Positions 1 to 64,000 of a DNA stretch of 64,000 nt are shown here, one piece after another. The notes under the pieces were generated by a model. The model saw only the letters and a program-made list of their open reading frames with translations. It was not told the DNA's origin and did not search any database. The stretch lies in NCBI GenBank assembly GCA_963777505.1, contig CAVZQN010000004.1:480001-544000 (forward strand), written 5' to 3'. Position numbers and translations under genes: made by a program. This DNA is from an uncultured bacterium (GTDB taxonomy: Bacteria; Acidobacteriota; HRBIN11; JAKEFK01). The stretch's first letter is position 1; each line of letters opens with the position of its first letter.

Positions 1-642
1 ATCTTTAACGATAGCGCTTTTGTCAGTAATGGTTTTTGTCGCAAGAAGCACATTCTGCTTTGCGACCGCTTCCACAAAATTCTTGTTCTTTGAGGTTTTT
101 TCTCCAGATATTCCCGTTACGGATTCAACAGCAGGCTTGATATTGCTGAGCATTGCGGTGATATTTCCAAGCTGAACATTGTCCACAGCTGATTTAATCG
201 CTCCACAGTTTGTGTGCCCCATAATAAGGATCACCTTTGCTCCCGATACTTTTGTTGCAAACTCGATGCTTCCCAAAATATCTGTATTTACGAAGTTGCC
301 TGCGATTCGTGCGTTGAATACGTCACCGATTCCTTTGTCAAAAATGATTTCTGCCGGCTTTCTGGAATCGATACAACTCACAATAATCGCATAAGGATGC
401 TGACCAGCAGCCGCAATATCCTTTTCTTTCAAATAATCTCGATGAAACATTTTGCCTTGAAGAAATCGTTGGTTGCCATCCTTAAATCTTTGTAGAATTT
501 CGGCAGGAGTCATTTGATCCTGCATTTCCTTAGTCATGGCAGGCGGTTGTGTTTGCGCGTTGGCTATCTTTGCAGACATCAGACCATTTGCGGCGAAAAC
601 GATAACCAAATAAACAAACATAAGCAAGAGTGCTTTTTTCAT
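1..642 (-). CDS. beta-class carbonic anhydrase with N-terminal signal peptide (3' end runs off window)
   Basis: Not in ORF track. Manual translation from ATG at 642 (RBS GAGGAG): MKKALLLMFVYLVIVFAANG...GNQRF...GQHPYAIIVSCIDSR...NARIAGN...GSIEFA...MGHTNCGAIK, with beta-CA zinc ligands CxD and HxxC. Confidence 0.92.
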   Translation of the reverse strand, partial: MKKALLLMFVYLVIVFAANGLMSAKIANAQTQPPAMTKEMQDQMTPAEILQRFKDGNQRFLQGKMFHRDYLKEKDIAAAGQHPYAIIVSCIDSRKPAEIIFDKGIGDVFNARIAGNFVNTDILGSIEFATKVSGAKVILIMGHTNCGAIKSAVDNVQLGNITAMLSNIKPAVESVTGISGEKTSKNKNFVEAVAKQNVLLATKTITDKSAIVKD

Positions 643-870
643 TTTTACTCCTCAATAAATCATTTGAAGTACTTATTGTTTGAGACTGCCAATCTAATGG
701 GTTAGTAGTCAAAAATGTCAGATCAACAAATTCAAGAATTGAAATGTATGAGATTAGTTTACTTTAGCCGTGAAAACAGAACAACAACCCACTTTTTACA
801 TAGTTTTTACATCAATGTAATGTGCGGCTTTTTAAGAATTACGGTACAAGGTGAAAACAGGGCTTGAAAC

Positions 871-978
871 TCATAATAGTCCTGCAGCAAATAGCTGTCG
901 TGAATTCAGGCCCATAAATGTAAAAACCAGAGCCATCAGCAAAATTAGTCGTAAGATTTTTCCCAAACTCATATACAT
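871..978 (-). CDS. 35-aa small hydrophobic ORF (signal-peptide-like; possibly a truncated gene)
   Basis: Strong RBS AAGGAGG before ATG; MYMSLGKILRLILLMALVFTFMGLNSRQLFAAGLL*. Confidence 0.4.
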   Translation of the reverse strand: MYMSLGKILRLILLMALVFTFMGLNSRQLFAAGLL

Positions 979-1077
979 CGTGCCCTCCTTACTGATTTAT
1001 GTTTATAAAAATAAGGAATTTTTCCTATTAGAGACTTCGACGATGCGATGACGCGCATGTGCAAGATCTTCCCAACA

Positions 1078-1842
1078 TTACCGGCCGAGCTTTGAAAGGG
1101 CATCAACCATCGGGGAATTGGAAATCATGATTAACCCCCCGAAAGGTTGATCGAGCTCCAAGATCAGAAAGAGTGAACTCGCGGCTGCCAAAGCACAGAC
1201 AAACAGGGTAGCGATTACCATTCTATTGCGAGGGGTTAACAGACCAAAGCTGCAAAAGATGATAGACAGCCAGGACACCAGTAGTACGACAAGCGGCATC
1301 GGAGCCGAGCCTTGCCCCGAATGCTGAATGAGTTGCAAACGCCTTTCATTAATTTCGTCGATGATCTGCAGGGTCTGCGCCCGAAGTAGGCGCTGATCGT
1401 CGTTTCGCGGCGATAGTTGCCAGATTTTCTCTTCAAGATCTTCGATACCGTGCTCCGACTGGCCAATCTTCTCCACTGCAATCATACTCTTCTCTTTCGG
1501 CCACAACCTCACGATCGCAGTAGTAACAACGCTACGCAGAACTTCCCGGGCTTCTTTCGTCTCTGGGCCGTATCGGGCCATTGTGCGGTCAAGCAAGGTG
1601 ATTTCCGAGGCATTCTGTATGATGCCGTTGTTCACCGTATCATATGTGCTCTTTGCCGAGGCGATCAGCAAACCAAGGACAAGAGAAACCAAAGTTGCCA
1701 TCATGCTGATCCCCAGTTTCATCACATCCCGCGAAGCAGCACTCAAATGACGTTCATCTAAAAGAGAGCGAAGGAACATGCCGAAACACATAGCGGCAAC
1801 TATGATTAACAAAGAGATCAATGAGACTGTGGCTGAGGTCAT
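1078..1842 (-). CDS. DUF4239 / bestrophin-like membrane protein
   Basis: Two N-terminal and two C-terminal TM helices; TLVSLVLGLLIASAKSTYD and ILELDQPFGGLI motifs. Confidence 0.75.
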   Translation of the reverse strand: MTSATVSLISLLIIVAAMCFGMFLRSLLDERHLSAASRDVMKLGISMMATLVSLVLGLLIASAKSTYDTVNNGIIQNASEITLLDRTMARYGPETKEAREVLRSVVTTAIVRLWPKEKSMIAVEKIGQSEHGIEDLEEKIWQLSPRNDDQRLLRAQTLQIIDEINERRLQLIQHSGQGSAPMPLVVLLVSWLSIIFCSFGLLTPRNRMVIATLFVCALAAASSLFLILELDQPFGGLIMISNSPMVDALSKLGR

Positions 1843-2352
1843 GATTCACCTTCATTAACAGTAATTGTTTAGATTATATGCTAACCCGCGTTAAGCCAAA
1901 GTAGGAATCTCGGAAGCGAACGCCCGCAAAGGTCCCCGAATTTCCAAATCAGAATGCAAACCATCAGTGTGGGTAATTCCTGACGAACGAGGAATCGATG
2001 TAAGACCAAAGTCCAATATCAATTTCGGTCAGAATTGAATAAAGATTGATGCTGGATGCTAGATGTAATCTAATAGGTTTGTACAGGTTGCATCCAGTAT
2101 CAAACATAAGCATCTGAGCTTAAATAACTTCACTTTAGTCAACAAAGTTCGGGAGAGTATCATGGTAAGTAGAGAAACAAATTTGCGGTGTCTGATTGAA
2201 GTTCCCGGCGGGTAAAGCTCTCTTTGATCACGCGGTTTCTTTTAAATAGGAACCATCAATTCGTCCGGTACTCCGGACCCTTAAGTTCCGAAATGATAGG
2301 CAAGGCTAGCTAACAAACGACGTTTGGAAAAAAAATGAAATCGGAGTGAAGC

Positions 2353-3287
2353 ATGAAATTCAAAGTGATTCAATTGACAATTTTTCTCACGCTTGTTGCT
2401 GTGGGATCGGTATACGCTCAACTTTCAGGAAGCAATACAGTAGGTGATTATGGCTTACAATCTGGATCTCAGGCTCCTCCTGGGGCATATGCAATTTATT
2501 TTTTGTACAACTATGACACCTCAACCATCGTTGGGAACGATGGCAGAGAATTCCAATTGCAAGGCGACATCAGTCAATGGGCTCACGTGATTGGAGGCTC
2601 GATTGTAACGAATAAGAAAATACTTGGAGGCAATTACGGAGCCACTGCCTTTTTTCTCCCAATAGCGAATATCAGCATTAGAGGCTCCTAGACTTGATTT
2701 TAGCTGGCGGCACAGGATACGACATTGCTGATATGTGGATTGCCCCGATCCAAATCGGCTGGCATAAAAAGCAAGCGGATTTCATAACATGGTACGCATT
2801 TTACGCACCTACCGGCTCATATGCCCCGGGAGCAAGGGACAATCACGGTTACGGGATGTGGTCGCATGAACTATCCCTTGGTACTACTCTATACTTTGAT
2901 GAAGCACGATCGTTTCATGCTGCAACATTGGCATCATTCGAATTTCACTCAAAAAAGAAAGATTCCGATGCGAAAGCAGGCAATGTGCTGACATTAGAAG
3001 GCGGAGTCGGAACGACTTACAAGCAATTCCTGACCGCTGGACTCGCGTATTATGCGCAGTGGAAAGTGTCGGAAGATTCGGGGTTAGGTGTCGGTCCGAT
3101 CGTACAGAATCGATTAGGCAAAAATCGCAATTTTGCTCTTGGTCCTGAAGTCGGTTTTGTTTTTCCCCTTAGCAAAGACTTATCGAAGCTGATGATCCTT
3201 TCATTTCGATACGAGTTTGAAACGAGTACACGCCTGGATACACAAGGAAATATCGCGGCATTTACGGCTGCTTTCAAACTGAATTAA
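2353..3287 (+). CDS. Phenol_MetA_deg/SphA-like outer-membrane channel, split by a frameshift near 2690
   Basis: ORF 2353-2691 (signal peptide, GSQAPPGAY) plus ORF 2694-3287 (APTGSY, amphipathic strands, terminal FKLN). Confidence 0.7.
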
Positions 3288-3557
3288 TTCATATTTTTTC
3301 CGCTAGCCTTTAAAATCGGAGTTGCTATCATATGAATGAAAACTTTGAAATTCTGTGAGCGCTCGCATTGTAAAGTACAAGTTAGAGTTGACACCAAGAG
3401 CCGGAGAAGCTTTCGATGATATTATAATGAGAACAAATCAGTTCTTATTCAGTGCGATTCTGATTTTCTGTCAGGAAATTTTTGTCTTGTGACATTAAAA
3501 GCCACAGCCGGCCAATGATGAGTTGATCAAAAGGCCTCCTGTGCGGACTGAAAAATT

Positions 3558-4373
3558 ATGAGAACTATAGAAATGCTCACCGCCTTGCTGGTGCTGTTTG
3601 GAACAATCACTGCATTTGCTCAACAGCCCACCGATACACAGGATAAACCACGCGAAACTACTGCTCAGCCTGAGAGTGCAACGATCCCCCGAATGATCGA
3701 GCTGCGTGCTCAAGACATTCTGAAACAGATGAGCGATTTTCTTGTAGCTACACCTCGCTTCGCTTTTGAGGCCGAAGAAACTTTTGATCTGTTCAAGGAC
3801 AATCAACCCCGAATTCAGCTGACAAATTCAAGAAAGGTGGTAGTTGAGCGGCCCTCGCGTTTTGTTTCTGATGCAACGGGAGATACGCTGAACCGCTCCG
3901 TGTGGTTTGATGGCCAAACCGTTTCCAGCATTGATAAGAGCTACAACACTTATGCCATGTTGAAATTATCCGGCTCCATTGATGAAGTGCTTGATATGCT
4001 GATGGATCGTTTTGATATCGAAATTCCGCTCGCGGACTTTCTCTACGCAGATCCTTACTCCGTTTTGATGGAAAAGGTAACGTACGGCCGTTACGTTGGA
4101 ATTCATCAAGCAGCTGGCATCCCTTGTCATCATCTGGCATTCGCTCAGGAAACCATTGAATGGCAAATCTGGATTGATGCGGGTGCGCAGCCTCTTCCAC
4201 GAAAAATTGTTATTACTTACGTGACTGAATTGGGAGAGCCACAATATTCGGCCACAGTCACAACATGGAATCTGGCCCCACAAATTCCGGAAAGCTTTTT
4301 TCAATTCAAGGCTCCGCAAGGCGCTACACGTGTGGAGCCGGAGGAGTTGACCGGTCAGGAGGAAAAGCAATGA
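3558..4373 (+). CDS. DUF2092-domain periplasmic protein (LolA-like fold)
   Basis: Signal peptide; ILKQMSDFL, PLADFLY, CHHLAF, WQIWIDAG..PLPRK, PQYSA..WNL motifs. Confidence 0.85.
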   Translation: MRTIEMLTALLVLFGTITAFAQQPTDTQDKPRETTAQPESATIPRMIELRAQDILKQMSDFLVATPRFAFEAEETFDLFKDNQPRIQLTNSRKVVVERPSRFVSDATGDTLNRSVWFDGQTVSSIDKSYNTYAMLKLSGSIDEVLDMLMDRFDIEIPLADFLYADPYSVLMEKVTYGRYVGIHQAAGIPCHHLAFAQETIEWQIWIDAGAQPLPRKIVITYVTELGEPQYSATVTTWNLAPQIPESFFQFKAPQGATRVEPEELTGQEEKQ

Positions 4374-6151
4374 AATCATTAAAAGCAATCCGGTTATTAT
4401 TTTGTATTATCCTGATCTGCATTCTTGTGTATCCGGTAGATTCTGCTTTCTCCAGTGGTTCTGTTCGCGGCGCCAATCGATCGCCTCAAGGTTCCAGTTG
4501 GTCGGGAGCTCGAGGGAGCGCATCAACTCAGCGCAGCTCCACTGCGAACTCAGCATCACGCAGCACGAATATCCAGAGCAAAAGCGGACAGAGCGCGAGC
4601 GGCAGCAAGAATGTGAGCAAAAGCGGAGACACAGTTAATGTGGATAAGACACGGCAGAGTAGCTCAGGTGCGAGCAAAACCACATCAAAACAATATGATT
4701 TCGATGATGGTCAACTCGGTTCGGTAGAGCGTCAGACTTCAGGGACAAACCGTTATGGTCAATCTGCAAACTGGGAAGGCAAAGCGGAACGGACGGGATA
4801 TGGCGTGAAATTCGAAGGTGAAGGTTCAAACCGGTATGGCCAAAAAACGGAAGTGAATGGTTATGGAGCCAGAGGCTATTACGGAACGGGAGTCGTTGCG
4901 GATGTCGAAGGTGGACGTTACGGTAATCGGACTGTTGTTGCAGGCAAACCCTACGGAGGGGCAGCATGGTCAGCATCTTTGCCTTATGGAGCCCGTCCAT
5001 ATCACTATCACGGCTATCCTTATTACTACCATGGGGGCTACTACTACCGGTCATATTACTATCATGGCGTTCCTTATTACTGTTACGTTCATCCACCTTA
5101 CGGCGTCTACTACAGCGACCCGCCGATCGGGGCCATCATTGTGATCACCGCGGCGGTGACGCTGATGTATGCGGAAGGTACGTACTATAAAACTAGTACG
5201 ACACAGGGTACAACTCAATATGTAGTCGTTGCGCCTCCGGCCGGAACAACCTTGCCGGGAACCGCATTGCCCGCCGGCCGGGCCACAATCACAATCAACG
5301 AGACAAAATATTATTTCTACGGTAATACGTTTTATAAAAGAGTCGTCACAGATGGGAAGGAAAGCTTCGTTGTTGTCACACGGCCTGCAGGAGTGATCAC
5401 AGTCAAAGCATTGCCGCCCGAATTTGAGCCGTTACAGTCGGGTAACCTTATGTACTTCAAAACCAAAGATCGTTTTTACCTTTCCTATCTAGATCCTTCT
5501 GGTGAGGAACTCTTTCTTGTAGTTGATCCGCCGACGGTTCCTCCGCAGACTGTTGCTTCAACATCACAAGCGCCAAAACCAGCGCCAACAACACAACCGT
5601 CGCAAGAACCAGCGCCTGCAACACAACAAGCGAAAGAACCGGCGCCAACAACACAACCGTCGCAAGAATCAGCGCCTGCAACACAACCGTCGCAAGAACC
5701 GATGCCTGCAACATCAACGCCACAGATGGTCAATCTAACTGTAAGTACCGGGACTGCCTTAAACGTTCGCATTGCAAACAATGTTTATTCTGCTTCAACA
5801 GGACAAAACTTTAAGGCCAATCTTGCCCGGGACATCATTGTCGATGGGCGCCTTGTTGCGCCAACAGCGTCAGCGGTTATCGGTACGATTTCGGTTAACA
5901 AGGAAACTATCTTACTGAAGCTAACTGATCTCGATGTGGGCGGTCATCTCTATCCGATTCAAACCGGTACGGTTCCGGCACCTAAAGCTGTACAACCTGC
6001 TGGAGGGATCGATGATGTGGTACATGCAGGTAAGTCGTCCAATACAAAAATTGTTTTGGCCGGGGGCACACCGTTTGAATTTCGAGTTGCTCAGCCGTTT
6101 ACAGTGAGCGTACTCGTTTCCACACCAGCAACGCAAACCGCACAACAATAA
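4370..6151 (+). CDS. Exported low-complexity protein with Tyr-rich DUF6515-like domain, Pro/Gln linker and C-terminal beta domain
   Basis: ATG at 4370 overlaps upstream TGA, RBS AGGAGG; signal peptide MKSLKAIRLLFCIILICILVYPVDSA; Ser/Gly-rich then Tyr-rich segments. Confidence 0.7.
   Translation: MKSLKAIRLLFCIILICILVYPVDSAFSSGSVRGANRSPQGSSWSGARGSASTQRSSTANSASRSTNIQSKSGQSASGSKNVSKSGDTVNVDKTRQSSSGASKTTSKQYDFDDGQLGSVERQTSGTNRYGQSANWEGKAERTGYGVKFEGEGSNRYGQKTEVNGYGARGYYGTGVVADVEGGRYGNRTVVAGKPYGGAAWSASLPYGARPYHYHGYPYYYHGGYYYRSYYYHGVPYYCYVHPPYGVYYSDPPIGAIIVITAAVTLMYAEGTYYKTSTTQGTTQYVVVAPPAGTTLPGTALPAGRATITINETKYYFYGNTFYKRVVTDGKESFVVVTRPAGVITVKALPPEFEPLQSGNLMYFKTKDRFYLSYLDPSGEELFLVVDPPTVPPQTVASTSQAPKPAPTTQPSQEPAPATQQAKEPAPTTQPSQESAPATQPSQEPMPATSTPQMVNLTVSTGTALNVRIANNVYSASTGQNFKANLARDIIVDGRLVAPTASAVIGTISVNKETILLKLTDLDVGGHLYPIQTGTVPAPKAVQPAGGIDDVVHAGKSSNTKIVLAGGTPFEFRVAQPFTVSVLVSTPATQTAQQ
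5579..5714 (+). repeat. 30-bp in-frame tandem repeat, about 4.5 copies (PAPTTQPSQE)
   Basis: ccagcgccaacaacacaaccgtcgcaagaa-type units at 5579, 5609, 5639, 5669 and a partial unit at 5699. Confidence 0.9.
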
Positions 6152-6172
6152 CCAACCAATGAGGTAAACGTT

Positions 6173-6880
6173 ATGACGAAATCAAACTTGAAGTACTTGC
6201 TATTTACGTTGGCCGTCACCCTGCTGTTCAACTCGATTGCAACGGCTCAGACTCCGCCACCCAAGGAACGCGTGGAAGCGATTAAGAGTTCCTTTCAGCA
6301 AAGCCAGGCAGTCTTGCGTAAATACGAATGGATCGAAACGGTGAAAGTAAGCTATAAAGGCGAAGAGAAATCAAACAAGCAAAGCCGCTGTTACTATGGT
6401 GCGGAAGGAAAAGTTCAGAAAGTTGAGGTTAGCGCTACACCAGAAGCGAAAAGTCCGCGAGGACTTCGCGGGAAAATTGCAGAAAATAAGAAAGAGGAAA
6501 TGACGGACTACATGAAACAAGCGGTGGAAACAATTAAGCAGTATGTGCCTCCGGATTCGTCCCTTATTCAGAAATCGTATCAAAGTGGACATGCTGCGAT
6601 TTATCCAACGCAACCGGGCAAAGCAACGTCTATCTCTTTCGGAAGCTACTTAAAACCGAATGACACCTTAATGTTTGAAATCGATACTGCAAACAACACA
6701 ATTAAAGGCGTACAAATTCAAACATATATTGAAGATCCAAAAGACTCAGTGAGTCTGAATGTTTTCTTTTCAAAATTTCCGGACGGAACTATTTACCCAT
6801 CGCAGACCATACTGAATGCGCCCGCAAAACAGATTCAGGTCAACATTCAAAACTCGGGCTATCGGATTGTTGGCAACTGA
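6173..6880 (+). CDS. Exported hypothetical protein
   Basis: 235 aa, RBS GAGGT, signal peptide ending ATA-Q. Confidence 0.75.
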   Translation: MTKSNLKYLLFTLAVTLLFNSIATAQTPPPKERVEAIKSSFQQSQAVLRKYEWIETVKVSYKGEEKSNKQSRCYYGAEGKVQKVEVSATPEAKSPRGLRGKIAENKKEEMTDYMKQAVETIKQYVPPDSSLIQKSYQSGHAAIYPTQPGKATSISFGSYLKPNDTLMFEIDTANNTIKGVQIQTYIEDPKDSVSLNVFFSKFPDGTIYPSQTILNAPAKQIQVNIQNSGYRIVGN

Positions 6881-6993
6881 TGAATGGAATCTAATTTTAG
6901 GTTATTAGTAGTACGTTATTCGTTGGCTGATTGGGGAGCCATTCTTGCGACTTCTCTTCTGATCATTCCACGATCTCTATCCAGGAGGTTGAG

Positions 6994-8892
6994 ATGAAAA
7001 CCAGAACTGTCGGCATGCTGATTCTTTATTTGCTTTCTGTAAATCTGATTGTTCCATCAATGGCTCAGGATATCCCTCCTACCGAGGTGAAGCCCAAGAC
7101 TGAGTACTCACCTTATCTGGATGACAACTACCCCAATCGGGTATTGTGGGGCGACACACATCTGCACACATCCTATTCGACCGATGCGGGCCTGTTTGGG
7201 ACTCGACTTGGACCCGAGGAAGCATACCGCTTTGCCAGAGGGGAGGAAGTCACCAGTAACACGGGCACGCGCACGCGGCTACAGCGGCCACTCGATTTTC
7301 TAGTAATCACTGATCACTCAGAAAACCTCGGTCTCGCCCCCGGGGTCGTAGAGGCCAATGAGCTGATTACAGCCGATCCATGGGGAAAGCAAGTTTACGA
7401 TCTCGTGAAATCCGGCAAGGGGGGAGAAGCGTACAATATGTGGGTGACACCTTTGGCCAGTGGGAAGAATCCAATGCCCAATGAAGCTTTCGCCCGGACT
7501 TTCTGGGAACGCATTGTGAATGCTGCTGAAAAGAATAACGAGCCGGGGAAATTCACTGCTTTAATTGGCTACGAATGGAGCTCTGCACCAGGGGGAGCAA
7601 ATCTCCATCGCAACGTGATCTTTCGAGATGCAGGCGACAGGGCGAAACAAGTCATTCCATTTGCGCTTTATGACTCGCAAGATGTGGAAGACTTATGGAA
7701 GTGGATGGATGCTTATGAGAAAAAAACGGGCGGCCGCGTTCTTGCAATCCCGCATAACGGGAATCTGTCCAATGGATTGATGTTTGACGTTGAGACACTA
7801 ACCAGTAAGAAACCGCTTGATAAGGATTATGCAATTCGGCGCGCAAAATGGGAGCCACTTTATGAAGTGACTCAGATGAAAGGTTCAAGTGAAACCCATC
7901 CGCTGCTATCTTCCAACGATGAGCTTGCGAATTTTGAAATCTGGGATAAGGGATGTTTCGGTCCTGCACCAAAGACTCCCGACATGCTGCCAAAAGAGTA
8001 TGCACGTGAAGCCCTGAAACAGGGTCTGGCCTATGAACAGAAGTTCGGAGTGAATCCCTTCAAGTTTGGATTTGTTGGCAGCACCGATTCACACACCGCT
8101 CTTTCCACTGCTGAAGAAAACAACAATTTCGGAAAAGTGGCTGGAACCGAACCCGGGCAATTCCCTGCGCGATTTGACGAAGTCATTGTCGGCAGACTCT
8201 CGCCAGACCCGAAGATTAAGATCTACCATGTGGAATCATCGGCCTCCGGGTTGGCTGCGATCTGGTCAAAGGAGAATACTCGCGAAGACATTTGGGACGC
8301 AATGAAACGAAAGGAAGCCTACGCCACAACAGGAACGCGTTTGATTGTTCGGATTTTCGGAGGTTGGGATTTTAAGCCGGAAGACGTGGATCGTCCTGAT
8401 TTCGCTAAACGCGGGTATCAGAATGGAGTACCAATGGGCGGTGATCTCAGGAAAGCGCCGGCAGGAAAAGCGCCCGCATTCATGGTGCGCGTTTTGCGAG
8501 ATCCCGACGGGGCAAACCTCGATCGTGTCCAGATCATCAAAGGTTGGTTGGATGCAAGCGGCAAGCCGCAGGAACGTATTTATGACGTTGCTGTTTCGGA
8601 TAACCGTAAAATCGATGCGGATGGGCGTTGCAAAACGCCGGTTGGAAATACCGTGGATGTTCCTAGTGCGACGTATACAAATTCAATCGGCGATCCATAT
8701 TTAGGCGCTTACTGGAATGATCCCAATTTCGATCCGAAACAACGCGCATTTTATTACGTTCGCGCTCTGGAGATTCCTACTCCTCGCTGGCAGGTTTATG
8801 ATGCTAAAGTTTACGGGATTAAGCTTCCCGAAAATGTTCCCACTGCCATCCAGGAACGAGCTTATACTTCACCCATCTGGTACACACCATAG
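6994..8892 (+). CDS. DUF3604-domain exported protein (PHP-like metal sites)
   Basis: RBS GGAGG + ATG 6994; WGDTHLHTSYSTDA, ITDH, GYEWS, HRNV, IPHNGNLSNG, GSTDSH, QERAYTSPIWYTP. Confidence 0.88.
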   Translation: MKTRTVGMLILYLLSVNLIVPSMAQDIPPTEVKPKTEYSPYLDDNYPNRVLWGDTHLHTSYSTDAGLFGTRLGPEEAYRFARGEEVTSNTGTRTRLQRPLDFLVITDHSENLGLAPGVVEANELITADPWGKQVYDLVKSGKGGEAYNMWVTPLASGKNPMPNEAFARTFWERIVNAAEKNNEPGKFTALIGYEWSSAPGGANLHRNVIFRDAGDRAKQVIPFALYDSQDVEDLWKWMDAYEKKTGGRVLAIPHNGNLSNGLMFDVETLTSKKPLDKDYAIRRAKWEPLYEVTQMKGSSETHPLLSSNDELANFEIWDKGCFGPAPKTPDMLPKEYAREALKQGLAYEQKFGVNPFKFGFVGSTDSHTALSTAEENNNFGKVAGTEPGQFPARFDEVIVGRLSPDPKIKIYHVESSASGLAAIWSKENTREDIWDAMKRKEAYATTGTRLIVRIFGGWDFKPEDVDRPDFAKRGYQNGVPMGGDLRKAPAGKAPAFMVRVLRDPDGANLDRVQIIKGWLDASGKPQERIYDVAVSDNRKIDADGRCKTPVGNTVDVPSATYTNSIGDPYLGAYWNDPNFDPKQRAFYYVRALEIPTPRWQVYDAKVYGIKLPENVPTAIQERAYTSPIWYTP

Positions 8893-8965
8893 TTTCAGCT
8901 TAAGATTCCACAAGGATGCGGTAAAAGAGTTTGTGCACGGGTTAAGGATAGTGTGAGTGGATAAC

Positions 8966-9005
8966 GCAGGGGAGCAGGGGTGCAGGGGAGAAAGGGAGAG
9001 AGGGT
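8966..9005. repeat. Degenerate octamer tandem array (GCAGGGGA-type)
   Basis: gcagggga gcaggggt gcagggga gaaaggga gagagggt, intergenic. Confidence 0.6.
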
Positions 9006-9033
9006 GAAGAGATTTTGTGGTTAAATATTCATT

Positions 9034-10815
9034 GTGGGCGACGATCCTCAAGAATTGCCTGTTAATCAGTCGGTCGAATTAAATGGCGGAACCATCTCAC
9101 TTGAGGATTTTTTTGCGCTCGGCACCAGACTCATAGAACAAAATCTATTCGAAGAAGCTCTCTCCTTATATAAAACGGCCGCCAAAATATTTCCAAATAA
9201 TCTTGCGATTAAACTCAATCTTGGCCGGGTACAAGAGCTTCAAAACAAAAGCTCGAAAGAACGTGAAAAATCAATCCAACAAGAACTCACCCGAATCCGC
9301 GAAAGGGATGATTTGATTGCATCTCACTACCTGAGTCTTGCAACTCTTTACTATGCACGCGGACAGATGCTGAACGCTGTAGAACTGCTGGAATTATCAA
9401 AAGTTAAGAATGAAAATCTAGCCAAGACCCGATATCTATTGGGAAAAATCTTCTACGATCAAGGTGATCTGAATCGAGCAATTGAGGAACTAAATCGGGC
9501 TCGCGAATTGGATCCATTTTATGAAGATACTTATAAGCACCTAGGAATTATCTACCATGAAAAGCGACAATTCGGAGATGCGATTCAAGCTTTTGTCGAT
9601 GCGTATATCCTTTCAGGAGGGACTGACGTTCCTCGTACCTCATATTACCAACGCCAGATCCGCACACTTCAAAATGAAATCGGTGCAGAAGAGCGGAAAC
9701 AATACAATCAAATTTTTGCAGATAGAAAAGAATACTTTGTAAATCTATCCAATTCACTTTCCGTGAAAAAAAATGCCTTCGAATCTGCAGTGCTCGAACA
9801 TGTGTTTATGAAACTGCGGGAAATGGAACGCACGCATATTAGCTCTGTAAATCTGGCAGTGGGTTTAAAGAAGTTTTCAGTGATTCAGAATTTAACAGAT
9901 GATGAAGCCTATTCGATTGCAAGAATGTCCTCGGAAAGATCTTTCAAAGAAAATGAGACCATTTTCCGGGAGGATGATCTCACAGAAGGAATTTACCTGA
10001 TCCACAGCGGCTCAGTGCGGATTGTAAAGACAACACCATTCGGAGAGCAGTTGTTGTCATATTTAAATCCCGGGAGCTTTTTTGGTGAGATGGATTTTAT
10101 TGATTCATTGCGTTGTTCGGCTGATGCAATCGCAAATGAAGAAACCGTACTGTTTTCCCTATCGAAAATGAAATTGGAAGAAATGTTTTTATCGCGACGT
10201 CATGTTGCAGTTCAATTTTACAGAGAATTCTGGAAGGCTCTTTCGGATCGTATCCGAAATGCGAATGAACTCCTGAAGTCATTTTTTAATGAACCCACAG
10301 GCGAAGAGAATTCAAAGAAAGTCTCTGAGTCTTCAACAGGTGAAAGTACACGTGTTGATCATGAAAAAAAGATGACACTTCTTCAGGAAAAAGGATTGTC
10401 CTCAAAGGAGCTTCGTTTGCTGGCTACTTTCAGCAGCGAAGAATTGTATAAATCAGGACAGAAGATTTTTGCTGAAGGTGAGCAAGGCGATAAGCTTTAT
10501 ATCATTCTTGATGGCGAAGTTCGAATTAGCAAATTCATTCCAGGAGCCGGGGAAGAGGCACTTGCAATTCTGGAACGGGGAGACTTTTTTGGCGAGATGG
10601 CATTGATTGATAATGCTTCGCGGTCAGCGGATGCTATTGCTCACACGGATGTGACTGTGCTTCCCATACAAAGCAGACTGTTAACTGAGATCCTTTCGCG
10701 CGATGTGGACAGCAGTTATCAATTTCTCTATATCCTTTGCAAAATCTTATCGAGAAGGCTGCGTGAAATTAACCTGAAGATATACCAGTGGCGTATGATG
10801 GCTGGTTCTTTTTAA
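9034..10815 (+). CDS. TPR-repeat protein with two cyclic-nucleotide-binding domains
   Basis: N-terminal TPRs; IFREDD..FFGEMDFID..CSADA and IFAEGE..FFGEMALIDNASRSADA; no HTH. Confidence 0.85.
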   Translation: MGDDPQELPVNQSVELNGGTISLEDFFALGTRLIEQNLFEEALSLYKTAAKIFPNNLAIKLNLGRVQELQNKSSKEREKSIQQELTRIRERDDLIASHYLSLATLYYARGQMLNAVELLELSKVKNENLAKTRYLLGKIFYDQGDLNRAIEELNRARELDPFYEDTYKHLGIIYHEKRQFGDAIQAFVDAYILSGGTDVPRTSYYQRQIRTLQNEIGAEERKQYNQIFADRKEYFVNLSNSLSVKKNAFESAVLEHVFMKLREMERTHISSVNLAVGLKKFSVIQNLTDDEAYSIARMSSERSFKENETIFREDDLTEGIYLIHSGSVRIVKTTPFGEQLLSYLNPGSFFGEMDFIDSLRCSADAIANEETVLFSLSKMKLEEMFLSRRHVAVQFYREFWKALSDRIRNANELLKSFFNEPTGEENSKKVSESSTGESTRVDHEKKMTLLQEKGLSSKELRLLATFSSEELYKSGQKIFAEGEQGDKLYIILDGEVRISKFIPGAGEEALAILERGDFFGEMALIDNASRSADAIAHTDVTVLPIQSRLLTEILSRDVDSSYQFLYILCKILSRRLREINLKIYQWRMMAGSF

Positions 10816-10832
10816 CCGCAAGACCTTACAGA

Positions 10833-11171
10833 TTATTTGAAACTAGAAATCGCTTCTTCTGTACTTTCGTAGGTATCAAATATCGTCATCAACTGAGTTA
10901 TCGATAACAGATCTTTGATTTTCTTCGTGAGGTTTGCGAGTTTTAGTTCTCCTCCGCGGTTTTTTACAGAGGTGTAAACGCTAACCAGTTCTCCAACTCC
11001 TGCGGAATCCATATAGGAAACTTCCCCAAGATCGAGCACAAGTTTTTTCTTCTCTTCACCTAATAATTTGGTGATTTCATCTCTGAGCAATACATCCCCT
11101 TCGCCGATTGTGATTTTTCCCTTGGGCTGGATGATGGTAGTTCCACCTGATTCTAGCCGATTGATTTTCAT
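10833..11171 (-). CDS. STAS-domain anti-sigma factor antagonist
   Basis: LDLGEVSYMDSAGVGELV with phospho-acceptor Ser. Confidence 0.9.
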   Translation of the reverse strand: MKINRLESGGTTIIQPKGKITIGEGDVLLRDEITKLLGEEKKKLVLDLGEVSYMDSAGVGELVSVYTSVKNRGGELKLANLTKKIKDLLSITQLMTIFDTYESTEEAISSFK

Positions 11172-11272
11172 GATACACCCTTCCTTCAGACTGCGTTGTC
11201 GAATTGTTCATCCCGCGGCTGAAAAGCGACAACTTTTCCGCTTCTACGGGGATTGGAGAATCACTAGCTATT

Positions 11273-13447
11273 TTAGTTCAGGATTCTTTGCACTTCAAGG
11301 ACGCCATTTAAGGCCTTAATAGATGATATTACACGGTCGAGATGTTTCGTATCCAATATTTCTAACGTTAATTCGATCAGTCCATGTCTATCTGGAAACG
11401 TTTGTGCTTGAACACTCTTAATATTCGTTTTCACGTTCACAATAGCTGTTGAAATATCGGCAAGGATACCTTGTTTGTCCTCGGTCCAGATTGAAATTTT
11501 GACATGTTGAAGCGTCTCTGCTTTGCCGCTCCATTCGACCTCGATTCTGCGTTCTGGATTGAACAACAGTTTCTCAAGATTCGAACAATTCGCTGAATGT
11601 ACTGAAATCCCTTTGCCTCGCGTGATATATCCAATGATCCGTTCTCCACGAATGGGATTGCAGCATTTTGCAAGATATACAAGCAAATCATGCGATCCAT
11701 GGACTTTGACAACATCACTTCCACCAATTCCAAACGCCTTCTTGACTACTGATGTAAATTTCGATTCTTCAGGTTCAGGGGCAGTTGGTGCCGCAACGTC
11801 CGTTCCAACAGGTTGCGGGACAAGCCGTTCGATGATCTGCTTCACTGAAACTTTTCCGTAGCCAATTGAACTATAAAGATCTTCAAGTTTTGAACATCCA
11901 TACTCAGGAAGTAAGGCTTGAAGTTGATCTTCTTTTAAGATTTTTTTGACATTGATCTTGTAACGACGAAGATGTTTTTCCAACAACTTTTTTCCAACTT
12001 CAATTGACTTAACGCGCTCATTCGCATTCAGCCATTGTTTAATTTTGTTGCGCGCGCGTGATGTTCGGACAACTCCAAGCCAATCGCGACTCGGTGTGTG
12101 ATTCGCCTGCGTTAGTATTTCTACAATGTCTCCGTTCTTTAACTTGTAACGTAGAGTAACAAGTTTGCCATTGACTCTTGCTCCGATACATTGATGGCCT
12201 ACATCGGTATGAATGGTGTATGCAAAATCAAGTGGAGTTGAATTTCGTGGAAATTCCTTGATATCGCCTTTTGGAGTAAATGCGTAAACTTCGTCCTGAT
12301 AAAGCTCAACCTTTACTGCATCCATGAAATCGCGATTGTCACTGACTTCCTGGTGCCATTCCACAAGATGACGAAGCCATCTCAATGCATCTTCATCCTT
12401 GCCGCCAATCACTTTGCCTTCCTTATATTTCCAATGTGCAGCAATCCCTTCTTCAGCAAGACGATGCATTTCTTGCGTACGGATTTGCATTTCAAACGGA
12501 ATTCCTTTTTCTGAAACAACAGTTGTATGAAGTGATTGATACAAGTTGGGCTTCGGCAAGGAAATAAAATCTTTGAAACGGCCTGGAATCGGCCGCCATA
12601 CCTGATGGATGATGCCAAGAATTCCGTAACAATTCTTCAGACTGTCTGTCAAAATCCTGAATGCAATAAAGTCGTAAACTTTATCCATATCGATGTGCTG
12701 TCTGCGCATTTTTTCATAAATACTGTAAACACTTTTAGTCCTGTAATGAATTTCTGCTGGAAAACCGTTTTCACGGATTTTTTTCTTTAATGCAGCTTGA
12801 ATATCTTCAATAAAACCTTCGGAATTTTTTCTTTTTGTATCGACGCGGTTTTGTATGGCTGCATACCCTTCCGGATCGATGTACTGAAGCGACAGATCCT
12901 GAAGTTCACTTTTGATTTTCCCCATGCCAAGGCGATAGGCGATCGGCGAATAAATCTCTAAAGTTTCTTTTGCAGTCGCTATCCTCCTTTCAGGTTCCAG
13001 GTATTGAAGCGTCCGCATGTTATGCAAACGGTCTGCAAGTTTAACGAGTATGACTCGCAAATCGTCGACCATTGCAAGAATCATTTTCCGGAAACTTTCA
13101 GCTTGTTGTTCTTCTCTTGAGCGGAATTGCGCGCGGCTTAATTTCGTAACTCCATCAACAATATGAGCTATCTCTTTGCCGAAATATTTTTCAATTTCTT
13201 CAACGGTTGTCGCGCTATCTTCGACGACATCGTGAAGTAATCCGACTGCGACCGACTTCGCATCCAGTTTCATGTCACATAATATGGATGCGACCTCAAG
13301 AGGATGGATTAGATAAGGTTCGCCTGATTGGCGCAATTGATGCTTGTGATTCATTGCCGAGAAGACGTAGGCCTGGCGAATTAGGTCAGTATCAGCGCTT
13401 TTTTGATAACGCTCCGCCTTCTCGATAACGTCTTCAATTCGGATCAT
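11273..13447 (-). CDS. rel: Bifunctional (p)ppGpp synthetase/hydrolase (RelA/SpoT family)
   Basis: HD motif LLHDVVED, KLADRLHNMRT, YQSLHT, EMQIRT, TGS, CC and ACT domains. Confidence 0.96.
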   Translation of the reverse strand: MIRIEDVIEKAERYQKSADTDLIRQAYVFSAMNHKHQLRQSGEPYLIHPLEVASILCDMKLDAKSVAVGLLHDVVEDSATTVEEIEKYFGKEIAHIVDGVTKLSRAQFRSREEQQAESFRKMILAMVDDLRVILVKLADRLHNMRTLQYLEPERRIATAKETLEIYSPIAYRLGMGKIKSELQDLSLQYIDPEGYAAIQNRVDTKRKNSEGFIEDIQAALKKKIRENGFPAEIHYRTKSVYSIYEKMRRQHIDMDKVYDFIAFRILTDSLKNCYGILGIIHQVWRPIPGRFKDFISLPKPNLYQSLHTTVVSEKGIPFEMQIRTQEMHRLAEEGIAAHWKYKEGKVIGGKDEDALRWLRHLVEWHQEVSDNRDFMDAVKVELYQDEVYAFTPKGDIKEFPRNSTPLDFAYTIHTDVGHQCIGARVNGKLVTLRYKLKNGDIVEILTQANHTPSRDWLGVVRTSRARNKIKQWLNANERVKSIEVGKKLLEKHLRRYKINVKKILKEDQLQALLPEYGCSKLEDLYSSIGYGKVSVKQIIERLVPQPVGTDVAAPTAPEPEESKFTSVVKKAFGIGGSDVVKVHGSHDLLVYLAKCCNPIRGERIIGYITRGKGISVHSANCSNLEKLLFNPERRIEVEWSGKAETLQHVKISIWTEDKQGILADISTAIVNVKTNIKSVQAQTFPDRHGLIELTLEILDTKHLDRVISSIKALNGVLEVQRILN

Positions 13448-13456
13448 TTAGAACTC

Positions 13457-13575
13457 AACCGCCGAGACGCCAAGAACGTCAAGAAATCTTATAAATCAAA
13501 ATCTTGGCTGCATGGTCATGGCGCCATGGCGGCTAATCTCTTTATCCAAATTCTAAACCGCGGAGAGGCAGAGGT
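13457..13575. repeat. Nonamer-type intergenic repeats (aaccgcagagacgcagag family); related copies at 48711-48728, 53439-53455 and 60904-60921 (reverse)
   Basis: aaccgccgagacgccaagaacgtcaag, its inverted partner near 13502-13535, and aaccgcggagaggcagagg. Confidence 0.6.
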
Positions 13576-13600
13576 CAAAGAAAGATGCGTCTCTGAAGTC

Positions 13601-13639
13601 CTACTACAATTGTGGTAGAATCAATGTACTCTGTAGTAG
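13601..13639. promoter_or_regulatory. BlaI/MecI-type operator upstream of blaI-M56
   Basis: Near-perfect palindrome CTACTACAATTGTGGTAG (13601-13618) plus second half-site TGTAGTAG; resembles the TACA-NN-TGTA BlaI/MecI/CopY box. Confidence 0.75.
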
Positions 13640-13669
13640 AACTAAAGATTCAAGGAGGCCGTCTAAACA

Positions 13670-14065
13670 ATGAAAAAGAATAAAACCCGGCTAACGCGTT
13701 TTGAGTTGGAGATTATGGATCCGTTGTGGCAGCTTGGTAGAGCTTCGGTGCGGGAGATTCAAGAAAATTTGCCAGAGAAAAAGCGTCCCGCATATACTAC
13801 TATTCAGACAATCGTTCGACGCTTAGAAGAAAAAGGCGCTGTAAAACAAGTACGTAAAATCGGAAACGCGCATATATATGAAGCTGCTGTTACAAGGGAA
13901 GCTGCTCATCGGACTCTTGTTCATGATTTTTTAGATATGTTTGGCGGATCTGCAAGGCCGATCATGGCTCAATTAGCGGAAGAAGGGAAATTAAGCCTTG
14001 ATGACATTAAAGAATTAGAAAATCTTGTTTCAGCCGATGAAACAAGAGTGAGTGCAAAGGATTAA
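13670..14065 (+). CDS. BlaI/MecI/CopY family transcriptional repressor
   Basis: LTRFELEIMDPLW, AYTTIQTIVRRLEEKG, FGGS. Confidence 0.93.
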   Translation: MKKNKTRLTRFELEIMDPLWQLGRASVREIQENLPEKKRPAYTTIQTIVRRLEEKGAVKQVRKIGNAHIYEAAVTREAAHRTLVHDFLDMFGGSARPIMAQLAEEGKLSLDDIKELENLVSADETRVSAKD

Positions 14066-14082
14066 ATTTAAGGAGTGTACTC

Positions 14083-15231
14083 ATGGAACTGCTGATGATG
14101 AAGCCTGATGCAATTAGCGGATTTCTGATTAATCACCTCTGGCAATCTACAATTTTCGGTATTCTCGCACTTGCAGCGATTTTAATTTTACGCCGCGCGC
14201 CTGCACGTGTTCGTTATGTATTATGGATTGCCATCTCAATAAAATTCCTGATCCCTTCCGCGGCGTTGGTTTCCCTAGCTTCATGGCTCGGCTTGAATCT
14301 TTCTTCATTTTTTATGACGATTGCCTGGGCATCGGGTGATCCGATTTCATTCCTCACGCACCAAAATGGATTTTTTTACTTAACCGATGCACTGGTTGGA
14401 AACGAATTGCATGTTCAAGCAATTACGTTTTGGACCCTCATTGGGATCTGGTTAGCAGGGAGTGCCATTCTATTCACAGTCTGGATCCGAAGACAATTTT
14501 CTTTCTGGCAAGTCTTAAACAAGTCCACAACAATCAATGAAGGCCGTGAATCATTGATCCTTGCAGAGACAATTCAGCGGATGGGAATTCGTAGAAATGT
14601 AGGTTTAATGTCTTCAAGTGAAGTATCTGAAGTGGGTGTTTGGGGAATGTTTAAGCCTGTGATTCTTCTTCCGAAGGAAATTTCCGGACAACTCAGTGAT
14701 TCAGAACTTGAAGCAATTTTCTTGCATGAACTTATTCATGTTTCGCGCTGGGATAATCTTGTAAGCAATGTTCAGATGATCATTTGCTGTCTATTTTGGT
14801 TCCATCCGCTAGTCTGGTTAGTCGATCGTATGTTGTTGTCCGAAAGGGAACGCGTTTGTGATGATCGGGTTCTTCAGCTTGGAAGCGCATCCAGAACCTA
14901 TGCATCAAGTCTTGTAAAAGTGTTGAAGTTCGGATTAGGAGTTCGAATGGCAGGAGCTTCATGCGCAGGTGGATCAAATTTGAAACGTCGCATCGAAGAC
15001 ATTGTTGCAGGTCAAGCAAATTTGCGAGTGTCCTGGAAACAAAAACTTTTGCTGGGATCGATGCTGCTCGGGCTGTTCAGTTTTACAATTGCTGCAGTAA
15101 AAATTGATGAATGCGAAATGGATATGCTGAAAAAGAAACTCTCAGTATCCCGTGGGGCATGCCCGAATAGCGCGAAGGCTCCAGTACCTGTTCAGCCTAT
15201 TCGCAAAATTCCAGCTGAATGTTCTTCTTAA
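14083..15231 (+). CDS. M56 (BlaR1/MecR1-like) membrane metallopeptidase
   Basis: NHLWQST, HELIH, FWFHPLVW, ERERVCDD, LKRRIE. Confidence 0.92.
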   Translation: MELLMMKPDAISGFLINHLWQSTIFGILALAAILILRRAPARVRYVLWIAISIKFLIPSAALVSLASWLGLNLSSFFMTIAWASGDPISFLTHQNGFFYLTDALVGNELHVQAITFWTLIGIWLAGSAILFTVWIRRQFSFWQVLNKSTTINEGRESLILAETIQRMGIRRNVGLMSSSEVSEVGVWGMFKPVILLPKEISGQLSDSELEAIFLHELIHVSRWDNLVSNVQMIICCLFWFHPLVWLVDRMLLSERERVCDDRVLQLGSASRTYASSLVKVLKFGLGVRMAGASCAGGSNLKRRIEDIVAGQANLRVSWKQKLLLGSMLLGLFSFTIAAVKIDECEMDMLKKKLSVSRGACPNSAKAPVPVQPIRKIPAECSS

Positions 15232-16154
15232 CCAAATAGATTTTTCACTACAAACCAAACATTTGCAGGACGTTCTGCAAGACGTCTGATGTACCATGGG
15301 AACCAGTACGATCCATAGCTGATTAACACACGCACACGAAAGCCTTCCTCAGCGAGTCTTTTTTGTTCCCCGGTCTGAATTCCATATAAGAGTTGATACT
15401 CATAATCTTTGCCAGATAATCCAATTGCGACAGCTGCATTTTGAATCTGTGAGATCAGGTTGCCATCATGAGTTGCTATCCCTAGAGTCAGTTGATCGGA
15501 ACGGATATGTGCTAAAAGTGTTTTTGCGAGTTTCATATAATTCGCATCTACATCGCTTTTATTTGGAAATGCAACTGACTTTGGTTCTGCATAGGCTCCT
15601 TTTACCAACCTGATGGCAGGTGATAAAGGGATAAGTTGTTCAATATCCTGGGCTGTTCTATATAGATATGCTTGTAAACAAACACCTGTATTTGCAAAAT
15701 TCTTCCGTATGCGTTTGTAGATGTTGAGCGTTCGATCAACATACTGGCTTTGTTCCATATCGATCCAGATCCAGTTGTTTCTTTTTGCCGCTTCGTCTGC
15801 AAGTGATGCAGTATTTTCATAGCAAAGATCTTCATTTAGATCCAGGCCAAGTTGGGTTAACTTTACTGAAATGTAGCCATCGATATTGCGTTTCTGAATC
15901 GTCTCCAATGCATTTTTGTAATGTTGTGTAACGTTTTTCGCTTCAGTTGAATCAGAAATGTTTTCACCAAGTTGTGTAAGGATTGAGTTAATTCCTTTTC
16001 TTTGAAGGACCTCAGCTGCAGAAAGAGCTTCTTCCAGGGTTTCACCCGGCATAAATCTTGTCACCGCTTTTCGAATGAAACGATAACGAGGCAAAGAAGC
16101 GCGCAGTTTTCGATTTTCTGAAACCCACAGGAGGGCATTACGGGATATTCCCAT
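15228..16154 (-). CDS. Monofunctional proline dehydrogenase
   Basis: ISVKLTQLG, IDME, LQAYL, RLVKGAY, ATHD, YIRRLAERPAN. Confidence 0.93.
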   Translation of the reverse strand: MGISRNALLWVSENRKLRASLPRYRFIRKAVTRFMPGETLEEALSAAEVLQRKGINSILTQLGENISDSTEAKNVTQHYKNALETIQKRNIDGYISVKLTQLGLDLNEDLCYENTASLADEAAKRNNWIWIDMEQSQYVDRTLNIYKRIRKNFANTGVCLQAYLYRTAQDIEQLIPLSPAIRLVKGAYAEPKSVAFPNKSDVDANYMKLAKTLLAHIRSDQLTLGIATHDGNLISQIQNAAVAIGLSGKDYEYQLLYGIQTGEQKRLAEEGFRVRVLISYGSYWFPWYIRRLAERPANVWFVVKNLFG

Positions 16155-16192
16155 GCTACATTGTGCAGGAAGAAAGATAAGATGTGAAGCAT

Positions 16193-16257
16193 GTGAGAAT
16201 AGAGGATAGAGAATGAGGATTGCGACTGCTATCTTCTATCTTCTATTCTCAATTCTC
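16193..16257. repeat. Inverted heptamer arrays (GAGAATA/GAGGATA versus CTATCTT/CTATTCT); similar arrays at 2048-2115 and 45347-45398
   Basis: gagaatagaggatagagaatgaggat ... ctatcttctatcttctattctcaattctc. Confidence 0.6.
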
Positions 16258-16589
16258 AGGAATGCTCGCAATCTTTTAGATTCAGAGATGCGTTTACTTG
16301 GGTAGATTTTTTGTTTGAGGTAAGTGAGCCAGCTGTTCGCAACATCAGCAGGCTTCCAAATAGATGTGTACTGGTAGGTGCCTTTAACTTCTTTTCGAGA
16401 AACTGCCCCGATGCGTACAAGGCGATCAAGTGTCATTTTTACGGTAGCAAATACGACCTCGGATCCGTCAACCAGAAGCATGGATTGAACACGTGCCGCT
16501 GAAATCGTCCCGCCATTCCATAAACTGCGGAGTACATCAATTTCTGTATCGTTTAAAAGTTTTGGATTTTCCCTTCGTCTTCTGGGCAT
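16236..16589 (-). CDS. Second, divergent BlaI-family winged-helix regulator
   Basis: RBS AGGAGA + ATG 16589; LNDTEIDVLRSLW...FATVKMTLDRLVRIGAVSRK..YQY. Confidence 0.75.
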   Translation of the reverse strand: MPRRRRENPKLLNDTEIDVLRSLWNGGTISAARVQSMLLVDGSEVVFATVKMTLDRLVRIGAVSRKEVKGTYQYTSIWKPADVANSWLTYLKQKIYPSKRISESKRLRAFLRIENRR

Positions 16590-16818
16590 GGTCTCTCCTG
16601 ATAATGAAAGCAATTCTGCTAATATGGGATGCTTTCCTGTGACTTCCTTTCTTTATAGGAATTCCTTAAATCGCTGTATCTAAGTTATTCAGCTTTCGAT
16701 GTCGTGCAATTGATTGTCGAGGAATTTGAGAAAAAAGTACCCAATTTAGCGTGTTCTGGTTTATTCTTTGTTTCTCCAGGGCCTCGAGCGTCACAAATCG
16801 AACCCGGGAGAATTATGA

Positions 16819-18162
16819 ATGGCCAACGATAAACTTCCTGAAAAAACTCCGAAACTGACGCCCATTCAATGGGTCATTTGTGCTGTAGCTGCGCTTGGTT
16901 TTGCCTTTGATATTTATGAAATATTGATGTTGCCCTTGATCGTCAGGCCGGCTCTTCTGGAGCTTGGAAAGGTTCAGCTAGGGAGTCCTGAATTTGCATA
17001 CTGGCGCGATATGTTGTTTTATCTGCCGGCTATTTGCGGTGGGATCTTTGGTTTGCTCGGTGGCTATTTAACGGATCTTCTTGGACGTCGACGTGTTTTA
17101 GTCTGGTCAATTCTTTTATACGCTTTTTCAGCCTGTGCTGCCGGATTTACAACATCATTACCCTGGCTTGTATTTTTCCGTTGCACAACTTTCATCGGAG
17201 TCTGTGTTGAATTTGTAGCCGCAGTTGCATGGCTTGCTGAATTATTTCCGAATCCTAAACAAAGGGAATCTGTTCTCGGTTACACACAGGCATTTTCTTC
17301 AATTGGTGGCCTTCTTGTAACAGGTGCTTATTATCTTGCTGTTACTTATGGTGATTCATTTCCTGCCATTCATGGAGCGCATTCAGCATGGCGTTACACT
17401 TTAATTTCCGGACTCATTCCTGCGATTCCATTGATCATCATCCGTCCGTTCCTTCCTGAATCCACAACATGGGCCAGGAAAAAAGCGGAAGGAACTTTGA
17501 AAAGGCCAAGTTTTGCTGAGCTTTTTCAGCCGCAATATCGTAAGACAACACTTGTAACTACATTGATGTTTGCATGCAGTTACGGAGCTGCATTTGGAGC
17601 CATTCAACATCTCCCACAAATCGTTCCAGGGTTAGCAGAGGTAAAGGAACTTGCGAGACCTATACAACAGAAAATTGTTAGTTCAGTGCAGTTCTGGCAA
17701 GAGATGGGGGGATTACTCGGACGTTTCATTCTTGCATTTCTCGCAATCAGGATTCTGAGCCGCCGGCGTCTGTTGAGAATATTTCAAATTCCTGGACTGA
17801 TCATCATTCCGCTTGTGTTTTTATATCCTGCTACGAACGACTTGCAGACTTTAAAGTGGGGAGTTTTAATTGCTGGATTATTGACAGTCGCTCAGTTTAG
17901 TTTTTGGGGAAATTATTTGCCGCGAGTCTATCCTACTCATTTGCGCGGGACGGGAGAAAGTTTCGCAGCCAATATTGGCGGACGCATGATTGGAACTTCC
18001 GCCGCACTATTGACGACGCAAGTCTCACGTTTCATGCCTCCTGGAACACCTTCAGTGAAATTAGCATACGCTGCGGCATGTGTCGCTTTATTTGTTTACG
18101 CAATGGGACTACTTCTAAGTTTTTGGTTGCCTGAACCTAAACACCAGGAATTGCCTGAGTAA
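16819..18162 (+). CDS. MFS transporter
   Basis: About 12 TM; motif A GYLTDLLGRRR; YPTHLRGTG. Confidence 0.9.
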   Translation: MANDKLPEKTPKLTPIQWVICAVAALGFAFDIYEILMLPLIVRPALLELGKVQLGSPEFAYWRDMLFYLPAICGGIFGLLGGYLTDLLGRRRVLVWSILLYAFSACAAGFTTSLPWLVFFRCTTFIGVCVEFVAAVAWLAELFPNPKQRESVLGYTQAFSSIGGLLVTGAYYLAVTYGDSFPAIHGAHSAWRYTLISGLIPAIPLIIIRPFLPESTTWARKKAEGTLKRPSFAELFQPQYRKTTLVTTLMFACSYGAAFGAIQHLPQIVPGLAEVKELARPIQQKIVSSVQFWQEMGGLLGRFILAFLAIRILSRRRLLRIFQIPGLIIIPLVFLYPATNDLQTLKWGVLIAGLLTVAQFSFWGNYLPRVYPTHLRGTGESFAANIGGRMIGTSAALLTTQVSRFMPPGTPSVKLAYAAACVALFVYAMGLLLSFWLPEPKHQELPE

Positions 18163-18207
18163 TTCGAAAGTAGTGTTATTATTCCTTTATTAGTTCGGAG
18201 GTGAGCG

Positions 18208-19546
18208 GTGAGCAATGGTGGATTAAAAAGCATTTTTAACATCAAGAAAGAGGAGCTTCCGTTTTCCCTCTTGATGGCGACCTACTTCTTTCTGGTAATC
18301 TCGAGCTTCTGGATTGTAAAGCCGATCAAAAAATCTCTTTTCATATCCTATTACAAAGCTGCTGGCGGTTTTGATTTGTTTGGGTGGCATCTGCTGGGAT
18401 CCCAGGGAGAATTATTAGCCAAAGTTTTAAATATGTTCGTTGCTGCCGTTGCGGTAATTGTATTTACAATACTCGCCCGCAAATATTTTCGGCAGCAGTT
18501 AACCATAATCTTTTCCATTTTTTCCATTATTTGTTTTGTTATCTACAGGATGCTTCTTCAAAATCCGGGAGGAGGCACAGTTTGGAGCCTTTATCTCTTT
18601 GGCGATCTTTATAACACATTGATGGTTCCAACATTCTTTGCATTTTTAAACGACAGTGTTAACGGCGATCAGGCGAAGACGATTGTACGGCCTGGTTGGA
18701 TTTGGCGGAGTTTTGGGAGGTGCGGTAGGGGCGACGACTCTTGCGGCCTTTATAAATAACGTTTCAAACGAGTCATGGATGCTGATTATGGCTGGCATCG
18801 TGGTATTGATCATGATCATTGCGATACTAGCATCACGTTACATCCCGGTGAAAGGCAAACCTCCTGAAGTGGCCAAAGCTACCGCCGATGATAAGGAAAG
18901 CAATGCCGCAGTTGAAGGTGCAAGACTTGTTTTCAAATCACGTTATCTATTAGCGATTGTCGGTATTGTTGGCTTCTATGAAATGGTTTCTACGATGATG
19001 GATTTTCAGTTTTCGTCAAGCGTTGAACATTTCGTTTCTGGAGAAAATATAGGTGCTCACTTCTCACGCGTCTTTTCAATCACAAATATTGTTGCTTTAG
19101 TTGTGCAGCTCTTCTTAACCAGTTTTGTCATGACCAAGTTTGGTGTTGGCACAGCCTTGTTGGTGCTTCCTGTAACGGCAATGTTGGGATCGCTCGGTTT
19201 TATGCTCTTCCCAAGACTATGGACAGGCAGTTTTCTAAACACAGCGGACAATGGTTTCAGTTATTCCATTAATCAATCCGCCCGCGAAGCATTGTATGTT
19301 CCGACTACCAGGGAAGAAAAATATAAAGCAAAAGCCTTCATTGATATGTTTGTTCAGCGTTTCGCAAAAGCGGTTGCCGTAGGCATCAGTCTATTGTTAA
19401 CTACATTTTTTGCTGATTTCAGCACAATTCGATGGTTATCTCTTGTTGTTGCTGTAATCCTGGTAGCATGGATTTTTGCCGCAAGATATGCTGGCCGCAA
19501 GTTTGACGAAAAAACAGGCAGTCCTAAGGCTGTGGCAGCAGACTGA
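18208..19546 (+). CDS. Npt1/Npt2 (TLC, ATP/ADP translocase family) nucleotide transporter, frameshifted near 18677
   Basis: ORFs 18208-18759 and 18656-19546 join into about 445 aa; KPIKKSLF, QAK/RLYGLVGFGG, YSINQSAREALYVP..EKYKAKAFIDMFVQRFAKA. Confidence 0.82.
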
Positions 19547-19633
19547 GAAGTGATAGGGAATTCTCCTCTTGCTACAGATTTGAATTCCTCTTATGATGGA
19601 TGTGTCCCCCACATCACCGGCAAAGGAAAATAA

Positions 19634-21115
19634 ATGAACGTACTCCTCGTCTATCCTGAATATCCTCCAACGTATTGGAGTTTTCGTTTCGCTGTTCCAT
19701 TTCAAGGTAAAAAAGCGTCATATCCACCACTTGGATTAATGACGATTGCACCACTTCTTCCAAAGTCATGGACAAAAAAGCTTGTTGATTTGAATACTGA
19801 CAAACTTGAAGACCGTGATATCAAGTGGGCCGATGTAATCATGGTCAGCGCGATGATTGTTCAGAAGAAATCAACTGTTGAAGTTGTCCGGCGATCTAAA
19901 GCGATGGGGAAAGTTGTTGTTGCTGGTGGTCCACTGTGGGCAAAGGATCCTGACTGTATAGAAGGGGTCGATCATGTCATTGTCGGTGAAGCAGAGTATT
20001 TACTTCCGGAATTCATTCGCGACTTCGAGCAAGGAGTAGCAAAACAGTCATACTCCGCAACGGATATGCCGAATTTAAAAGATACACCTATGCCGGATTT
20101 TGATTTGATCAATATAAAGAACTACAGCTCAATGCTTGTGCAATTCTCCCGCGGATGCCCATTCAATTGCGAATTTTGTGACATCATCGAGATCTTTGGA
20201 CGCAAAGCCAGAGGAAAGGGATTCGATCAGTTCATTAATGAACTTGATTTGCTTTATAGCAAAGGTTGGAAAGGTTCAGTATTTATTGTCGATGACAATT
20301 TTATTGGCAATAAGACAACCATCAGGAACCTTCTTCCTCATCTAATCAGATGGCAAAAAGCACACAGTTATCCCTTTAGTTTCTTTACTGAAGCTTCAGT
20401 AAATCTCGCGCGCGAAGATGACATGCTCGAAATGATGGTTGAAGCAGGATTCCGAAAAGTATTTTTAGGAATTGAAACGCCTGTTGAAGAAAGTTTGAAA
20501 CATACTCAGAAAATGCAAAATACAACAATGGATCTTGTTGAGGCTGTTCGAAAAATTCAACACGCGGGAATGGAAGTCTTAAGTGGATTCATTGTCGGTT
20601 TTGATTCAGACCCTGATGATGTTTTTACGCGCGTCATCGAATTCATTCGAAAGGCAGCAATTCCAGTTTCAATGGTCGGTCTACTTTCTGCGCTGCCAGG
20701 GACTCAATTGACTCGACGGTTGATCAAAGAAGGACGTTTACTGAAAGAAAGCGCCGGAAGTAATACGTACATGGATTTAAATTTCATTCCCGTAATGGAT
20801 GCGAAGAAGTTGATCGATGGTTATAAGAAGATTATCGGGCATATTTATGAGCCAAGGGAATACTACGAACGTGTACTTGAATTCTTGTCGCACTATAAAC
20901 CGCGAATTCGGCAAAGGACAAAATTTCGAGATGTCTTCGCGTTTGGAAACTCTATGCTCAAGCAGGGAATATTAACTTCTGGACAACTTCACTATTGGAA
21001 ATTTCTTGTTAGGGCATACCGTCGCAATTCGGCGGCATTCTCCGAAGCCGTTACGTTGGCCATCATGGGCTACCACTTCAAGAAAGTCAGCCAAATAGAA
21101 TTGGGTTATCAATAG
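19634..21115 (+). CDS. B12-binding radical SAM protein (DUF4070 C-terminus)
   Basis: PPLGLMTIA, SRGCPFNCEFCDI (CxxxCxxC), VDDNFIGN, AIMGYHF. Confidence 0.92.
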   Translation: MNVLLVYPEYPPTYWSFRFAVPFQGKKASYPPLGLMTIAPLLPKSWTKKLVDLNTDKLEDRDIKWADVIMVSAMIVQKKSTVEVVRRSKAMGKVVVAGGPLWAKDPDCIEGVDHVIVGEAEYLLPEFIRDFEQGVAKQSYSATDMPNLKDTPMPDFDLINIKNYSSMLVQFSRGCPFNCEFCDIIEIFGRKARGKGFDQFINELDLLYSKGWKGSVFIVDDNFIGNKTTIRNLLPHLIRWQKAHSYPFSFFTEASVNLAREDDMLEMMVEAGFRKVFLGIETPVEESLKHTQKMQNTTMDLVEAVRKIQHAGMEVLSGFIVGFDSDPDDVFTRVIEFIRKAAIPVSMVGLLSALPGTQLTRRLIKEGRLLKESAGSNTYMDLNFIPVMDAKKLIDGYKKIIGHIYEPREYYERVLEFLSHYKPRIRQRTKFRDVFAFGNSMLKQGILTSGQLHYWKFLVRAYRRNSAAFSEAVTLAIMGYHFKKVSQIELGYQ

Positions 21116-21148
21116 AACTCATAGCGTAAAACGTTTCATCTTCTCAAT

Positions 21149-21547
21149 ATGCTGCTGCGGGTCATCTTTTTTCTGTTTGGCGTATGTTCCCTCATCAATG
21201 GCCTATGGATGTTGATTGCCCCTGAGTCGTGGTACAACGATTTGCCGGCTGCTGTACCTGATACCGGCCCATATAATGGCCATTTCATTCGCGATCTTGG
21301 CCTCGTTTTCGTCTTGATAGCGGGGGGATTCTTTTGGAGCGCATACCGGCTTTATCAATCCAGGCTGGTTCTCTTGTTGATAACAGCATTTTTTACAGGA
21401 CACGCGATCTTACATGTTTTGGATCTTCTTACATCCAGGCTTCCCCATTCACACTGGAAAATAGATACTCCAGCAGTGTTTCTGCCCGCTATCCTGTTGA
21501 TTTTTCTCAGTTTTGTTGCCAGCCGATATCGAGGAGAGTCACTTTAA
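21149..21547 (+). CDS. Small 4-TM membrane protein
   Basis: TGPYNGHFIRDLG motif, hydrophobic helices. Confidence 0.75.
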   Translation: MLLRVIFFLFGVCSLINGLWMLIAPESWYNDLPAAVPDTGPYNGHFIRDLGLVFVLIAGGFFWSAYRLYQSRLVLLLITAFFTGHAILHVLDLLTSRLPHSHWKIDTPAVFLPAILLIFLSFVASRYRGESL

Positions 21548-21638
21548 TCATTTTTTCGAGAATTTCATGCTCTTGTGTTATCTTATGTTGATCCAACTGG
21601 AGGTTGGGACGTTCGATAACCAAATAAAAAGAGGTTGT

Positions 21639-22896
21639 ATGCAAATGGACTGTAGACCAGAGAGGAAGAAAAGCTTTAATTTTTGGGGGTCAATTTTTTT
21701 GAAAAGTACCTTAATTGTTGTTTTGATGCTGAGTTTTACATTTTGCAGCGTGGTTTCAGCACAATCCACGCGCACGGAAGAAATTACACAGGCACAGGCA
21801 GAAAAAGCAAAAGTTTTGAAACCATATGTTCCAAATAAGGCGGAGCGGATCATCATGCGCTTGCAAGAGCTCCCTTTTGTGGGTGGTGCTCCTAAAGGAT
21901 GGTATCCCTTCCTTGGAAGTGCTTTTCCAAGTGGTGGTATTGCAGGTGGACCCGGTTATCGAGCCTTAATCGGAGATACGGGTTATTTCGATATTCACGG
22001 CGCATGGTCTATTTCAAATTACAGAATGGCAGACACGACTTTGCGTCTTCCTGATTTCGGTGGTGGAGTTTTTAAAACCCAATTCAATGGTCATTATGCT
22101 CATGCGGATAAAGTTCGATTTTTCGGAATTGGAAACGATACGTCTGAAGACGATTTAACTCGTTATACGTACAAACCCCTTTCACTTAGGTATTACAGAA
22201 AGGATTGAACCCTCTGATTGGTTTGCTCTTGGTGTTGGCGTTGATTATTTATTGCTTGAAAATGATACGGGTGGCGGAACTGATCCATCGATTGAAGAAG
22301 AGTTCAATTCTATTACAGCTCCTGGTTTGTTTATTGATTTCGAATATATACGACCCCGTGCTTTTGTGGAAATCGACTGGCGCGAGGCTCCCGGTTACAC
22401 AACAAGTGGAGGCTTTTATCGCGCAGATTGGTCGAGATATTCAGAACGTGATATACAAGGGTTTGATTTTGATCGTGTCGATCTTGAAGTCGATCAATTC
22501 TTCCCATTGCTCCGCGCCAACTGGGTGCTCGCGTTGCGCGGGATGGCTTCAACCACAAGCGTAGATGACGGAGACGAGGTTCCATATTTTCTGTTGCCTC
22601 GTTTAGGTGGTGGAAATTATTTACGCGGATTTCCTGACTTCCGATTTATCGATCGGAATCGATTGCTATTAACGGCTGAAATTCGATGGACGCCATCAAA
22701 ATTCCTCGATATGGCTATCTGGTACGAAGCAGGTAAAGTAGCAGCAGATAGATCAGACCTGGATCTTGAGGATCTGCACGATTGTTATGGAATTGGAGCC
22801 CGATTCCATGGTCCATTATCAACGCCTTTACGAATCGAACTTGCCTTTAGCGATGAAGCAACACGACTCATAATCAGCGCAGGCGCGTCATTTTAA
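21639..22896 (+). CDS. Omp85 (BamA/TamA) family outer-membrane barrel lacking obvious POTRA domains, frameshifted near 22185
   Basis: Signal peptide; loop-6 motif LGGGNYLRGFPDFRFID; YGIGARF; C-terminal beta-signal IISAGASF. Confidence 0.82.
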
Positions 22897-22908
22897 CGGG
22901 GGGCAATC

Positions 22909-24570
22909 ATGAAAAATTATATTAAGAAAAAATTGGTTCTGGTGATGAGTTCCGTTTTCATGTTGGCTTTCAGTTGTGCAATATTTGCTGCACCAAAATT
23001 TTATCCCGATGATCCGATTTTAGTTGAGCCTGATTCTCAGGATGCTTCAGGAGCGGAGTCCTGGGATATTAATCTCATTTATGACATTAGTGAGAATTTG
23101 TTTACTAAACCTGGCGACAAGACTCCAAATGTACGTGCTCAAAACATCAACACGATTGATGAGGTTCCAAATTCGAGCTGGTTTACGAATCGGGAAAATC
23201 TGACCCCGGAAATGGTTGCCAAAGCAGTCGATACATCAACTGGACCTGCTCCTGGAAAATGGATGGTTGTTGGTAGTAAAAGCGATGGTGTTTCTCCAGG
23301 GTTCACAATCAAAGATTCGAATGATGTTCGATGGTTCATCAAGTTTGATCCTCCTGATTACCGAAGCATGGCAACTGGAACCGAAGTGGCTGCAAGCAAA
23401 CTATTTTGGGCACTCGGGTTTAATATTCCGGAATATCACATTTCCAGACTCGTGCCCGCAGATCTGGAGATCGCTGAAGGGACATCGATTCGGCTTCCAA
23501 CTGGCAAAAAGCGGGCTATGAATACAGGAGATATTCACAAGCTTTTGAAGCTGGCTGAAAAGGATCCGGATGGATCGTATCGAATCATTGCTAGTAAAGC
23601 TTTGGATGGCAAAATTCTTGGCGGCTTCAGATTCTATGGCACGCGTCCTGATGATCCAAATGATATCTATCCACATGAACATAGAAGAGAATTACGCGGT
23701 TATAGTGTGTTCGCGGCCTGGTTGAATCACGTTGATTTAAAATCAAATCAATCGATGGACACTTTGATTGAGCAAGATGGCAAATCTGTTGTGAAACATC
23801 ATCTCCTCGATTTTAGTTCGACTCTTGGAAGTGGATCGAATCGCGCGCGTGTACCATGGGAAGGATACGAACGACTTTATGAGGGAGGCGGCAATATTGG
23901 AAAAAATGTAGTCTCCCTGGGTTTTCGAATTGCTCCCTGGCGTACAGTCGATTTGTATGAATCAAGTAGTGTTGGAAAAATGACATTTGACAATACTGAA
24001 TGGGATCCGGAAGCGTGGGTTCCGCGCGTTTCTATGGCATCACTTCTGAGAGCGAGGCCTGATGATAAATTTTGGGCAGCGCGGAAAGTAATGGGTATTT
24101 CTGATGAAATGATTCGTGTCTCAATTGAAGCTGGCCAGTTTGATGATGCAGAGGGTACAGAATTTTTGACAACAGCTTTGATTCAACGTCGTAATCAAAT
24201 TGGTAAAGCTTATTTGCCCGCCGTCAATCCTGTTGTTGATCCTGTGTTATCGGATGACGGTACACTAAAGTTTGCAAATGCAGCTGTCGATGCGGGTTTT
24301 GCGAAAGCTCCCGCAAACTATACAGTTACATGGCACCGTTTCGATAATTCAACAGGGACCGCAACTCGCATTGGTAGTAGTGGCAATTCAGCGACTCAGG
24401 TTAAGGCTCCTGCAAATCTTCCAAATGATGATGGGACATATTTGAAACTTGAAATTAATGCGCAGGATCCGTCTTATCCTACATGGGAACAACCGATCCA
24501 TGTATATTTCCATCGCACAGGTGGTGCATGGAAATTGGTTGGACTCGAGAGGTTGCCGAATCAGCAATAG
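22909..24570 (+). CDS. Exported protein with atypical (HipA/PI3-4K-like) kinase motifs
   Basis: Signal peptide; KSDGVSPGF, FIKFD, TGTEVAAS, NHVDLKSNQ, LLDFSSTLG. Confidence 0.65.
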   Translation: MKNYIKKKLVLVMSSVFMLAFSCAIFAAPKFYPDDPILVEPDSQDASGAESWDINLIYDISENLFTKPGDKTPNVRAQNINTIDEVPNSSWFTNRENLTPEMVAKAVDTSTGPAPGKWMVVGSKSDGVSPGFTIKDSNDVRWFIKFDPPDYRSMATGTEVAASKLFWALGFNIPEYHISRLVPADLEIAEGTSIRLPTGKKRAMNTGDIHKLLKLAEKDPDGSYRIIASKALDGKILGGFRFYGTRPDDPNDIYPHEHRRELRGYSVFAAWLNHVDLKSNQSMDTLIEQDGKSVVKHHLLDFSSTLGSGSNRARVPWEGYERLYEGGGNIGKNVVSLGFRIAPWRTVDLYESSSVGKMTFDNTEWDPEAWVPRVSMASLLRARPDDKFWAARKVMGISDEMIRVSIEAGQFDDAEGTEFLTTALIQRRNQIGKAYLPAVNPVVDPVLSDDGTLKFANAAVDAGFAKAPANYTVTWHRFDNSTGTATRIGSSGNSATQVKAPANLPNDDGTYLKLEINAQDPSYPTWEQPIHVYFHRTGGAWKLVGLERLPNQQ

Positions 24571-24586
24571 TTCTGCATTCATGACT

Positions 24587-24611
24587 GGGCGGGTCTTAGA
24601 CCCGCCCCTAC
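24587..24611. repeat. GTAG-family REP (family 1), single copy
   Basis: gggcgggtcttagacccgcccctac. Confidence 0.85.
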
Positions 24612-24720
24612 CTTAATCGGGAATATTTAGATGGAATGAAGTCCCGCTTGTTCCATCTTTATTGACCTTTTTTCGCTGTGAGATTTTAATTTGTCGTCAA
24701 GCCCACTCAGGAGGTTAACA

Positions 24721-27111
24721 GTGCAAAAGTCTTCATTTGTACGCATTTTTTCGATTCTGACCGTTGTTCTTTTATCAACATCCGTTTTTGCATCCGATTG
24801 GCCGGCGTTTCGTGGGCCAAATAATGACGGAAGCGCCTCGGATGGAAAATTCATTCCCCCTGCAGGTGCCGCTCTAGCCGTAGCTTGGAAATCGGCAATA
24901 GGCTCCGGGTATTCCAATATTGCCGTAGCCAATGGTCGTGTTATCACCCTCTTTTCTGATAAAGAGAATGATGTTGCTGCCGCATTTGATTCAGCATCCG
25001 GAAAAGAACTCTGGCGCTATACGATCGGTCCAAAGTACAAAGGACATGATGGTTCGCAAGATGGTCCGATAGCGACACCTGTAATTGCAGATTCAATCGT
25101 TTATGGATTTGGCGCGCATGGTCATCTGTTTGCATTGAATCTTGAGACAGGCAAACCAGTATGGGCTGTTCAGGCTGCTGAAAAACATGGAGCCAAAGCG
25201 CCGGTATATGGTTTTTCTGCATCTCCGGTAGTTGCTGGAGGCGTCCTTGTTGTTGAAATAGGCGGAGATTCTGGCAAAGCGATTGCCGGATTCGATTTAA
25301 AAACAGGCGAGCAACTCTGGACTGCTGGCGAAGACAAAATAAATTATCAATCTCCAGTTGTGTTAAAAAGCGGCGGCAAGGAAGTTGTTGCTGCAATCGG
25401 TGATACGAAATTATTTTTACTTGATCCTGCCTCAGGAAAAGTCCTTTTAGAATATCCGCATGGTGGTGATTCAGCTGAAGTTGTCGTTCCGCTGCCAGTT
25501 GAAAATGACCGGGTGCTTCTGCCTGTTGGTCAAGAAAAAGCAGACCTGGTAAAAATTGTTACTGGCGCAGATGGAAAATTTGCAGTTGAAAAAGTTTGGA
25601 GTGCGGGTGTTTTCAAAAATACATACGCAGTCCCTGTTTATTACAAAGGACATCTTTATGGCTATAACGGTCGCATCTTAACGTGTGTGGATGCTGCTGA
25701 TGGCACTGTTAAATGGAGATCTCGTGAACCTGGCGATGGGTGGCTTCTCGTTGCTGATGGAAATCTCGTAGTTCAAACCAAGAAAGGAACGGTGCATGTC
25801 GCGCCTGCAACTCCGGAAGGATGGAAAGAAATTGCGCAGGTAGAACTTTTTAAGGGCATTTCCTGGGCCCATCCTGTCTATGCATCCGGCGGTGTTTTTT
25901 CGCGGAGTTTTGGTGAGCTGGCGCGATTAGAATGGCGCACCGACAAAGCAGCGGCAGCTGTTGAATCGATAACAACAGACGGATCGCGCTTTGCCAAATT
26001 CATTTCCGAACTTGGCGCGGCATCAGACAAGAAAGCAGCAGTTGATCAATACTTTGCTTCAGTTAAACAGTACCCAATTGTTGAATGGCCTGATTACATT
26101 CATTTTGTCTATCGCGGCGATGCGGAAGATATGGGTATTTCAGGGGATATGATTGGATCGCTTCGTGAAGAACCAATGCAACGCGTTGAAGGTACGGATC
26201 TGTTTTATTATTCAGTGCGCTTGGAACCTGATGCTCACATTCTTTACCGCTTTCATCGCAATTATGATGAACAAATTGCGGACCCAAACAATCCTTACAA
26301 AATTTTAGACCGCCGTGGCAGTCCAATGTCGTACATACCCATGCCCGGTTACAAATCGCCAGAATTTTTGAAAGAAGCTCCTGCATCTAAAAAAGGAAAA
26401 GTTGAGGCACGTGAATTTACAAGTACTAAAAGAAAAGGTGCATCAGCCAAATTAAGCATTTACGTTCCTGCGAATTACGCATCCTCCAAAGACAAATATC
26501 CCGTTGTGTATCTATTTGACGGTGCGATGGCACAAAAGCAGGGTCTTCTACCCACTATCCTTGATAACCTTATCGGCAATGAAATACAGCCGCTGATCGC
26601 TGTAATGATCGATGAAATGAAAACAGGAGAAACGCCGATAGAAGATCAATCGGAAGATATTAAGGTTAGATCTGAAATGTTAGCAAAAGAAATTGTGCCA
26701 TGGATTGATTCGAATTTTAGAACAGTTACAGATTCCAAGAGCCGCGCAGTAATGGGACCAGGAGGAGAATCAATCACTGCATTTTATACAGCCTTTCACC
26801 ATCATGACACCTTCGGAGGTGTTGTAGCACAAACTGTATTTACAGCTGAGCGTTCTGAAGTTGGTCTTGGAAACTTTGTGCCGAACGCCAATGAAGTTCC
26901 GATGAGGATTTACCTGGATTGGGGAATTTATGATTCCCGCGCGCCGTTAGAAGGTTGGGATACACGTCGCGATAGCAAGAGATTTCATTCATTGTTTCTA
27001 GAACGGGGCTACAGACCCGCAGGCGGCGAAGTTCATGAAGGTGCGGGTTGGCCGAACTGGCGCAATCGCGCTGACAAATGGCTTGCAGCACTCTTTCCAA
27101 GCGGATCGTAA
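24721..27111 (+). CDS. PQQ/BamB-like beta-propeller + Ig-like domain + Fes-type alpha/beta-hydrolase fusion (paralog 1)
   Basis: RBS AGGAGG + GTG 24721; signal peptide; DWPAFRGP; propeller repeats; IYVPANY..KYPVVYLFDG; EIVPWIDSNF. Confidence 0.85.
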   Translation: MQKSSFVRIFSILTVVLLSTSVFASDWPAFRGPNNDGSASDGKFIPPAGAALAVAWKSAIGSGYSNIAVANGRVITLFSDKENDVAAAFDSASGKELWRYTIGPKYKGHDGSQDGPIATPVIADSIVYGFGAHGHLFALNLETGKPVWAVQAAEKHGAKAPVYGFSASPVVAGGVLVVEIGGDSGKAIAGFDLKTGEQLWTAGEDKINYQSPVVLKSGGKEVVAAIGDTKLFLLDPASGKVLLEYPHGGDSAEVVVPLPVENDRVLLPVGQEKADLVKIVTGADGKFAVEKVWSAGVFKNTYAVPVYYKGHLYGYNGRILTCVDAADGTVKWRSREPGDGWLLVADGNLVVQTKKGTVHVAPATPEGWKEIAQVELFKGISWAHPVYASGGVFSRSFGELARLEWRTDKAAAAVESITTDGSRFAKFISELGAASDKKAAVDQYFASVKQYPIVEWPDYIHFVYRGDAEDMGISGDMIGSLREEPMQRVEGTDLFYYSVRLEPDAHILYRFHRNYDEQIADPNNPYKILDRRGSPMSYIPMPGYKSPEFLKEAPASKKGKVEAREFTSTKRKGASAKLSIYVPANYASSKDKYPVVYLFDGAMAQKQGLLPTILDNLIGNEIQPLIAVMIDEMKTGETPIEDQSEDIKVRSEMLAKEIVPWIDSNFRTVTDSKSRAVMGPGGESITAFYTAFHHHDTFGGVVAQTVFTAERSEVGLGNFVPNANEVPMRIYLDWGIYDSRAPLEGWDTRRDSKRFHSLFLERGYRPAGGEVHEGAGWPNWRNRADKWLAALFPSGS

Positions 27112-27126
27112 ACTCTAATAGTAGAC

Positions 27127-27204
27127 TAGGGGCGGGTGCAGAGGACGAGAGTTTCTCCGAAGCACTGTCGTCGCCACTCGGCAGTTTCCAAGACCCACCC
27201 CTAC
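27127..27204. repeat. REP family 1 copy with a roughly 50-nt expanded interior
   Basis: taggggcgggt...agacccacccctac. Confidence 0.7.
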
Positions 27205-27227
27205 AATTTATGCAAGGAGACCGGTAG

Positions 27228-29615
27228 ATGCCTCTATTCTTAGCGCTTATCTTGTTGCTTTCTTTCAGTAGCTCTACTTTTGCTTCAGTTGAATGGCCCA
27301 GTCTTCGTGGTCCAGCTTATGACGGGACTACCAAGGGTGGAAATTTCGCGATTTCGGATGGCGCACTCGACGTTGCATGGAAAACTGCAATTGGTCCAGG
27401 ATATTCCGGCGTGACGATCGTAAACGGTAAAGCAATCACGATGTTCTCCGATGGTTCTCATGATTTTGCAGCATCCTTTGATGCAACATCAGGAAAAGAA
27501 ATCTGGCGATACAAGATTGCAGAAACATATAAAGGTCATGATGGATCCCATGATGGACCGATTGCTACTACAGTAGTAGCTGGCGGACGTGTTTTTGGAT
27601 TTGGCGCTTGGGGTCACCTTTTTGCGCTGGATCTAAATACCGGCAAATTAATTTGGTCCAAAAATGCCGTGGAATTGGGTGGACAAAAACCTTTTTATGG
27701 TTTTGGCTCATCACCGGTGGTTGTCGATGGAGTTCTGGTTGTTGAAATCGGTGCGAAAGAAGGGAAAGCGATCGCTGCATTCGACGTAACAAATGGCGAA
27801 CGTAAATGGATGTTGGGCGATGATGTTGTCAGTTATCAAACTCCAATCACCATCACCTTCAATGGAAAGGAACAAGTTGTTGCCGTTGGAGATAAAAAAC
27901 TTTTCGGCATCGATCCATCCGGCAAAATATTGTGGGAGTATGCCCATGAGGGTGACGACAGGCCGATGGCTTCCGGCAGTTTAATACCGGTCCCTGCAGG
28001 CGACGGAAAGCTGTTATTAAAAAATAAATCGGAAACATCCACATTAATAAAGCTTGTGAGCTCAGCCGATGGAAAGATGAATGCTGAAAATGTCTGGACT
28101 GCTGGAGTCTTCAAAAATACTTACAGTGTTCCTGTTTATCATGATGGTTATTTTTTCGGACATAATGGAAGAATCCTGACGTGTGTTGATGCAGCAAACG
28201 GTGAATTGAAGTGGAGATCACGCGCACCAGGCGATGGCTTTCTGATTGTTGTAGATGGGCATCTTGTCGTTCAAACAAAAGCCGGAAGTTTGCATGTCGC
28301 AAAGGCCAGCCCGGAAGGCTGGGTCGAAAAATCAATGCTTGAATTATTTCCAGCTTCTTCATGGACGTCTCCAAGTTTTGCAGATGGTGCTGTGTTTGCC
28401 CGCAGTCAGGGCGAAATTGCACGCATTGAATGGAAATCGCAAGTGAGTGCAACTGCTTCTCCAGCTGTTACCGGCAGCGTTTCTCCTGCTTCAGATTTTG
28501 GGAGTTTCCTAACACGATTAAATTCAGCTCCTGATAAGAAAATCGCTGTTGATGAATTTCTCGCTTCTGTGAAGTCTTATCCTCTGATTGAGTGGCCCGA
28601 TCAAGTCCATTTTTTGTATCGCGGCGATGCCGAAGATATGGGAATTTCAGGCGATATGACCGGTGCACGGCGGGAAGATCAAATGAAGCGTGTTCCTGGG
28701 ACGGATCTTTTTTATTACTCAATTAAACTCGAACCAGATGGACGATTGAATTACTTTTACATCAAGAATTATGAACAGATCATTGCAGATCCGCATAACG
28801 GTCGTCTGACGCAAGATCGCCGTGGGAATCCGAATTCATGGTTTTCAATGCCCGCCTGGGATGAACCTTCTTACTTAAATGATGCACCTGAAGAACGCCG
28901 TGGACGATTACAAACTCACGAATTAAAGAGTACGTTACGTCCGGGTGGGGGCGTTAATTTCGAAGTTTATCTTCCCGCTGGCTATGATACAAACACCAAA
29001 CGGTATCCTGTACTTTATCTCTTTGATGGGCCTGCTGCGAAAACACAAGGAATGATTGTGAATGCATTCGACAATCTGATGGGAACTCTGGCGCAACCTG
29101 TGATCGTTGTTCTAATGGATGAGATAAAAACAGGAGAAAAGCCGTTAGAAGAGGTGAAAGAGGAACTCGATGCAAGTGTTGTGGTTCTTGCAAAGGAGTT
29201 AGTCCCTTTTATTGATTCTACTTATCGAACCATTAAAGACGTAAAATCGCGTGCGGCCATGTCCTCCGGTTTTTGGTCTCCTACCGCTTATTATGCTGCG
29301 TTCAAAAATCAAGGATTATTTGGTGCGGTTGGTTCCCAATCCGCTTTCCTGATGGGCGAAGAATACCAGCTGCTGAAAGATTCAGTCAGTTCACCAGGGG
29401 ATAACCCGTTGCGGATGTATATAGATTGGGGTTCGTATGATATTCGGGCAACTCGCGAAGGCTGGGATATGGTCAAAGAAAACAGAGAATTCATTTCGTT
29501 TTTCAGAGACAAAGGGTTCTACCCAGCAGGTGGCGAATTCCATGATGGAACTGGCTGGACAAGCTGGCGAAATCGCACCGATCGCTGGTTAACGGCATTG
29601 TTTCCAATTCAATAA
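27228..29615 (+). CDS. PQQ/BamB-like beta-propeller + Ig-like domain + Fes-type alpha/beta-hydrolase fusion (paralog 2)
   Basis: EWPSLRGP; shares YKGHDGSxDGPIAT, AGVFKNTY and YRGDAEDMGISGDM with paralog 1. Confidence 0.85.
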   Translation: MPLFLALILLLSFSSSTFASVEWPSLRGPAYDGTTKGGNFAISDGALDVAWKTAIGPGYSGVTIVNGKAITMFSDGSHDFAASFDATSGKEIWRYKIAETYKGHDGSHDGPIATTVVAGGRVFGFGAWGHLFALDLNTGKLIWSKNAVELGGQKPFYGFGSSPVVVDGVLVVEIGAKEGKAIAAFDVTNGERKWMLGDDVVSYQTPITITFNGKEQVVAVGDKKLFGIDPSGKILWEYAHEGDDRPMASGSLIPVPAGDGKLLLKNKSETSTLIKLVSSADGKMNAENVWTAGVFKNTYSVPVYHDGYFFGHNGRILTCVDAANGELKWRSRAPGDGFLIVVDGHLVVQTKAGSLHVAKASPEGWVEKSMLELFPASSWTSPSFADGAVFARSQGEIARIEWKSQVSATASPAVTGSVSPASDFGSFLTRLNSAPDKKIAVDEFLASVKSYPLIEWPDQVHFLYRGDAEDMGISGDMTGARREDQMKRVPGTDLFYYSIKLEPDGRLNYFYIKNYEQIIADPHNGRLTQDRRGNPNSWFSMPAWDEPSYLNDAPEERRGRLQTHELKSTLRPGGGVNFEVYLPAGYDTNTKRYPVLYLFDGPAAKTQGMIVNAFDNLMGTLAQPVIVVLMDEIKTGEKPLEEVKEELDASVVVLAKELVPFIDSTYRTIKDVKSRAAMSSGFWSPTAYYAAFKNQGLFGAVGSQSAFLMGEEYQLLKDSVSSPGDNPLRMYIDWGSYDIRATREGWDMVKENREFISFFRDKGFYPAGGEFHDGTGWTSWRNRTDRWLTALFPIQ

Positions 29616-29870
29616 ATCGTGTAGAATGGTGTTGCTGCACCCGATAGGGTTAGAGACATAGTTTTATCGGGGAGTAGGTTTGTTACTGCGTTCGTCCAGA
29701 GTGTCCATTACTCATAGCTAATCATCCCAGGAATAGCTACAGGTGTGCGCAGTCCACCTTCCTCTTGGTTTTTTATTAAAAGGTTTTTAATGTTCAACTT
29801 CCAACTCCAGATTTCTCTTCGTCAGGAAGAGAGTCAGGAACTAACTTCACGATTTCGATGGAGGAGTCAG

Positions 29871-30296
29871 ATGTTACGAGCAAATAAATTGCTCATTTCG
29901 TTTCTAACCATAGCCTTGGTTTCGTTTCTTGTTCTTGGATCCGGAACCCTTTTCGCAGGAGAAAAGAAAGAGGCAGCAAAGAACGATAAAAACACAAAAA
30001 GTGTCTCTGCCATGAAGGTTGGCAAAGATCCTGAAAAAACACTTCGACCTGTAACAAAGAAAGAAGACAAAGAGCTATCAGGGCGGTTAAATGAGACGCT
30101 TAAGAAATATCCGCCTCATGAAGTTCAAAAGCGCGGCGATGGGACACAGTCGAAAGTGGTCGCTCCACAGTTCTTAAATTTCAGCATTGCAACTGTTGGC
30201 AGCAATGGCAAGGTAACTCACACTTGTGTCAAAGGCGAGAAAAAACATATTGATCAGACACAAGCCCAAGTTCAATCACAGCCGGAGGAAAAGTAA
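29871..30296 (+). CDS. Small exported basic protein upstream of the peptidase
   Basis: RBS GGAGGAG + ATG 29871; signal peptide; RGDGTQS...FSIATVGSNGKVTHTCV; stop overlaps next ATG. Confidence 0.75.
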   Translation: MLRANKLLISFLTIALVSFLVLGSGTLFAGEKKEAAKNDKNTKSVSAMKVGKDPEKTLRPVTKKEDKELSGRLNETLKKYPPHEVQKRGDGTQSKVVAPQFLNFSIATVGSNGKVTHTCVKGEKKHIDQTQAQVQSQPEEK

Positions 30297-32008
30297 TGAA
30301 AACAACAAAAAGTTTTCTTCTGGCACTTTTAATCGTTGCACCGTTTCTGCTTTCTCAATCTGCTTTCGCGGTTACGATTACATTAAATAACGTTGATGAT
30401 GCGAATCTGGGCTTCAATGATCCAACACCAGTCGCACCAGTTGGCGGCAATCCTGGAACTACACTCGGTCAACAGCGATTAAATGTTTTTCAAGAAGCTG
30501 CAGAGATCTGGGGAGCCGAACTTACAAGCAATGTGGATGTGATCGTTCAAGCCACGATGCAAGACCGCGGTTTCACTCCCTGTAATGCTACAGGTGCAGT
30601 TCTGGGTGCGGCAGGCACAATTCAAATTTTTGCGGAATTTCCAAATGCTGAATGGCCAAATACCTGGTACCATTCGGCTCTGTCAAACAAACTTGCCGAC
30701 GCGGATATTACACCTGGTCCGCCAGATCCCGGATTTCTAGTACCTCCCTTCAACGATGACATCATCGCGTTCTTCAATCCTAATATCGGACAACCGGGTT
30801 GTCTTGACGGCATTACCTGGTACCTCGGTTTAGACAATAATGCTCCTGCAGGAACAATCGACTTTCTGAATACTGTTTTGCATGAGTTTGGTCATGGCTT
30901 AGGATTCGCAAGCTTTATGGATGATGATGGTACGCTAGCGTCTGATCTACCTGATATTTATTCAGTTTTCACCAAAGACAAAACGCTAGGGAAACAATGG
31001 AATCAAATGACAAATTCACAACGTGGTGCATCGACCATCAATACAAATAATGTTGTATGGAATGGTCCAACTGTTGTTGCTGATGCTCCATTCATCCTTG
31101 AATTTCCAAGTAATTTAATCATCAGCGAACCACCCCCACTTGCGGGAGAAATTCCAATGGGTCTAGCATCTTTTGGTCCACCGGCAACTCCAGCAAATTT
31201 TTCAGGTGAAGTAGTACTTGCTGTGGATGGGACAGCTCCAGTCAATGATGGATGCGAACCGATTACTAATGATCTTACTGGCAAGGTTGCACTTATCGAT
31301 CGTGGATTTTGCACCTTTAATATTAAAGCTGCAAATGCACAGGCTGCAGGGGCAACTGCCGTGATCATTGCAAACACACTGGGACGTCCGGTGTTCAGTC
31401 CTGGTGGAACTGATCCAACAATTACAATTCCCGTAATCGGAATCTCTCAAGCCGATGGTGATGACATTAAAGCGAGTTTGCCAGGTGTGGAAGTTTTCCT
31501 GCAAACGGACTTCGCTCATCGTGCTGGAGCAGATGAAGACAATAACGTGTTATTGTATGCTCCAAATCCTGTTGAGCCAGGATCCTCTACTTCTCACTTT
31601 GATGTTTCAGCAGTTCCAAATCTCTTAATGGAACCAGCAATAAGCGGTGATTTGGAAGGAGCAACAACATTGGATTTAACAACATCAGAAATGACTGACA
31701 TAGGCTGGTCCGATGGACCACACTGTCCCGTCGATTCTGATCAGAGTCCAACGGTTCTAATCGATGGTTGTGATTCCTTAGTTGCCAACGACTTCGGTCC
31801 TTTTGTCGTTTTCCCAAAACCACGAAGAGGAGCGAACCAGGGTAATGTAGCTGGCGGCTGCACAATTGCAGATGTATTGCATACTTGTGTTGCACCGGCG
31901 ACTGGTTCCACTGAAGCTTGTATCAACAGGGTAACCAGGGCTCTTGTACAGGCCGAAATCATCACGAATGATGAGCGGAAAGATATAAAAGAATGTCTTA
32001 ACGATTAA
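30296..32008 (+). CDS. Secreted zinc metallopeptidase with PA domain
   Basis: Signal peptide; LHEFGHGLGF; PA motif GKVALIDRGFCTFNIKAANAQAAGA; SHFD..LLMEP. Confidence 0.88.
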   Translation: MKTTKSFLLALLIVAPFLLSQSAFAVTITLNNVDDANLGFNDPTPVAPVGGNPGTTLGQQRLNVFQEAAEIWGAELTSNVDVIVQATMQDRGFTPCNATGAVLGAAGTIQIFAEFPNAEWPNTWYHSALSNKLADADITPGPPDPGFLVPPFNDDIIAFFNPNIGQPGCLDGITWYLGLDNNAPAGTIDFLNTVLHEFGHGLGFASFMDDDGTLASDLPDIYSVFTKDKTLGKQWNQMTNSQRGASTINTNNVVWNGPTVVADAPFILEFPSNLIISEPPPLAGEIPMGLASFGPPATPANFSGEVVLAVDGTAPVNDGCEPITNDLTGKVALIDRGFCTFNIKAANAQAAGATAVIIANTLGRPVFSPGGTDPTITIPVIGISQADGDDIKASLPGVEVFLQTDFAHRAGADEDNNVLLYAPNPVEPGSSTSHFDVSAVPNLLMEPAISGDLEGATTLDLTTSEMTDIGWSDGPHCPVDSDQSPTVLIDGCDSLVANDFGPFVVFPKPRRGANQGNVAGGCTIADVLHTCVAPATGSTEACINRVTRALVQAEIITNDERKDIKECLND

Positions 32009-32023
32009 GACTGGAAGTTATGA

Positions 32024-32056
32024 GAGGGCGGGCTAATGTTGCTCGCCCTTTTTTTT
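32024..32056 (+). terminator. Intrinsic terminator
   Basis: gagggcgggc-taatgtt-gctcgccctt followed by a T run, just after the stop codon. Confidence 0.85.
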
Positions 32057-32073
32057 GTTTCGAAAATTAGTTT

Positions 32074-32161
32074 GTAGTAAGGCACGCAGCCGAGCGAATG
32101 CGAGGCAGTGCCGTTAAGCCGTTCATGGCACCGTCGACTTCGGCGACTGCGTGCCCTAAAC
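32074..32161. repeat. REP-like family 2, inverted doublet
   Basis: gtagtaaggcacgcag-[hairpin]-gcagtgccgtt followed by inverted unit ggcaccgtcgacttcggcgactgcgtgcccta. Confidence 0.8.
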
Positions 32162-32171
32162 AACGAACGAT

Positions 32172-34913
32172 CTAAAAACCATCGCCGATTAAAACGTAAG
32201 GCGCCCAATAAAATGGATGACGATATTGATCAGTGTGAAGTAGTTTTAAGGCAGCCTGGCGTAAGGCTTCAGATTTTGTCTTCTTCGATATCAAGTTCTT
32301 GTGAAACTCGAGCATTAGTTCTGTTGTGCTGGCAGAATCAACTTTCCATTGGCTTGCGATTGTTGTCGGGCTTCCTGCGACAAATAAAGACCACGACAGT
32401 CCAATCATTCCTTCTCCTCTCTGAACTTTACCGAGAGCCGTATCACACGCAGACAAGACAACAAGATCAGCATTGAGCTTGAGATTCATAATTTCCCATG
32501 CTTCCAATATGCCGTCTTCTTCTCCGTCTGTGTCAGGCGCAAGGATTAGTTGCGAATACATCGGTGCTACATCATTCACGATTCCGTGAGTTGCCAGATG
32601 TAAAATATTGAATTGGCCGGCGCCGTTTTTTATTCGATCTTCTCGTGCCTCAGAGCCTACGAATACTTTGCTGTGATCATTTCCATAAAGACTTTTTAAC
32701 GCAATGACTTCTCTTTCTGCTTCAGGGAGAGGATCAAGCGTATCGTTTTGATAAATACGCCTCACTTTTTCGAGAGTTTGTTTGCCGAATGTCGGATTTC
32801 CGAATGCAAGCAAACTCGCGGCTTTCGTGGCGCGGCCTTGGTGTAAGCTTTTTGTTTCTCGCAACACAGTAAAAGAAGGAACGTAACTTAATGCATGATT
32901 TTCAAGAAGGAATCGATGCTCGCCTGTTTGTAATGCTTGAAATGGAAGTGACCATAGAACATCATCGGCAACCACAATGAGATTGTTTTTGTTTTTTATA
33001 TCTTCCGCAACGGGTCCAATAAGTAAGTCGAACAATGCATTCGCTAATGGTAAAAAACCGGGATCGCGGGCGCCCATCTTTATGCGAAAGTCCGCAACGC
33101 GTTCAGCGAGGTCTTCTTGCGTAATCGGAATTGTGTACACACTCGGAACCTTTTTCTCTGAGTTTAAGAAAAAGAGAAACGTACTTTTATCAGTAACTAC
33201 ATACTCTAAAAGTGCAGTGTTGGTATCAGCGAAGAGTTTGATCGCTTCAGTTGCTTCGACCGGATTCGCTTCGCCGCGATGAACTTTGAGTTCCGGATGG
33301 GCCGAGTAAAGCTTCATTCGAAAGGATTCGAAATTCAAACGTGCTTTTTGGATCTGTGATTCCAGATCAGACAAACGTTTTTGATCAGGGTTAGAATTCA
33401 TTCTTTCTTCGCGAATCTTGCTATTTAAAGAGGTCAACTCTTTATAGTATTTCTGTTCCTGATCTTTTTCTTCGACTGTCATCTTTTCGGAAATATTGTT
33501 TTTGCCACTGCGGGCTACATCCAACAAGACCCGCGCTTTAGCTTCCTCCGCATAAGCAAAAGCCTTTGAAGAATCCCCTTCACTTATTAACAGATCAATC
33601 ATTTCATGATACGGAGATACTTTTTCTGAAAAGTGTCCTTGCTGTTCCATTTCATCGCCGGCAACAAGCGATCGCCAATCTTCAATCGTAGCAATCGCTT
33701 CCGCAAATGATTCTTTTGCCAGCTCTTGCTGATTCAGCGAGCGATGAGCTTTTCCTTTCGCTTCTAAAGCATTCCAGATTGATTGACGGATTCCAATCTT
33801 TTTTGCTTCAGTTACAGCGTTAACTGCATACTGCAACGATTTTTCATAGTCGGACTTCAAATAGTAAACAGTCGCCGCAAGCCGCTGCGAATCGGTCATT
33901 CCAAGGCCGTAATTCATTTCTCGCGCGATTTCCAAACCTTTCATGCCGAACTTCAAAGCCTGATCATAATCACCCATGTCACGATATTTATTTCCAATGT
34001 TGATACAGGCGCGCACAGTGAGCCGTTTGTCTCCCAATTCTTCCGCAATCGCAAGACTCTTTTTGTTGTACTCCAATGCCTTGTCGTAACTTTTCAAAAG
34101 ACGAACATCGCCCATGTTGTTCAGAACGTAGGCCGCATTCAAGCGGTCACCTATTTCTTCTCTCAAGGCCAGGCTTTTCTGATAGTAGTCCAGGGCAAGT
34201 TCATAATTTCCCTGGCGGTCATACAGGATGGCGATACTGTTCAGGTTGCTTGCAGCGAGTTCCTTGTTGCCGATTTCTTTTTGAAGAACAAGACTCTTTT
34301 CCAGAAACTCTAACGCAATTGAATAATCTCCCTGATCCATGTTGAATGATCCGATACAGTAAAGACCTGCTGCAATTTGGAGTTTATCTTGCGATTCTTC
34401 AGCAGTCCGAAGACTTTTCTGACAGTATTCCATGGCACGTTCTGGATTTTCGTCGTATTCGACATACGCAAGGCTCCTCAAACATCCTGCCGCCAGGGTT
34501 TTGTCATTGACCTCATTTGCAATCGCAAGACTTTTTTGAAAATGATCCAGAGCCAATGCTCTATTTCCTTCTATATCATGCAAAATACCGATGCCTCGCA
34601 AAGAGTAGCCGACACCAGCTCGGTCCCCGATCTGTTCCGCTGCGCGTTTAGCAAGGTTATAAACTGCAAGTGCACCAGGGAAGTCGTTTTTAACGCGGAG
34701 CTTGTTCCCTTCTTCGATTAATGCTTTTCGAAGTTCGACTGTGACGGCATTTTTGTTCGAATCCAAAATGTGTGAACGCTCTTCATCAGATTTTGCAGCA
34801 AGCAAATCGGAAAGGACTGCTTGGTCGAAAATCTTACTTTCTTCTGCCGAAATGCTGAAGCAGATGAAAACCAAAAGGACCAGAAGAGAGTGTCGAGGAA
34901 GGTGTTTGGTCAT
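32172..34913 (-). CDS. TPR + CHAT (caspase-like) protein with N-terminal signal
   Basis: Likely start MTKHLP at 34913; multiple TPRs; LHLATHG and LSACDT dyad; HPFYWAPY. Confidence 0.92.
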   Translation of the reverse strand: MTKHLPRHSLLVLLVFICFSISAEESKIFDQAVLSDLLAAKSDEERSHILDSNKNAVTVELRKALIEEGNKLRVKNDFPGALAVYNLAKRAAEQIGDRAGVGYSLRGIGILHDIEGNRALALDHFQKSLAIANEVNDKTLAAGCLRSLAYVEYDENPERAMEYCQKSLRTAEESQDKLQIAAGLYCIGSFNMDQGDYSIALEFLEKSLVLQKEIGNKELAASNLNSIAILYDRQGNYELALDYYQKSLALREEIGDRLNAAYVLNNMGDVRLLKSYDKALEYNKKSLAIAEELGDKRLTVRACINIGNKYRDMGDYDQALKFGMKGLEIAREMNYGLGMTDSQRLAATVYYLKSDYEKSLQYAVNAVTEAKKIGIRQSIWNALEAKGKAHRSLNQQELAKESFAEAIATIEDWRSLVAGDEMEQQGHFSEKVSPYHEMIDLLISEGDSSKAFAYAEEAKARVLLDVARSGKNNISEKMTVEEKDQEQKYYKELTSLNSKIREERMNSNPDQKRLSDLESQIQKARLNFESFRMKLYSAHPELKVHRGEANPVEATEAIKLFADTNTALLEYVVTDKSTFLFFLNSEKKVPSVYTIPITQEDLAERVADFRIKMGARDPGFLPLANALFDLLIGPVAEDIKNKNNLIVVADDVLWSLPFQALQTGEHRFLLENHALSYVPSFTVLRETKSLHQGRATKAASLLAFGNPTFGKQTLEKVRRIYQNDTLDPLPEAEREVIALKSLYGNDHSKVFVGSEAREDRIKNGAGQFNILHLATHGIVNDVAPMYSQLILAPDTDGEEDGILEAWEIMNLKLNADLVVLSACDTALGKVQRGEGMIGLSWSLFVAGSPTTIASQWKVDSASTTELMLEFHKNLISKKTKSEALRQAALKLLHTDQYRHPFYWAPYVLIGDGF

Positions 34914-35027
34914 TGGGTCCTGGCTGAAACGATTGGACGAATGGAATAAGAAGACATAAACATTATAACAAGAAACTTCTTCTTGGAGATAAAAGGTGAA
35001 AGAATAGTATGTGGAGTGAAGTAAGGA

Positions 35028-35489
35028 ATGAATGTTGCTATTAGCGCCGATCATGCGGGGTTTCAATTAAAACAACTTGTAACCGTCTATCTTAGGAATG
35101 CCGGTTACATGGTAATGGATCTTGGGACTCACAATGAGGATCCTGTTGATTATCCCGATTTTGCTGAAGCAGTCGGGCGTGCTTTGCTGGATGGAAAAGC
35201 GGAGCGTGGAATTGTTATTTGCGGTAGTGGTGTCGGAGCATGCGTTGCTGCGAACAAGATTCGTGGTATCCGTGCCGGTATATGCCATGATCACTATTCC
35301 GCACATCAAGGTGTTGAGCATGATGACATGAATGTTCTGGTTCTCGGAGCAAGAGTGATTGGAATTGAAATGGCAAAAGAATTGGCTGCGGCATTTTTGA
35401 ACGCAAAGTTTTCCGGGGAAGAACGTCATAAAAAAAGGTTGGCTAAAGTAAAGGCACTTGAAAATGAATGGCGTCCCAATCCTAAATGA
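35028..35489 (+). CDS. rpiB: Ribose-5-phosphate isomerase B
   Basis: ADHAG, DYPD, CGSGVG, ANK, RH. Confidence 0.95.
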
Positions 35490-35492
35490 GGT

Positions 35493-38324
35493 GTGAGCAT
35501 GAATCCATTGAAGACATTACAGGAATATCGGCAATCCGTCTGGCTGGATTACATTCGCAGAAATTTGATGACAAGCGGTGAATTAAACCGGCTGATTGAA
35601 GAAGATGGTTTACGAGGCTTAACTTCCAATCCTGCAATTTTTGAGAAAGCCATCGCAGGCAGCAATGATTATGAAGTGACTCTGAAAGAATTAATCTCTC
35701 AAGGATCGAATTCAAAATCCATTTACGAAGAAATCGCGATTCAAGACATCAAGGATGCAGCCGATGCGATGAATCCTGTTTATTCGCAAACGAAGAAACG
35801 GGATGGCTATGTTAGCCTTGAAGTTTCGCCTGATCTAGCTCATGACACAGAAGGTACGCTCCAGGAAGCGCGTCGCTTATGGAAAATAGTGAATCGTCCA
35901 AATGTAATGATTAAAGTTCCTGGTACACGTGAAGGCGTTCCAGCAATACAACAGCTCATTAGCGAAGGCATTAATATCAACATAACTTTGCTATTTTCTC
36001 AGTCTGCATACGAACAAGTTGTAGAGGCTTTTATTTCTGGAATGGAAAAGCGCGCGTCTGAAGGTGGCGATCTTTCGCATGTTGCAAGCGTCGCTAGTTT
36101 TTTCGTTAGCAGAATCGATACCTTAATTGACGGCATCATAGAGGAACGTTTAAAAACTACTCAAAAGGGGACCGAAGAAAATTTGCTTCGCGGCATTATG
36201 GGCAAGATTGCAATTGCGAATGCAAAGCTCACATATCAGCGATATCGTGAATTATTTGGAAACGACCGCTGGCAAGCTCTTGCATCGAAAGGCGCGACAA
36301 CGCAGCGGGTCCTTTGGGCAAGCACAAGTACGAAGAATCCAAACTACCGCGATGTAATTTATATTGAAGAACTCATCGGACCGGAAACGATCAACACAAT
36401 TCCTCCTGCCACTTTCGACGCATTTCGAGATCATGGCCAAATCAGGCCGAGTTTAACCGAAGGTGTTGAAGATGCGCGAATTACGATGGAAACTCTTGCA
36501 CGTCTTGGAATTTCAATGCAAGAGGTTACAGACAAGTTGCTTGTTGATGGGGTGCGTCTTTTTGATGATGCTTTCAAAAAGTTACTCGCAGCAATTGAAA
36601 CAAAACGCAATTCCTTCAAGCCGCCGCAAATTAATCGGATGACTTACTCTTTGCCTGAAAATCTGAAAAAAAAAGTTCACGAGGTTTTGGCAGATTGGAA
36701 TGAGCGTGGAAAAGTTCACAGTCTTTGGGCGCGTGATGCATCCTTGTGGAGTGGTCAGGATGAAGCGAATTGGCTCGGTTGGCTTGGCATCACGCAAACT
36801 CAGTTAGCGAATGCGGAGCGTTTCAAAGTCTTTGCGAAAGAAATTCATGATGCTGGTTTTACTCACATCTTATTGCTCGGTATGGGAGGCTCCAGTCTTT
36901 GCCCGGAAGTTCTTGCAATGACATTTGGAAAAATTGACGGCCACCCTGAGCTTCATATTTTGGATTCAACTGATCCCGCCCAGGTTCTTGCAACGGAAAA
37001 AAAGATAGATATTGCGAAAACGCTGTTCATTGTTTCAAGCAAATCAGGCGGAACTCTTGAGCCGAATATCTTCAAACAATATTTTTTCCAACAAGCAAAA
37101 CAAGCTCTTGGTGAAAAAGCAGCTGAACATTTTGTAGCAATCACGGATCCGGATTCAAAAATGGAGCGTGTGGCAAAGGCTGATCGTTTTAGCCACATCT
37201 TTCATGGTCTTCCGAGTATCGGCGGACGATATTCAGCGCTGTCAGATTTTGGAATGATCCCGGCTGCAGCAATGGGCATCGATGTTTCTCTATTTTTAGA
37301 TCGTGCCGAAGAGATGGTTCAAGCTTGCGCATCCTGTGTAAAAGCAAATGACAACCCTGGAGTATTGTTAGGTGTGATTTTAGGAATTGCTGCGGAAAGC
37401 GGACGAAACAAACTTACGATCATTGCTTCGCCGGGAATCCATGACTTAGGTGCGTGGCTAGAACAATTAATTGCAGAATCAACAGGAAAAGAAGGAAAAG
37501 GGATCATCCCGGTGGATCGTGAAAATCCGGCAGCGCCTGAATCGTATGGCAATGATCGAATGTTTGTGTATTTGCGATTGCAAGGTGCGCCCGATACTTC
37601 ACAAGATGCTGCTGTAGAGGCTCTCGAACGCGGTGGACAGCCTGTTGTTCGGGTTCAGGTCGACGAAAAGTATGACCTTGGTGAAGAATTTTTTCGCTGG
37701 GAAATCGCGACTTCTGTTGCTGGCTCAATCATGAAAATCAATCCATTTAATCAACCCGATGTTGAAGCTGCGAAAATCGCCGCACGTGCGTTAACCGATG
37801 AATATGAAAAAACGGGATCACTTCCGGCAGAAGAACCCATGCTGGAAGAAAATGGAATCCGTTTGTTTACAGATGAACGGAATTTGTCAGAGTTAAAAGG
37901 TAATTCAACATTGCAAGCTGTTTTGAACGCTCATATCAAGCGGATTCAACCAGGTGATTATTTTGCTTTACTGGCATACCTTGAGATGAGCAGCGCAAAC
38001 GAAGAAATATTGCAACAAATCAGACATGTTGTGAGGGATCGAACACGCGCAGCAACCTGTCTTGGTTTTGGACCAAGATTTCTTCATTCAACCGGTCAGG
38101 CATACAAAGGTGGACCGAATACAGGAATATTTTTGCAAATCACATGTGATGATGCGGTGGATGTCCCGGTGCCTGGTCAAAAATATACATTCGGAGTGGT
38201 GAAATCTGCGCAAGCTCGCGGTGATTTTCAAGTACTTCTGGAACGCGGACGTCGCGCCCTTCGTGTGCATCTCGGCAAAAATGTTCAAGCGGATTTGAAA
38301 GTATTACTGAATGCTATTCGTTAA
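35493..38324 (+). CDS. Bifunctional transaldolase / phosphoglucose isomerase
   Basis: WLD, TSNPAIF, MIKVPG, FFVSRID; then GMGGSSL, SKSGGT, GGRYS, EQLIAESTGK, NQPDVE. Confidence 0.94.
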   Translation: MSMNPLKTLQEYRQSVWLDYIRRNLMTSGELNRLIEEDGLRGLTSNPAIFEKAIAGSNDYEVTLKELISQGSNSKSIYEEIAIQDIKDAADAMNPVYSQTKKRDGYVSLEVSPDLAHDTEGTLQEARRLWKIVNRPNVMIKVPGTREGVPAIQQLISEGININITLLFSQSAYEQVVEAFISGMEKRASEGGDLSHVASVASFFVSRIDTLIDGIIEERLKTTQKGTEENLLRGIMGKIAIANAKLTYQRYRELFGNDRWQALASKGATTQRVLWASTSTKNPNYRDVIYIEELIGPETINTIPPATFDAFRDHGQIRPSLTEGVEDARITMETLARLGISMQEVTDKLLVDGVRLFDDAFKKLLAAIETKRNSFKPPQINRMTYSLPENLKKKVHEVLADWNERGKVHSLWARDASLWSGQDEANWLGWLGITQTQLANAERFKVFAKEIHDAGFTHILLLGMGGSSLCPEVLAMTFGKIDGHPELHILDSTDPAQVLATEKKIDIAKTLFIVSSKSGGTLEPNIFKQYFFQQAKQALGEKAAEHFVAITDPDSKMERVAKADRFSHIFHGLPSIGGRYSALSDFGMIPAAAMGIDVSLFLDRAEEMVQACASCVKANDNPGVLLGVILGIAAESGRNKLTIIASPGIHDLGAWLEQLIAESTGKEGKGIIPVDRENPAAPESYGNDRMFVYLRLQGAPDTSQDAAVEALERGGQPVVRVQVDEKYDLGEEFFRWEIATSVAGSIMKINPFNQPDVEAAKIAARALTDEYEKTGSLPAEEPMLEENGIRLFTDERNLSELKGNSTLQAVLNAHIKRIQPGDYFALLAYLEMSSANEEILQQIRHVVRDRTRAATCLGFGPRFLHSTGQAYKGGPNTGIFLQITCDDAVDVPVPGQKYTFGVVKSAQARGDFQVLLERGRRALRVHLGKNVQADLKVLLNAIR

Positions 38325-38398
38325 GTAGGGGCGGGTCTAAGACCCGCCCGGCTCGGAAAGAATAAATTCATTCGGGCGGGTCTTAGACCCGCCCCTAC
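38325..38398. repeat. REP family 1 inverted doublet (REPIN-like)
   Basis: gtaggggcgggtctaagacccgccc ... gggcgggtcttagacccgcccctac. Confidence 0.9.
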
Positions 38399-38424
38399 CA
38401 ACTCCGAAAAATAACGAGGATCCT

Positions 38425-39435
38425 ATGCAAATTGGAATGATTGGTTTAGGCCGGATGGGTTCAAATATGGTGCGCCGTTTACTTCGCGGCGGTCATCAAT
38501 GTGTTGTATTCGACATGAATCCGGAAGCAGTTGCGGGGTTAGAAAAAGAAGGAGCCGTAGGTTCATCATCGATGAATGATTTTGTATCCAAATTAAATCC
38601 TCCGCGTGCAATTTGGATGATGGTGCCTGCTGCTGTTGTAGATAAGGTGATTGCTCAAGTTGCTCCGCTTCTAAAACAGAATGACATTTTGATTGATGGC
38701 GGTAACTCTCATTATGTTGATGACATACGGCGCGCGAAAGAACTTGAAGCAAAAGGCGTTCATTATGTTGATGTTGGTACCAGTGGTGGAGTATGGGGTT
38801 TGGAGCGCGGATACTGTTTGATGATTGGTGGCCTTGATAATCCTGTTCAATATCTCGATCCGGTTTTCAAAACACTCTCACCCGGACCTGGAACGATTCC
38901 ATCAACTCCGGAACGAAAGAAATCGCAAAGCACAGCAGAAGATGGTTACTTGCATTGTGGTTCTTCAGGCGCGGGTCATTTTGTGAAAATGGTCCACAAT
39001 GGAATTGAATATGGTTTGATGGCCGCATACGCAGAAGGATTAAATATTTTGCGCCATGCAAATGTTGGAATGCGAGAACATTCACTGGATGCTGAAACGA
39101 CACCTCTACGCAATCCGGAACATTATCAGTATGAACTCCCAATTGCCGAAATTACAGAACTCTGGCGCAGAGGGAGTGTCGTTGCTTCCTGGCTGCTGGA
39201 CTTAACAGCCAATGCGCTTGCACGCGATTCCAATTTGTCGAACTTCGGCGGAAAGGTTGCGGATTCCGGGGAAGGGCGTTGGACCATCCAAGCGGCAATC
39301 GAAGAAGGCACTCCTGTTCCTGTTCTGAGCGCTTCGTTATATCAACGCTTCAGCTCACGTGGTAATGATGAGTTCGCCCAAAAATTACTTTCTGCTATGC
39401 GATTCGAATTTGGCGGCCACTCAGAGAAGAAATAA
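38425..39435 (+). CDS. gnd: 6-phosphogluconate dehydrogenase, decarboxylating (short type)
   Basis: [27 protein letters not shown]. Confidence 0.95.
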
Positions 39436-39458
39436 ACCAAGAAGTCACGGAGAGTAAT

Positions 39459-40202
39459 ACGCAAGAGGAAATTATAAAACTTGAATCTGCTGAACATGTC
39501 AGTCAGGTTGCTGCTGAAGAATTTTTGCAGCAGTCATTAGCCGCAGCAAAAACTGACGGTCTATTCCGCGTTGCACTTTCCGGAGGTTCAACGCCAAAAA
39601 AGTTATATTCCAAACTTGCGCAAGAAGTGAAGTATCGTGACGCCATTCCATGGAATCTCATCCATTTTTTTTGGGGAGATGAACGAACGGTCTCTCCGGA
39701 TCATGAAGACAGCAACTTTCACATGGCCCGGGAGGCAATGCTAAGGCACATCGATGTCGACGAATCTCAAATACATCGGATTCCTGCGGAAGACCCTGAC
39801 GTTGATATGGCAGCATCAAAATATGAACTTGAAATACGAAATCATTTCAATATTCCCTCGCCTGAAGTGCCTAAATTTGATTTGATTTTTCTTGGACTTG
39901 GGACTGATGGTCATACAGCTTCATTGTTTCCGGGAACCGAAGCGTTGCGTGAAACAAACAGGCTGGTTGTTGCAAATTATGTTGAAAAACTGAAGACGCA
40001 TCGAATTTCAATAACATTCCCAATTATCAACCAGGCTAAGTGTGTGATTTTTCTTGTATGCGGTGATGATAAGGCAATCGCTCTAAAAGCTGTTTTAGAA
40101 GGGCCGCAAAATCCGGAACTCTATCCTGCACAATTAGTTCGCCCTGAAGGCCGATTGGTCTGGCTGATTGATCAGCCGGCACGGTCCCTTTTGAGTGTTT
40201 AG
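39459..40202 (+). CDS. pgl: 6-phosphogluconolactonase (start uncertain)
   Basis: ALSGGSTP, WGDER, SNF, LGLGTDGHTASLFP; frame open upstream of the tracked TTG at 39525. Confidence 0.92.
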   Translation, partial: TQEEIIKLESAEHVSQVAAEEFLQQSLAAAKTDGLFRVALSGGSTPKKLYSKLAQEVKYRDAIPWNLIHFFWGDERTVSPDHEDSNFHMAREAMLRHIDVDESQIHRIPAEDPDVDMAASKYELEIRNHFNIPSPEVPKFDLIFLGLGTDGHTASLFPGTEALRETNRLVVANYVEKLKTHRISITFPIINQAKCVIFLVCGDDKAIALKAVLEGPQNPELYPAQLVRPEGRLVWLIDQPARSLLSV

Positions 40203-40224
40203 TCTTAGACGTTGGATAGCGATT

Positions 40225-40297
40225 TGTAACGCTGGCTTCCAGCCGGCCAGGCTGCAAAATTCAGCTCGAGCTCTGCCGGCAAGATGCCAGCGTTACA
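40225..40297. repeat. REP-like family 3 inverted pair
   Basis: tgtaacgctggcttccagccggc ... gccggcaagatgccagcgttaca. Confidence 0.75.
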
Positions 40298-40355
40298 AAC
40301 GTCAAATCACAGAATGCTATAATATGATTTACCCTCCATTTAAGGTCAAAAAAAT

Positions 40356-40541
40356 ATGGGTCCACTTGGAATACAAGAAATAGTTCTGATATTTGTCATT
40401 GCGTTGATCGTATTCGGGCCAAAAAAGCTGCCTGAACTCGGACGTTCAGTCGGGAAAGCTTTGGGCGAACTACGACGCGCTTCAAATGATATTAAGCGAA
40501 GTATCGAAAAAGAAATCGATGATACAGAGCTAAAAAATTAA
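40356..40541 (+). CDS. tatA: Twin-arginine translocase TatA/TatB-family subunit
   Basis: EIVLIFVIALIVFGPKKLPELGRSVGK. Confidence 0.85.
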   Translation: MGPLGIQEIVLIFVIALIVFGPKKLPELGRSVGKALGELRRASNDIKRSIEKEIDDTELKN

Positions 40542-40565
40542 TCTGCTCTTCATTCCTACATCAGT

Positions 40566-41327
40566 ATGGTCGAACTATTAGAAGAACGAGAAGAAAGAAT
40601 AGATGAATCCGGCCGGATGACCCTTTGGGAACATCTGGATGAGCTAAGAAAGCGGCTTGTGTTTTCATTAGCTGCTTTGCTTGTAGGTTTTGTTGCTTGC
40701 TGGTTCTTTAGGGAACCTCTTTGGGACATTGTTCAAGCGCCTTTTATGAGGTTTGTTGCGAAAGGGGATCGTCTTTCATTTATTTCCCTCACCGAACCAT
40801 TTCTTGTGTACATGAAATTATCAGCGCTTGCCGCAATTATTTTCACCTCTCCTATTTTGATAACACAATTATGGTTATTTATTTCGCCTGGTTTGTATAG
40901 AAAAGAGAAGCGTTTTGCAATTCCATTTATCTTTTTCTCTACACTTTGTTTTCTTGCTGGATGCCTTTTTTGTTATAACTATGTTTTTCCTTTCGCTTGC
41001 CGTTATTTTCTTGAAGTCGGGGGCACGAAGTTTAAGCAGGATGTGCGCGTTAATGACTACTTCTCTCTCTTTAGCAAAATGACTCTTTCGATTGGTCTAA
41101 TTTTTGAAACTCCCATCCTCGCATTTTTCCTTGCTCGAATGGGAGTGGTGAATCATAAATTCTTGCTGAAGAAATTTAAGTATGCAGTTCTCCTCGCGTT
41201 CATCATATCCGCAATCATTACACCGACTCCGGATCTTGTTACTCAAACAATTCTTGCAGTGCCGATGATCGCCCTTTATGTAATCAGTATTCTGATTGCC
41301 TGGATCTTCGGTCGAGACAAAAACTGA
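40566..41327 (+). CDS. tatC: Twin-arginine translocase subunit TatC
   Basis: HLDELRKRL, FISPGLY..EK, FETP, ITPTPD. Confidence 0.96.
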   Translation: MVELLEEREERIDESGRMTLWEHLDELRKRLVFSLAALLVGFVACWFFREPLWDIVQAPFMRFVAKGDRLSFISLTEPFLVYMKLSALAAIIFTSPILITQLWLFISPGLYRKEKRFAIPFIFFSTLCFLAGCLFCYNYVFPFACRYFLEVGGTKFKQDVRVNDYFSLFSKMTLSIGLIFETPILAFFLARMGVVNHKFLLKKFKYAVLLAFIISAIITPTPDLVTQTILAVPMIALYVISILIAWIFGRDKN

Positions 41328-42452
41328 ATGTCACAGCGTATCCGAGTAATTACACTTTTTGTTTCACTTCTATCCTGTTCGATGAGTGTCTGGTCGCAGG
41401 AATCTGAAGAATTAACACTTCCAAAACTTCCTGAAGTTCAGATTCATGTTCACAATGCCCAGGGTGTGCTACTCAGGGATGGTCTTGGTTTCATTTGGGA
41501 TGATCATACGATTGTTACAAGTTATTCTGCTGTGCAGGGCGCTTCATTAATCAAATTGGAAATCAATGGCGAGAATCTTGTTGCAGGTGAACTGATTTCC
41601 TGGAGCAAACCTTTTGATCTAGCATTTTTGCGTACAGCTGAAGAGCTGCCGGAAGGACGATTGTTTGGTAGTTCGGATACCCTGGCTTCCGGAGATGCCG
41701 CTTATTTGTTCAGTCAGGAAAAGGAAGGATGGCAGCTAAAAGAAACACGATTGAATCAATGGCAAGATTCAGGACATGGTTATGTATGGCTTTATCTGAA
41801 AGATACAGGCACAAGATCACCTTCACCGATTTTCAATCGTGCTGGAAAAATTGTTGGATGGTTTCCGGGAAAATCACCGGCAATTCCTTTGAAAGCCGTT
41901 TTTGCTCAACTCGATGAAAACTCAACTCCTGTTTCCTTACAAGAAATAACAGTTGCTGAAAAATTTTGGAACCTTTTCAAAGTGCCAGGACGTCAGGTTG
42001 AAAAGAAACATCTAGAACAGACAATATTCAAGAGAATAACTGGTCCATCAGGATTTTCATTCCAGGTTGATATTCCTGAAGATTGGGAACATCAAACTTC
42101 GCAGCACTCAGGACATTTTCTTTTGCTTGCAATTTCAGGACAGGATGGAATTTCTATGGCTCTAAGGATTGCCCCTGCGGTGACAGGGGATTTGAATATG
42201 GAAATCGAACGCGCTGAAAATTTACTCTTCCCAGGAATTGCAAGAGGAGAGATGGTTCCATCCTACACAGGCGGAATCTCCGGAATGCGAGCGGAATATG
42301 AAGATGCGCAAGATTTTGTCTCAACTGCCTTTTATGGGCTCAGTTCAAACCGTATTTGCGTTCTTTCGATTACTTATCCTTCACAATTTAAAGAAGAGAT
42401 GATCCCGGTCATGGAAGAAATATTTAATTCTGTACACTTCCCTGTAAAGTAA
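41328..42452 (+). CDS. Exported protein: degenerate trypsin-like domain + PsbP/DcrB-like C-terminal domain
   Basis: Signal peptide; GLGF..IVTSYSAVQGA, DLAFL, SPSPIFNRAGKIVG; GFSFQVDIPEDW. Confidence 0.55.
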   Translation: MSQRIRVITLFVSLLSCSMSVWSQESEELTLPKLPEVQIHVHNAQGVLLRDGLGFIWDDHTIVTSYSAVQGASLIKLEINGENLVAGELISWSKPFDLAFLRTAEELPEGRLFGSSDTLASGDAAYLFSQEKEGWQLKETRLNQWQDSGHGYVWLYLKDTGTRSPSPIFNRAGKIVGWFPGKSPAIPLKAVFAQLDENSTPVSLQEITVAEKFWNLFKVPGRQVEKKHLEQTIFKRITGPSGFSFQVDIPEDWEHQTSQHSGHFLLLAISGQDGISMALRIAPAVTGDLNMEIERAENLLFPGIARGEMVPSYTGGISGMRAEYEDAQDFVSTAFYGLSSNRICVLSITYPSQFKEEMIPVMEEIFNSVHFPVK

Positions 42453-43965
42453 TTCTTTCACCCATAAATCGTTCAAGCTGCGCAACATTTTTCAAATAAC
42501 CGATAATCGCAAGAAGTTCAACCGACCGTGATCTTGTAAGATCTTCCTGGAAATCAAGCACAATATTGTTTGTGCTCAAGCCTACATTTAATTTTTTGCG
42601 CTCGGCATCCAGCTTCTTTTCTTCTAGTACAACTGCGACTCGCGAAGATTGAATCAGTTTCAAACTGGCTTTTATGTTACGAAGAGCGGTACGTACGTTT
42701 TGAACAAGCAGAACTTTATTGTCTTGCAACAATAATTTTGTCTGATCTTCAATCAAATCCGCCCTGACATATGCTGCTTCACGTTGCTGATTTCCAATCG
42801 GTAGTTCAACAATCAAACCAACAGTCCAGGTCGGATTTTCAAACATCGTAGAAAGAGCATCACCATAATTACCCGATTCAATGCCAATGGGTTCAGGATT
42901 AAAAATGTCATCGCTGAAGATGATGCGCGGACCGCCTAATCCCGTCCACCCAAAACCTCCCGTCAAATCCAGGAGTGGTTTCATTTGATTGCGTGCTAAT
43001 TTTGTGGAAAGATCCCGGCTTTTGAGATCCATTTCGAGGGCTTCAATATCCGGATTATTATTCAGTGCTTTTTGTATTGCTTCTTCTTCTGTGATGTTTA
43101 CATCTTTGAATTCCGGTCGTTTGCCAGGCAACACAATATCTCGTTTCCAGTCAGAAACTTTTTCCCCGTAAATCAACGCGCGTAAGCGATCTTCATTGTT
43201 TTCAATCGATGTTTCTCCGGCAATGATTGCTTGTTCCCGAGTTGCTACTTCAGCTTCAGCCACAACAACTTCAAGAGGTGCCATTGTTCCAACTTCTACT
43301 TGCTTTTTATTATTTTCATAAAGATCTCGCGCATATTCTAGAGATTGCCTGAATACATCCAGTTCTGCATTTGCAAAGGCATAATCGAGATAGGCTTGGG
43401 TTACCAGCAATTCAATGTTCAGTGCACGTGTTTGCAATCTTGAATCGGATGCCAGACGGTTCGTTTTTGCAATATTAATAGGAGTCAGGCTGATCTCTCG
43501 CCCAAAGTTTCTCATTAAAGGCTGGCGAACAGTTCCAAAAAGCGAACTATCATAACGCGGGTTGAATGAAGTGAAAAGCTGATTCGTTTCAAAGCGGGCA
43601 CTGTTAAAAACGACGCTGTACGAAGTACTTGTTGGAAGCAGGTGATCGAGTCGTACATTGTAGTTTAAGTTCTTGTTTGCAAGTGTTCCTTCTCCCGACA
43701 GACGTGACCCTGTTGGTATATCTGCATCTTCATTCGATAAATTGGCTTGAAACAATGGTTCAAACCGTCCAGCTTCCTCAAGGACTAGAGTGTCATCAAT
43801 CTCTGGATTGAGCCTTTCCGCTTTCAACCCTAAATTGTTTTCCAGCGCCAGGTCGATCGCTTGTTGAAGCGTCAAAACATCACTACTAGCTGGAGGCTGA
43901 GCTTCCTGGGCGTGAACAGTTGGAAAAATGAAAACCAGACTTAACAATAACAAACACAATCTCAT
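42424..43965 (-). CDS. TolC-family outer-membrane efflux protein
   Basis: LTLQQAIDLALENN, two OEP repeats, KKLNVGLST. Confidence 0.9.
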   Translation of the reverse strand: MRLCLLLLSLVFIFPTVHAQEAQPPASSDVLTLQQAIDLALENNLGLKAERLNPEIDDTLVLEEAGRFEPLFQANLSNEDADIPTGSRLSGEGTLANKNLNYNVRLDHLLPTSTSYSVVFNSARFETNQLFTSFNPRYDSSLFGTVRQPLMRNFGREISLTPINIAKTNRLASDSRLQTRALNIELLVTQAYLDYAFANAELDVFRQSLEYARDLYENNKKQVEVGTMAPLEVVVAEAEVATREQAIIAGETSIENNEDRLRALIYGEKVSDWKRDIVLPGKRPEFKDVNITEEEAIQKALNNNPDIEALEMDLKSRDLSTKLARNQMKPLLDLTGGFGWTGLGGPRIIFSDDIFNPEPIGIESGNYGDALSTMFENPTWTVGLIVELPIGNQQREAAYVRADLIEDQTKLLLQDNKVLLVQNVRTALRNIKASLKLIQSSRVAVVLEEKKLDAERKKLNVGLSTNNIVLDFQEDLTRSRSVELLAIIGYLKNVAQLERFMGERITLQGSVQN

Positions 43966-44141
43966 ACAACTCTCCCAAGCAAATGCATAGTTCTGTTTAA
44001 AGACATACGTTTACAGACAAATTCGGTTCCTGAGGCCATTATGCCCCGGGCAGAATACAATACAATGAGGTTTCTTATTATAAATAAAGCTTTCGAGGTG
44101 TGCATCCTCGAAGTTGCAACAAATTGTAAAGGTGATCCTCT

Positions 44142-44894
44142 TTGCGCTATAAAATCCTGATCGCTTACGACGGCACTGATTTCTATGGCTGGCAAGAGCA
44201 AGTGAATTTTCCAACCATTCAATCGAAAATTCAAGAGTCTCTTGTACAAATTTCTGGACAACGGATCGGAGTGACCGGAGCCGGACGAACGGACAGTGGA
44301 GTGCACGCTATTGAACAGGTAGCCCATTTCAATTGGGATCATCATCTCCCCGCTGAACGGTTGATTCTGGCAATGAACGCAATTCTCCCAGAAAGCATCC
44401 GTATCGTCGCTATATCTGAAGTGGCTGAGAATTTTCATGCACGATATGATGCCCGTTCGAAATCGTATCTCTATCGAATCGATCGTAATTATATCTATAA
44501 CCCATTCCATTATAGATATGCGTTGCATTATTCGCGCCAGCTTAACCTCGACTTGCTCCAGGAGTGCGTACATCAGTTGGAAGGAGAACATGATTTCAAA
44601 GCTTTTCAAGCAACAGGGACTGAACTGTTAACGACGGTTCGAACGATTTTTAAAGTCGAAGCATTTTCAGCACCTGCCGATAATTTCACCGAGTGGCCCT
44701 TTCTTTACATCCGTTTTCAAGCAACAGGCTTTCTTCGAAAAATGGTTCGATTTATGGTCGGCACTCTTCTTCAGATTGCAGCCGGAAAACGTGACCCTGA
44801 AGATATAAAAAAAGCATTGGAAACAGGAGACCGTAAATTCGTCGGCGTGCCAGCTCCAGCCCGCGGATTGTTTCTGGAAAAAGTGGTGTATTAA
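44142..44894 (+). CDS. truA: tRNA pseudouridine(38-40) synthase
   Basis: AYDGTDFYGWQ, GRTDSGVHA, FHARY, GFLRKMVR. Confidence 0.96.
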   Translation: MRYKILIAYDGTDFYGWQEQVNFPTIQSKIQESLVQISGQRIGVTGAGRTDSGVHAIEQVAHFNWDHHLPAERLILAMNAILPESIRIVAISEVAENFHARYDARSKSYLYRIDRNYIYNPFHYRYALHYSRQLNLDLLQECVHQLEGEHDFKAFQATGTELLTTVRTIFKVEAFSAPADNFTEWPFLYIRFQATGFLRKMVRFMVGTLLQIAAGKRDPEDIKKALETGDRKFVGVPAPARGLFLEKVVY

Positions 44895-44901
44895 TTTGTT
44901 T

Positions 44902-44951
44902 GTAGTAAGGCACGCAGGTCGACCGCATTTATGCGGTCGAGCAGTGCCGTA
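44902..44951 (+). repeat. REP-like family 2 unit (left flank of cassette)
   Basis: gtagtaaggcacgcag-gtcgaccgcatttatgcggtcga-gcagtgccgta. Confidence 0.8.
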
Positions 44952-44960
44952 AGGATCAGA

Positions 44961-45312
44961 ATGTCTAGTCAGCATTCGAGCTATTTAGCCTGTGTTTTCT
45001 TTCTTATGTTTTCAGCTTGTTCCCCACATGATCCCAATGCACCAAGCATTGAAACGCTTAAGTTCGTTGGTGGGCGAGCAAGCGACACGTGAAAGAGTAG
45101 AGGAAGTTCTTGGGAAGAGTTACATTTGGTATGAAAGAAACACTACGAGCTGGACTTCGTTCGAGTCAGCCGGCACCGCAGTACCTGAGCGGGTGCGGAT
45201 AGCTTCAAACAAATATTCGAAACTAATGGCATACACAACCATGTGGCAGCAAACATGGATTTTTCTGAATGATGACGATGTAATGCAAGACTATATAATC
45301 TCAAGCCAGTGA
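44961..45312 (+). CDS. Putative lipoprotein, frameshifted near 45063
   Basis: AAGGA + ATG 44961: MSSQHSSYLACVFFLMFSAC (lipobox) ...ETLK; removing one base joins SLVGEQATRERVEEVLGK of ORF 44992-45312. Confidence 0.55.
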
Positions 45313-45443
45313 TGCTGCGGCTTTATCCTTTACATGATTAGCCCGGAATCCGAAACTCGAATATCTAAATTCGAAACAAATTCAAAAACTCAAATTCAAT
45401 ATCGGTCATTTCTTAGTATCCATAGGGAACAGTTTAATCTGTA

Positions 45444-45472
45444 TTGACATGTGTCACGTGACACATTACACT
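45444..45472 (+). promoter_or_regulatory. sigma70 promoter with 18-bp palindromic operator for higBA
   Basis: TTGACA-17 bp-TACACT; ATGTGTCACGTGACACAT (45449-45466) is a perfect palindrome. Confidence 0.85.
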
Positions 45473-45477
45473 CAGAT

Positions 45478-45759
45478 GTGATTAGAACTTTTGCGGACAA
45501 ACGAACGCTGGAGTTGTATCAGACAGGAAGGTCGAAAAGGGTTCCTTCTGAAATACGAAAGAGAGCCGTGCGAAAGCTCGAGTATATCAACTTGGCAGTG
45601 CGCCTGGATGACTTGGCAGTTCCGCCGAGCAACCGGCTTCACAAATTGAAAGAAGATCGTGAGGGACAGTATTCAATTTCCGTAAATGATCAATGGCGAA
45701 TTTGTTTCAGATTTGTGGATGGCGACGCTTTTGATGTTGAGCTAGCGGATTATCATTGA
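45478..45759 (+). CDS. higB: HigB (RelE/ParE family) toxin
   Basis: GTG start MIRTFADK; PPSNRLHKLK.DR.GQYSISVNDQWRICFRF; terminal DYH. Confidence 0.92.
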   Translation: MIRTFADKRTLELYQTGRSKRVPSEIRKRAVRKLEYINLAVRLDDLAVPPSNRLHKLKEDREGQYSISVNDQWRICFRFVDGDAFDVELADYH

Positions 45760-45767
45760 GGTGTGAA

Positions 45768-46082
45768 ATGAGTATTTCCATTCCAAAAGAAAGATCGATT
45801 TGTCCGACCCACCCAGGAGAGATGCTGCGCGAAGATTTCTTACCGGATTACGGTTTGACCATCGCGACTTTTGCCAAAAAGATTGGCGTGTCACGTCAAA
45901 CTGTCAACGATTTAATCCGAGAACGGCGAGCGGTGAGTCCTGAGATGGCTTTGTTGCTTTCACGATTATTCGGTAATAGCGCCCAGTTCTGGCTGAATGC
46001 GCAAAGTGCCTTTGATCTTTGGAAAGCGGCAAAAAGTATTAAGCGTAAAATCAATCGGATTTCACCATTAAATGCCGCCTGA
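45768..46082 (+). CDS. higA: HigA antitoxin (XRE HTH)
   Basis: PTHPGEMLREDFL, SPEMALLLSRLFGNSAQFWLNAQ. Confidence 0.93.
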   Translation: MSISIPKERSICPTHPGEMLREDFLPDYGLTIATFAKKIGVSRQTVNDLIRERRAVSPEMALLLSRLFGNSAQFWLNAQSAFDLWKAAKSIKRKINRISPLNAA

Positions 46083-46113
46083 ATCAAAATTCTGCGAAGA
46101 GCAGGATAATAGG

Positions 46114-46154
46114 AACGGCACTGCCTCGCATTCGCTCGGCTGCGTGCCTTACTA
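46114..46154 (-). repeat. REP-like family 2 unit (right flank of cassette)
   Basis: Exact 41-nt reverse complement of 32075-32115. Confidence 0.88.
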
Positions 46155-46158
46155 AAAA

Positions 46159-47613
46159 TCAGTTTGAAATTGCCTTTAAATATGCGTAATAAAACTGGAT
46201 TGCTTTTGCATGAGCTTCGATTCCAATCTGTTCGTTTGTTCCATGGACTGTGTCTACATCTTCATCGTTGAGTTCGACCGGAAGGAACCGGTATACGTTT
46301 TTGGATAACCCCGTAAAATATCTCGCGTCAGTTGCTCCCAAAACGAGGGTTGGAGCTGCGAGTGCTTGCGGAAACACACCACGGATTGTTGCTAAAAGCG
46401 TACGGTACGCATTCGATGTAACATCAGATTCAGGGGAAGGTTCTAGTGCAGTTTTTGTATTGATTTGAACCCGCTGATCATTGACTACGCTTCGAACGTG
46501 ATCAACGACTGATGCAACGGAATCTCCTGGAAGAATTCGAAAATTAATTGTTGCGCGAGCTTCGGTTGCAAGCACATTATCCTTTGGACTTGCTTGAAGC
46601 ATCGTTGGAGCTGTCGTTGTTCGCACAAAAGCATTCGTCTTTGAATCTTTTTGCAATGTTGATAAAACAACCGGCTTGAACATCCAGAGGTTCGCAAAAA
46701 TTAATCTGTACTTGAATGACATTTCAGGTGCAAAAGAATCAAACATAGATGCGACAGGACCTTCCAGTCGTGCAGGCATTTGATTTTTCTCAAGTTTTAC
46801 AATCGCTTCTGACAAAATTCCAACGGCAGTATTTGCAGGAGGCATCGAACTATGACCTCCTTCACTCTTTGCTTTTATTTCGAGCGTCAAATAGCCCTTT
46901 TCTGCAATTCCAATTAATGCTTTCGGCTGAAGTAAACCTGCAATTTCAGCATTCATAATTGCAAGGCCTTCATCTAAAACAGATTCCAGTTCCACTCCAC
47001 GTGATTTCAACAACGATGCAGTCGCAATTGCACCTGTTCCTCCCACTTCTTCATCATGACCAAATGCAAAGTAGAGTGATCGTTGAGGTGTGTAACCTTC
47101 CTGCGCGAGTAATTCCACAGCATCAAGGATGGCAGTTAATGAACTTTTATCATCCAGCGTTCCACGTCCGTAAATTCTTCCATCGACAACTTTCCCATCA
47201 AACGGCGGCTGTTTCCAAAGCTTTTCTGTTCCTGGTTCAACAGGAACTACATCTTGATGCGCCATAACTAATGCCGGCTTAAGTGCAGTGTTCTTGCCTT
47301 GCCATTGATACAACAAACTGTAACTGTCCACTTTTTCTTTTTTCAGAAGCGAGTGCATTGCCGGATATGTCATTTCGATATAAGCGTGCATTTTTTCAAA
47401 TTCAGAATTGCTAACGTCAGAATTTGTCTCATACGAGATCGTTCTAAATTGAATCATTTTTGAAAGCCGCTCTGCTGCGGAAGAATTTTCAATTCGAGGT
47501 AAGGTCAACGCCTTTATTGATTCTCTGTCAGCACGGATCGACATCGCTTTTGAAGCTAAAATCGCACTTAATGCCGCAATTAAAAAAAGAACAATTCCTA
47601 TAGCCTTTTTCAT
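46159..47613 (-). CDS. M20 family peptidase (carboxypeptidase S / PM20D1-like)
   Basis: AHQDVVP, GRGTLDDK, GHDEE, LDEG, GGHSS, HGTNE. Confidence 0.92.
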   Translation of the reverse strand: MKKAIGIVLFLIAALSAILASKAMSIRADRESIKALTLPRIENSSAAERLSKMIQFRTISYETNSDVSNSEFEKMHAYIEMTYPAMHSLLKKEKVDSYSLLYQWQGKNTALKPALVMAHQDVVPVEPGTEKLWKQPPFDGKVVDGRIYGRGTLDDKSSLTAILDAVELLAQEGYTPQRSLYFAFGHDEEVGGTGAIATASLLKSRGVELESVLDEGLAIMNAEIAGLLQPKALIGIAEKGYLTLEIKAKSEGGHSSMPPANTAVGILSEAIVKLEKNQMPARLEGPVASMFDSFAPEMSFKYRLIFANLWMFKPVVLSTLQKDSKTNAFVRTTTAPTMLQASPKDNVLATEARATINFRILPGDSVASVVDHVRSVVNDQRVQINTKTALEPSPESDVTSNAYRTLLATIRGVFPQALAAPTLVLGATDARYFTGLSKNVYRFLPVELNDEDVDTVHGTNEQIGIEAHAKAIQFYYAYLKAISN

Positions 47614-47645
47614 TTGTCTGGCATAATTCTACTTCTTGATCTAAT

Positions 47646-48707
47646 GTGATGAAACGGATGAAGAAGATTTTGTATGCCTTGCTGGGTCTGATTGTTTTAG
47701 GCATTGCTGCCTATAAAATCATCGATTCAATAATCTCCGCTCCTGCATATTCAGGCCCCAAGGCTGATCATTTCGATGGAGTCCAATTCAAGAATTTAGC
47801 ACCGGGCGGTCCGAAAGGATTTCTCGACATTGTGAAATGGCGTTTAACAAAAGACGAAGGCCCATGGCCGGAATGGGAGAACGCAGAGCCTGGCCCGCCA
47901 CCACCTGAAAGAGTAAAAGCCGGAGATCTGCGGATAACGTTTGTAAATCATTCTACGTTTTTAGTTCAAATAGATGGGTTGAATATCCTCACTGATCCTA
48001 TCTGGTCAGAACGAGCAAGTCCGGTTTCCTGGGCAGGACCTAAAAGAGTTCGCCCACCTGGAATTCGATATGAAGATCTTCCACCGATTGATTATGTACT
48101 TGTCTCGCATAATCACTACGATCATCTTGATCTTCCTACTTTGAAAAAACTTTCGTTAGAACATATCCCGGCTATTTTTTCAGGACTTGGAAACAAACTT
48201 TTGCTTGAAAAAGAAAAGATCACCGGCGGTTCTGAAATGGATTGGTGGGAAAGTATTGAACTAAAAAACGGAGTGCGTCTAATCTGCGTGCCAGCACAAC
48301 ATTGGTCAGGACGTGGAAGTAGAGACCGGTTAAAGACGCTCTGGTGCGGATTCGTGATTCAGAGTCGTTCAAAAACAGTTTATTTTGCGGGATGCACAGG
48401 TTTCGGACCTCACTTCGAACTAATTGCATCAAAGACAGGCCCCATTCATGTATCAATGATTCCGATCGGAGCATTCCGTCCGCGTTGGTTTATGGAATCC
48501 TCTCATCTCTCACCATCCGATGCGATCAAGGCTCATGAAAAACTGAAATCCAAACACAGCATTGCAATCCATTTTGGTACTTTCCATCTCGGTGATGATG
48601 GATATTCAGAACCGGTTGATCTTCTGAAACAAGAACTCGCAAAGTCAGGCAGACAGTTGCAGTCGTCTTTCCACATATTAGATTTTGGTCAGGGCAAGAA
48701 TTTCTAG
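47646..48707 (+). CDS. MBL-fold hydrolase (NAPE-PLD/RomA-like) with N-terminal TM
   Basis: ILTDPIWS, SHNHYDHLD, PAQHWSGR, IHFGTF. Confidence 0.9.
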   Translation: MMKRMKKILYALLGLIVLGIAAYKIIDSIISAPAYSGPKADHFDGVQFKNLAPGGPKGFLDIVKWRLTKDEGPWPEWENAEPGPPPPERVKAGDLRITFVNHSTFLVQIDGLNILTDPIWSERASPVSWAGPKRVRPPGIRYEDLPPIDYVLVSHNHYDHLDLPTLKKLSLEHIPAIFSGLGNKLLLEKEKITGGSEMDWWESIELKNGVRLICVPAQHWSGRGSRDRLKTLWCGFVIQSRSKTVYFAGCTGFGPHFELIASKTGPIHVSMIPIGAFRPRWFMESSHLSPSDAIKAHEKLKSKHSIAIHFGTFHLGDDGYSEPVDLLKQELAKSGRQLQSSFHILDFGQGKNF

Positions 48708-48770
48708 CTCAACCGCAAAGACGCCAAGTCGTGATATTATCCCAAATGGTTCAACCCAACCCATTTAGCC

Positions 48771-49547
48771 ATGTCAAATATACCCCCGGCCGACGAATTG
48801 TATAGAAAGATTGACACGTCCAGGTTACCCATGCACGTTGCGGTAATCATGGATGGCAATGGCCGCTGGGCGAAGAAACGAAGCCTGCCAAGAGTCAGCG
48901 GGCATCGAGAGGGAATTAAATCCGTCCGCGAAATTGTTACGACATCGGCTGAGATGAATCTAAAAGTCTTAACGCTTTATGCATTTTCCGTGGAGAACTG
49001 GAAAAGACCGCGAACCGAAATCAATACTTTGATGCGTCTGCTGCGACAGTATTTACGCAGAGAGCTTAAGACTATGATGAAAAACAATATACGTTTTCAA
49101 GCGATTGGCCGATGGCGCGAACTGGATGAAAAAGTCGTAGAGGACCTTGAATGGGCAGCGGCGGAAACACGATTTAACACGGGGCTCATTTTCAATATTG
49201 CTCTCAATTACGGTGGGCGCACCGAACTTGTGGATAGTTTCAGGGAAATTTATAGAGAACTTGCAGGGAATGGCCGCGATCCCGATCGGATTACTGAAGA
49301 GACCATCAGCCAGCATCTTTATACTTCCGGCCAGCCCGATCCGGATCTTTTAATCCGCACAAGCGGCGAACTTCGAATTAGTAATTTTTTATTATGGCAA
49401 ATTGCTTATGCAGAAATTTGGGTTACTGAAGTTCTCTGGCCTGACTTCAGAAAACAGCATTTGTATGAAGCAATCATTGATTTTCAGAAACGTGAGCGCC
49501 GGTACGGCGGAATCACAAGAACGGTTAACGCCGAAATACCTGAATGA
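48771..49547 (+). CDS. uppS: Undecaprenyl diphosphate synthase
   Basis: HVAVIMDGNGRWA, FSVENWKRP, RTSGELRISNF. Confidence 0.96.
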   Translation: MSNIPPADELYRKIDTSRLPMHVAVIMDGNGRWAKKRSLPRVSGHREGIKSVREIVTTSAEMNLKVLTLYAFSVENWKRPRTEINTLMRLLRQYLRRELKTMMKNNIRFQAIGRWRELDEKVVEDLEWAAAETRFNTGLIFNIALNYGGRTELVDSFREIYRELAGNGRDPDRITEETISQHLYTSGQPDPDLLIRTSGELRISNFLLWQIAYAEIWVTEVLWPDFRKQHLYEAIIDFQKRERRYGGITRTVNAEIPE

Positions 49548-50347
49548 CCCGCATCATTACTGCCCTGATCGGCATTCCTATCCTTCTTTATCTAATCCTC
49601 TATGCTCCTGTAATTGCCTTCATAATCGTTGCATTTCTTGCAATGCTCCTGTGTTTGTACGAATTTTTCACGTTGAGTTCAGTGCAGAAAGTTCCGCTTC
49701 TTGCAGCAACCGGTTACATTTTTGGATCGCTCATTTTCCTGTCTTTTTATTTTCGTACAGTTAATATCCCTTTGATTTTTCCGGTTGGAGCATTGCTTTG
49801 TTTGGTCGCAGCGCTCCTTTCACGAATTAATTTTGATCGAGCACTTCCGGCAACTGCTTCAGCTCTTTTTGGCGCATGGTATGTTGGCGGACTTTTGGGT
49901 TATGTCATTGCAATCCGTTTAATCGAGCCTTCCGGGAAAGTTGGTGCAAGTCTTTTGATCATGCTTTTCGTAATCATTTGGGCAGGCGACTCCTTTGCGT
50001 ATTTCATTGGGAAAAAATTTGGACGTCATTCGCTAAGCGTTGTCAGTCCGAATAAAACAATCGAAGGCTCAATCGGCGGTTTAATCTTTAGTATGGTCTC
50101 CGCAGTCCTCGTAAAGTTTCTCTTATTGCCCGAGCTTTCGGTGATACATGCTATTGTGCTTGGAGGGATTGTAGGCGTTATGGGACAAATTGGAGATTTG
50201 GCGGAATCACTTTTGAAGCGGTCCGCGAATGTGAAGGATTCTGGGTCAATTTTGCCTGGACATGGCGGAATGCTCGACCGTCTGGACAGTTTGTTATTTG
50301 GCGCACCGGCAATGTATTATTACGTGTACCTCGTGCTTTATCGATGA
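49544..50347 (+). CDS. cdsA: Phosphatidate cytidylyltransferase
   Basis: SPNKTIEG, GDLAESLLKR, KDSG.ILPGHGGMLDRLDS. Confidence 0.95.
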   Translation: MTRIITALIGIPILLYLILYAPVIAFIIVAFLAMLLCLYEFFTLSSVQKVPLLAATGYIFGSLIFLSFYFRTVNIPLIFPVGALLCLVAALLSRINFDRALPATASALFGAWYVGGLLGYVIAIRLIEPSGKVGASLLIMLFVIIWAGDSFAYFIGKKFGRHSLSVVSPNKTIEGSIGGLIFSMVSAVLVKFLLLPELSVIHAIVLGGIVGVMGQIGDLAESLLKRSANVKDSGSILPGHGGMLDRLDSLLFGAPAMYYYVYLVLYR

Positions 50348-51511
50348 AAAGAGTCGCTATCCTCGGTTCGACTGGATCTGTCGGCGTTAATACTCTCGAA
50401 GTAATGCGCCACTTTCCTGGCCGTTTTCAGGTAACAGGTCTAGGCGCCGGCCGCAATATTGATCTCCTTCGTGAACAGGCTCTCGAATTCCGCCCGAAAA
50501 AAGTATCTGTTGCAGAACCTTCTTTGGCAGAGCAACTGCAGCGTGACTTGAAATCCGAAGGGATCGAAGTTGGTTGTGGAGAAGCAGGCCTGAACGAAAT
50601 CAGCTCGGATTCAGAAACGGATCTCGTTGTTTCTGCAATGGTAGGAGCTGCTGGATTCATTCCAACTTTGCGCGCGATTTCTTGCGGCAAAGATGTTGCA
50701 CTTGCCAACAAAGAAACTCTTGTCGTTGCAGGTCCAATCATTGCGGGGGAAGCTGCTAAAAAGAATGCGCGGCTTCTGCCAATTGACAGTGAACATTCTG
50801 CCATATGGCAGTGCCTCGAAGGCCAGCGAAAAGAAGCTGTTCGTAAGCTAATCTTAACTGCTTCCGGCGGACCCTTCTTGCGTCGAGATATTTCCAGCTT
50901 TGAATCGATTACGATCGATGAAGCTCTCGATCATCCAAACTGGCGGATGGGGAAAGAAAATTACGATTGACTCCGCAACATTAATGAACAAAGGACTGGA
51001 AATGATCGAAGCACACTATTTGTTTGATGAACCAGCATCAAAATTGGACGTCATTATTCATCCGCAAAGTGTCGTACATTCTATGGTCGAATTTGTGGAT
51101 GGTTCTGTTATTGCTCAAATGGGTACGGCCGATATGAGGATTCCGATTCAACTTGCTTTGACATATCCGGAACGGTGGGAAAATAGTTGGCCTTCCATTA
51201 ACCTCCGGCAAATTGGATCTCTTGAGTTTTATGAACCCGATCTGCAGAAATTTCCATGCTTGAAACTCGCTAAGGATGCCCTCGATCTGGGCGGAAGTAT
51301 GACGGCTGTATTGAATGCTGCCAATGAAGTTGCAGTAGAAAGCTTTCTTGCTGGTAAAATTCCTTTTTCTTTAATACCTCACGTCGTTCAATCTACGATG
51401 GAAAAGCATGAAACACGAGCGAATCCGGGAATGGAAGATGTTTTGGAAGCAGATCGCTGGGCCCGCGAAAGAGCAAATCGATCCGTTGCACAGATGGTGC
51501 ATTCTCGTTAA
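50344..51511 (+). CDS. dxr: 1-deoxy-D-xylulose-5-phosphate reductoisomerase, frameshifted near 50955
   Basis: GSTGSVG, ANKE, DSEHSA, HPNWRMG | KITIDSATLMNKGLE, NAANE. Confidence 0.95.
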
Positions 51512-51573
51512 CTTTATTGAAAAGTGGGAGATCTGAAGCGCAGAAATATTCGTTATATAGAGAGTAATTAAAT

Positions 51574-52908
51574 ATGGGACAACTTTTTTCCTTTTTACTG
51601 GTTATTGGCGTAATCATCTTTATTCATGAGTCCGGTCATTTTTCAATGGCGAAGCTGTTCAAAATACCGGTCGCCGTTTTTTCACTGGGATTTGGTCCGA
51701 GATTATTTGGATTTCGGTACAAAGAAACTGAATACAAAGTTTCCGCAATTCCACTCGGTGGATATGTAAAGATCCATGGCATGGAGGATCAAGAAGCGGC
51801 ACCTGAAGATCCAAACTCTTTTTACAACAGGCCGCGATGGCAGAGATTTCTCGTACTTTTCATGGGTGTTGGTTTCAATTTCATTCTCAGCATCGTTTTA
51901 ATAACGATCGCATTACATCGCGGACTTGAAGTTCCACAGACCACTGTTGTTGATGGAACAATTGGAGCCGTAGCGCCTGAGTCGCCTGCATCAGCAGCAG
52001 GATTGAAACCAGGAGATGTCATTCTTGAAATTAATGACCGTAAAATTTCCACATGGAAAGATGTCAACTATGCGGTCCTGTTAAACCCTGGTGAAACAGT
52101 TACGGTTCGATTCAAACGCGACAAAGAACTTTTAGAAAAGAAAGTACGGCTGGGACAGGATAAAGAACGCAGTCTTGGACAGTTGGGAATTGCTCCGGCT
52201 ACAGATGTCGTTGTTGGCGAAGTATCGAAAGGAATGCCTGCAGAAAAAGCAGGTCTTAAGAAGGGCGATCAAATCCTGAGCATTAATGGTGTATCGGTCA
52301 AAGGTACAGAGGTCGTTCCGGCGCTGGTGCAGGGTAGTCAGGGAAAAACATTAACCCTTGAAATAGCGCGGATGGAGGGGAATCAGAAGGTTCATAAGGC
52401 CCTCACGATTACGCCGACCCGCAAAGAGAATCGCTGGTTAATAGGGTTTGGTCCCGTAGAACGCACTGTACTTGTGAAGCTTCCATTACGCGCGGCAATT
52501 CGTGAAAGTTTTTCCAAATGTAAGGAACATGTTGAAATGACCGGTAAATTTCTGTCGAAATTATTTACTGGCAAGCTTTCATTGCGTGCGGCATCAGGCC
52601 CGTTTGAAATTGCAAGATTTAGTAATGTGGCAAGAAATCAAAGTCTTTCTACATTTTTGCTGTTTATCGGTACGATCAGTTTTGATATTGGCTTAATTAA
52701 CTTATTGCCTATTCCTGCATTGGACGGTGGTCACATCTTCTTTTTGCTTTTGGAAGGGATTACAAGACGCGAATTCAGTATTAAGTTGAAAGAACGTTTA
52801 ACGATGATCGGGTTTGTGTTCTTGATCGGTGTTATGTGTGTAGTACTCTTTTATGACATCTCCCGTACAGGTCCAATTCAACAGTTGATTGAGTCTTTTG
52901 GAAAATGA
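51574..52908 (+). CDS. rseP: RIP metalloprotease RseP with two PDZ domains
   Basis: HESGH, NLLPIPALDGG; synteny after dxr. Confidence 0.95.
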   Translation: MGQLFSFLLVIGVIIFIHESGHFSMAKLFKIPVAVFSLGFGPRLFGFRYKETEYKVSAIPLGGYVKIHGMEDQEAAPEDPNSFYNRPRWQRFLVLFMGVGFNFILSIVLITIALHRGLEVPQTTVVDGTIGAVAPESPASAAGLKPGDVILEINDRKISTWKDVNYAVLLNPGETVTVRFKRDKELLEKKVRLGQDKERSLGQLGIAPATDVVVGEVSKGMPAEKAGLKKGDQILSINGVSVKGTEVVPALVQGSQGKTLTLEIARMEGNQKVHKALTITPTRKENRWLIGFGPVERTVLVKLPLRAAIRESFSKCKEHVEMTGKFLSKLFTGKLSLRAASGPFEIARFSNVARNQSLSTFLLFIGTISFDIGLINLLPIPALDGGHIFFLLLEGITRREFSIKLKERLTMIGFVFLIGVMCVVLFYDISRTGPIQQLIESFGK

Positions 52909-52953
52909 TCGTTTCTTAAGTTCGTGAAGAGGGGAGAATAGGGGATCCTGGTT

Positions 52954-53424
52954 ATGAAAATATTGTTTGTTTGTACAGGGAACGTTTGTCGTTCTCCGCT
53001 TGCCGAAGGATATTTCAAAAGTCTGCTGAATGAACAGAATATATCCGGAATTCATGCCGGATCAGCTGGAATTGCTGCCCTCGTTGGGGCACAGCCTTTT
53101 GAGTGTGCGCAGGAAGTTGCCGAAGTGAACTCTTTTGATATTTCTGGGAAACGGAGCGAGCAACTGACTCCAGAATTAATCCGCGAATACGATCATGTCA
53201 TCTGTATGGAATCCTGGCAGGCATCGATTGCAATGCAAATGGAACCTGAACATTCTGGGAAAATAGCTTTGCTGGGATCCTATCATCCTGATGGGAAATC
53301 GCTAGTTCAGATACCAGATCCTCGTGATTTTACGTTCCCGGAAACCTTGCGGACGTTTGAAGCCATTAAGGAATCTGTGGAGTATCTTTTCAAGCGCGTT
53401 TCCACCAAATCATTGACGAAGTAG
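52954..53424 (+). CDS. Low-molecular-weight protein tyrosine/arginine phosphatase
   Basis: VCTGNVCRSP P-loop, IPDP. Confidence 0.9.
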   Translation: MKILFVCTGNVCRSPLAEGYFKSLLNEQNISGIHAGSAGIAALVGAQPFECAQEVAEVNSFDISGKRSEQLTPELIREYDHVICMESWQASIAMQMEPEHSGKIALLGSYHPDGKSLVQIPDPRDFTFPETLRTFEAIKESVEYLFKRVSTKSLTK

Positions 53425-53470
53425 TCTCAATCTCTTTTACCGCAGAGTCGCAGAGTACTACAATATCAGT

Positions 53471-55564
53471 ATGTTCATGGAACTTGTGCCGGTTGTTGGT
53501 TATTTAATCGGAACGGCAATCCACACACTCATTGCAGCACTTGTGATGTTTCGTAAGCAGAAACGTCCGAGTGAACGAATCTTTTTGTTTCTGGTTATTT
53601 CTGTAGGGATTTGGCACGGCGGTAATTTGCTTGCCCTGATTCTGGGACGGATATCGGGAGGCGGATGGCAATTTGCCATTCAATTCTTCCGCTCTGTAGC
53701 CTTTTTGGGATTGGCTACCTTACCTGCGCTGCTCGTTCATACTCATGTTGCGTTTTTGCGTGAAAGCCAGGGAGCAATTCAAACTCGTCATCAAAATCCT
53801 CTTCTGGTTGTTATTTATGCACCGTTGTTATGGTGTCTGATCCCCTTAAGTAAGCTGTTTGCAAATCCTCCAATTTCACCTTCAGAAGTACTCAGTCAAT
53901 ACATGCTTCCATATGTCTGCTGGTTTGTTACCGCTGTCATCATTTCCGCCTTAATTGACATGCGCCTTGCCCGTGTTCAGGAAGACGAACCATTTCGTCA
54001 TTTCTATCGTGTCATAGGAACGATTTTCTTTTTCATCGCTCTGCTGACGACCTTCACTTATATTTTTGGCGGACGCGAATTTCCATGGTTGCGAAAATAC
54101 CTGGAAGTCATCAGCATCATTTCCTCGATTCTTCCCAGTACGATCCTTGCTTACTTTATCTATCGTTACAATTTTCTTGAACTTGTAATTCGCCGCTCCT
54201 TTTTTGTAATTACACTTTCATTTGTCATTTTTGGCGCGTACTTTTTAGGAGTCCGGCAGATCACTTTGTACCTTGCAAGATATTTCGATGTAATTCCCGG
54301 CTTGTTTGAGGCTCTTTCGATTCTCGTTCTGGTTGTAACCTTTCCAATCTATAAGAAGTGGCTGCAGAAAAAGGTCAATCAAGTCTTCTTTAGAGAATTC
54401 GGGTATTACCATCAACTCTTCAACGAGTTGGAGCAGACGATTAATCGAATTTTTGGACTTCAGCCCCTGGTAGATTACATTCAGAAAACGACTTCCAAAG
54501 TTCTTTTTCTTGATTCCATTAATCTAACCATATTTGAAATGGTAGAAAGCCGTCTCAAGTTTCTAGCTACAACTCACGATTCATTGCCTGAAATAGAATT
54601 GATCGTCCAAAAAATTTTGAAAGAGAATGCTAGACTCCTGCGTGTGGAAGACGTGAAGGAGGATGAAGTTATTTCGGAGATGAAGGCTCTTGGCGCCACA
54701 TTAATTCTTCCGATCCGGCACAAGGAACGGCTCATTGGCATCTTTTCATTCAAAGCGAGACCACCGCGTAGACCGATCCTGACTCAAGAACTCGACATGT
54801 TACAGAGTTTGGTGGCGCAGACCGCAATGAGTGTCGCTTCTGCTTTGTTGATGGAAGATAAACTGAAGCTAGAACGAGAAGTTGCAAAAAAAGAACGGAT
54901 GGCATCCATCGGTCAGATGGCAGCTACGCTCGCACATGAAATCAAGAATCCACTCAGCTCAATCAAAAGCATTACACAATCGCTTCAAGAGCAAACACAC
55001 GATGAAGCATTGAAGCAAGATCTCGAAGTCATTGTGAATGAAGTAGACCGTTTGAATTACTCAGTAAATCAGCTGCTTCAATTTGCGCGTTCTTCTTCGC
55101 AGGATACGACAGAGATTTCGGTTGTGGAAATCATGGAGCGGGTAATAAAGGTTTTGCAAAATGAAACAAGAACACAAAATGTTGAGATCCATCACAATTA
55201 CAACGGCAATATTCCGTCTGTGTTTGCCAGTACGTTTGCACTTCAAGATGTTTTTTTGAATTTGCTTTTGAATGCACTTCAAGCCATGCCTTCAGGAGGA
55301 GATATTCAAATTGACTATCAAAAAAATGGAAAGCATCTTGAAGTCCATATTGCTGATAGCGGTCCGGGAATCCGTCCGGAAATGCTGACCCGTATTTTTG
55401 ATCCATTTTTTACAACGAAGCAAAAGGGAACGGGGCTTGGTCTGGCTGTTGTGAAGCAAAAACTCTCCGAATTCGGAGCTGATATCAATGTTAGTAATGT
55501 AAAGCCTACTGGTTCTCGATTTACAATTACCTTCCCTGTGGAAAATCAACAGGCTGTGCGATAA
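53471..55564 (+). CDS. Multi-TM + GAF sensor histidine kinase
   Basis: About 9 TM; AHEIKNPL, NLLLNA, DSGPG, FDPFFTTK, GTGLGL. Confidence 0.92.
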   Translation: MFMELVPVVGYLIGTAIHTLIAALVMFRKQKRPSERIFLFLVISVGIWHGGNLLALILGRISGGGWQFAIQFFRSVAFLGLATLPALLVHTHVAFLRESQGAIQTRHQNPLLVVIYAPLLWCLIPLSKLFANPPISPSEVLSQYMLPYVCWFVTAVIISALIDMRLARVQEDEPFRHFYRVIGTIFFFIALLTTFTYIFGGREFPWLRKYLEVISIISSILPSTILAYFIYRYNFLELVIRRSFFVITLSFVIFGAYFLGVRQITLYLARYFDVIPGLFEALSILVLVVTFPIYKKWLQKKVNQVFFREFGYYHQLFNELEQTINRIFGLQPLVDYIQKTTSKVLFLDSINLTIFEMVESRLKFLATTHDSLPEIELIVQKILKENARLLRVEDVKEDEVISEMKALGATLILPIRHKERLIGIFSFKARPPRRPILTQELDMLQSLVAQTAMSVASALLMEDKLKLEREVAKKERMASIGQMAATLAHEIKNPLSSIKSITQSLQEQTHDEALKQDLEVIVNEVDRLNYSVNQLLQFARSSSQDTTEISVVEIMERVIKVLQNETRTQNVEIHHNYNGNIPSVFASTFALQDVFLNLLLNALQAMPSGGDIQIDYQKNGKHLEVHIADSGPGIRPEMLTRIFDPFFTTKQKGTGLGLAVVKQKLSEFGADINVSNVKPTGSRFTITFPVENQQAVR

Positions 55565-55579
55565 TCCGCAGAGATGTTT

Positions 55580-55652
55580 GTAGGGGCGGGTCTCAGACCC
55601 GCCCGTACTTTTATACTGCCGTTTAGCCGGGCGGGCAAAGACCCGCCCCTAC
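55580..55652. repeat. REP family 1 inverted doublet
   Basis: gtaggggcgggtctcagacccgccc ... gggcgggcaaagacccgcccctac. Confidence 0.9.
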
Positions 55653-55667
55653 ATCTAGGAGAATCTA

Positions 55668-57048
55668 TTGGACCGTGCTCAATTGTTGGTAGTCGATGAT
55701 GAACCTGCATCACGCTACGGAATCAAAAAAGCATTAACTCCGTTCAAGCTTACAATTCAGGAAGCTTCTGATGGAAATCAGGCTCTTCAAATGATTTCAC
55801 AACTAAATCCTGACGTCGTAATTCTTGATATCAATCTTCCAGGAATTGATGGCTTAACCGTTCTTGACCGAAACATCCAGGCAGAATCATTCACCGTTGG
55901 TCATTGTTATCACTGCATATGGCTCTGAAAAAGTTGCCGTTGAAGCGATGAAACTTGGTGCTTACGACTACATTGCAAAGCCTTATGAAATTGAAGACTT
56001 GAGGCTTACAGTTGCTCGTGCTTTAGAAAAGCTTCAACTCAAAGAAGAGAATACGCAGCTTCGCACTGAACTTGAAAAACGTACGGGTGTAGGAAGAATT
56101 CTTGGGCAGTCTGCTGCAATGCGCAAGGTCTTTGATTTGATCGAAAAGGTTAGCCAGAGCGATATCACGGTTTTGATTCAAGGAGAAAGCGGAACAGGAA
56201 AAGAACTCGTCGCACGGGAAATCCATCATCGCAGTTCGCGTTTACGAAAACCGTTCATAACTATGAATTGCGCTGCACTCCCTGAAAATCTAATCGAAAG
56301 TGAACTATTCGGACATGAAAAAGGAGCATTTACCGGCGCAGTCAAACAAAGGAAAGGGAAATTTGAACTCGCTCATGAAGGCACAATTTTTCTCGATGAA
56401 ATCGGTGATATGAGCGTGAATACCCAGGCCAAAGTCTTGCGTGTACTGCAAGAAAAGAAATTTGAACGGCTTGGCGGAAGTGAAACTCTGGAAGTAGATG
56501 CCAGGATCATTTCAGCGACACATAAGGATCTGCTTGCCGAAATGGAACGTGCCAATTTCAGGCAAGACCTTTATTACAGATTGAAAGTTATCGACATCGT
56601 AATTCCTCCACTTCGTGAAAGACGCGAAGACATTCCGGTACTTGTAGACCACTACATTAGAGAATTTGCCGCTCGTCACAATAAAACCGTTGAAGGTTTC
56701 CAGCCTGATGCGATGAAACAAATCATGGAATTTCACTGGCCAGGAAATGTTCGGCAACTTGTAAATATGCTTGAACGGGCAGTTGTTCTCGCATCACGTC
56801 CTGTTTTAAAAATCGAAGATCTTCCTGAAGATTTGAATCTTCGTTCCAGTTTCAATGAAGGCTTTTTAGATGAGCTGATGCATCTTCCATTCAAGCAGGC
56901 CAAGGAACGGATCACTACGCATTTTATGAAGGAATACCTGACTCGAAAACTTCGAGACAATGGAGACAATATCAGCCACACAGCTGCAGAGCTTGGAATT
57001 CATAGACAAAGCCTGCAGATGATGCTTCGAAGACTCGGTATCAAATAA
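55668..57048 (+). CDS. Sigma54-dependent (NtrC-family) response regulator, frameshifted near 55870
   Basis: VVDDE, ILDINLP, GESGTGKE, GAFTGA, FLDEIG, WPGNVRQL, Fis HTH. Confidence 0.92.
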
Positions 57049-57050
57049 TT

Positions 57051-57613
57051 ATGAATTTCCCACTAACTGTCTCCGCTGCAATTGCGGATCCAATAAAATT
57101 CTGGGAACAAAACCTCAAGAATGAAGATTCATTTGAGGCATTGCGGTACGCATTTACGGTTTCGTTTTTTGTCTTCGCGGGATTTTTGTTTCATTACACA
57201 ATTACAGGCAAGATCTGGAATTACTATCCATTTGAACATACGACTCTCACAGTGGGACGATCCATTCCATTGGCAATTGTTCAATGGATGTTTTATGCGT
57301 CTTTTCGGCAGCCAGTACTTTCATCATGGACTGCACATTTTTCAGGAAATCATCTTCTGTCGAATCAAAGCAACGCATGATTGTTGCTGCATATGCTTTA
57401 ACACCTTTATGTGTCGCATGGCTGTTTGTTGGCGTCCCCTTTCTTCACAAACCTACAATCGTTTTGGGATTAGCAATTTTTGCTTACAGTTTGTTCTATG
57501 GATATCGAACGATTCTTGGTTACACGATCTCCGTTCGTTGGTCTTGTACCGGCGCTACTTATGTGCTTTATGAAGTCTTTCGAAGCGTAATTGTGTATGT
57601 CATAGGCTTTTAG
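57051..57613 (+). CDS. Yip1-like membrane protein, frameshifted near 57300
   Basis: IADPIKFW at N-terminus; VAAYALTP..SLFYG in second frame. Confidence 0.55.
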
Positions 57614-57644
57614 GGCTTGTGCGTTGCTCTGGCGAACAAATAAC

Positions 57645-59259
57645 ATGGATGCGGTCTGTTTACTGCTGATTCTGCTCTTACTCACACTTGGCTTTCGTAT
57701 TGTTCAATCTGACTGCAGATCCTCCGGCTGATTTCGATTGGAGCGGTGGATATTTTGCAGACGAAGGTTATTGGAGTCACAATGCGCGGAATGAGGCGTT
57801 GTTTACTTACCGTTGCAAGATGATTGGGATGTCGTGTCGTGTTACGCTTGTCTTTGCAGGCTTTCAAAATTTTGTCTTTCAGTAGGGGCTGGGGTTAGTT
57901 CAAGTAAGGATTGTTGGACTTTTATTGGCTCTTGCACTTGCGTTTACTACATCTTCATCGTGCAAAGACATTGGGATGCTGGTACAGCTTTCGGTATTTC
58001 TGCGGTTGTTTCTTTAAACTTTCCGATGCTGGTTTTATCGCGCTAGGGGATTCCTTATCCTTTTGCTGCTGCTCTTGCATGGGGCTGCCCTCGCATTATT
58101 GTTCGTCAATTCTCTTCCTGCTGCATTCGCTGCAGGAGTCCTTTTGATTGCAGCACTCATCACAAAGTACTTCATGATTTATACATTCGTTCCGATTGCT
58201 GCAGTCATTCTGATTTGGAATCGAATTCCAGGACCACGGGTTCTTGCATTTGGTTCGGGCGTTTTGCTCGCATTAGGGCTCTGGTATTTTTGGAACGTCA
58301 TTCCAAATGGTGAACTCATTTCTGGTTTCAACAAGTTTTACTCTTCTCAACAAAGTCAGCAGACCTGGGGTTTGATCCCTGTAATGAAAAACATGGTGTT
58401 GCAGCCATTTTATTTATATGCGGTGAAGACTCCAGCCATTCTGTTTTTTGGCAACATCATGTTGTGGTACATAGCGATCCGTTTTCGCGAGATCAAGCCG
58501 GCAGAACGGGCAGTGTGGCTCTGGGTTGTCGCAGGGATTCTATTTTTTGCACTCTGGCGTTACAGGCCTTTGCGGTATTACACGTCTCTGTTTCCACCAC
58601 TTGCAGTGCTCGCTTGTATGGCTGTGATTTATCGTGAATCGCTCGCACAAACATTTCGTGAAGCGAAATATCGATCTTTGTTGTGGCTTGGCGCCGCAAT
58701 TCCAGTGATTCAAATTTGTTTTGTGCTTGCGGATCGTTTCTTCGCATGGAATCAAATACCAGCACAACTTGGAATCCGCACGTTTGATGCAATTCTTTTC
58801 GTTCTCCTATCAATTGCGGGGCTGGTCTGCCTGATGCAGCAAAGAACGAAATGGGTCCCTCTGTTATTATTTTCAGGCATGTTGTTATCCGACGGCCGGA
58901 ACTACGTTCAATGGATGATAAAACCAGAATACAACGCCTTGAATATTTCAAATGATCTTCAAAATCGCATCCCCAACGCAGTCATAGCCGGACAGTGGGC
59001 TCCAGAGCTGGTGCTTGAGAATGAGCTACGTGCGGTGCCTGTTTGGAAAGATTTTGTCAATTCGGATAACCCATTTGAAGAGTTTGGAATCACACATCTT
59101 TTGATGTGGCGTTATGGACTTGGAGATGAGCTGACAAAATTTACAGAATGGTATCCTGACGAAATGAAAAACTTTCGTCCGTTGCGAAGTTATAGAATTA
59201 AAGATTCCGATTTGCTTCTGCTTGAAAAAAAAGGGAGCGCAGCCTCTGGTCCGCAATAG
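57645..59259 (+). CDS. GT-C (ArnT/PMT-like) membrane glycosyltransferase, several frameshifts in the 5' part
   Basis: NLTADPP..FADEGYWSHNARN acidic motif; many TM; ITKY, PLRYYTSLFPPLA. Confidence 0.7.
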
Positions 59260-59269
59260 TGAGGATTGA

Positions 59270-60903
59270 ATGAAAAAATGGTTTGTACTTTTGCTTTTGG
59301 TATTTTCTTTTAATGCCTCAGCTGAGGAAGCAGATCTTCTGTTGAGAATGGCACCGTTATAACAATGGACGCTTCAATTCCGGAAGCTTCTGCGGTTGCC
59401 GTCAAAGGTGAAAAGATTATTTGGGTAGGAAACACATCTGATGCTTCAAAATGGGCAGGCAAGAACACAAAAGTGTTGGATCTTGCCGGAGCGTTTGTTT
59501 ATCCCGGATTGATTGAAGGTCATGCGCACATTGTTGGGTTGGGCCAGTCCCGTTCGACCCTCGATCTGGTAGGAACGGCGGATAAAGATTCGATCTTGAA
59601 AAAGGTTGGTGATCGCGCGAAAACAACTTCAAAAGCTGGCTGGATTTTGGGGCGTGGCTGGGATCAAAATGATTGGCCTACAAAAGAATTTCCCACTGCC
59701 GCCGATCTTGATTCTGTTTCAGCGGGACATCCAGTCGTTCTAGAACGCATTGATGGACATGCCATTTGGGTGAGTAGCGAAGTTTTAAAACTTGCGAAGA
59801 TTTCAGCAGCAACCAAAGATCCTGATGGCGGAAAAATTGTTCGCGATGATAAGGGAAATCCGACTGGCGTTTTGGTTGATCTTGCTGCAGGGCTCGTTGA
59901 GCGTGTCGTACCACCGCCAACAAAACAAGATTTGCTGAACTTCACAAAAGTTGCATTGCAAGAAGCCGCATCCAAAGGCATTACGATGATTCAAGATGCA
60001 GGCACAAGTGGTCAAGTTTTGGAGGCGTTTAAAGAGCTTGCTTCTTCAAACGAATTGCCGGTCCGGATTTATTCAATGGTCAGCCATGGTTCGCCTTTCG
60101 CAGATGCATTTTTAAATCAAGGCCCATCAAATTACGGTCCTTATTTAGATGTGCGTAGCATGAAGATGTATATGGATGGCGCGCTCGGTTCACGCGGTGC
60201 CGCCTTATTGGAACCTTATTCAGATGATCCGAAGAATTCCGGACTCATCCTGGCACAAGATGCAGTGCTGATGGATGCATTGCAGCGTGCAAAGAAAGCT
60301 GGCATTCAAGTTGGAATTCACGCAATCGGCGATCGCGCAAATAGAAAAGTCCTTGATGCGTACGAAAAAGTTGGCGTTAAAGGGATGCGTTGGCGCATTG
60401 AACATGTTCAAGTTCTCGCTCCTTCAGATATTCCGCGTCTTAGTCAGCTCGATGTGATTGCATCCATGCAGCCAATTCACGCAACATCGGATGGACCCTG
60501 GGCTACCGATCGATTAGGTCCTGAACGCGTAAAAGGCGCATATGCATGGCGTTCTTTGCTGGATCAAAAAACAATCATTGCGGGTGGTTCTGATGCACCG
60601 GTGGAAGAGATCAATCCATTGTGGGGAATTTATGCCGCGATTACGCGTCAGGATCATCAAGGAAAACCGGAAGGAGGATGGCATCCAGAACAGCTTGTTA
60701 CTCCAACAGAAGCACTTCGAATGTTCACAATGGATGCTGCTTATGCCGCATTCAGGGAAAAGGAGCTAGGTTCAATCAGCATAGGTAAATTTGCCGATAT
60801 GGTTGTGTTGCCGGAAAACATTTTGACTGGCAAGCCGTCCAAGCTGATTGATATGAAAGTGCGGTACACAATTACCGGCGGCAAAATCCGGTATCCTTTT
60901 TAG
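59270..60903 (+). CDS. Amidohydrolase_3 (YtcJ-like) exported amidohydrolase, frameshifted near 59340
   Basis: Signal peptide from ATG 59270; PGLIEGHAH, DGALGSRGA, HAIGD, RIEH, GSDAP. Confidence 0.9.
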
Positions 60904-60934
60904 CTCTGTGTCTCTGCGGTAAAAAGAGCCTGGG

Positions 60935-60963
60935 TTGACAGGTGGGATAGCCAAAACGATAAT
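60935..60963 (+). promoter_or_regulatory. Putative sigma70 promoter
   Basis: TTGACA-17 bp-GATAAT upstream of the DUF59 gene. Confidence 0.6.
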
Positions 60964-60984
60964 CATGAGGTCTTAGGAGAAATT

Positions 60985-61284
60985 ATGTTGACACGTGAAC
61001 AAATTGATGAGGTCCTTAGGAAATGTTATGACCCCGAAATCCCAGTCAATGTTTTGGATTTAGGGCTCATTTATGACGTAGATTGGGCAGACGACAAAGT
61101 GAACGTTAAGATGACTTTAACGGCTCCTGGTTGCGGCATGGGACCGATGATTGCAGAAGATGTAAAGACAAAGCTGATGGGGCTTCCCGGCGTAAAGGAA
61201 GCTAAAGTGGAAATGGTCTTCGACCCACCCTGGACTCCCGAAAAAATGAGCGAAGACGCTAGAAAATCCCTCGGTTGGGAATAA
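60985..61284 (+). CDS. DUF59/SufT-like metal-sulfur cluster assembly factor
   Basis: DPEIPVNVLDLGLIY, MTLTAPGC, FDPPW. Confidence 0.92.
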   Translation: MLTREQIDEVLRKCYDPEIPVNVLDLGLIYDVDWADDKVNVKMTLTAPGCGMGPMIAEDVKTKLMGLPGVKEAKVEMVFDPPWTPEKMSEDARKSLGWE

Positions 61285-61408
61285 TCCAATAATTCATTAC
61301 TCCAACAATCCAGACCCAAATACCTGATTTTGGTTCAATATTCTTTGGTATTGATAAAACCCCACGTGTGTGGTTTAACTTTAATGCAAAAGAAAATCAG
61401 GAGGGCAA

Positions 61409-61669
61409 ATGTTCGCCACATCCATCTCATCCATTATCGGCCTCGGAGCTTTAGTGTGCTGGATTATGGTTTTGATTCGCATGTTTAAGTCAGGAGTTCT
61501 GACAGGGATTCTAGGACTGGTTTGCGGTTTATATGCTTTTATCTGGGGATGGCTTCATTCAGGTGAAGGCCTGAGAAATGTGATGATCATTTGGACTATT
61601 TTGATCATTGCCGCTATTGCTTCAGGATTTTTCCTGGGATGGCCGGGAATGGTTCCTACAACATATTGA
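61409..61669 (+). CDS. Small 3-TM membrane protein
   Basis: RBS AGGAGG; hydrophobic 86 aa. Confidence 0.7.
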   Translation: MFATSISSIIGLGALVCWIMVLIRMFKSGVLTGILGLVCGLYAFIWGWLHSGEGLRNVMIIWTILIIAAIASGFFLGWPGMVPTTY

Positions 61670-61718
61670 AAAAATCGGTATTGATATTTTTTGAAGAAAC
61701 AAAATCAGGAGGCTGCTA

Positions 61719-62852
61719 ATGAAGGTTAAGTATGGACTCGTTGTGTTTCTTCTTCTACTTACTTTCATAATCCCCGCGTGTAAACAGGAAGCAAAGATTT
61801 ACAGAGTTGGAGCCGTGCTTCCCTTAAGCGGATCAATGGAAGCGTATGGAAGAAATGTCAAGAACGGGTTAATGCTTGCGTTAGATGAAATTAATGCCGC
61901 CGGCGGTATTAAGCGGAGAGGTGAGAGTGAAGGAAAGAATATAGACGTCATTATTGAAGATGATGGAACCGATGATAATAAAGCTGTTGAAAAAGCGAAG
62001 AATTTAGTAAAAACAGCTAGAGTTCCGTTAATCATTGGCGGAGTAACAAGCAGTACTGCTTTAGCACTCGCACCTGTCTGTGAAGCTGAAAAGGTAGTGC
62101 TACTATCTCCGACAGCCAGTTCACCGAAATTGTCGGGGGCCGGTCAATATGTTTTCCGTAACTATCCTTCCGATGCTCTTGAAGGACGCGTGATGGCCGA
62201 ATATGCAGTCCGGCGCATGAATGTTCGCGATGTAGCGATTTTCTTCATCGATAATGAGTACGGCCAGGGGCTGATGAGTGTTTTTAAGGAGCGATTTACC
62301 GGTCTTGGTGGGACAATCCAAATGGAACATGCATACCCGCAGGATGCTACGGATTTTGTTGCGCCTGTAAAACAACTCAAAGGGAATCCACCTGATGCCA
62401 TATATGTCATCGGATACTATGCGGAAATTACAAACATACTCAAGGAAATCGCCAAACAAAAAGTTGAGTCCAAAATTATCAGTGTCGAAGGATTAGTTCA
62501 ACCGATGGTTCTTGAAACTGCAGCGGATATTGTAGAGGGTGTTGTTTATCCTCAGCCTCACTACAATCCGGAAAGCCCGGATCCGAAGATTCAGGAATTT
62601 GTAAAAGCGTATCGTGCGAAGTTCAATACAAAACCTGATATTGATGCCGCTTTTGCTTACGATGCATTAAGAATTGTAGCAAAGGCCATTGAACAGAGTG
62701 CGAATTATCCTGTGGATCTGCGCGATAGAATTGCAGATGTAAGTATGCGTGGCATCATCGGTGATGTCAGTTTTGATTCCAACGGCGATGTTGATATTCG
62801 CCCGGAAATCTTTCAAATCAAAGGCGGCAAGTTCGTTCCGGTTGCAAAATAA
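61719..62852 (+). CDS. LivJ-type (branched-chain amino acid) substrate-binding lipoprotein, no transporter adjacent
   Basis: Lipobox-like IPAC; GAVLPLSG, EINAAGG, FRNYPSD, AYDAL. Confidence 0.88.
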   Translation: MKVKYGLVVFLLLLTFIIPACKQEAKIYRVGAVLPLSGSMEAYGRNVKNGLMLALDEINAAGGIKRRGESEGKNIDVIIEDDGTDDNKAVEKAKNLVKTARVPLIIGGVTSSTALALAPVCEAEKVVLLSPTASSPKLSGAGQYVFRNYPSDALEGRVMAEYAVRRMNVRDVAIFFIDNEYGQGLMSVFKERFTGLGGTIQMEHAYPQDATDFVAPVKQLKGNPPDAIYVIGYYAEITNILKEIAKQKVESKIISVEGLVQPMVLETAADIVEGVVYPQPHYNPESPDPKIQEFVKAYRAKFNTKPDIDAAFAYDALRIVAKAIEQSANYPVDLRDRIADVSMRGIIGDVSFDSNGDVDIRPEIFQIKGGKFVPVAK

Positions 62853-62912
62853 CGTTTAGTAACGCTTGGCAACAACCTGAAACGACTCTGTTTGCTAACT
62901 CAGGAGGAACGT

Positions 62913-63641
62913 ATGTTTAAACCAAGAACTCTAATCACAGCTTTTCTTTGTCTTTTTGCGATGGCTGTATATGCCGGAGACAAAATGGCAGCGGCTTCAC
63001 CCGATTGGCATATGAACGCTACAGTCATTGAAGCGTGCAGCTGTCCGATGTTTTGCCCGTGTTATTTCAACACTGCACCTGCAGGACACCATGATCATGG
63101 AAGCGGCGGAACAAAACATTTTTGCCGGGCAAACAATGCTTACAAAATTAACAAAGGCCATTACGGAAGTGTGAATTTAGACGGCGCTAAATTCTGGATC
63201 GCTACCGATCTTGGTGGAGATTTTTCCAAAGGTCAAATGGATTGGGCTGTAGTTTATTTTGATAAGCAACTCGCCAAAGAACAGCGCGATGGAATCGCTG
63301 CAATGTTGGCTCATCTTTTCCCGGTGAAATGGAACTCACTCACAACCGCTGAAGGTGTTATTGATAAATGGGAATTCAACAATGACACTGCTGTTGCGTT
63401 ACTTGATGGCGGTAAAACTGCCGAAGTCCGATTAAAACGTGTGGAACAATCCAATACAAAGGACCCGGTAGTTATTAAGAATTTGAAATATTGGGGCGCT
63501 CCACGTAATGATGGCTTCGTCTTGATGCCAAATACAGTGGAAGCCTATCGCGTAGGTCCAAAAGCGTTTGAGTTCAAAAATTCAAACGGATTCATGCTTA
63601 CGTTGGATATCAGTTCAAAAGACATTCAACCCGCGCCATAG
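62913..63641 (+). CDS. DUF1326-domain protein with signal peptide
   Basis: RBS AGGAGG + ATG 62913; EACSCPMFCPC...C, INKGHYGSVNLDG. Confidence 0.8.
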   Translation: MFKPRTLITAFLCLFAMAVYAGDKMAAASPDWHMNATVIEACSCPMFCPCYFNTAPAGHHDHGSGGTKHFCRANNAYKINKGHYGSVNLDGAKFWIATDLGGDFSKGQMDWAVVYFDKQLAKEQRDGIAAMLAHLFPVKWNSLTTAEGVIDKWEFNNDTAVALLDGGKTAEVRLKRVEQSNTKDPVVIKNLKYWGAPRNDGFVLMPNTVEAYRVGPKAFEFKNSNGFMLTLDISSKDIQPAP

Positions 63642-63647
63642 TAAATA

Positions 63648-63676
63648 GTAGGGGCGACCACAACGGACGCCCCTAC
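63648..63676. repeat. GTAG-type REP-like hairpin between convergent genes
   Basis: gtaggggcgaccacaacggacgcccctac. Confidence 0.7.
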
Positions 63677-63689
63677 ATTTCTCTCTCTC

Positions 63690-63995
63690 TTAATTCGAAC
63701 CTGCGGCGGAATCACCTTGTGGTGTGACATCAATCTTTTCTGCCGTGTTATTTTTGTCTGCCCAAACTGCTGCTTTGTCTCCGGGCTTTACTGTAAGTGT
63801 AGATGGACGCTTTCCATTTACAGTTACTTTCATACTTTTCTGAAACGTAAACGTCTTCGATTCTCCACCCACTTGCAGTGTAATGGAGTCCTTATTCATT
63901 TTCTCAACTGTACCTTCTACAGTGGCCTTTGCTGCATATGCAAAACCAGAAACGAGGAATACAGCAACCATTAGTATTGATATTCTTTTCAACAT
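63690..63995 (-). CDS. Small exported OB-fold-like protein
   Basis: Signal peptide AYA-A; VEGTVEK...LTVKPGDK pattern. Confidence 0.65.
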   Translation of the reverse strand: MLKRISILMVAVFLVSGFAYAAKATVEGTVEKMNKDSITLQVGGESKTFTFQKSMKVTVNGKRPSTLTVKPGDKAAVWADKNNTAEKIDVTPQGDSAAGSN

Positions 63996-64000
63996 GAACG

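Follow-up and report, generated by a model that had tools for sequence, protein, structure and literature searches.

The window, by which we mean the whole 64,000-nucleotide stretch of DNA that was analysed, contains a co-oriented run of five genes coding for a transporter, a radical-SAM protein, a small membrane protein, an Omp85 barrel and an exported protein of 553 amino acids, called K553 here (Table 1). The run was found where a preliminary description of this DNA had placed it, and so was the gap of 12 bp reported between the last two genes, as K553 starts 12 bp past the Omp85 stop. Two of the genes are outside the core module: of 80 related loci, only 3 have a relative of the radical-SAM gene, a lineage-specific passenger, and 1 has a relative of the DUF4345-like gene. 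No phosphatase gene adjoins the module in this window.

Table 1. Genes and motifs of the run, in window coordinates.
Feature	Coordinates	Strand	Details
TLC/NTT-family MFS transporter, short form (~446 aa if intact)	18208..19546	+	Frames 18208-18759 and 18656-19546
B12-binding radical-SAM gene with DUF4070	19634..21115	+	Pfam: DUF4070 124.9, Radical_SAM 59.4, B12-binding 41.3 bits
Small membrane gene, weakly DUF4345-like	21149..21547	+	Pfam DUF4345 21.4 bits, below the cut-off of 26.5
POTRA-less (noNterm) Omp85 barrel: signal peptide and two short N-terminal periplasmic helices	21639..22896	+	
K553, exported atypical kinase-fold protein, 553 aa	22909..24570	+	
K553 invariant motif R246-P-D-D-P-N-D ... 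H256-E-H-R-R-E-L-R263	23644..23697	+	Predicted docking surface for the Omp85 N-terminal helix
K553 catalytic-loop-like N273-H-V-D276-L-K278-S-N-Q281-S-M-D284 and Mg-binding-like D301-F-S	23725..23817	+	

The transporter and the Omp85 barrel each fall in two frames because of one extra base, located at 18679/18680 in the former and in the C-run 22176-22179 (an extra C) in the latter. The split of the Omp85 frame was absent from the preliminary description. The two frameshifts could be real, which would make the window copy a cluster of decaying pseudogenes and leave the intact C6 pair as the only working one in this genome. The occurrence of both inside 3.5 kb fits this, as does the C3 pair of the same genome, which is likewise split. 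However, each break consists of a single extra base and the shifted frames contain no further stops. A relative with ~91% identity (run X1) has one base fewer at 18680. Of the substitutions that separate it from the window, 40 are listed, and 27 of these affect the third base of codons in the downstream transporter frame (190 further differences lie beyond this list). In a genome of the same genus (G041), frames of 451 and 574 aa are open at the syntenic place. Given the single-base breaks, the third-position differences and the open frames of the relative, the breaks look like assembly indels, and we consider true decay unlikely, though not far-fetched.

The C-terminal piece of the transporter matches Pfam TLC well above the cut-off (64.7 bits against 21), a feature in common with plastid NTT1, the Npt/Tlc proteins of Chlamydia and Rickettsia, and the uncharacterised NTT and NTT-HEAT proteins of free-living bacteria. 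Unlike typical members, it is short and obtains only 65 bits with NCBIfam TIGR00769 (cut-off 387.2), and judged by this low score it is a distant member of TLC. An intact ortholog of 446 aa (L005:3275-4615), from a locus with 70% identity, is uninterrupted across ...DQAKRLYGLVGFGG..., matches the solved plant NTT1 (9j3j) with an E value of 1.2e-13 and shares with it the pattern K-E-x-x-Y-x-P ... K-x-K-x-K-A-x-I-D. Pfam TLC scores for the transporter are in the range of 52-75 bits, and the copy near the C3 module is an NTT-HEAT fusion, a form described in the available part of PMC5381601.

The Omp85 frame runs from an ATG at 21639 to a stop at 22896 and starts with a signal peptide (...VVSA/QSTR). 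Its C-terminal piece scores 23.4 bits with Pfam Omp85 (cut-off 24) and 61 bits with NCBIfam NF047779 (cut-off 200), while the intact L005 ortholog reaches 46.8 bits with the Pfam profile. AF2 models this ortholog (pLDDT 88.6) as two helices and 16 strands with no POTRA, and Foldseek aligns the barrel with those of BamA and TamA (E 6e-13, TM 0.63-0.67). In the window protein, the N-terminal helices still have the invariant residues R4, K15 and E28, L6 has its motif (YLRGF) and strand 13 has WYEAGK. It resembles the noNterm Omp85 proteins (Leptospira LIC12252/12254/12258, Klebsiella BamK), for which the accessible parts of PMC11358297 and PMC13059784 give a 16-stranded BamA-like barrel, no POTRA, and L6 (L/V)RG(F/Y) and strand-13 F-x-D/E-x-G motifs. 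It differs from them in its pair of conserved N-terminal helices and in its partner, an obligate, translationally adjacent protein with a kinase fold; the neighbours of noNterm proteins in the available text of PMC11358297 are lipoproteins and adhesin-like proteins, and "kinase" has 0 occurrences in that text.

K553 has no match among the Pfam and NCBIfam profiles at E <= 0.01. The kinase fold, on which the preliminary description had made its proposal depend, was nevertheless borne out by AF2, Foldseek and VIA. The AF2 model (pLDDT 93.2, pTM 0.91) is laid out as a signal peptide (residues 1-27), an N-terminal wrap (28-110), a kinase-like domain (110-446) and an FN3-like region (439-537). VIA aligned it with CtkA (PDB 3akk; Z 14.9, 241 aligned residues, rmsd 4.4), Fam20C (Z 13.6 over 253 residues, N-terminal extension included), PI4KII-alpha (Z 12.7), HipT (12) and CotH (11.8); the Foldseek and VIA matches also include HipA and actin-fragmin kinase, with a Foldseek probability of 1.00. 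From the model, K553 can confidently be considered an atypical protein-kinase fold with an FN3-like tail.

The family is large (at least 7781 homologs; 3355 clusters at 50% identity), and its motifs are well conserved. The sequences HVDLKSNQ (residues 274-281) and LLDFS (299-303) carry the catalytic residues, and among 34 orthologs the catalytic D and the DFG/DVG aspartate are found in all 34, and the K and the N in 33 each. The motif could be located in 213 homologs, 202 of which have D-x-[KR]-x-x-[NQ]. A D-K-Q sub-clade of 27, where Gln replaces the metal-binding Asn, includes the window protein. Only 15/34 orthologs have the canonical beta-3 Lys and alpha-C Glu. R246, D249, N251, D252, H256, R260 and R263 are invariant (45/45 sequences, and 34/34). 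K553 thus shares with the HipA, CtkA, PI4KII and actin-fragmin kinase group the fold, the catalytic Asp ... Asn and a DFG-like Asp, but has only 12-15% identity to it, belongs to no Pfam family, and combines predicted Sec export with an N-terminal wrap, an FN3-like tail and a tie to Omp85. With the secretory-pathway kinases Fam20C and Fam20B it shares a kinase fold outside the cytosol, and the nearest named Atlas cluster is a bacterial Fam20C-domain cluster (0.81, a lead only). ATP must be carried into the compartment of those kinases. K553, however, has no sequence-level membership in that group, its partner is a bacterial outer-membrane barrel and a TLC-family protein is its candidate ATP carrier.

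The complex between both proteins was modelled with the L005 orthologs; the pair of the window itself is broken. All 3 runs gave an ipSAE of 0.89, compared with 0.01 for the best control, with a partner pLDDT of 90 and at least 90% of contacts in common. This ipSAE mark was attained by 116/157 solved complexes versus 2/215 mismatched pairs in a benchmark whose counts are only rough, as our own alignments were used. All contacts on the barrel side involve the N-terminal helices and periplasmic turns, and those with the lowest error join ortholog residues 218-225 (window 246-253) to Omp85 residues 8-16. Folded K553 is therefore predicted to sit at the periplasmic face of the barrel, via the most invariant motifs of the family. 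It had been suggested that K553 is secreted by, or docks on, its dedicated Omp85; the model supports docking, and since it has K553 folded on the periplasmic face, secretion through the barrel is not favoured.

The gene neighbourhoods point in the same direction as the earlier proposal that Omp85 and TLC genes accompany K553. In 79/80 related loci, the gene immediately preceding the K553 homolog codes for an Omp85, an arrangement that is therefore not due to chance; the contig of the remaining locus (L032) has no upstream DNA. The genome of the window codes for three Omp85-K553 pairs, and two of its three TLC-like genes are within 9 kb of a K553 module. TLC-like genes were found within ~8 kb in 22/80 loci, against a rough expectation of ~1, with variable positions (before the Omp85 gene, after the K553 gene, or some kb away) and an order permuted between clades. 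On the K553 tree they require at least 9 separate placements, versus 16-20 changes in the first 10 of 200 label shuffles. Among 151 genomes of the same phylum, a TLC-like gene is present in 24 of the 29 with K553 and in 39 of the 122 without it, and both genes lie within 10 kb of each other in 7 of the 29 (5 genera). All these counts overstate independence, because the compared genomes are mutually related. As 58/80 loci have no TLC neighbour and in 5/29 genomes with K553 no TLC-like gene was matched at E <= 1e-10 (two of them, G088 and G148, single-contig and 99% complete), TLC is not an obligatory partner. A PAP2 gene with a signal peptide and few membrane segments occurs in 19/80 loci and is joined by TLC in 14 of these, in the orders TLC-Omp85-K553-PAP2 and PAP2-Omp85-K553-TLC. 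The C3 copy has an exported metallophosphoesterase directly downstream, and 9/80 loci adjoin an SDF symporter fused with a solute-binding domain.

By gene pairing, folds and motif conservation, Omp85 and K553 form a conserved two-gene envelope module that is widespread in bacteria, and our literature searches found no description of a module of an Omp85 barrel and an exported kinase-fold protein. Tentatively, with a probability of about 0.4, we read it as an Omp85-anchored periplasmic phosphotransferase, possibly supplied by a nucleotide exchanger. The POTRA-less barrel would be seated in the outer membrane, and K553, exported by Sec, would fold in the periplasm and dock stably under its own barrel. 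Its acidic invariant motifs (the N-terminal F-Y-x-D-D-P and R-P-D-D-P-N-D) would clamp the basic invariant residues of the two helices, so that K553 would occupy the place of the POTRA domains of BamA. As D-x-K-x-x-N/Q and the DFG aspartate are kept, K553 most likely moves phosphate from a nucleotide onto an envelope substrate (protein, lipid or glycan) at the mouth of the barrel. About one-quarter of the lineages, the window included, have a TLC/NTT-family carrier with the pair, and a similar share has an exported PAP2 or metallo-phosphatase. Beside the kinase activity, we infer for these an ATP supply and a phosphatase role: in the simplest reading, the inner-membrane carrier would swap cytoplasmic ATP for periplasmic ADP to fuel the kinase, and the phosphatase would undo its mark. 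This direction, ATP out, would be the reverse of the parasite Npt/Tlc paradigm. The host is presumably free-living, given a genome of 5.2 Mb and relatives among MAGs labelled Acidobacteriota. Several points count against this reading: a possible leakage of periplasmic ATP through porins, the many loci without TLC, the distance of the transporter from typical TLC members, whose characterised representatives take up or exchange nucleotides, the variable beta-3 Lys and alpha-C Glu, the Gln at the metal-binding position, and, in the window, the two frameshifts and the lack of an adjoining phosphatase gene. The module hints at phosphorylation chemistry beyond the cytoplasm.

Other functions can be assigned to the same genes. 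The barrel could admit nucleotides or organophosphates, to be bound or processed by K553 and trimmed by the exported phosphatases (PAP2 or metallo-phosphatase), with the TLC carrier as the importer of nucleotides. The PAP2 neighbours do resemble secreted acid phosphatases, the SDF symporter fusions would suit uptake, and all characterised NTT/TLC relatives in the available part of PMC5381601 take up or exchange nucleotides. Such scavenging is improbable, however, as the phosphotransfer residues, kept in 33-34 of 34 orthologs, go beyond the needs of a binding protein, and the tight one-to-one docking predicted through an invariant interface is unexpected for a soluble one. Nor are Omp85 barrels known to act as diffusion channels. 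It is quite improbable, too, that the Omp85 exports K553 to the surface or the medium as a secreted kinase comparable to H. pylori CtkA, even though CtkA is the top fold match and mature K553 contains no cysteine in its sequence. Passengers that cross a barrel unfolded are usually cysteine-free. The gene pair does resemble two-partner secretion, with an Omp85-superfamily barrel gene adjoining that of a dedicated exported partner, and TpsB-TpsA systems and passenger ideas for noNterm proteins appear in the accessible text of PMC11358297. Unlike TpsB-TpsA, though, the barrel has no POTRA to receive a passenger and K553 has no TPS domain, as judged from the lack of a Pfam match; the predicted complex holds K553 folded on the periplasmic side with its most invariant residues at the interface, and ATP at the surface would be lost to the medium.

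The anchored phosphotransferase also has to be weighed against K553 as a non-catalytic periplasmic subunit, either a plug or a stand-in for POTRA, by which an Omp85 insertase or translocase would be regulated; the TLC and phosphatase genes would have only a loose link to it. That the most invariant residues are at the docking interface instead of the active site argues for such a subunit, together with the variable beta-3 Lys and alpha-C Glu and the 58 loci without TLC. We nevertheless give it a low probability, as the catalytic loop and the DFG aspartate hardly vary, and TLC and PAP2 genes recur next to the module in permuted orders.

Between 16.8 and 29.6 kb of the window, every long ORF lies on the + strand. 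This run contains the gene for K553, an exported kinase-fold protein, and that for an Omp85 barrel, and the two form a module: among 80 fetched loci with K553 relatives, most of them labelled as Acidobacteriota or Vicinamibacterales MAGs, Omp85 is found directly upstream of K553 in 79, and the 80th (L032) begins inside K553.

Genes in the 16.8- to 29.6-kb region of the window
Feature	Position	Strand	Basis
MFS transporter	16819-18162	+	Pfam/NCBIfam search
TLC/NTT-like transporter, two frames	18208-18759 and 18656-19546	+	Pfam/NCBIfam search
B12-binding radical-SAM/DUF4070 protein	19634-21115	+	Pfam/NCBIfam search
Membrane protein, 132 aa, weakly DUF4345-like	21149-21547	+	Pfam/NCBIfam search
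Omp85 protein, two frames	ATG 21639 to 22208; about 22183 to 22896	+	Pfam/NCBIfam search
K553, 553 aa, starts 12 bp past Omp85	22909-24570	+	ORF; no Pfam/NCBIfam match
Two paralogous PQQ-propeller + esterase proteins	24691-27111 and 27228-29615	+	Pfam/NCBIfam search

K553 carries a signal peptide (residues 1-27, ending ...AIFA before AP), and its mature part has zero cysteines. No family in Pfam or NCBIfam matches it at E <= 0.01, including Fam20C, PI3_PI4_kinase, HipA, CotH, and Pkinase. The family is nonetheless very large: at least 7781 of 8000 scored candidates are homologous at E <= 0.001, and K553 matches 3355 cluster representatives (50% identity), 819 of them at E <= 1e-30; the 120 homologs listed have no Pfam domain and bear only the name "hypothetical protein." Ten long homologs (684-1158 aa) showed no informative fused domain, and one of them gave a sub-threshold Omp85 match that is probably read-through. 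An Atlas look-up with K553 gave only unnamed Acidobacteriota clusters, the named clusters (0.79-0.81, under the 0.9 mark) being leads.

The AlphaFold2 model of K553, made from a 45-sequence alignment (A1; pLDDT 93.2, pTM 0.91), is a bilobal kinase fold that matches six kinase families over residues 37/110-446 with Z scores from 14.9 to 11.7. The best match is Helicobacter pylori CtkA (Z 14.9, 241 aligned residues, rmsd 4.4), followed by Fam20C (13.6), PI4KII-alpha (12.7), HipT/HipA (12 down to 9.8), CotH (11.8), and actin-fragmin kinase (11.7), and Foldseek gave a probability of 1.00 against both CtkA and Fam20C. An FN3-like sandwich (Z about 8) spans residues 439-537. The catalytic-loop and DFG-type residues of the window protein are D276, K278, Q281, and D301, and the corresponding N-x-x-D-x-K-x-x-N loop and DFG/DVG aspartate are kept in 33 to 34 of 34 orthologs; in a wider set of 270 homologs, 202 of the 213 with a locatable loop have D-x-[KR]-x-x-[NQ]. 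Given where these motifs fall in the secondary structure of the model, we infer that the D/K/N(Q)/DFG residues lie in the active site. The Q281 position is Asn in most of the family, the window protein belonging to a D-K-Q sub-clade of 27 that includes its close homologs P0001-P0014 and having an Asn one residue before Gln281.

As the barrel gene is broken in the window, the barrel was modeled from its intact ortholog in L005, a syntenic locus (AF2, 34 sequences, A2; pLDDT 88.6). In the model, 16 strands come after two N-terminal helices, and the fold resembles the barrels of BamA and TamA (Foldseek E 6e-13 to 1e-11, probability 1.00, TM 0.6-0.67), and the two halves of the window gene match this ortholog with 176 and 312 bits. 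On PF01103 (cut-off 24), the intact ortholog scores 46.8 bits and the C-terminal piece of the window gene, a fragment made by the frameshift, 23.4 bits; NCBIfam NF047779 gave 61 bits against a cut-off of 200. The window barrel contains YLRGF (L6 motif) and WYEAGK (strand 13 motif), with TLRGY and FYDAGK as the consensus of 34 orthologs, and PMC11358297 describes the motifs of noNterm Omp85 proteins as (V/L)RG(F/Y) in L6 and an F-x-D-x-G type in strand 13. The L005 model (mature protein of ~389 aa) has no POTRA or other periplasmic domain, only helices 4-18 and 26-39 before strand 1. The modeled 16-strand BamA-type fold, the motifs, and the absence of POTRA all fit the noNterm subclass of the Omp85 superfamily, to which we assign the barrel.

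The same L005 orthologs, both in mature form, were used for the complex prediction. Omp85 and K553 scored 0.89 in three of three runs (controls 0.00, 0.00, and 0.01), with a partner pLDDT of 90 and at least 90% of contacts common to the runs; this mark is met by 116 of 157 solved complexes and 2 of 215 mismatched pairs, rates that are only rough, our own alignments having been used. The barrel side of the predicted interface comprises residues 1-35 (the two helices), 66-72, 98, 209-210, 261-265, 320-330, and 357, those outside the helices being periplasmic turns in the barrel model. On the K553 side, the lowest-error contacts involve ortholog residues 218-225 (246-253 in the window), R-P-D-D-P-N-D, where invariance across the family is highest (45 of 45 and 34 of 34 sequences), and the N-terminal F-Y-x-D-D-P is also in contact with the barrel. 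Both motifs touch the region of the invariant R4 and K15 of the barrel helices, so that a shared interface formed by the invariant motifs would explain the strongest conservation in both proteins. We can predict from this complex that K553 sits folded beneath the barrel, on its periplasmic side.

Neighbor families at the 80 loci were delimited by all-against-all BLAST of 974 non-overlapping ORFs, a clustering with some artifacts (Omp85 and K553 were merged through stop-to-stop ORFs, and an antisense shadow of Omp85 made up a cluster of its own). With a profile built from the TLC neighbors themselves, a TLC-like gene was found in 22 of the 80 loci; it adjoins the pair, on the upstream side of Omp85 or the downstream side of K553, or lies 1-8 kb off, and 7 loci have a second, longer one. 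Chance would give about 1 in 80, a rough expectation for 16-kb windows in 5-Mb genomes that carry a few TLC genes each. On a K553 tree of 76 loci plus the window (L023, L034, L072, and L083, with truncated K553 matches, were left out), TLC adjacency requires at least 9 changes, compared with 16-20 in the first 10 of 200 label shuffles. Exported PAP2 phosphatases, in which a signal peptide is combined with KX6RP, PSGH, and SRX5HX3D motifs, occur in 19 loci, 14 of which also have TLC. The genes are arranged as TLC-Omp85-K553-(SDF/SBP)-PAP2 in some loci and as PAP2-Omp85-K553-TLC in others; 5 of the 80 have a metallophosphoesterase. Among the other genes of the window, those for the radical-SAM, DUF4345, MFS, and PQQ-esterase proteins have relatives at no more than 3, 1, 1, and 2 of the 80 loci, respectively, and are therefore not core. 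MacB/FtsX, histidine-kinase, Ser/Thr-kinase, and TonB-receptor-like neighbors (8-16 loci each), which are assumed to be abundant in such genomes, vary in position and strand and were set aside.

Nine of the 80 loci also code for an SDF (sodium:dicarboxylate symporter) transporter fused to a family-3 solute-binding domain (L006:9674-11836, L007:4516-6678, L043:10867-13194, and six more), on the same strand as the module in eight of the nine.

The transporter of the window matches Pfam TLC (PF03219, cut-off 21) through its C-terminal piece with 64.7 bits, its intact ortholog with 75.5, and four other neighbors with 52-66. The NCBIfam model for NTP/NDP exchange transporters (TIGR00769) gave 65 bits, far under its cut-off of 387.2. 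The ortholog matches plastid NTT1, a solved structure (9j3j; E 1.2e-13), with which it has in common the motif K-E-x-x-Y-x-P ... K-x-K-x-K-A-x-I-D. According to PMC5381601, free-living bacteria carry unexplained NTT and NTT-HEAT genes, and the characterized members all come from parasites or plastids.

The association was also followed in 151 genomes of the phylum, a single evenly drawn set that includes the genome of the window (G000) and G049, which has both genes in non-adjacent positions and counts as one genome. K553 is present in 29 genomes, Pfam TLC in 40, and, with our own more sensitive profile, a TLC-like gene in 63; the last is found in 24 of the 29 K553 genomes versus 39 of the 122 without K553, counts in which the genomes are akin to one another and are thus not independent trials. 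No TLC-like gene was found in the other five K553 genomes (G029, G045, G088, G126, and G148), and as G088 and G148 are single contigs and 99% complete, the carrier is not obligatory for K553. Both genes lie on one contig within 10 kb in 7 of the 29 (five genera), an under-count because many assemblies are fragmented. G000 itself has three TLC-like genes and three K553 modules, one of them being that of the window. The C3 copy has an NTT-HEAT fusion about 6-9 kb upstream and a metallophosphoesterase with a signal peptide directly downstream, and the C6 copy is an intact Omp85-K553 pair with neither a TLC-like nor a metallophosphoesterase neighbor. The C3 fusion (TLC plus HEAT repeats, 931 aa; L085, G000:C3:231500-241000, 505-3300) precedes genes for a propeller-type histidine kinase, a TMEM260-like glycosyltransferase, and a response regulator, and all of these lie before the Omp85-K553-metallophosphoesterase cluster.

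By textbook accounts the periplasm contains no ATP, and no kinase is known to act in it. One joint reading of the module, its folds, its conserved motifs, and its neighbor statistics, to which we give a probability of only about 0.3, is that diderm bacteria possess a system dedicated to phosphorylation outside the cytoplasm. The TLC-type inner-membrane carrier would swap cytoplasmic ATP for periplasmic ADP and so fuel the kinase, as the preliminary description had proposed, a step that we retain as tentative. K553 would be an active phosphotransferase, anchored beneath its own Omp85 barrel, where it may phosphorylate an envelope component or a molecule in transit through the barrel, and the exported PAP2 or metallo-phosphatases would reverse the mark. 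If true, this would give the Golgi Fam20 kinase system a counterpart in the periplasm. With a kinase fold, a dedicated anchor in the outer membrane and, in recurrent cases, exported phosphatases and a transporter that resembles nucleotide carriers, the family would open nucleotide-driven chemistry of the bacterial envelope to direct tests, and it would supply a first function for a class of POTRA-less Omp85 proteins and for the unexplained NTT/TLC genes of free-living bacteria (PMC5381601). Even without the ATP-supply step, the predicted complex would represent a new kind of Omp85 partner. We found no Omp85-kinase or TLC-kinase module in the literature searched, and the neighborhood tables for noNterm Omp85 in PMC11358297 might contain a similar neighbor; the available parts of the literature on noNterm Omp85 (PMC11358297, PMC4104836, and PMC13059784) and on NTT diversity hold no tie to a kinase-fold partner.

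The same genes can be read in other ways. The carriers and phosphatases could point to nucleotide scavenging by the module, a reading to be set beside the kept catalytic-loop and DFG-type residues of K553. K553 could also be a non-catalytic subunit: the beta-3 Lys (K145) and alpha-C Glu (E159) of the window protein recur in just 15 of 34 orthologs each, and an invariant Lys (K124) and Asp (D147) lie near these positions. An exported protein encoded next to an Omp85 barrel might instead be secreted through it; two-partner secretion (TpsB/TpsA), however, has POTRA domains and a TPS domain, whereas the L005 barrel has no POTRA and K553 no Pfam domain, and the predicted complex places K553 folded under the barrel.

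Finally, the window copy could be decaying in G000, as two of its genes are interrupted, the transporter by a single extra base at 18679/18680 and the barrel, in a break that the preliminary description did not record, by a single extra C in the C-run 22176-22179. The transporter ortholog of L005 reads ...DQAKRLYGLVGFGG... in one uninterrupted frame, and a roughly 91% identical relative in X1, the sole public sequencing run containing the stretch (0.08 share of sampled words), has one base fewer than the window at 18680; this relative spans the transporter and radical-SAM genes, the Omp85 frameshift site lying outside its coverage. Between the window and this relative, 27 of the 40 substitutions listed (190 others exist) affect the third base of codons in the downstream transporter frame, which has therefore been under selection. 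As, in addition, the frames are open at the syntenic position in a genome of the same genus, we regard assembly indels as likelier than decay for both breaks. The C3 Omp85-K553 pair (G000:C3:240627-243622) is likewise split, and the G000 assembly may suffer from indels more generally.

The rpoB (TIGR02013) and rpoC (TIGR02386) models have no match in the 95.9%-complete G000, and the controls match in 14 of 14 reference genomes. Within 16000-30000, neither sigma-70 promoters (16 sites versus 23.3 in shuffles) nor intrinsic terminators (17 versus 14.6) were judged to be in excess, and no RNA run is listed as containing the stretch. Weaker relatives of the radical-SAM/DUF4070 protein (E 1e-26 to 1e-28) lie upstream of the Omp85-K553 pair at two distant loci (L011:3429-4946 and L012:4006-5535). 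The tandem PQQ-propeller paralogs are both signal-peptide proteins in which an enterochelin-esterase-like domain comes after a PQQ-type beta-propeller; they are kept downstream of K553 in L005, and L045 has a single relative on the opposite strand, about 6 kb off.
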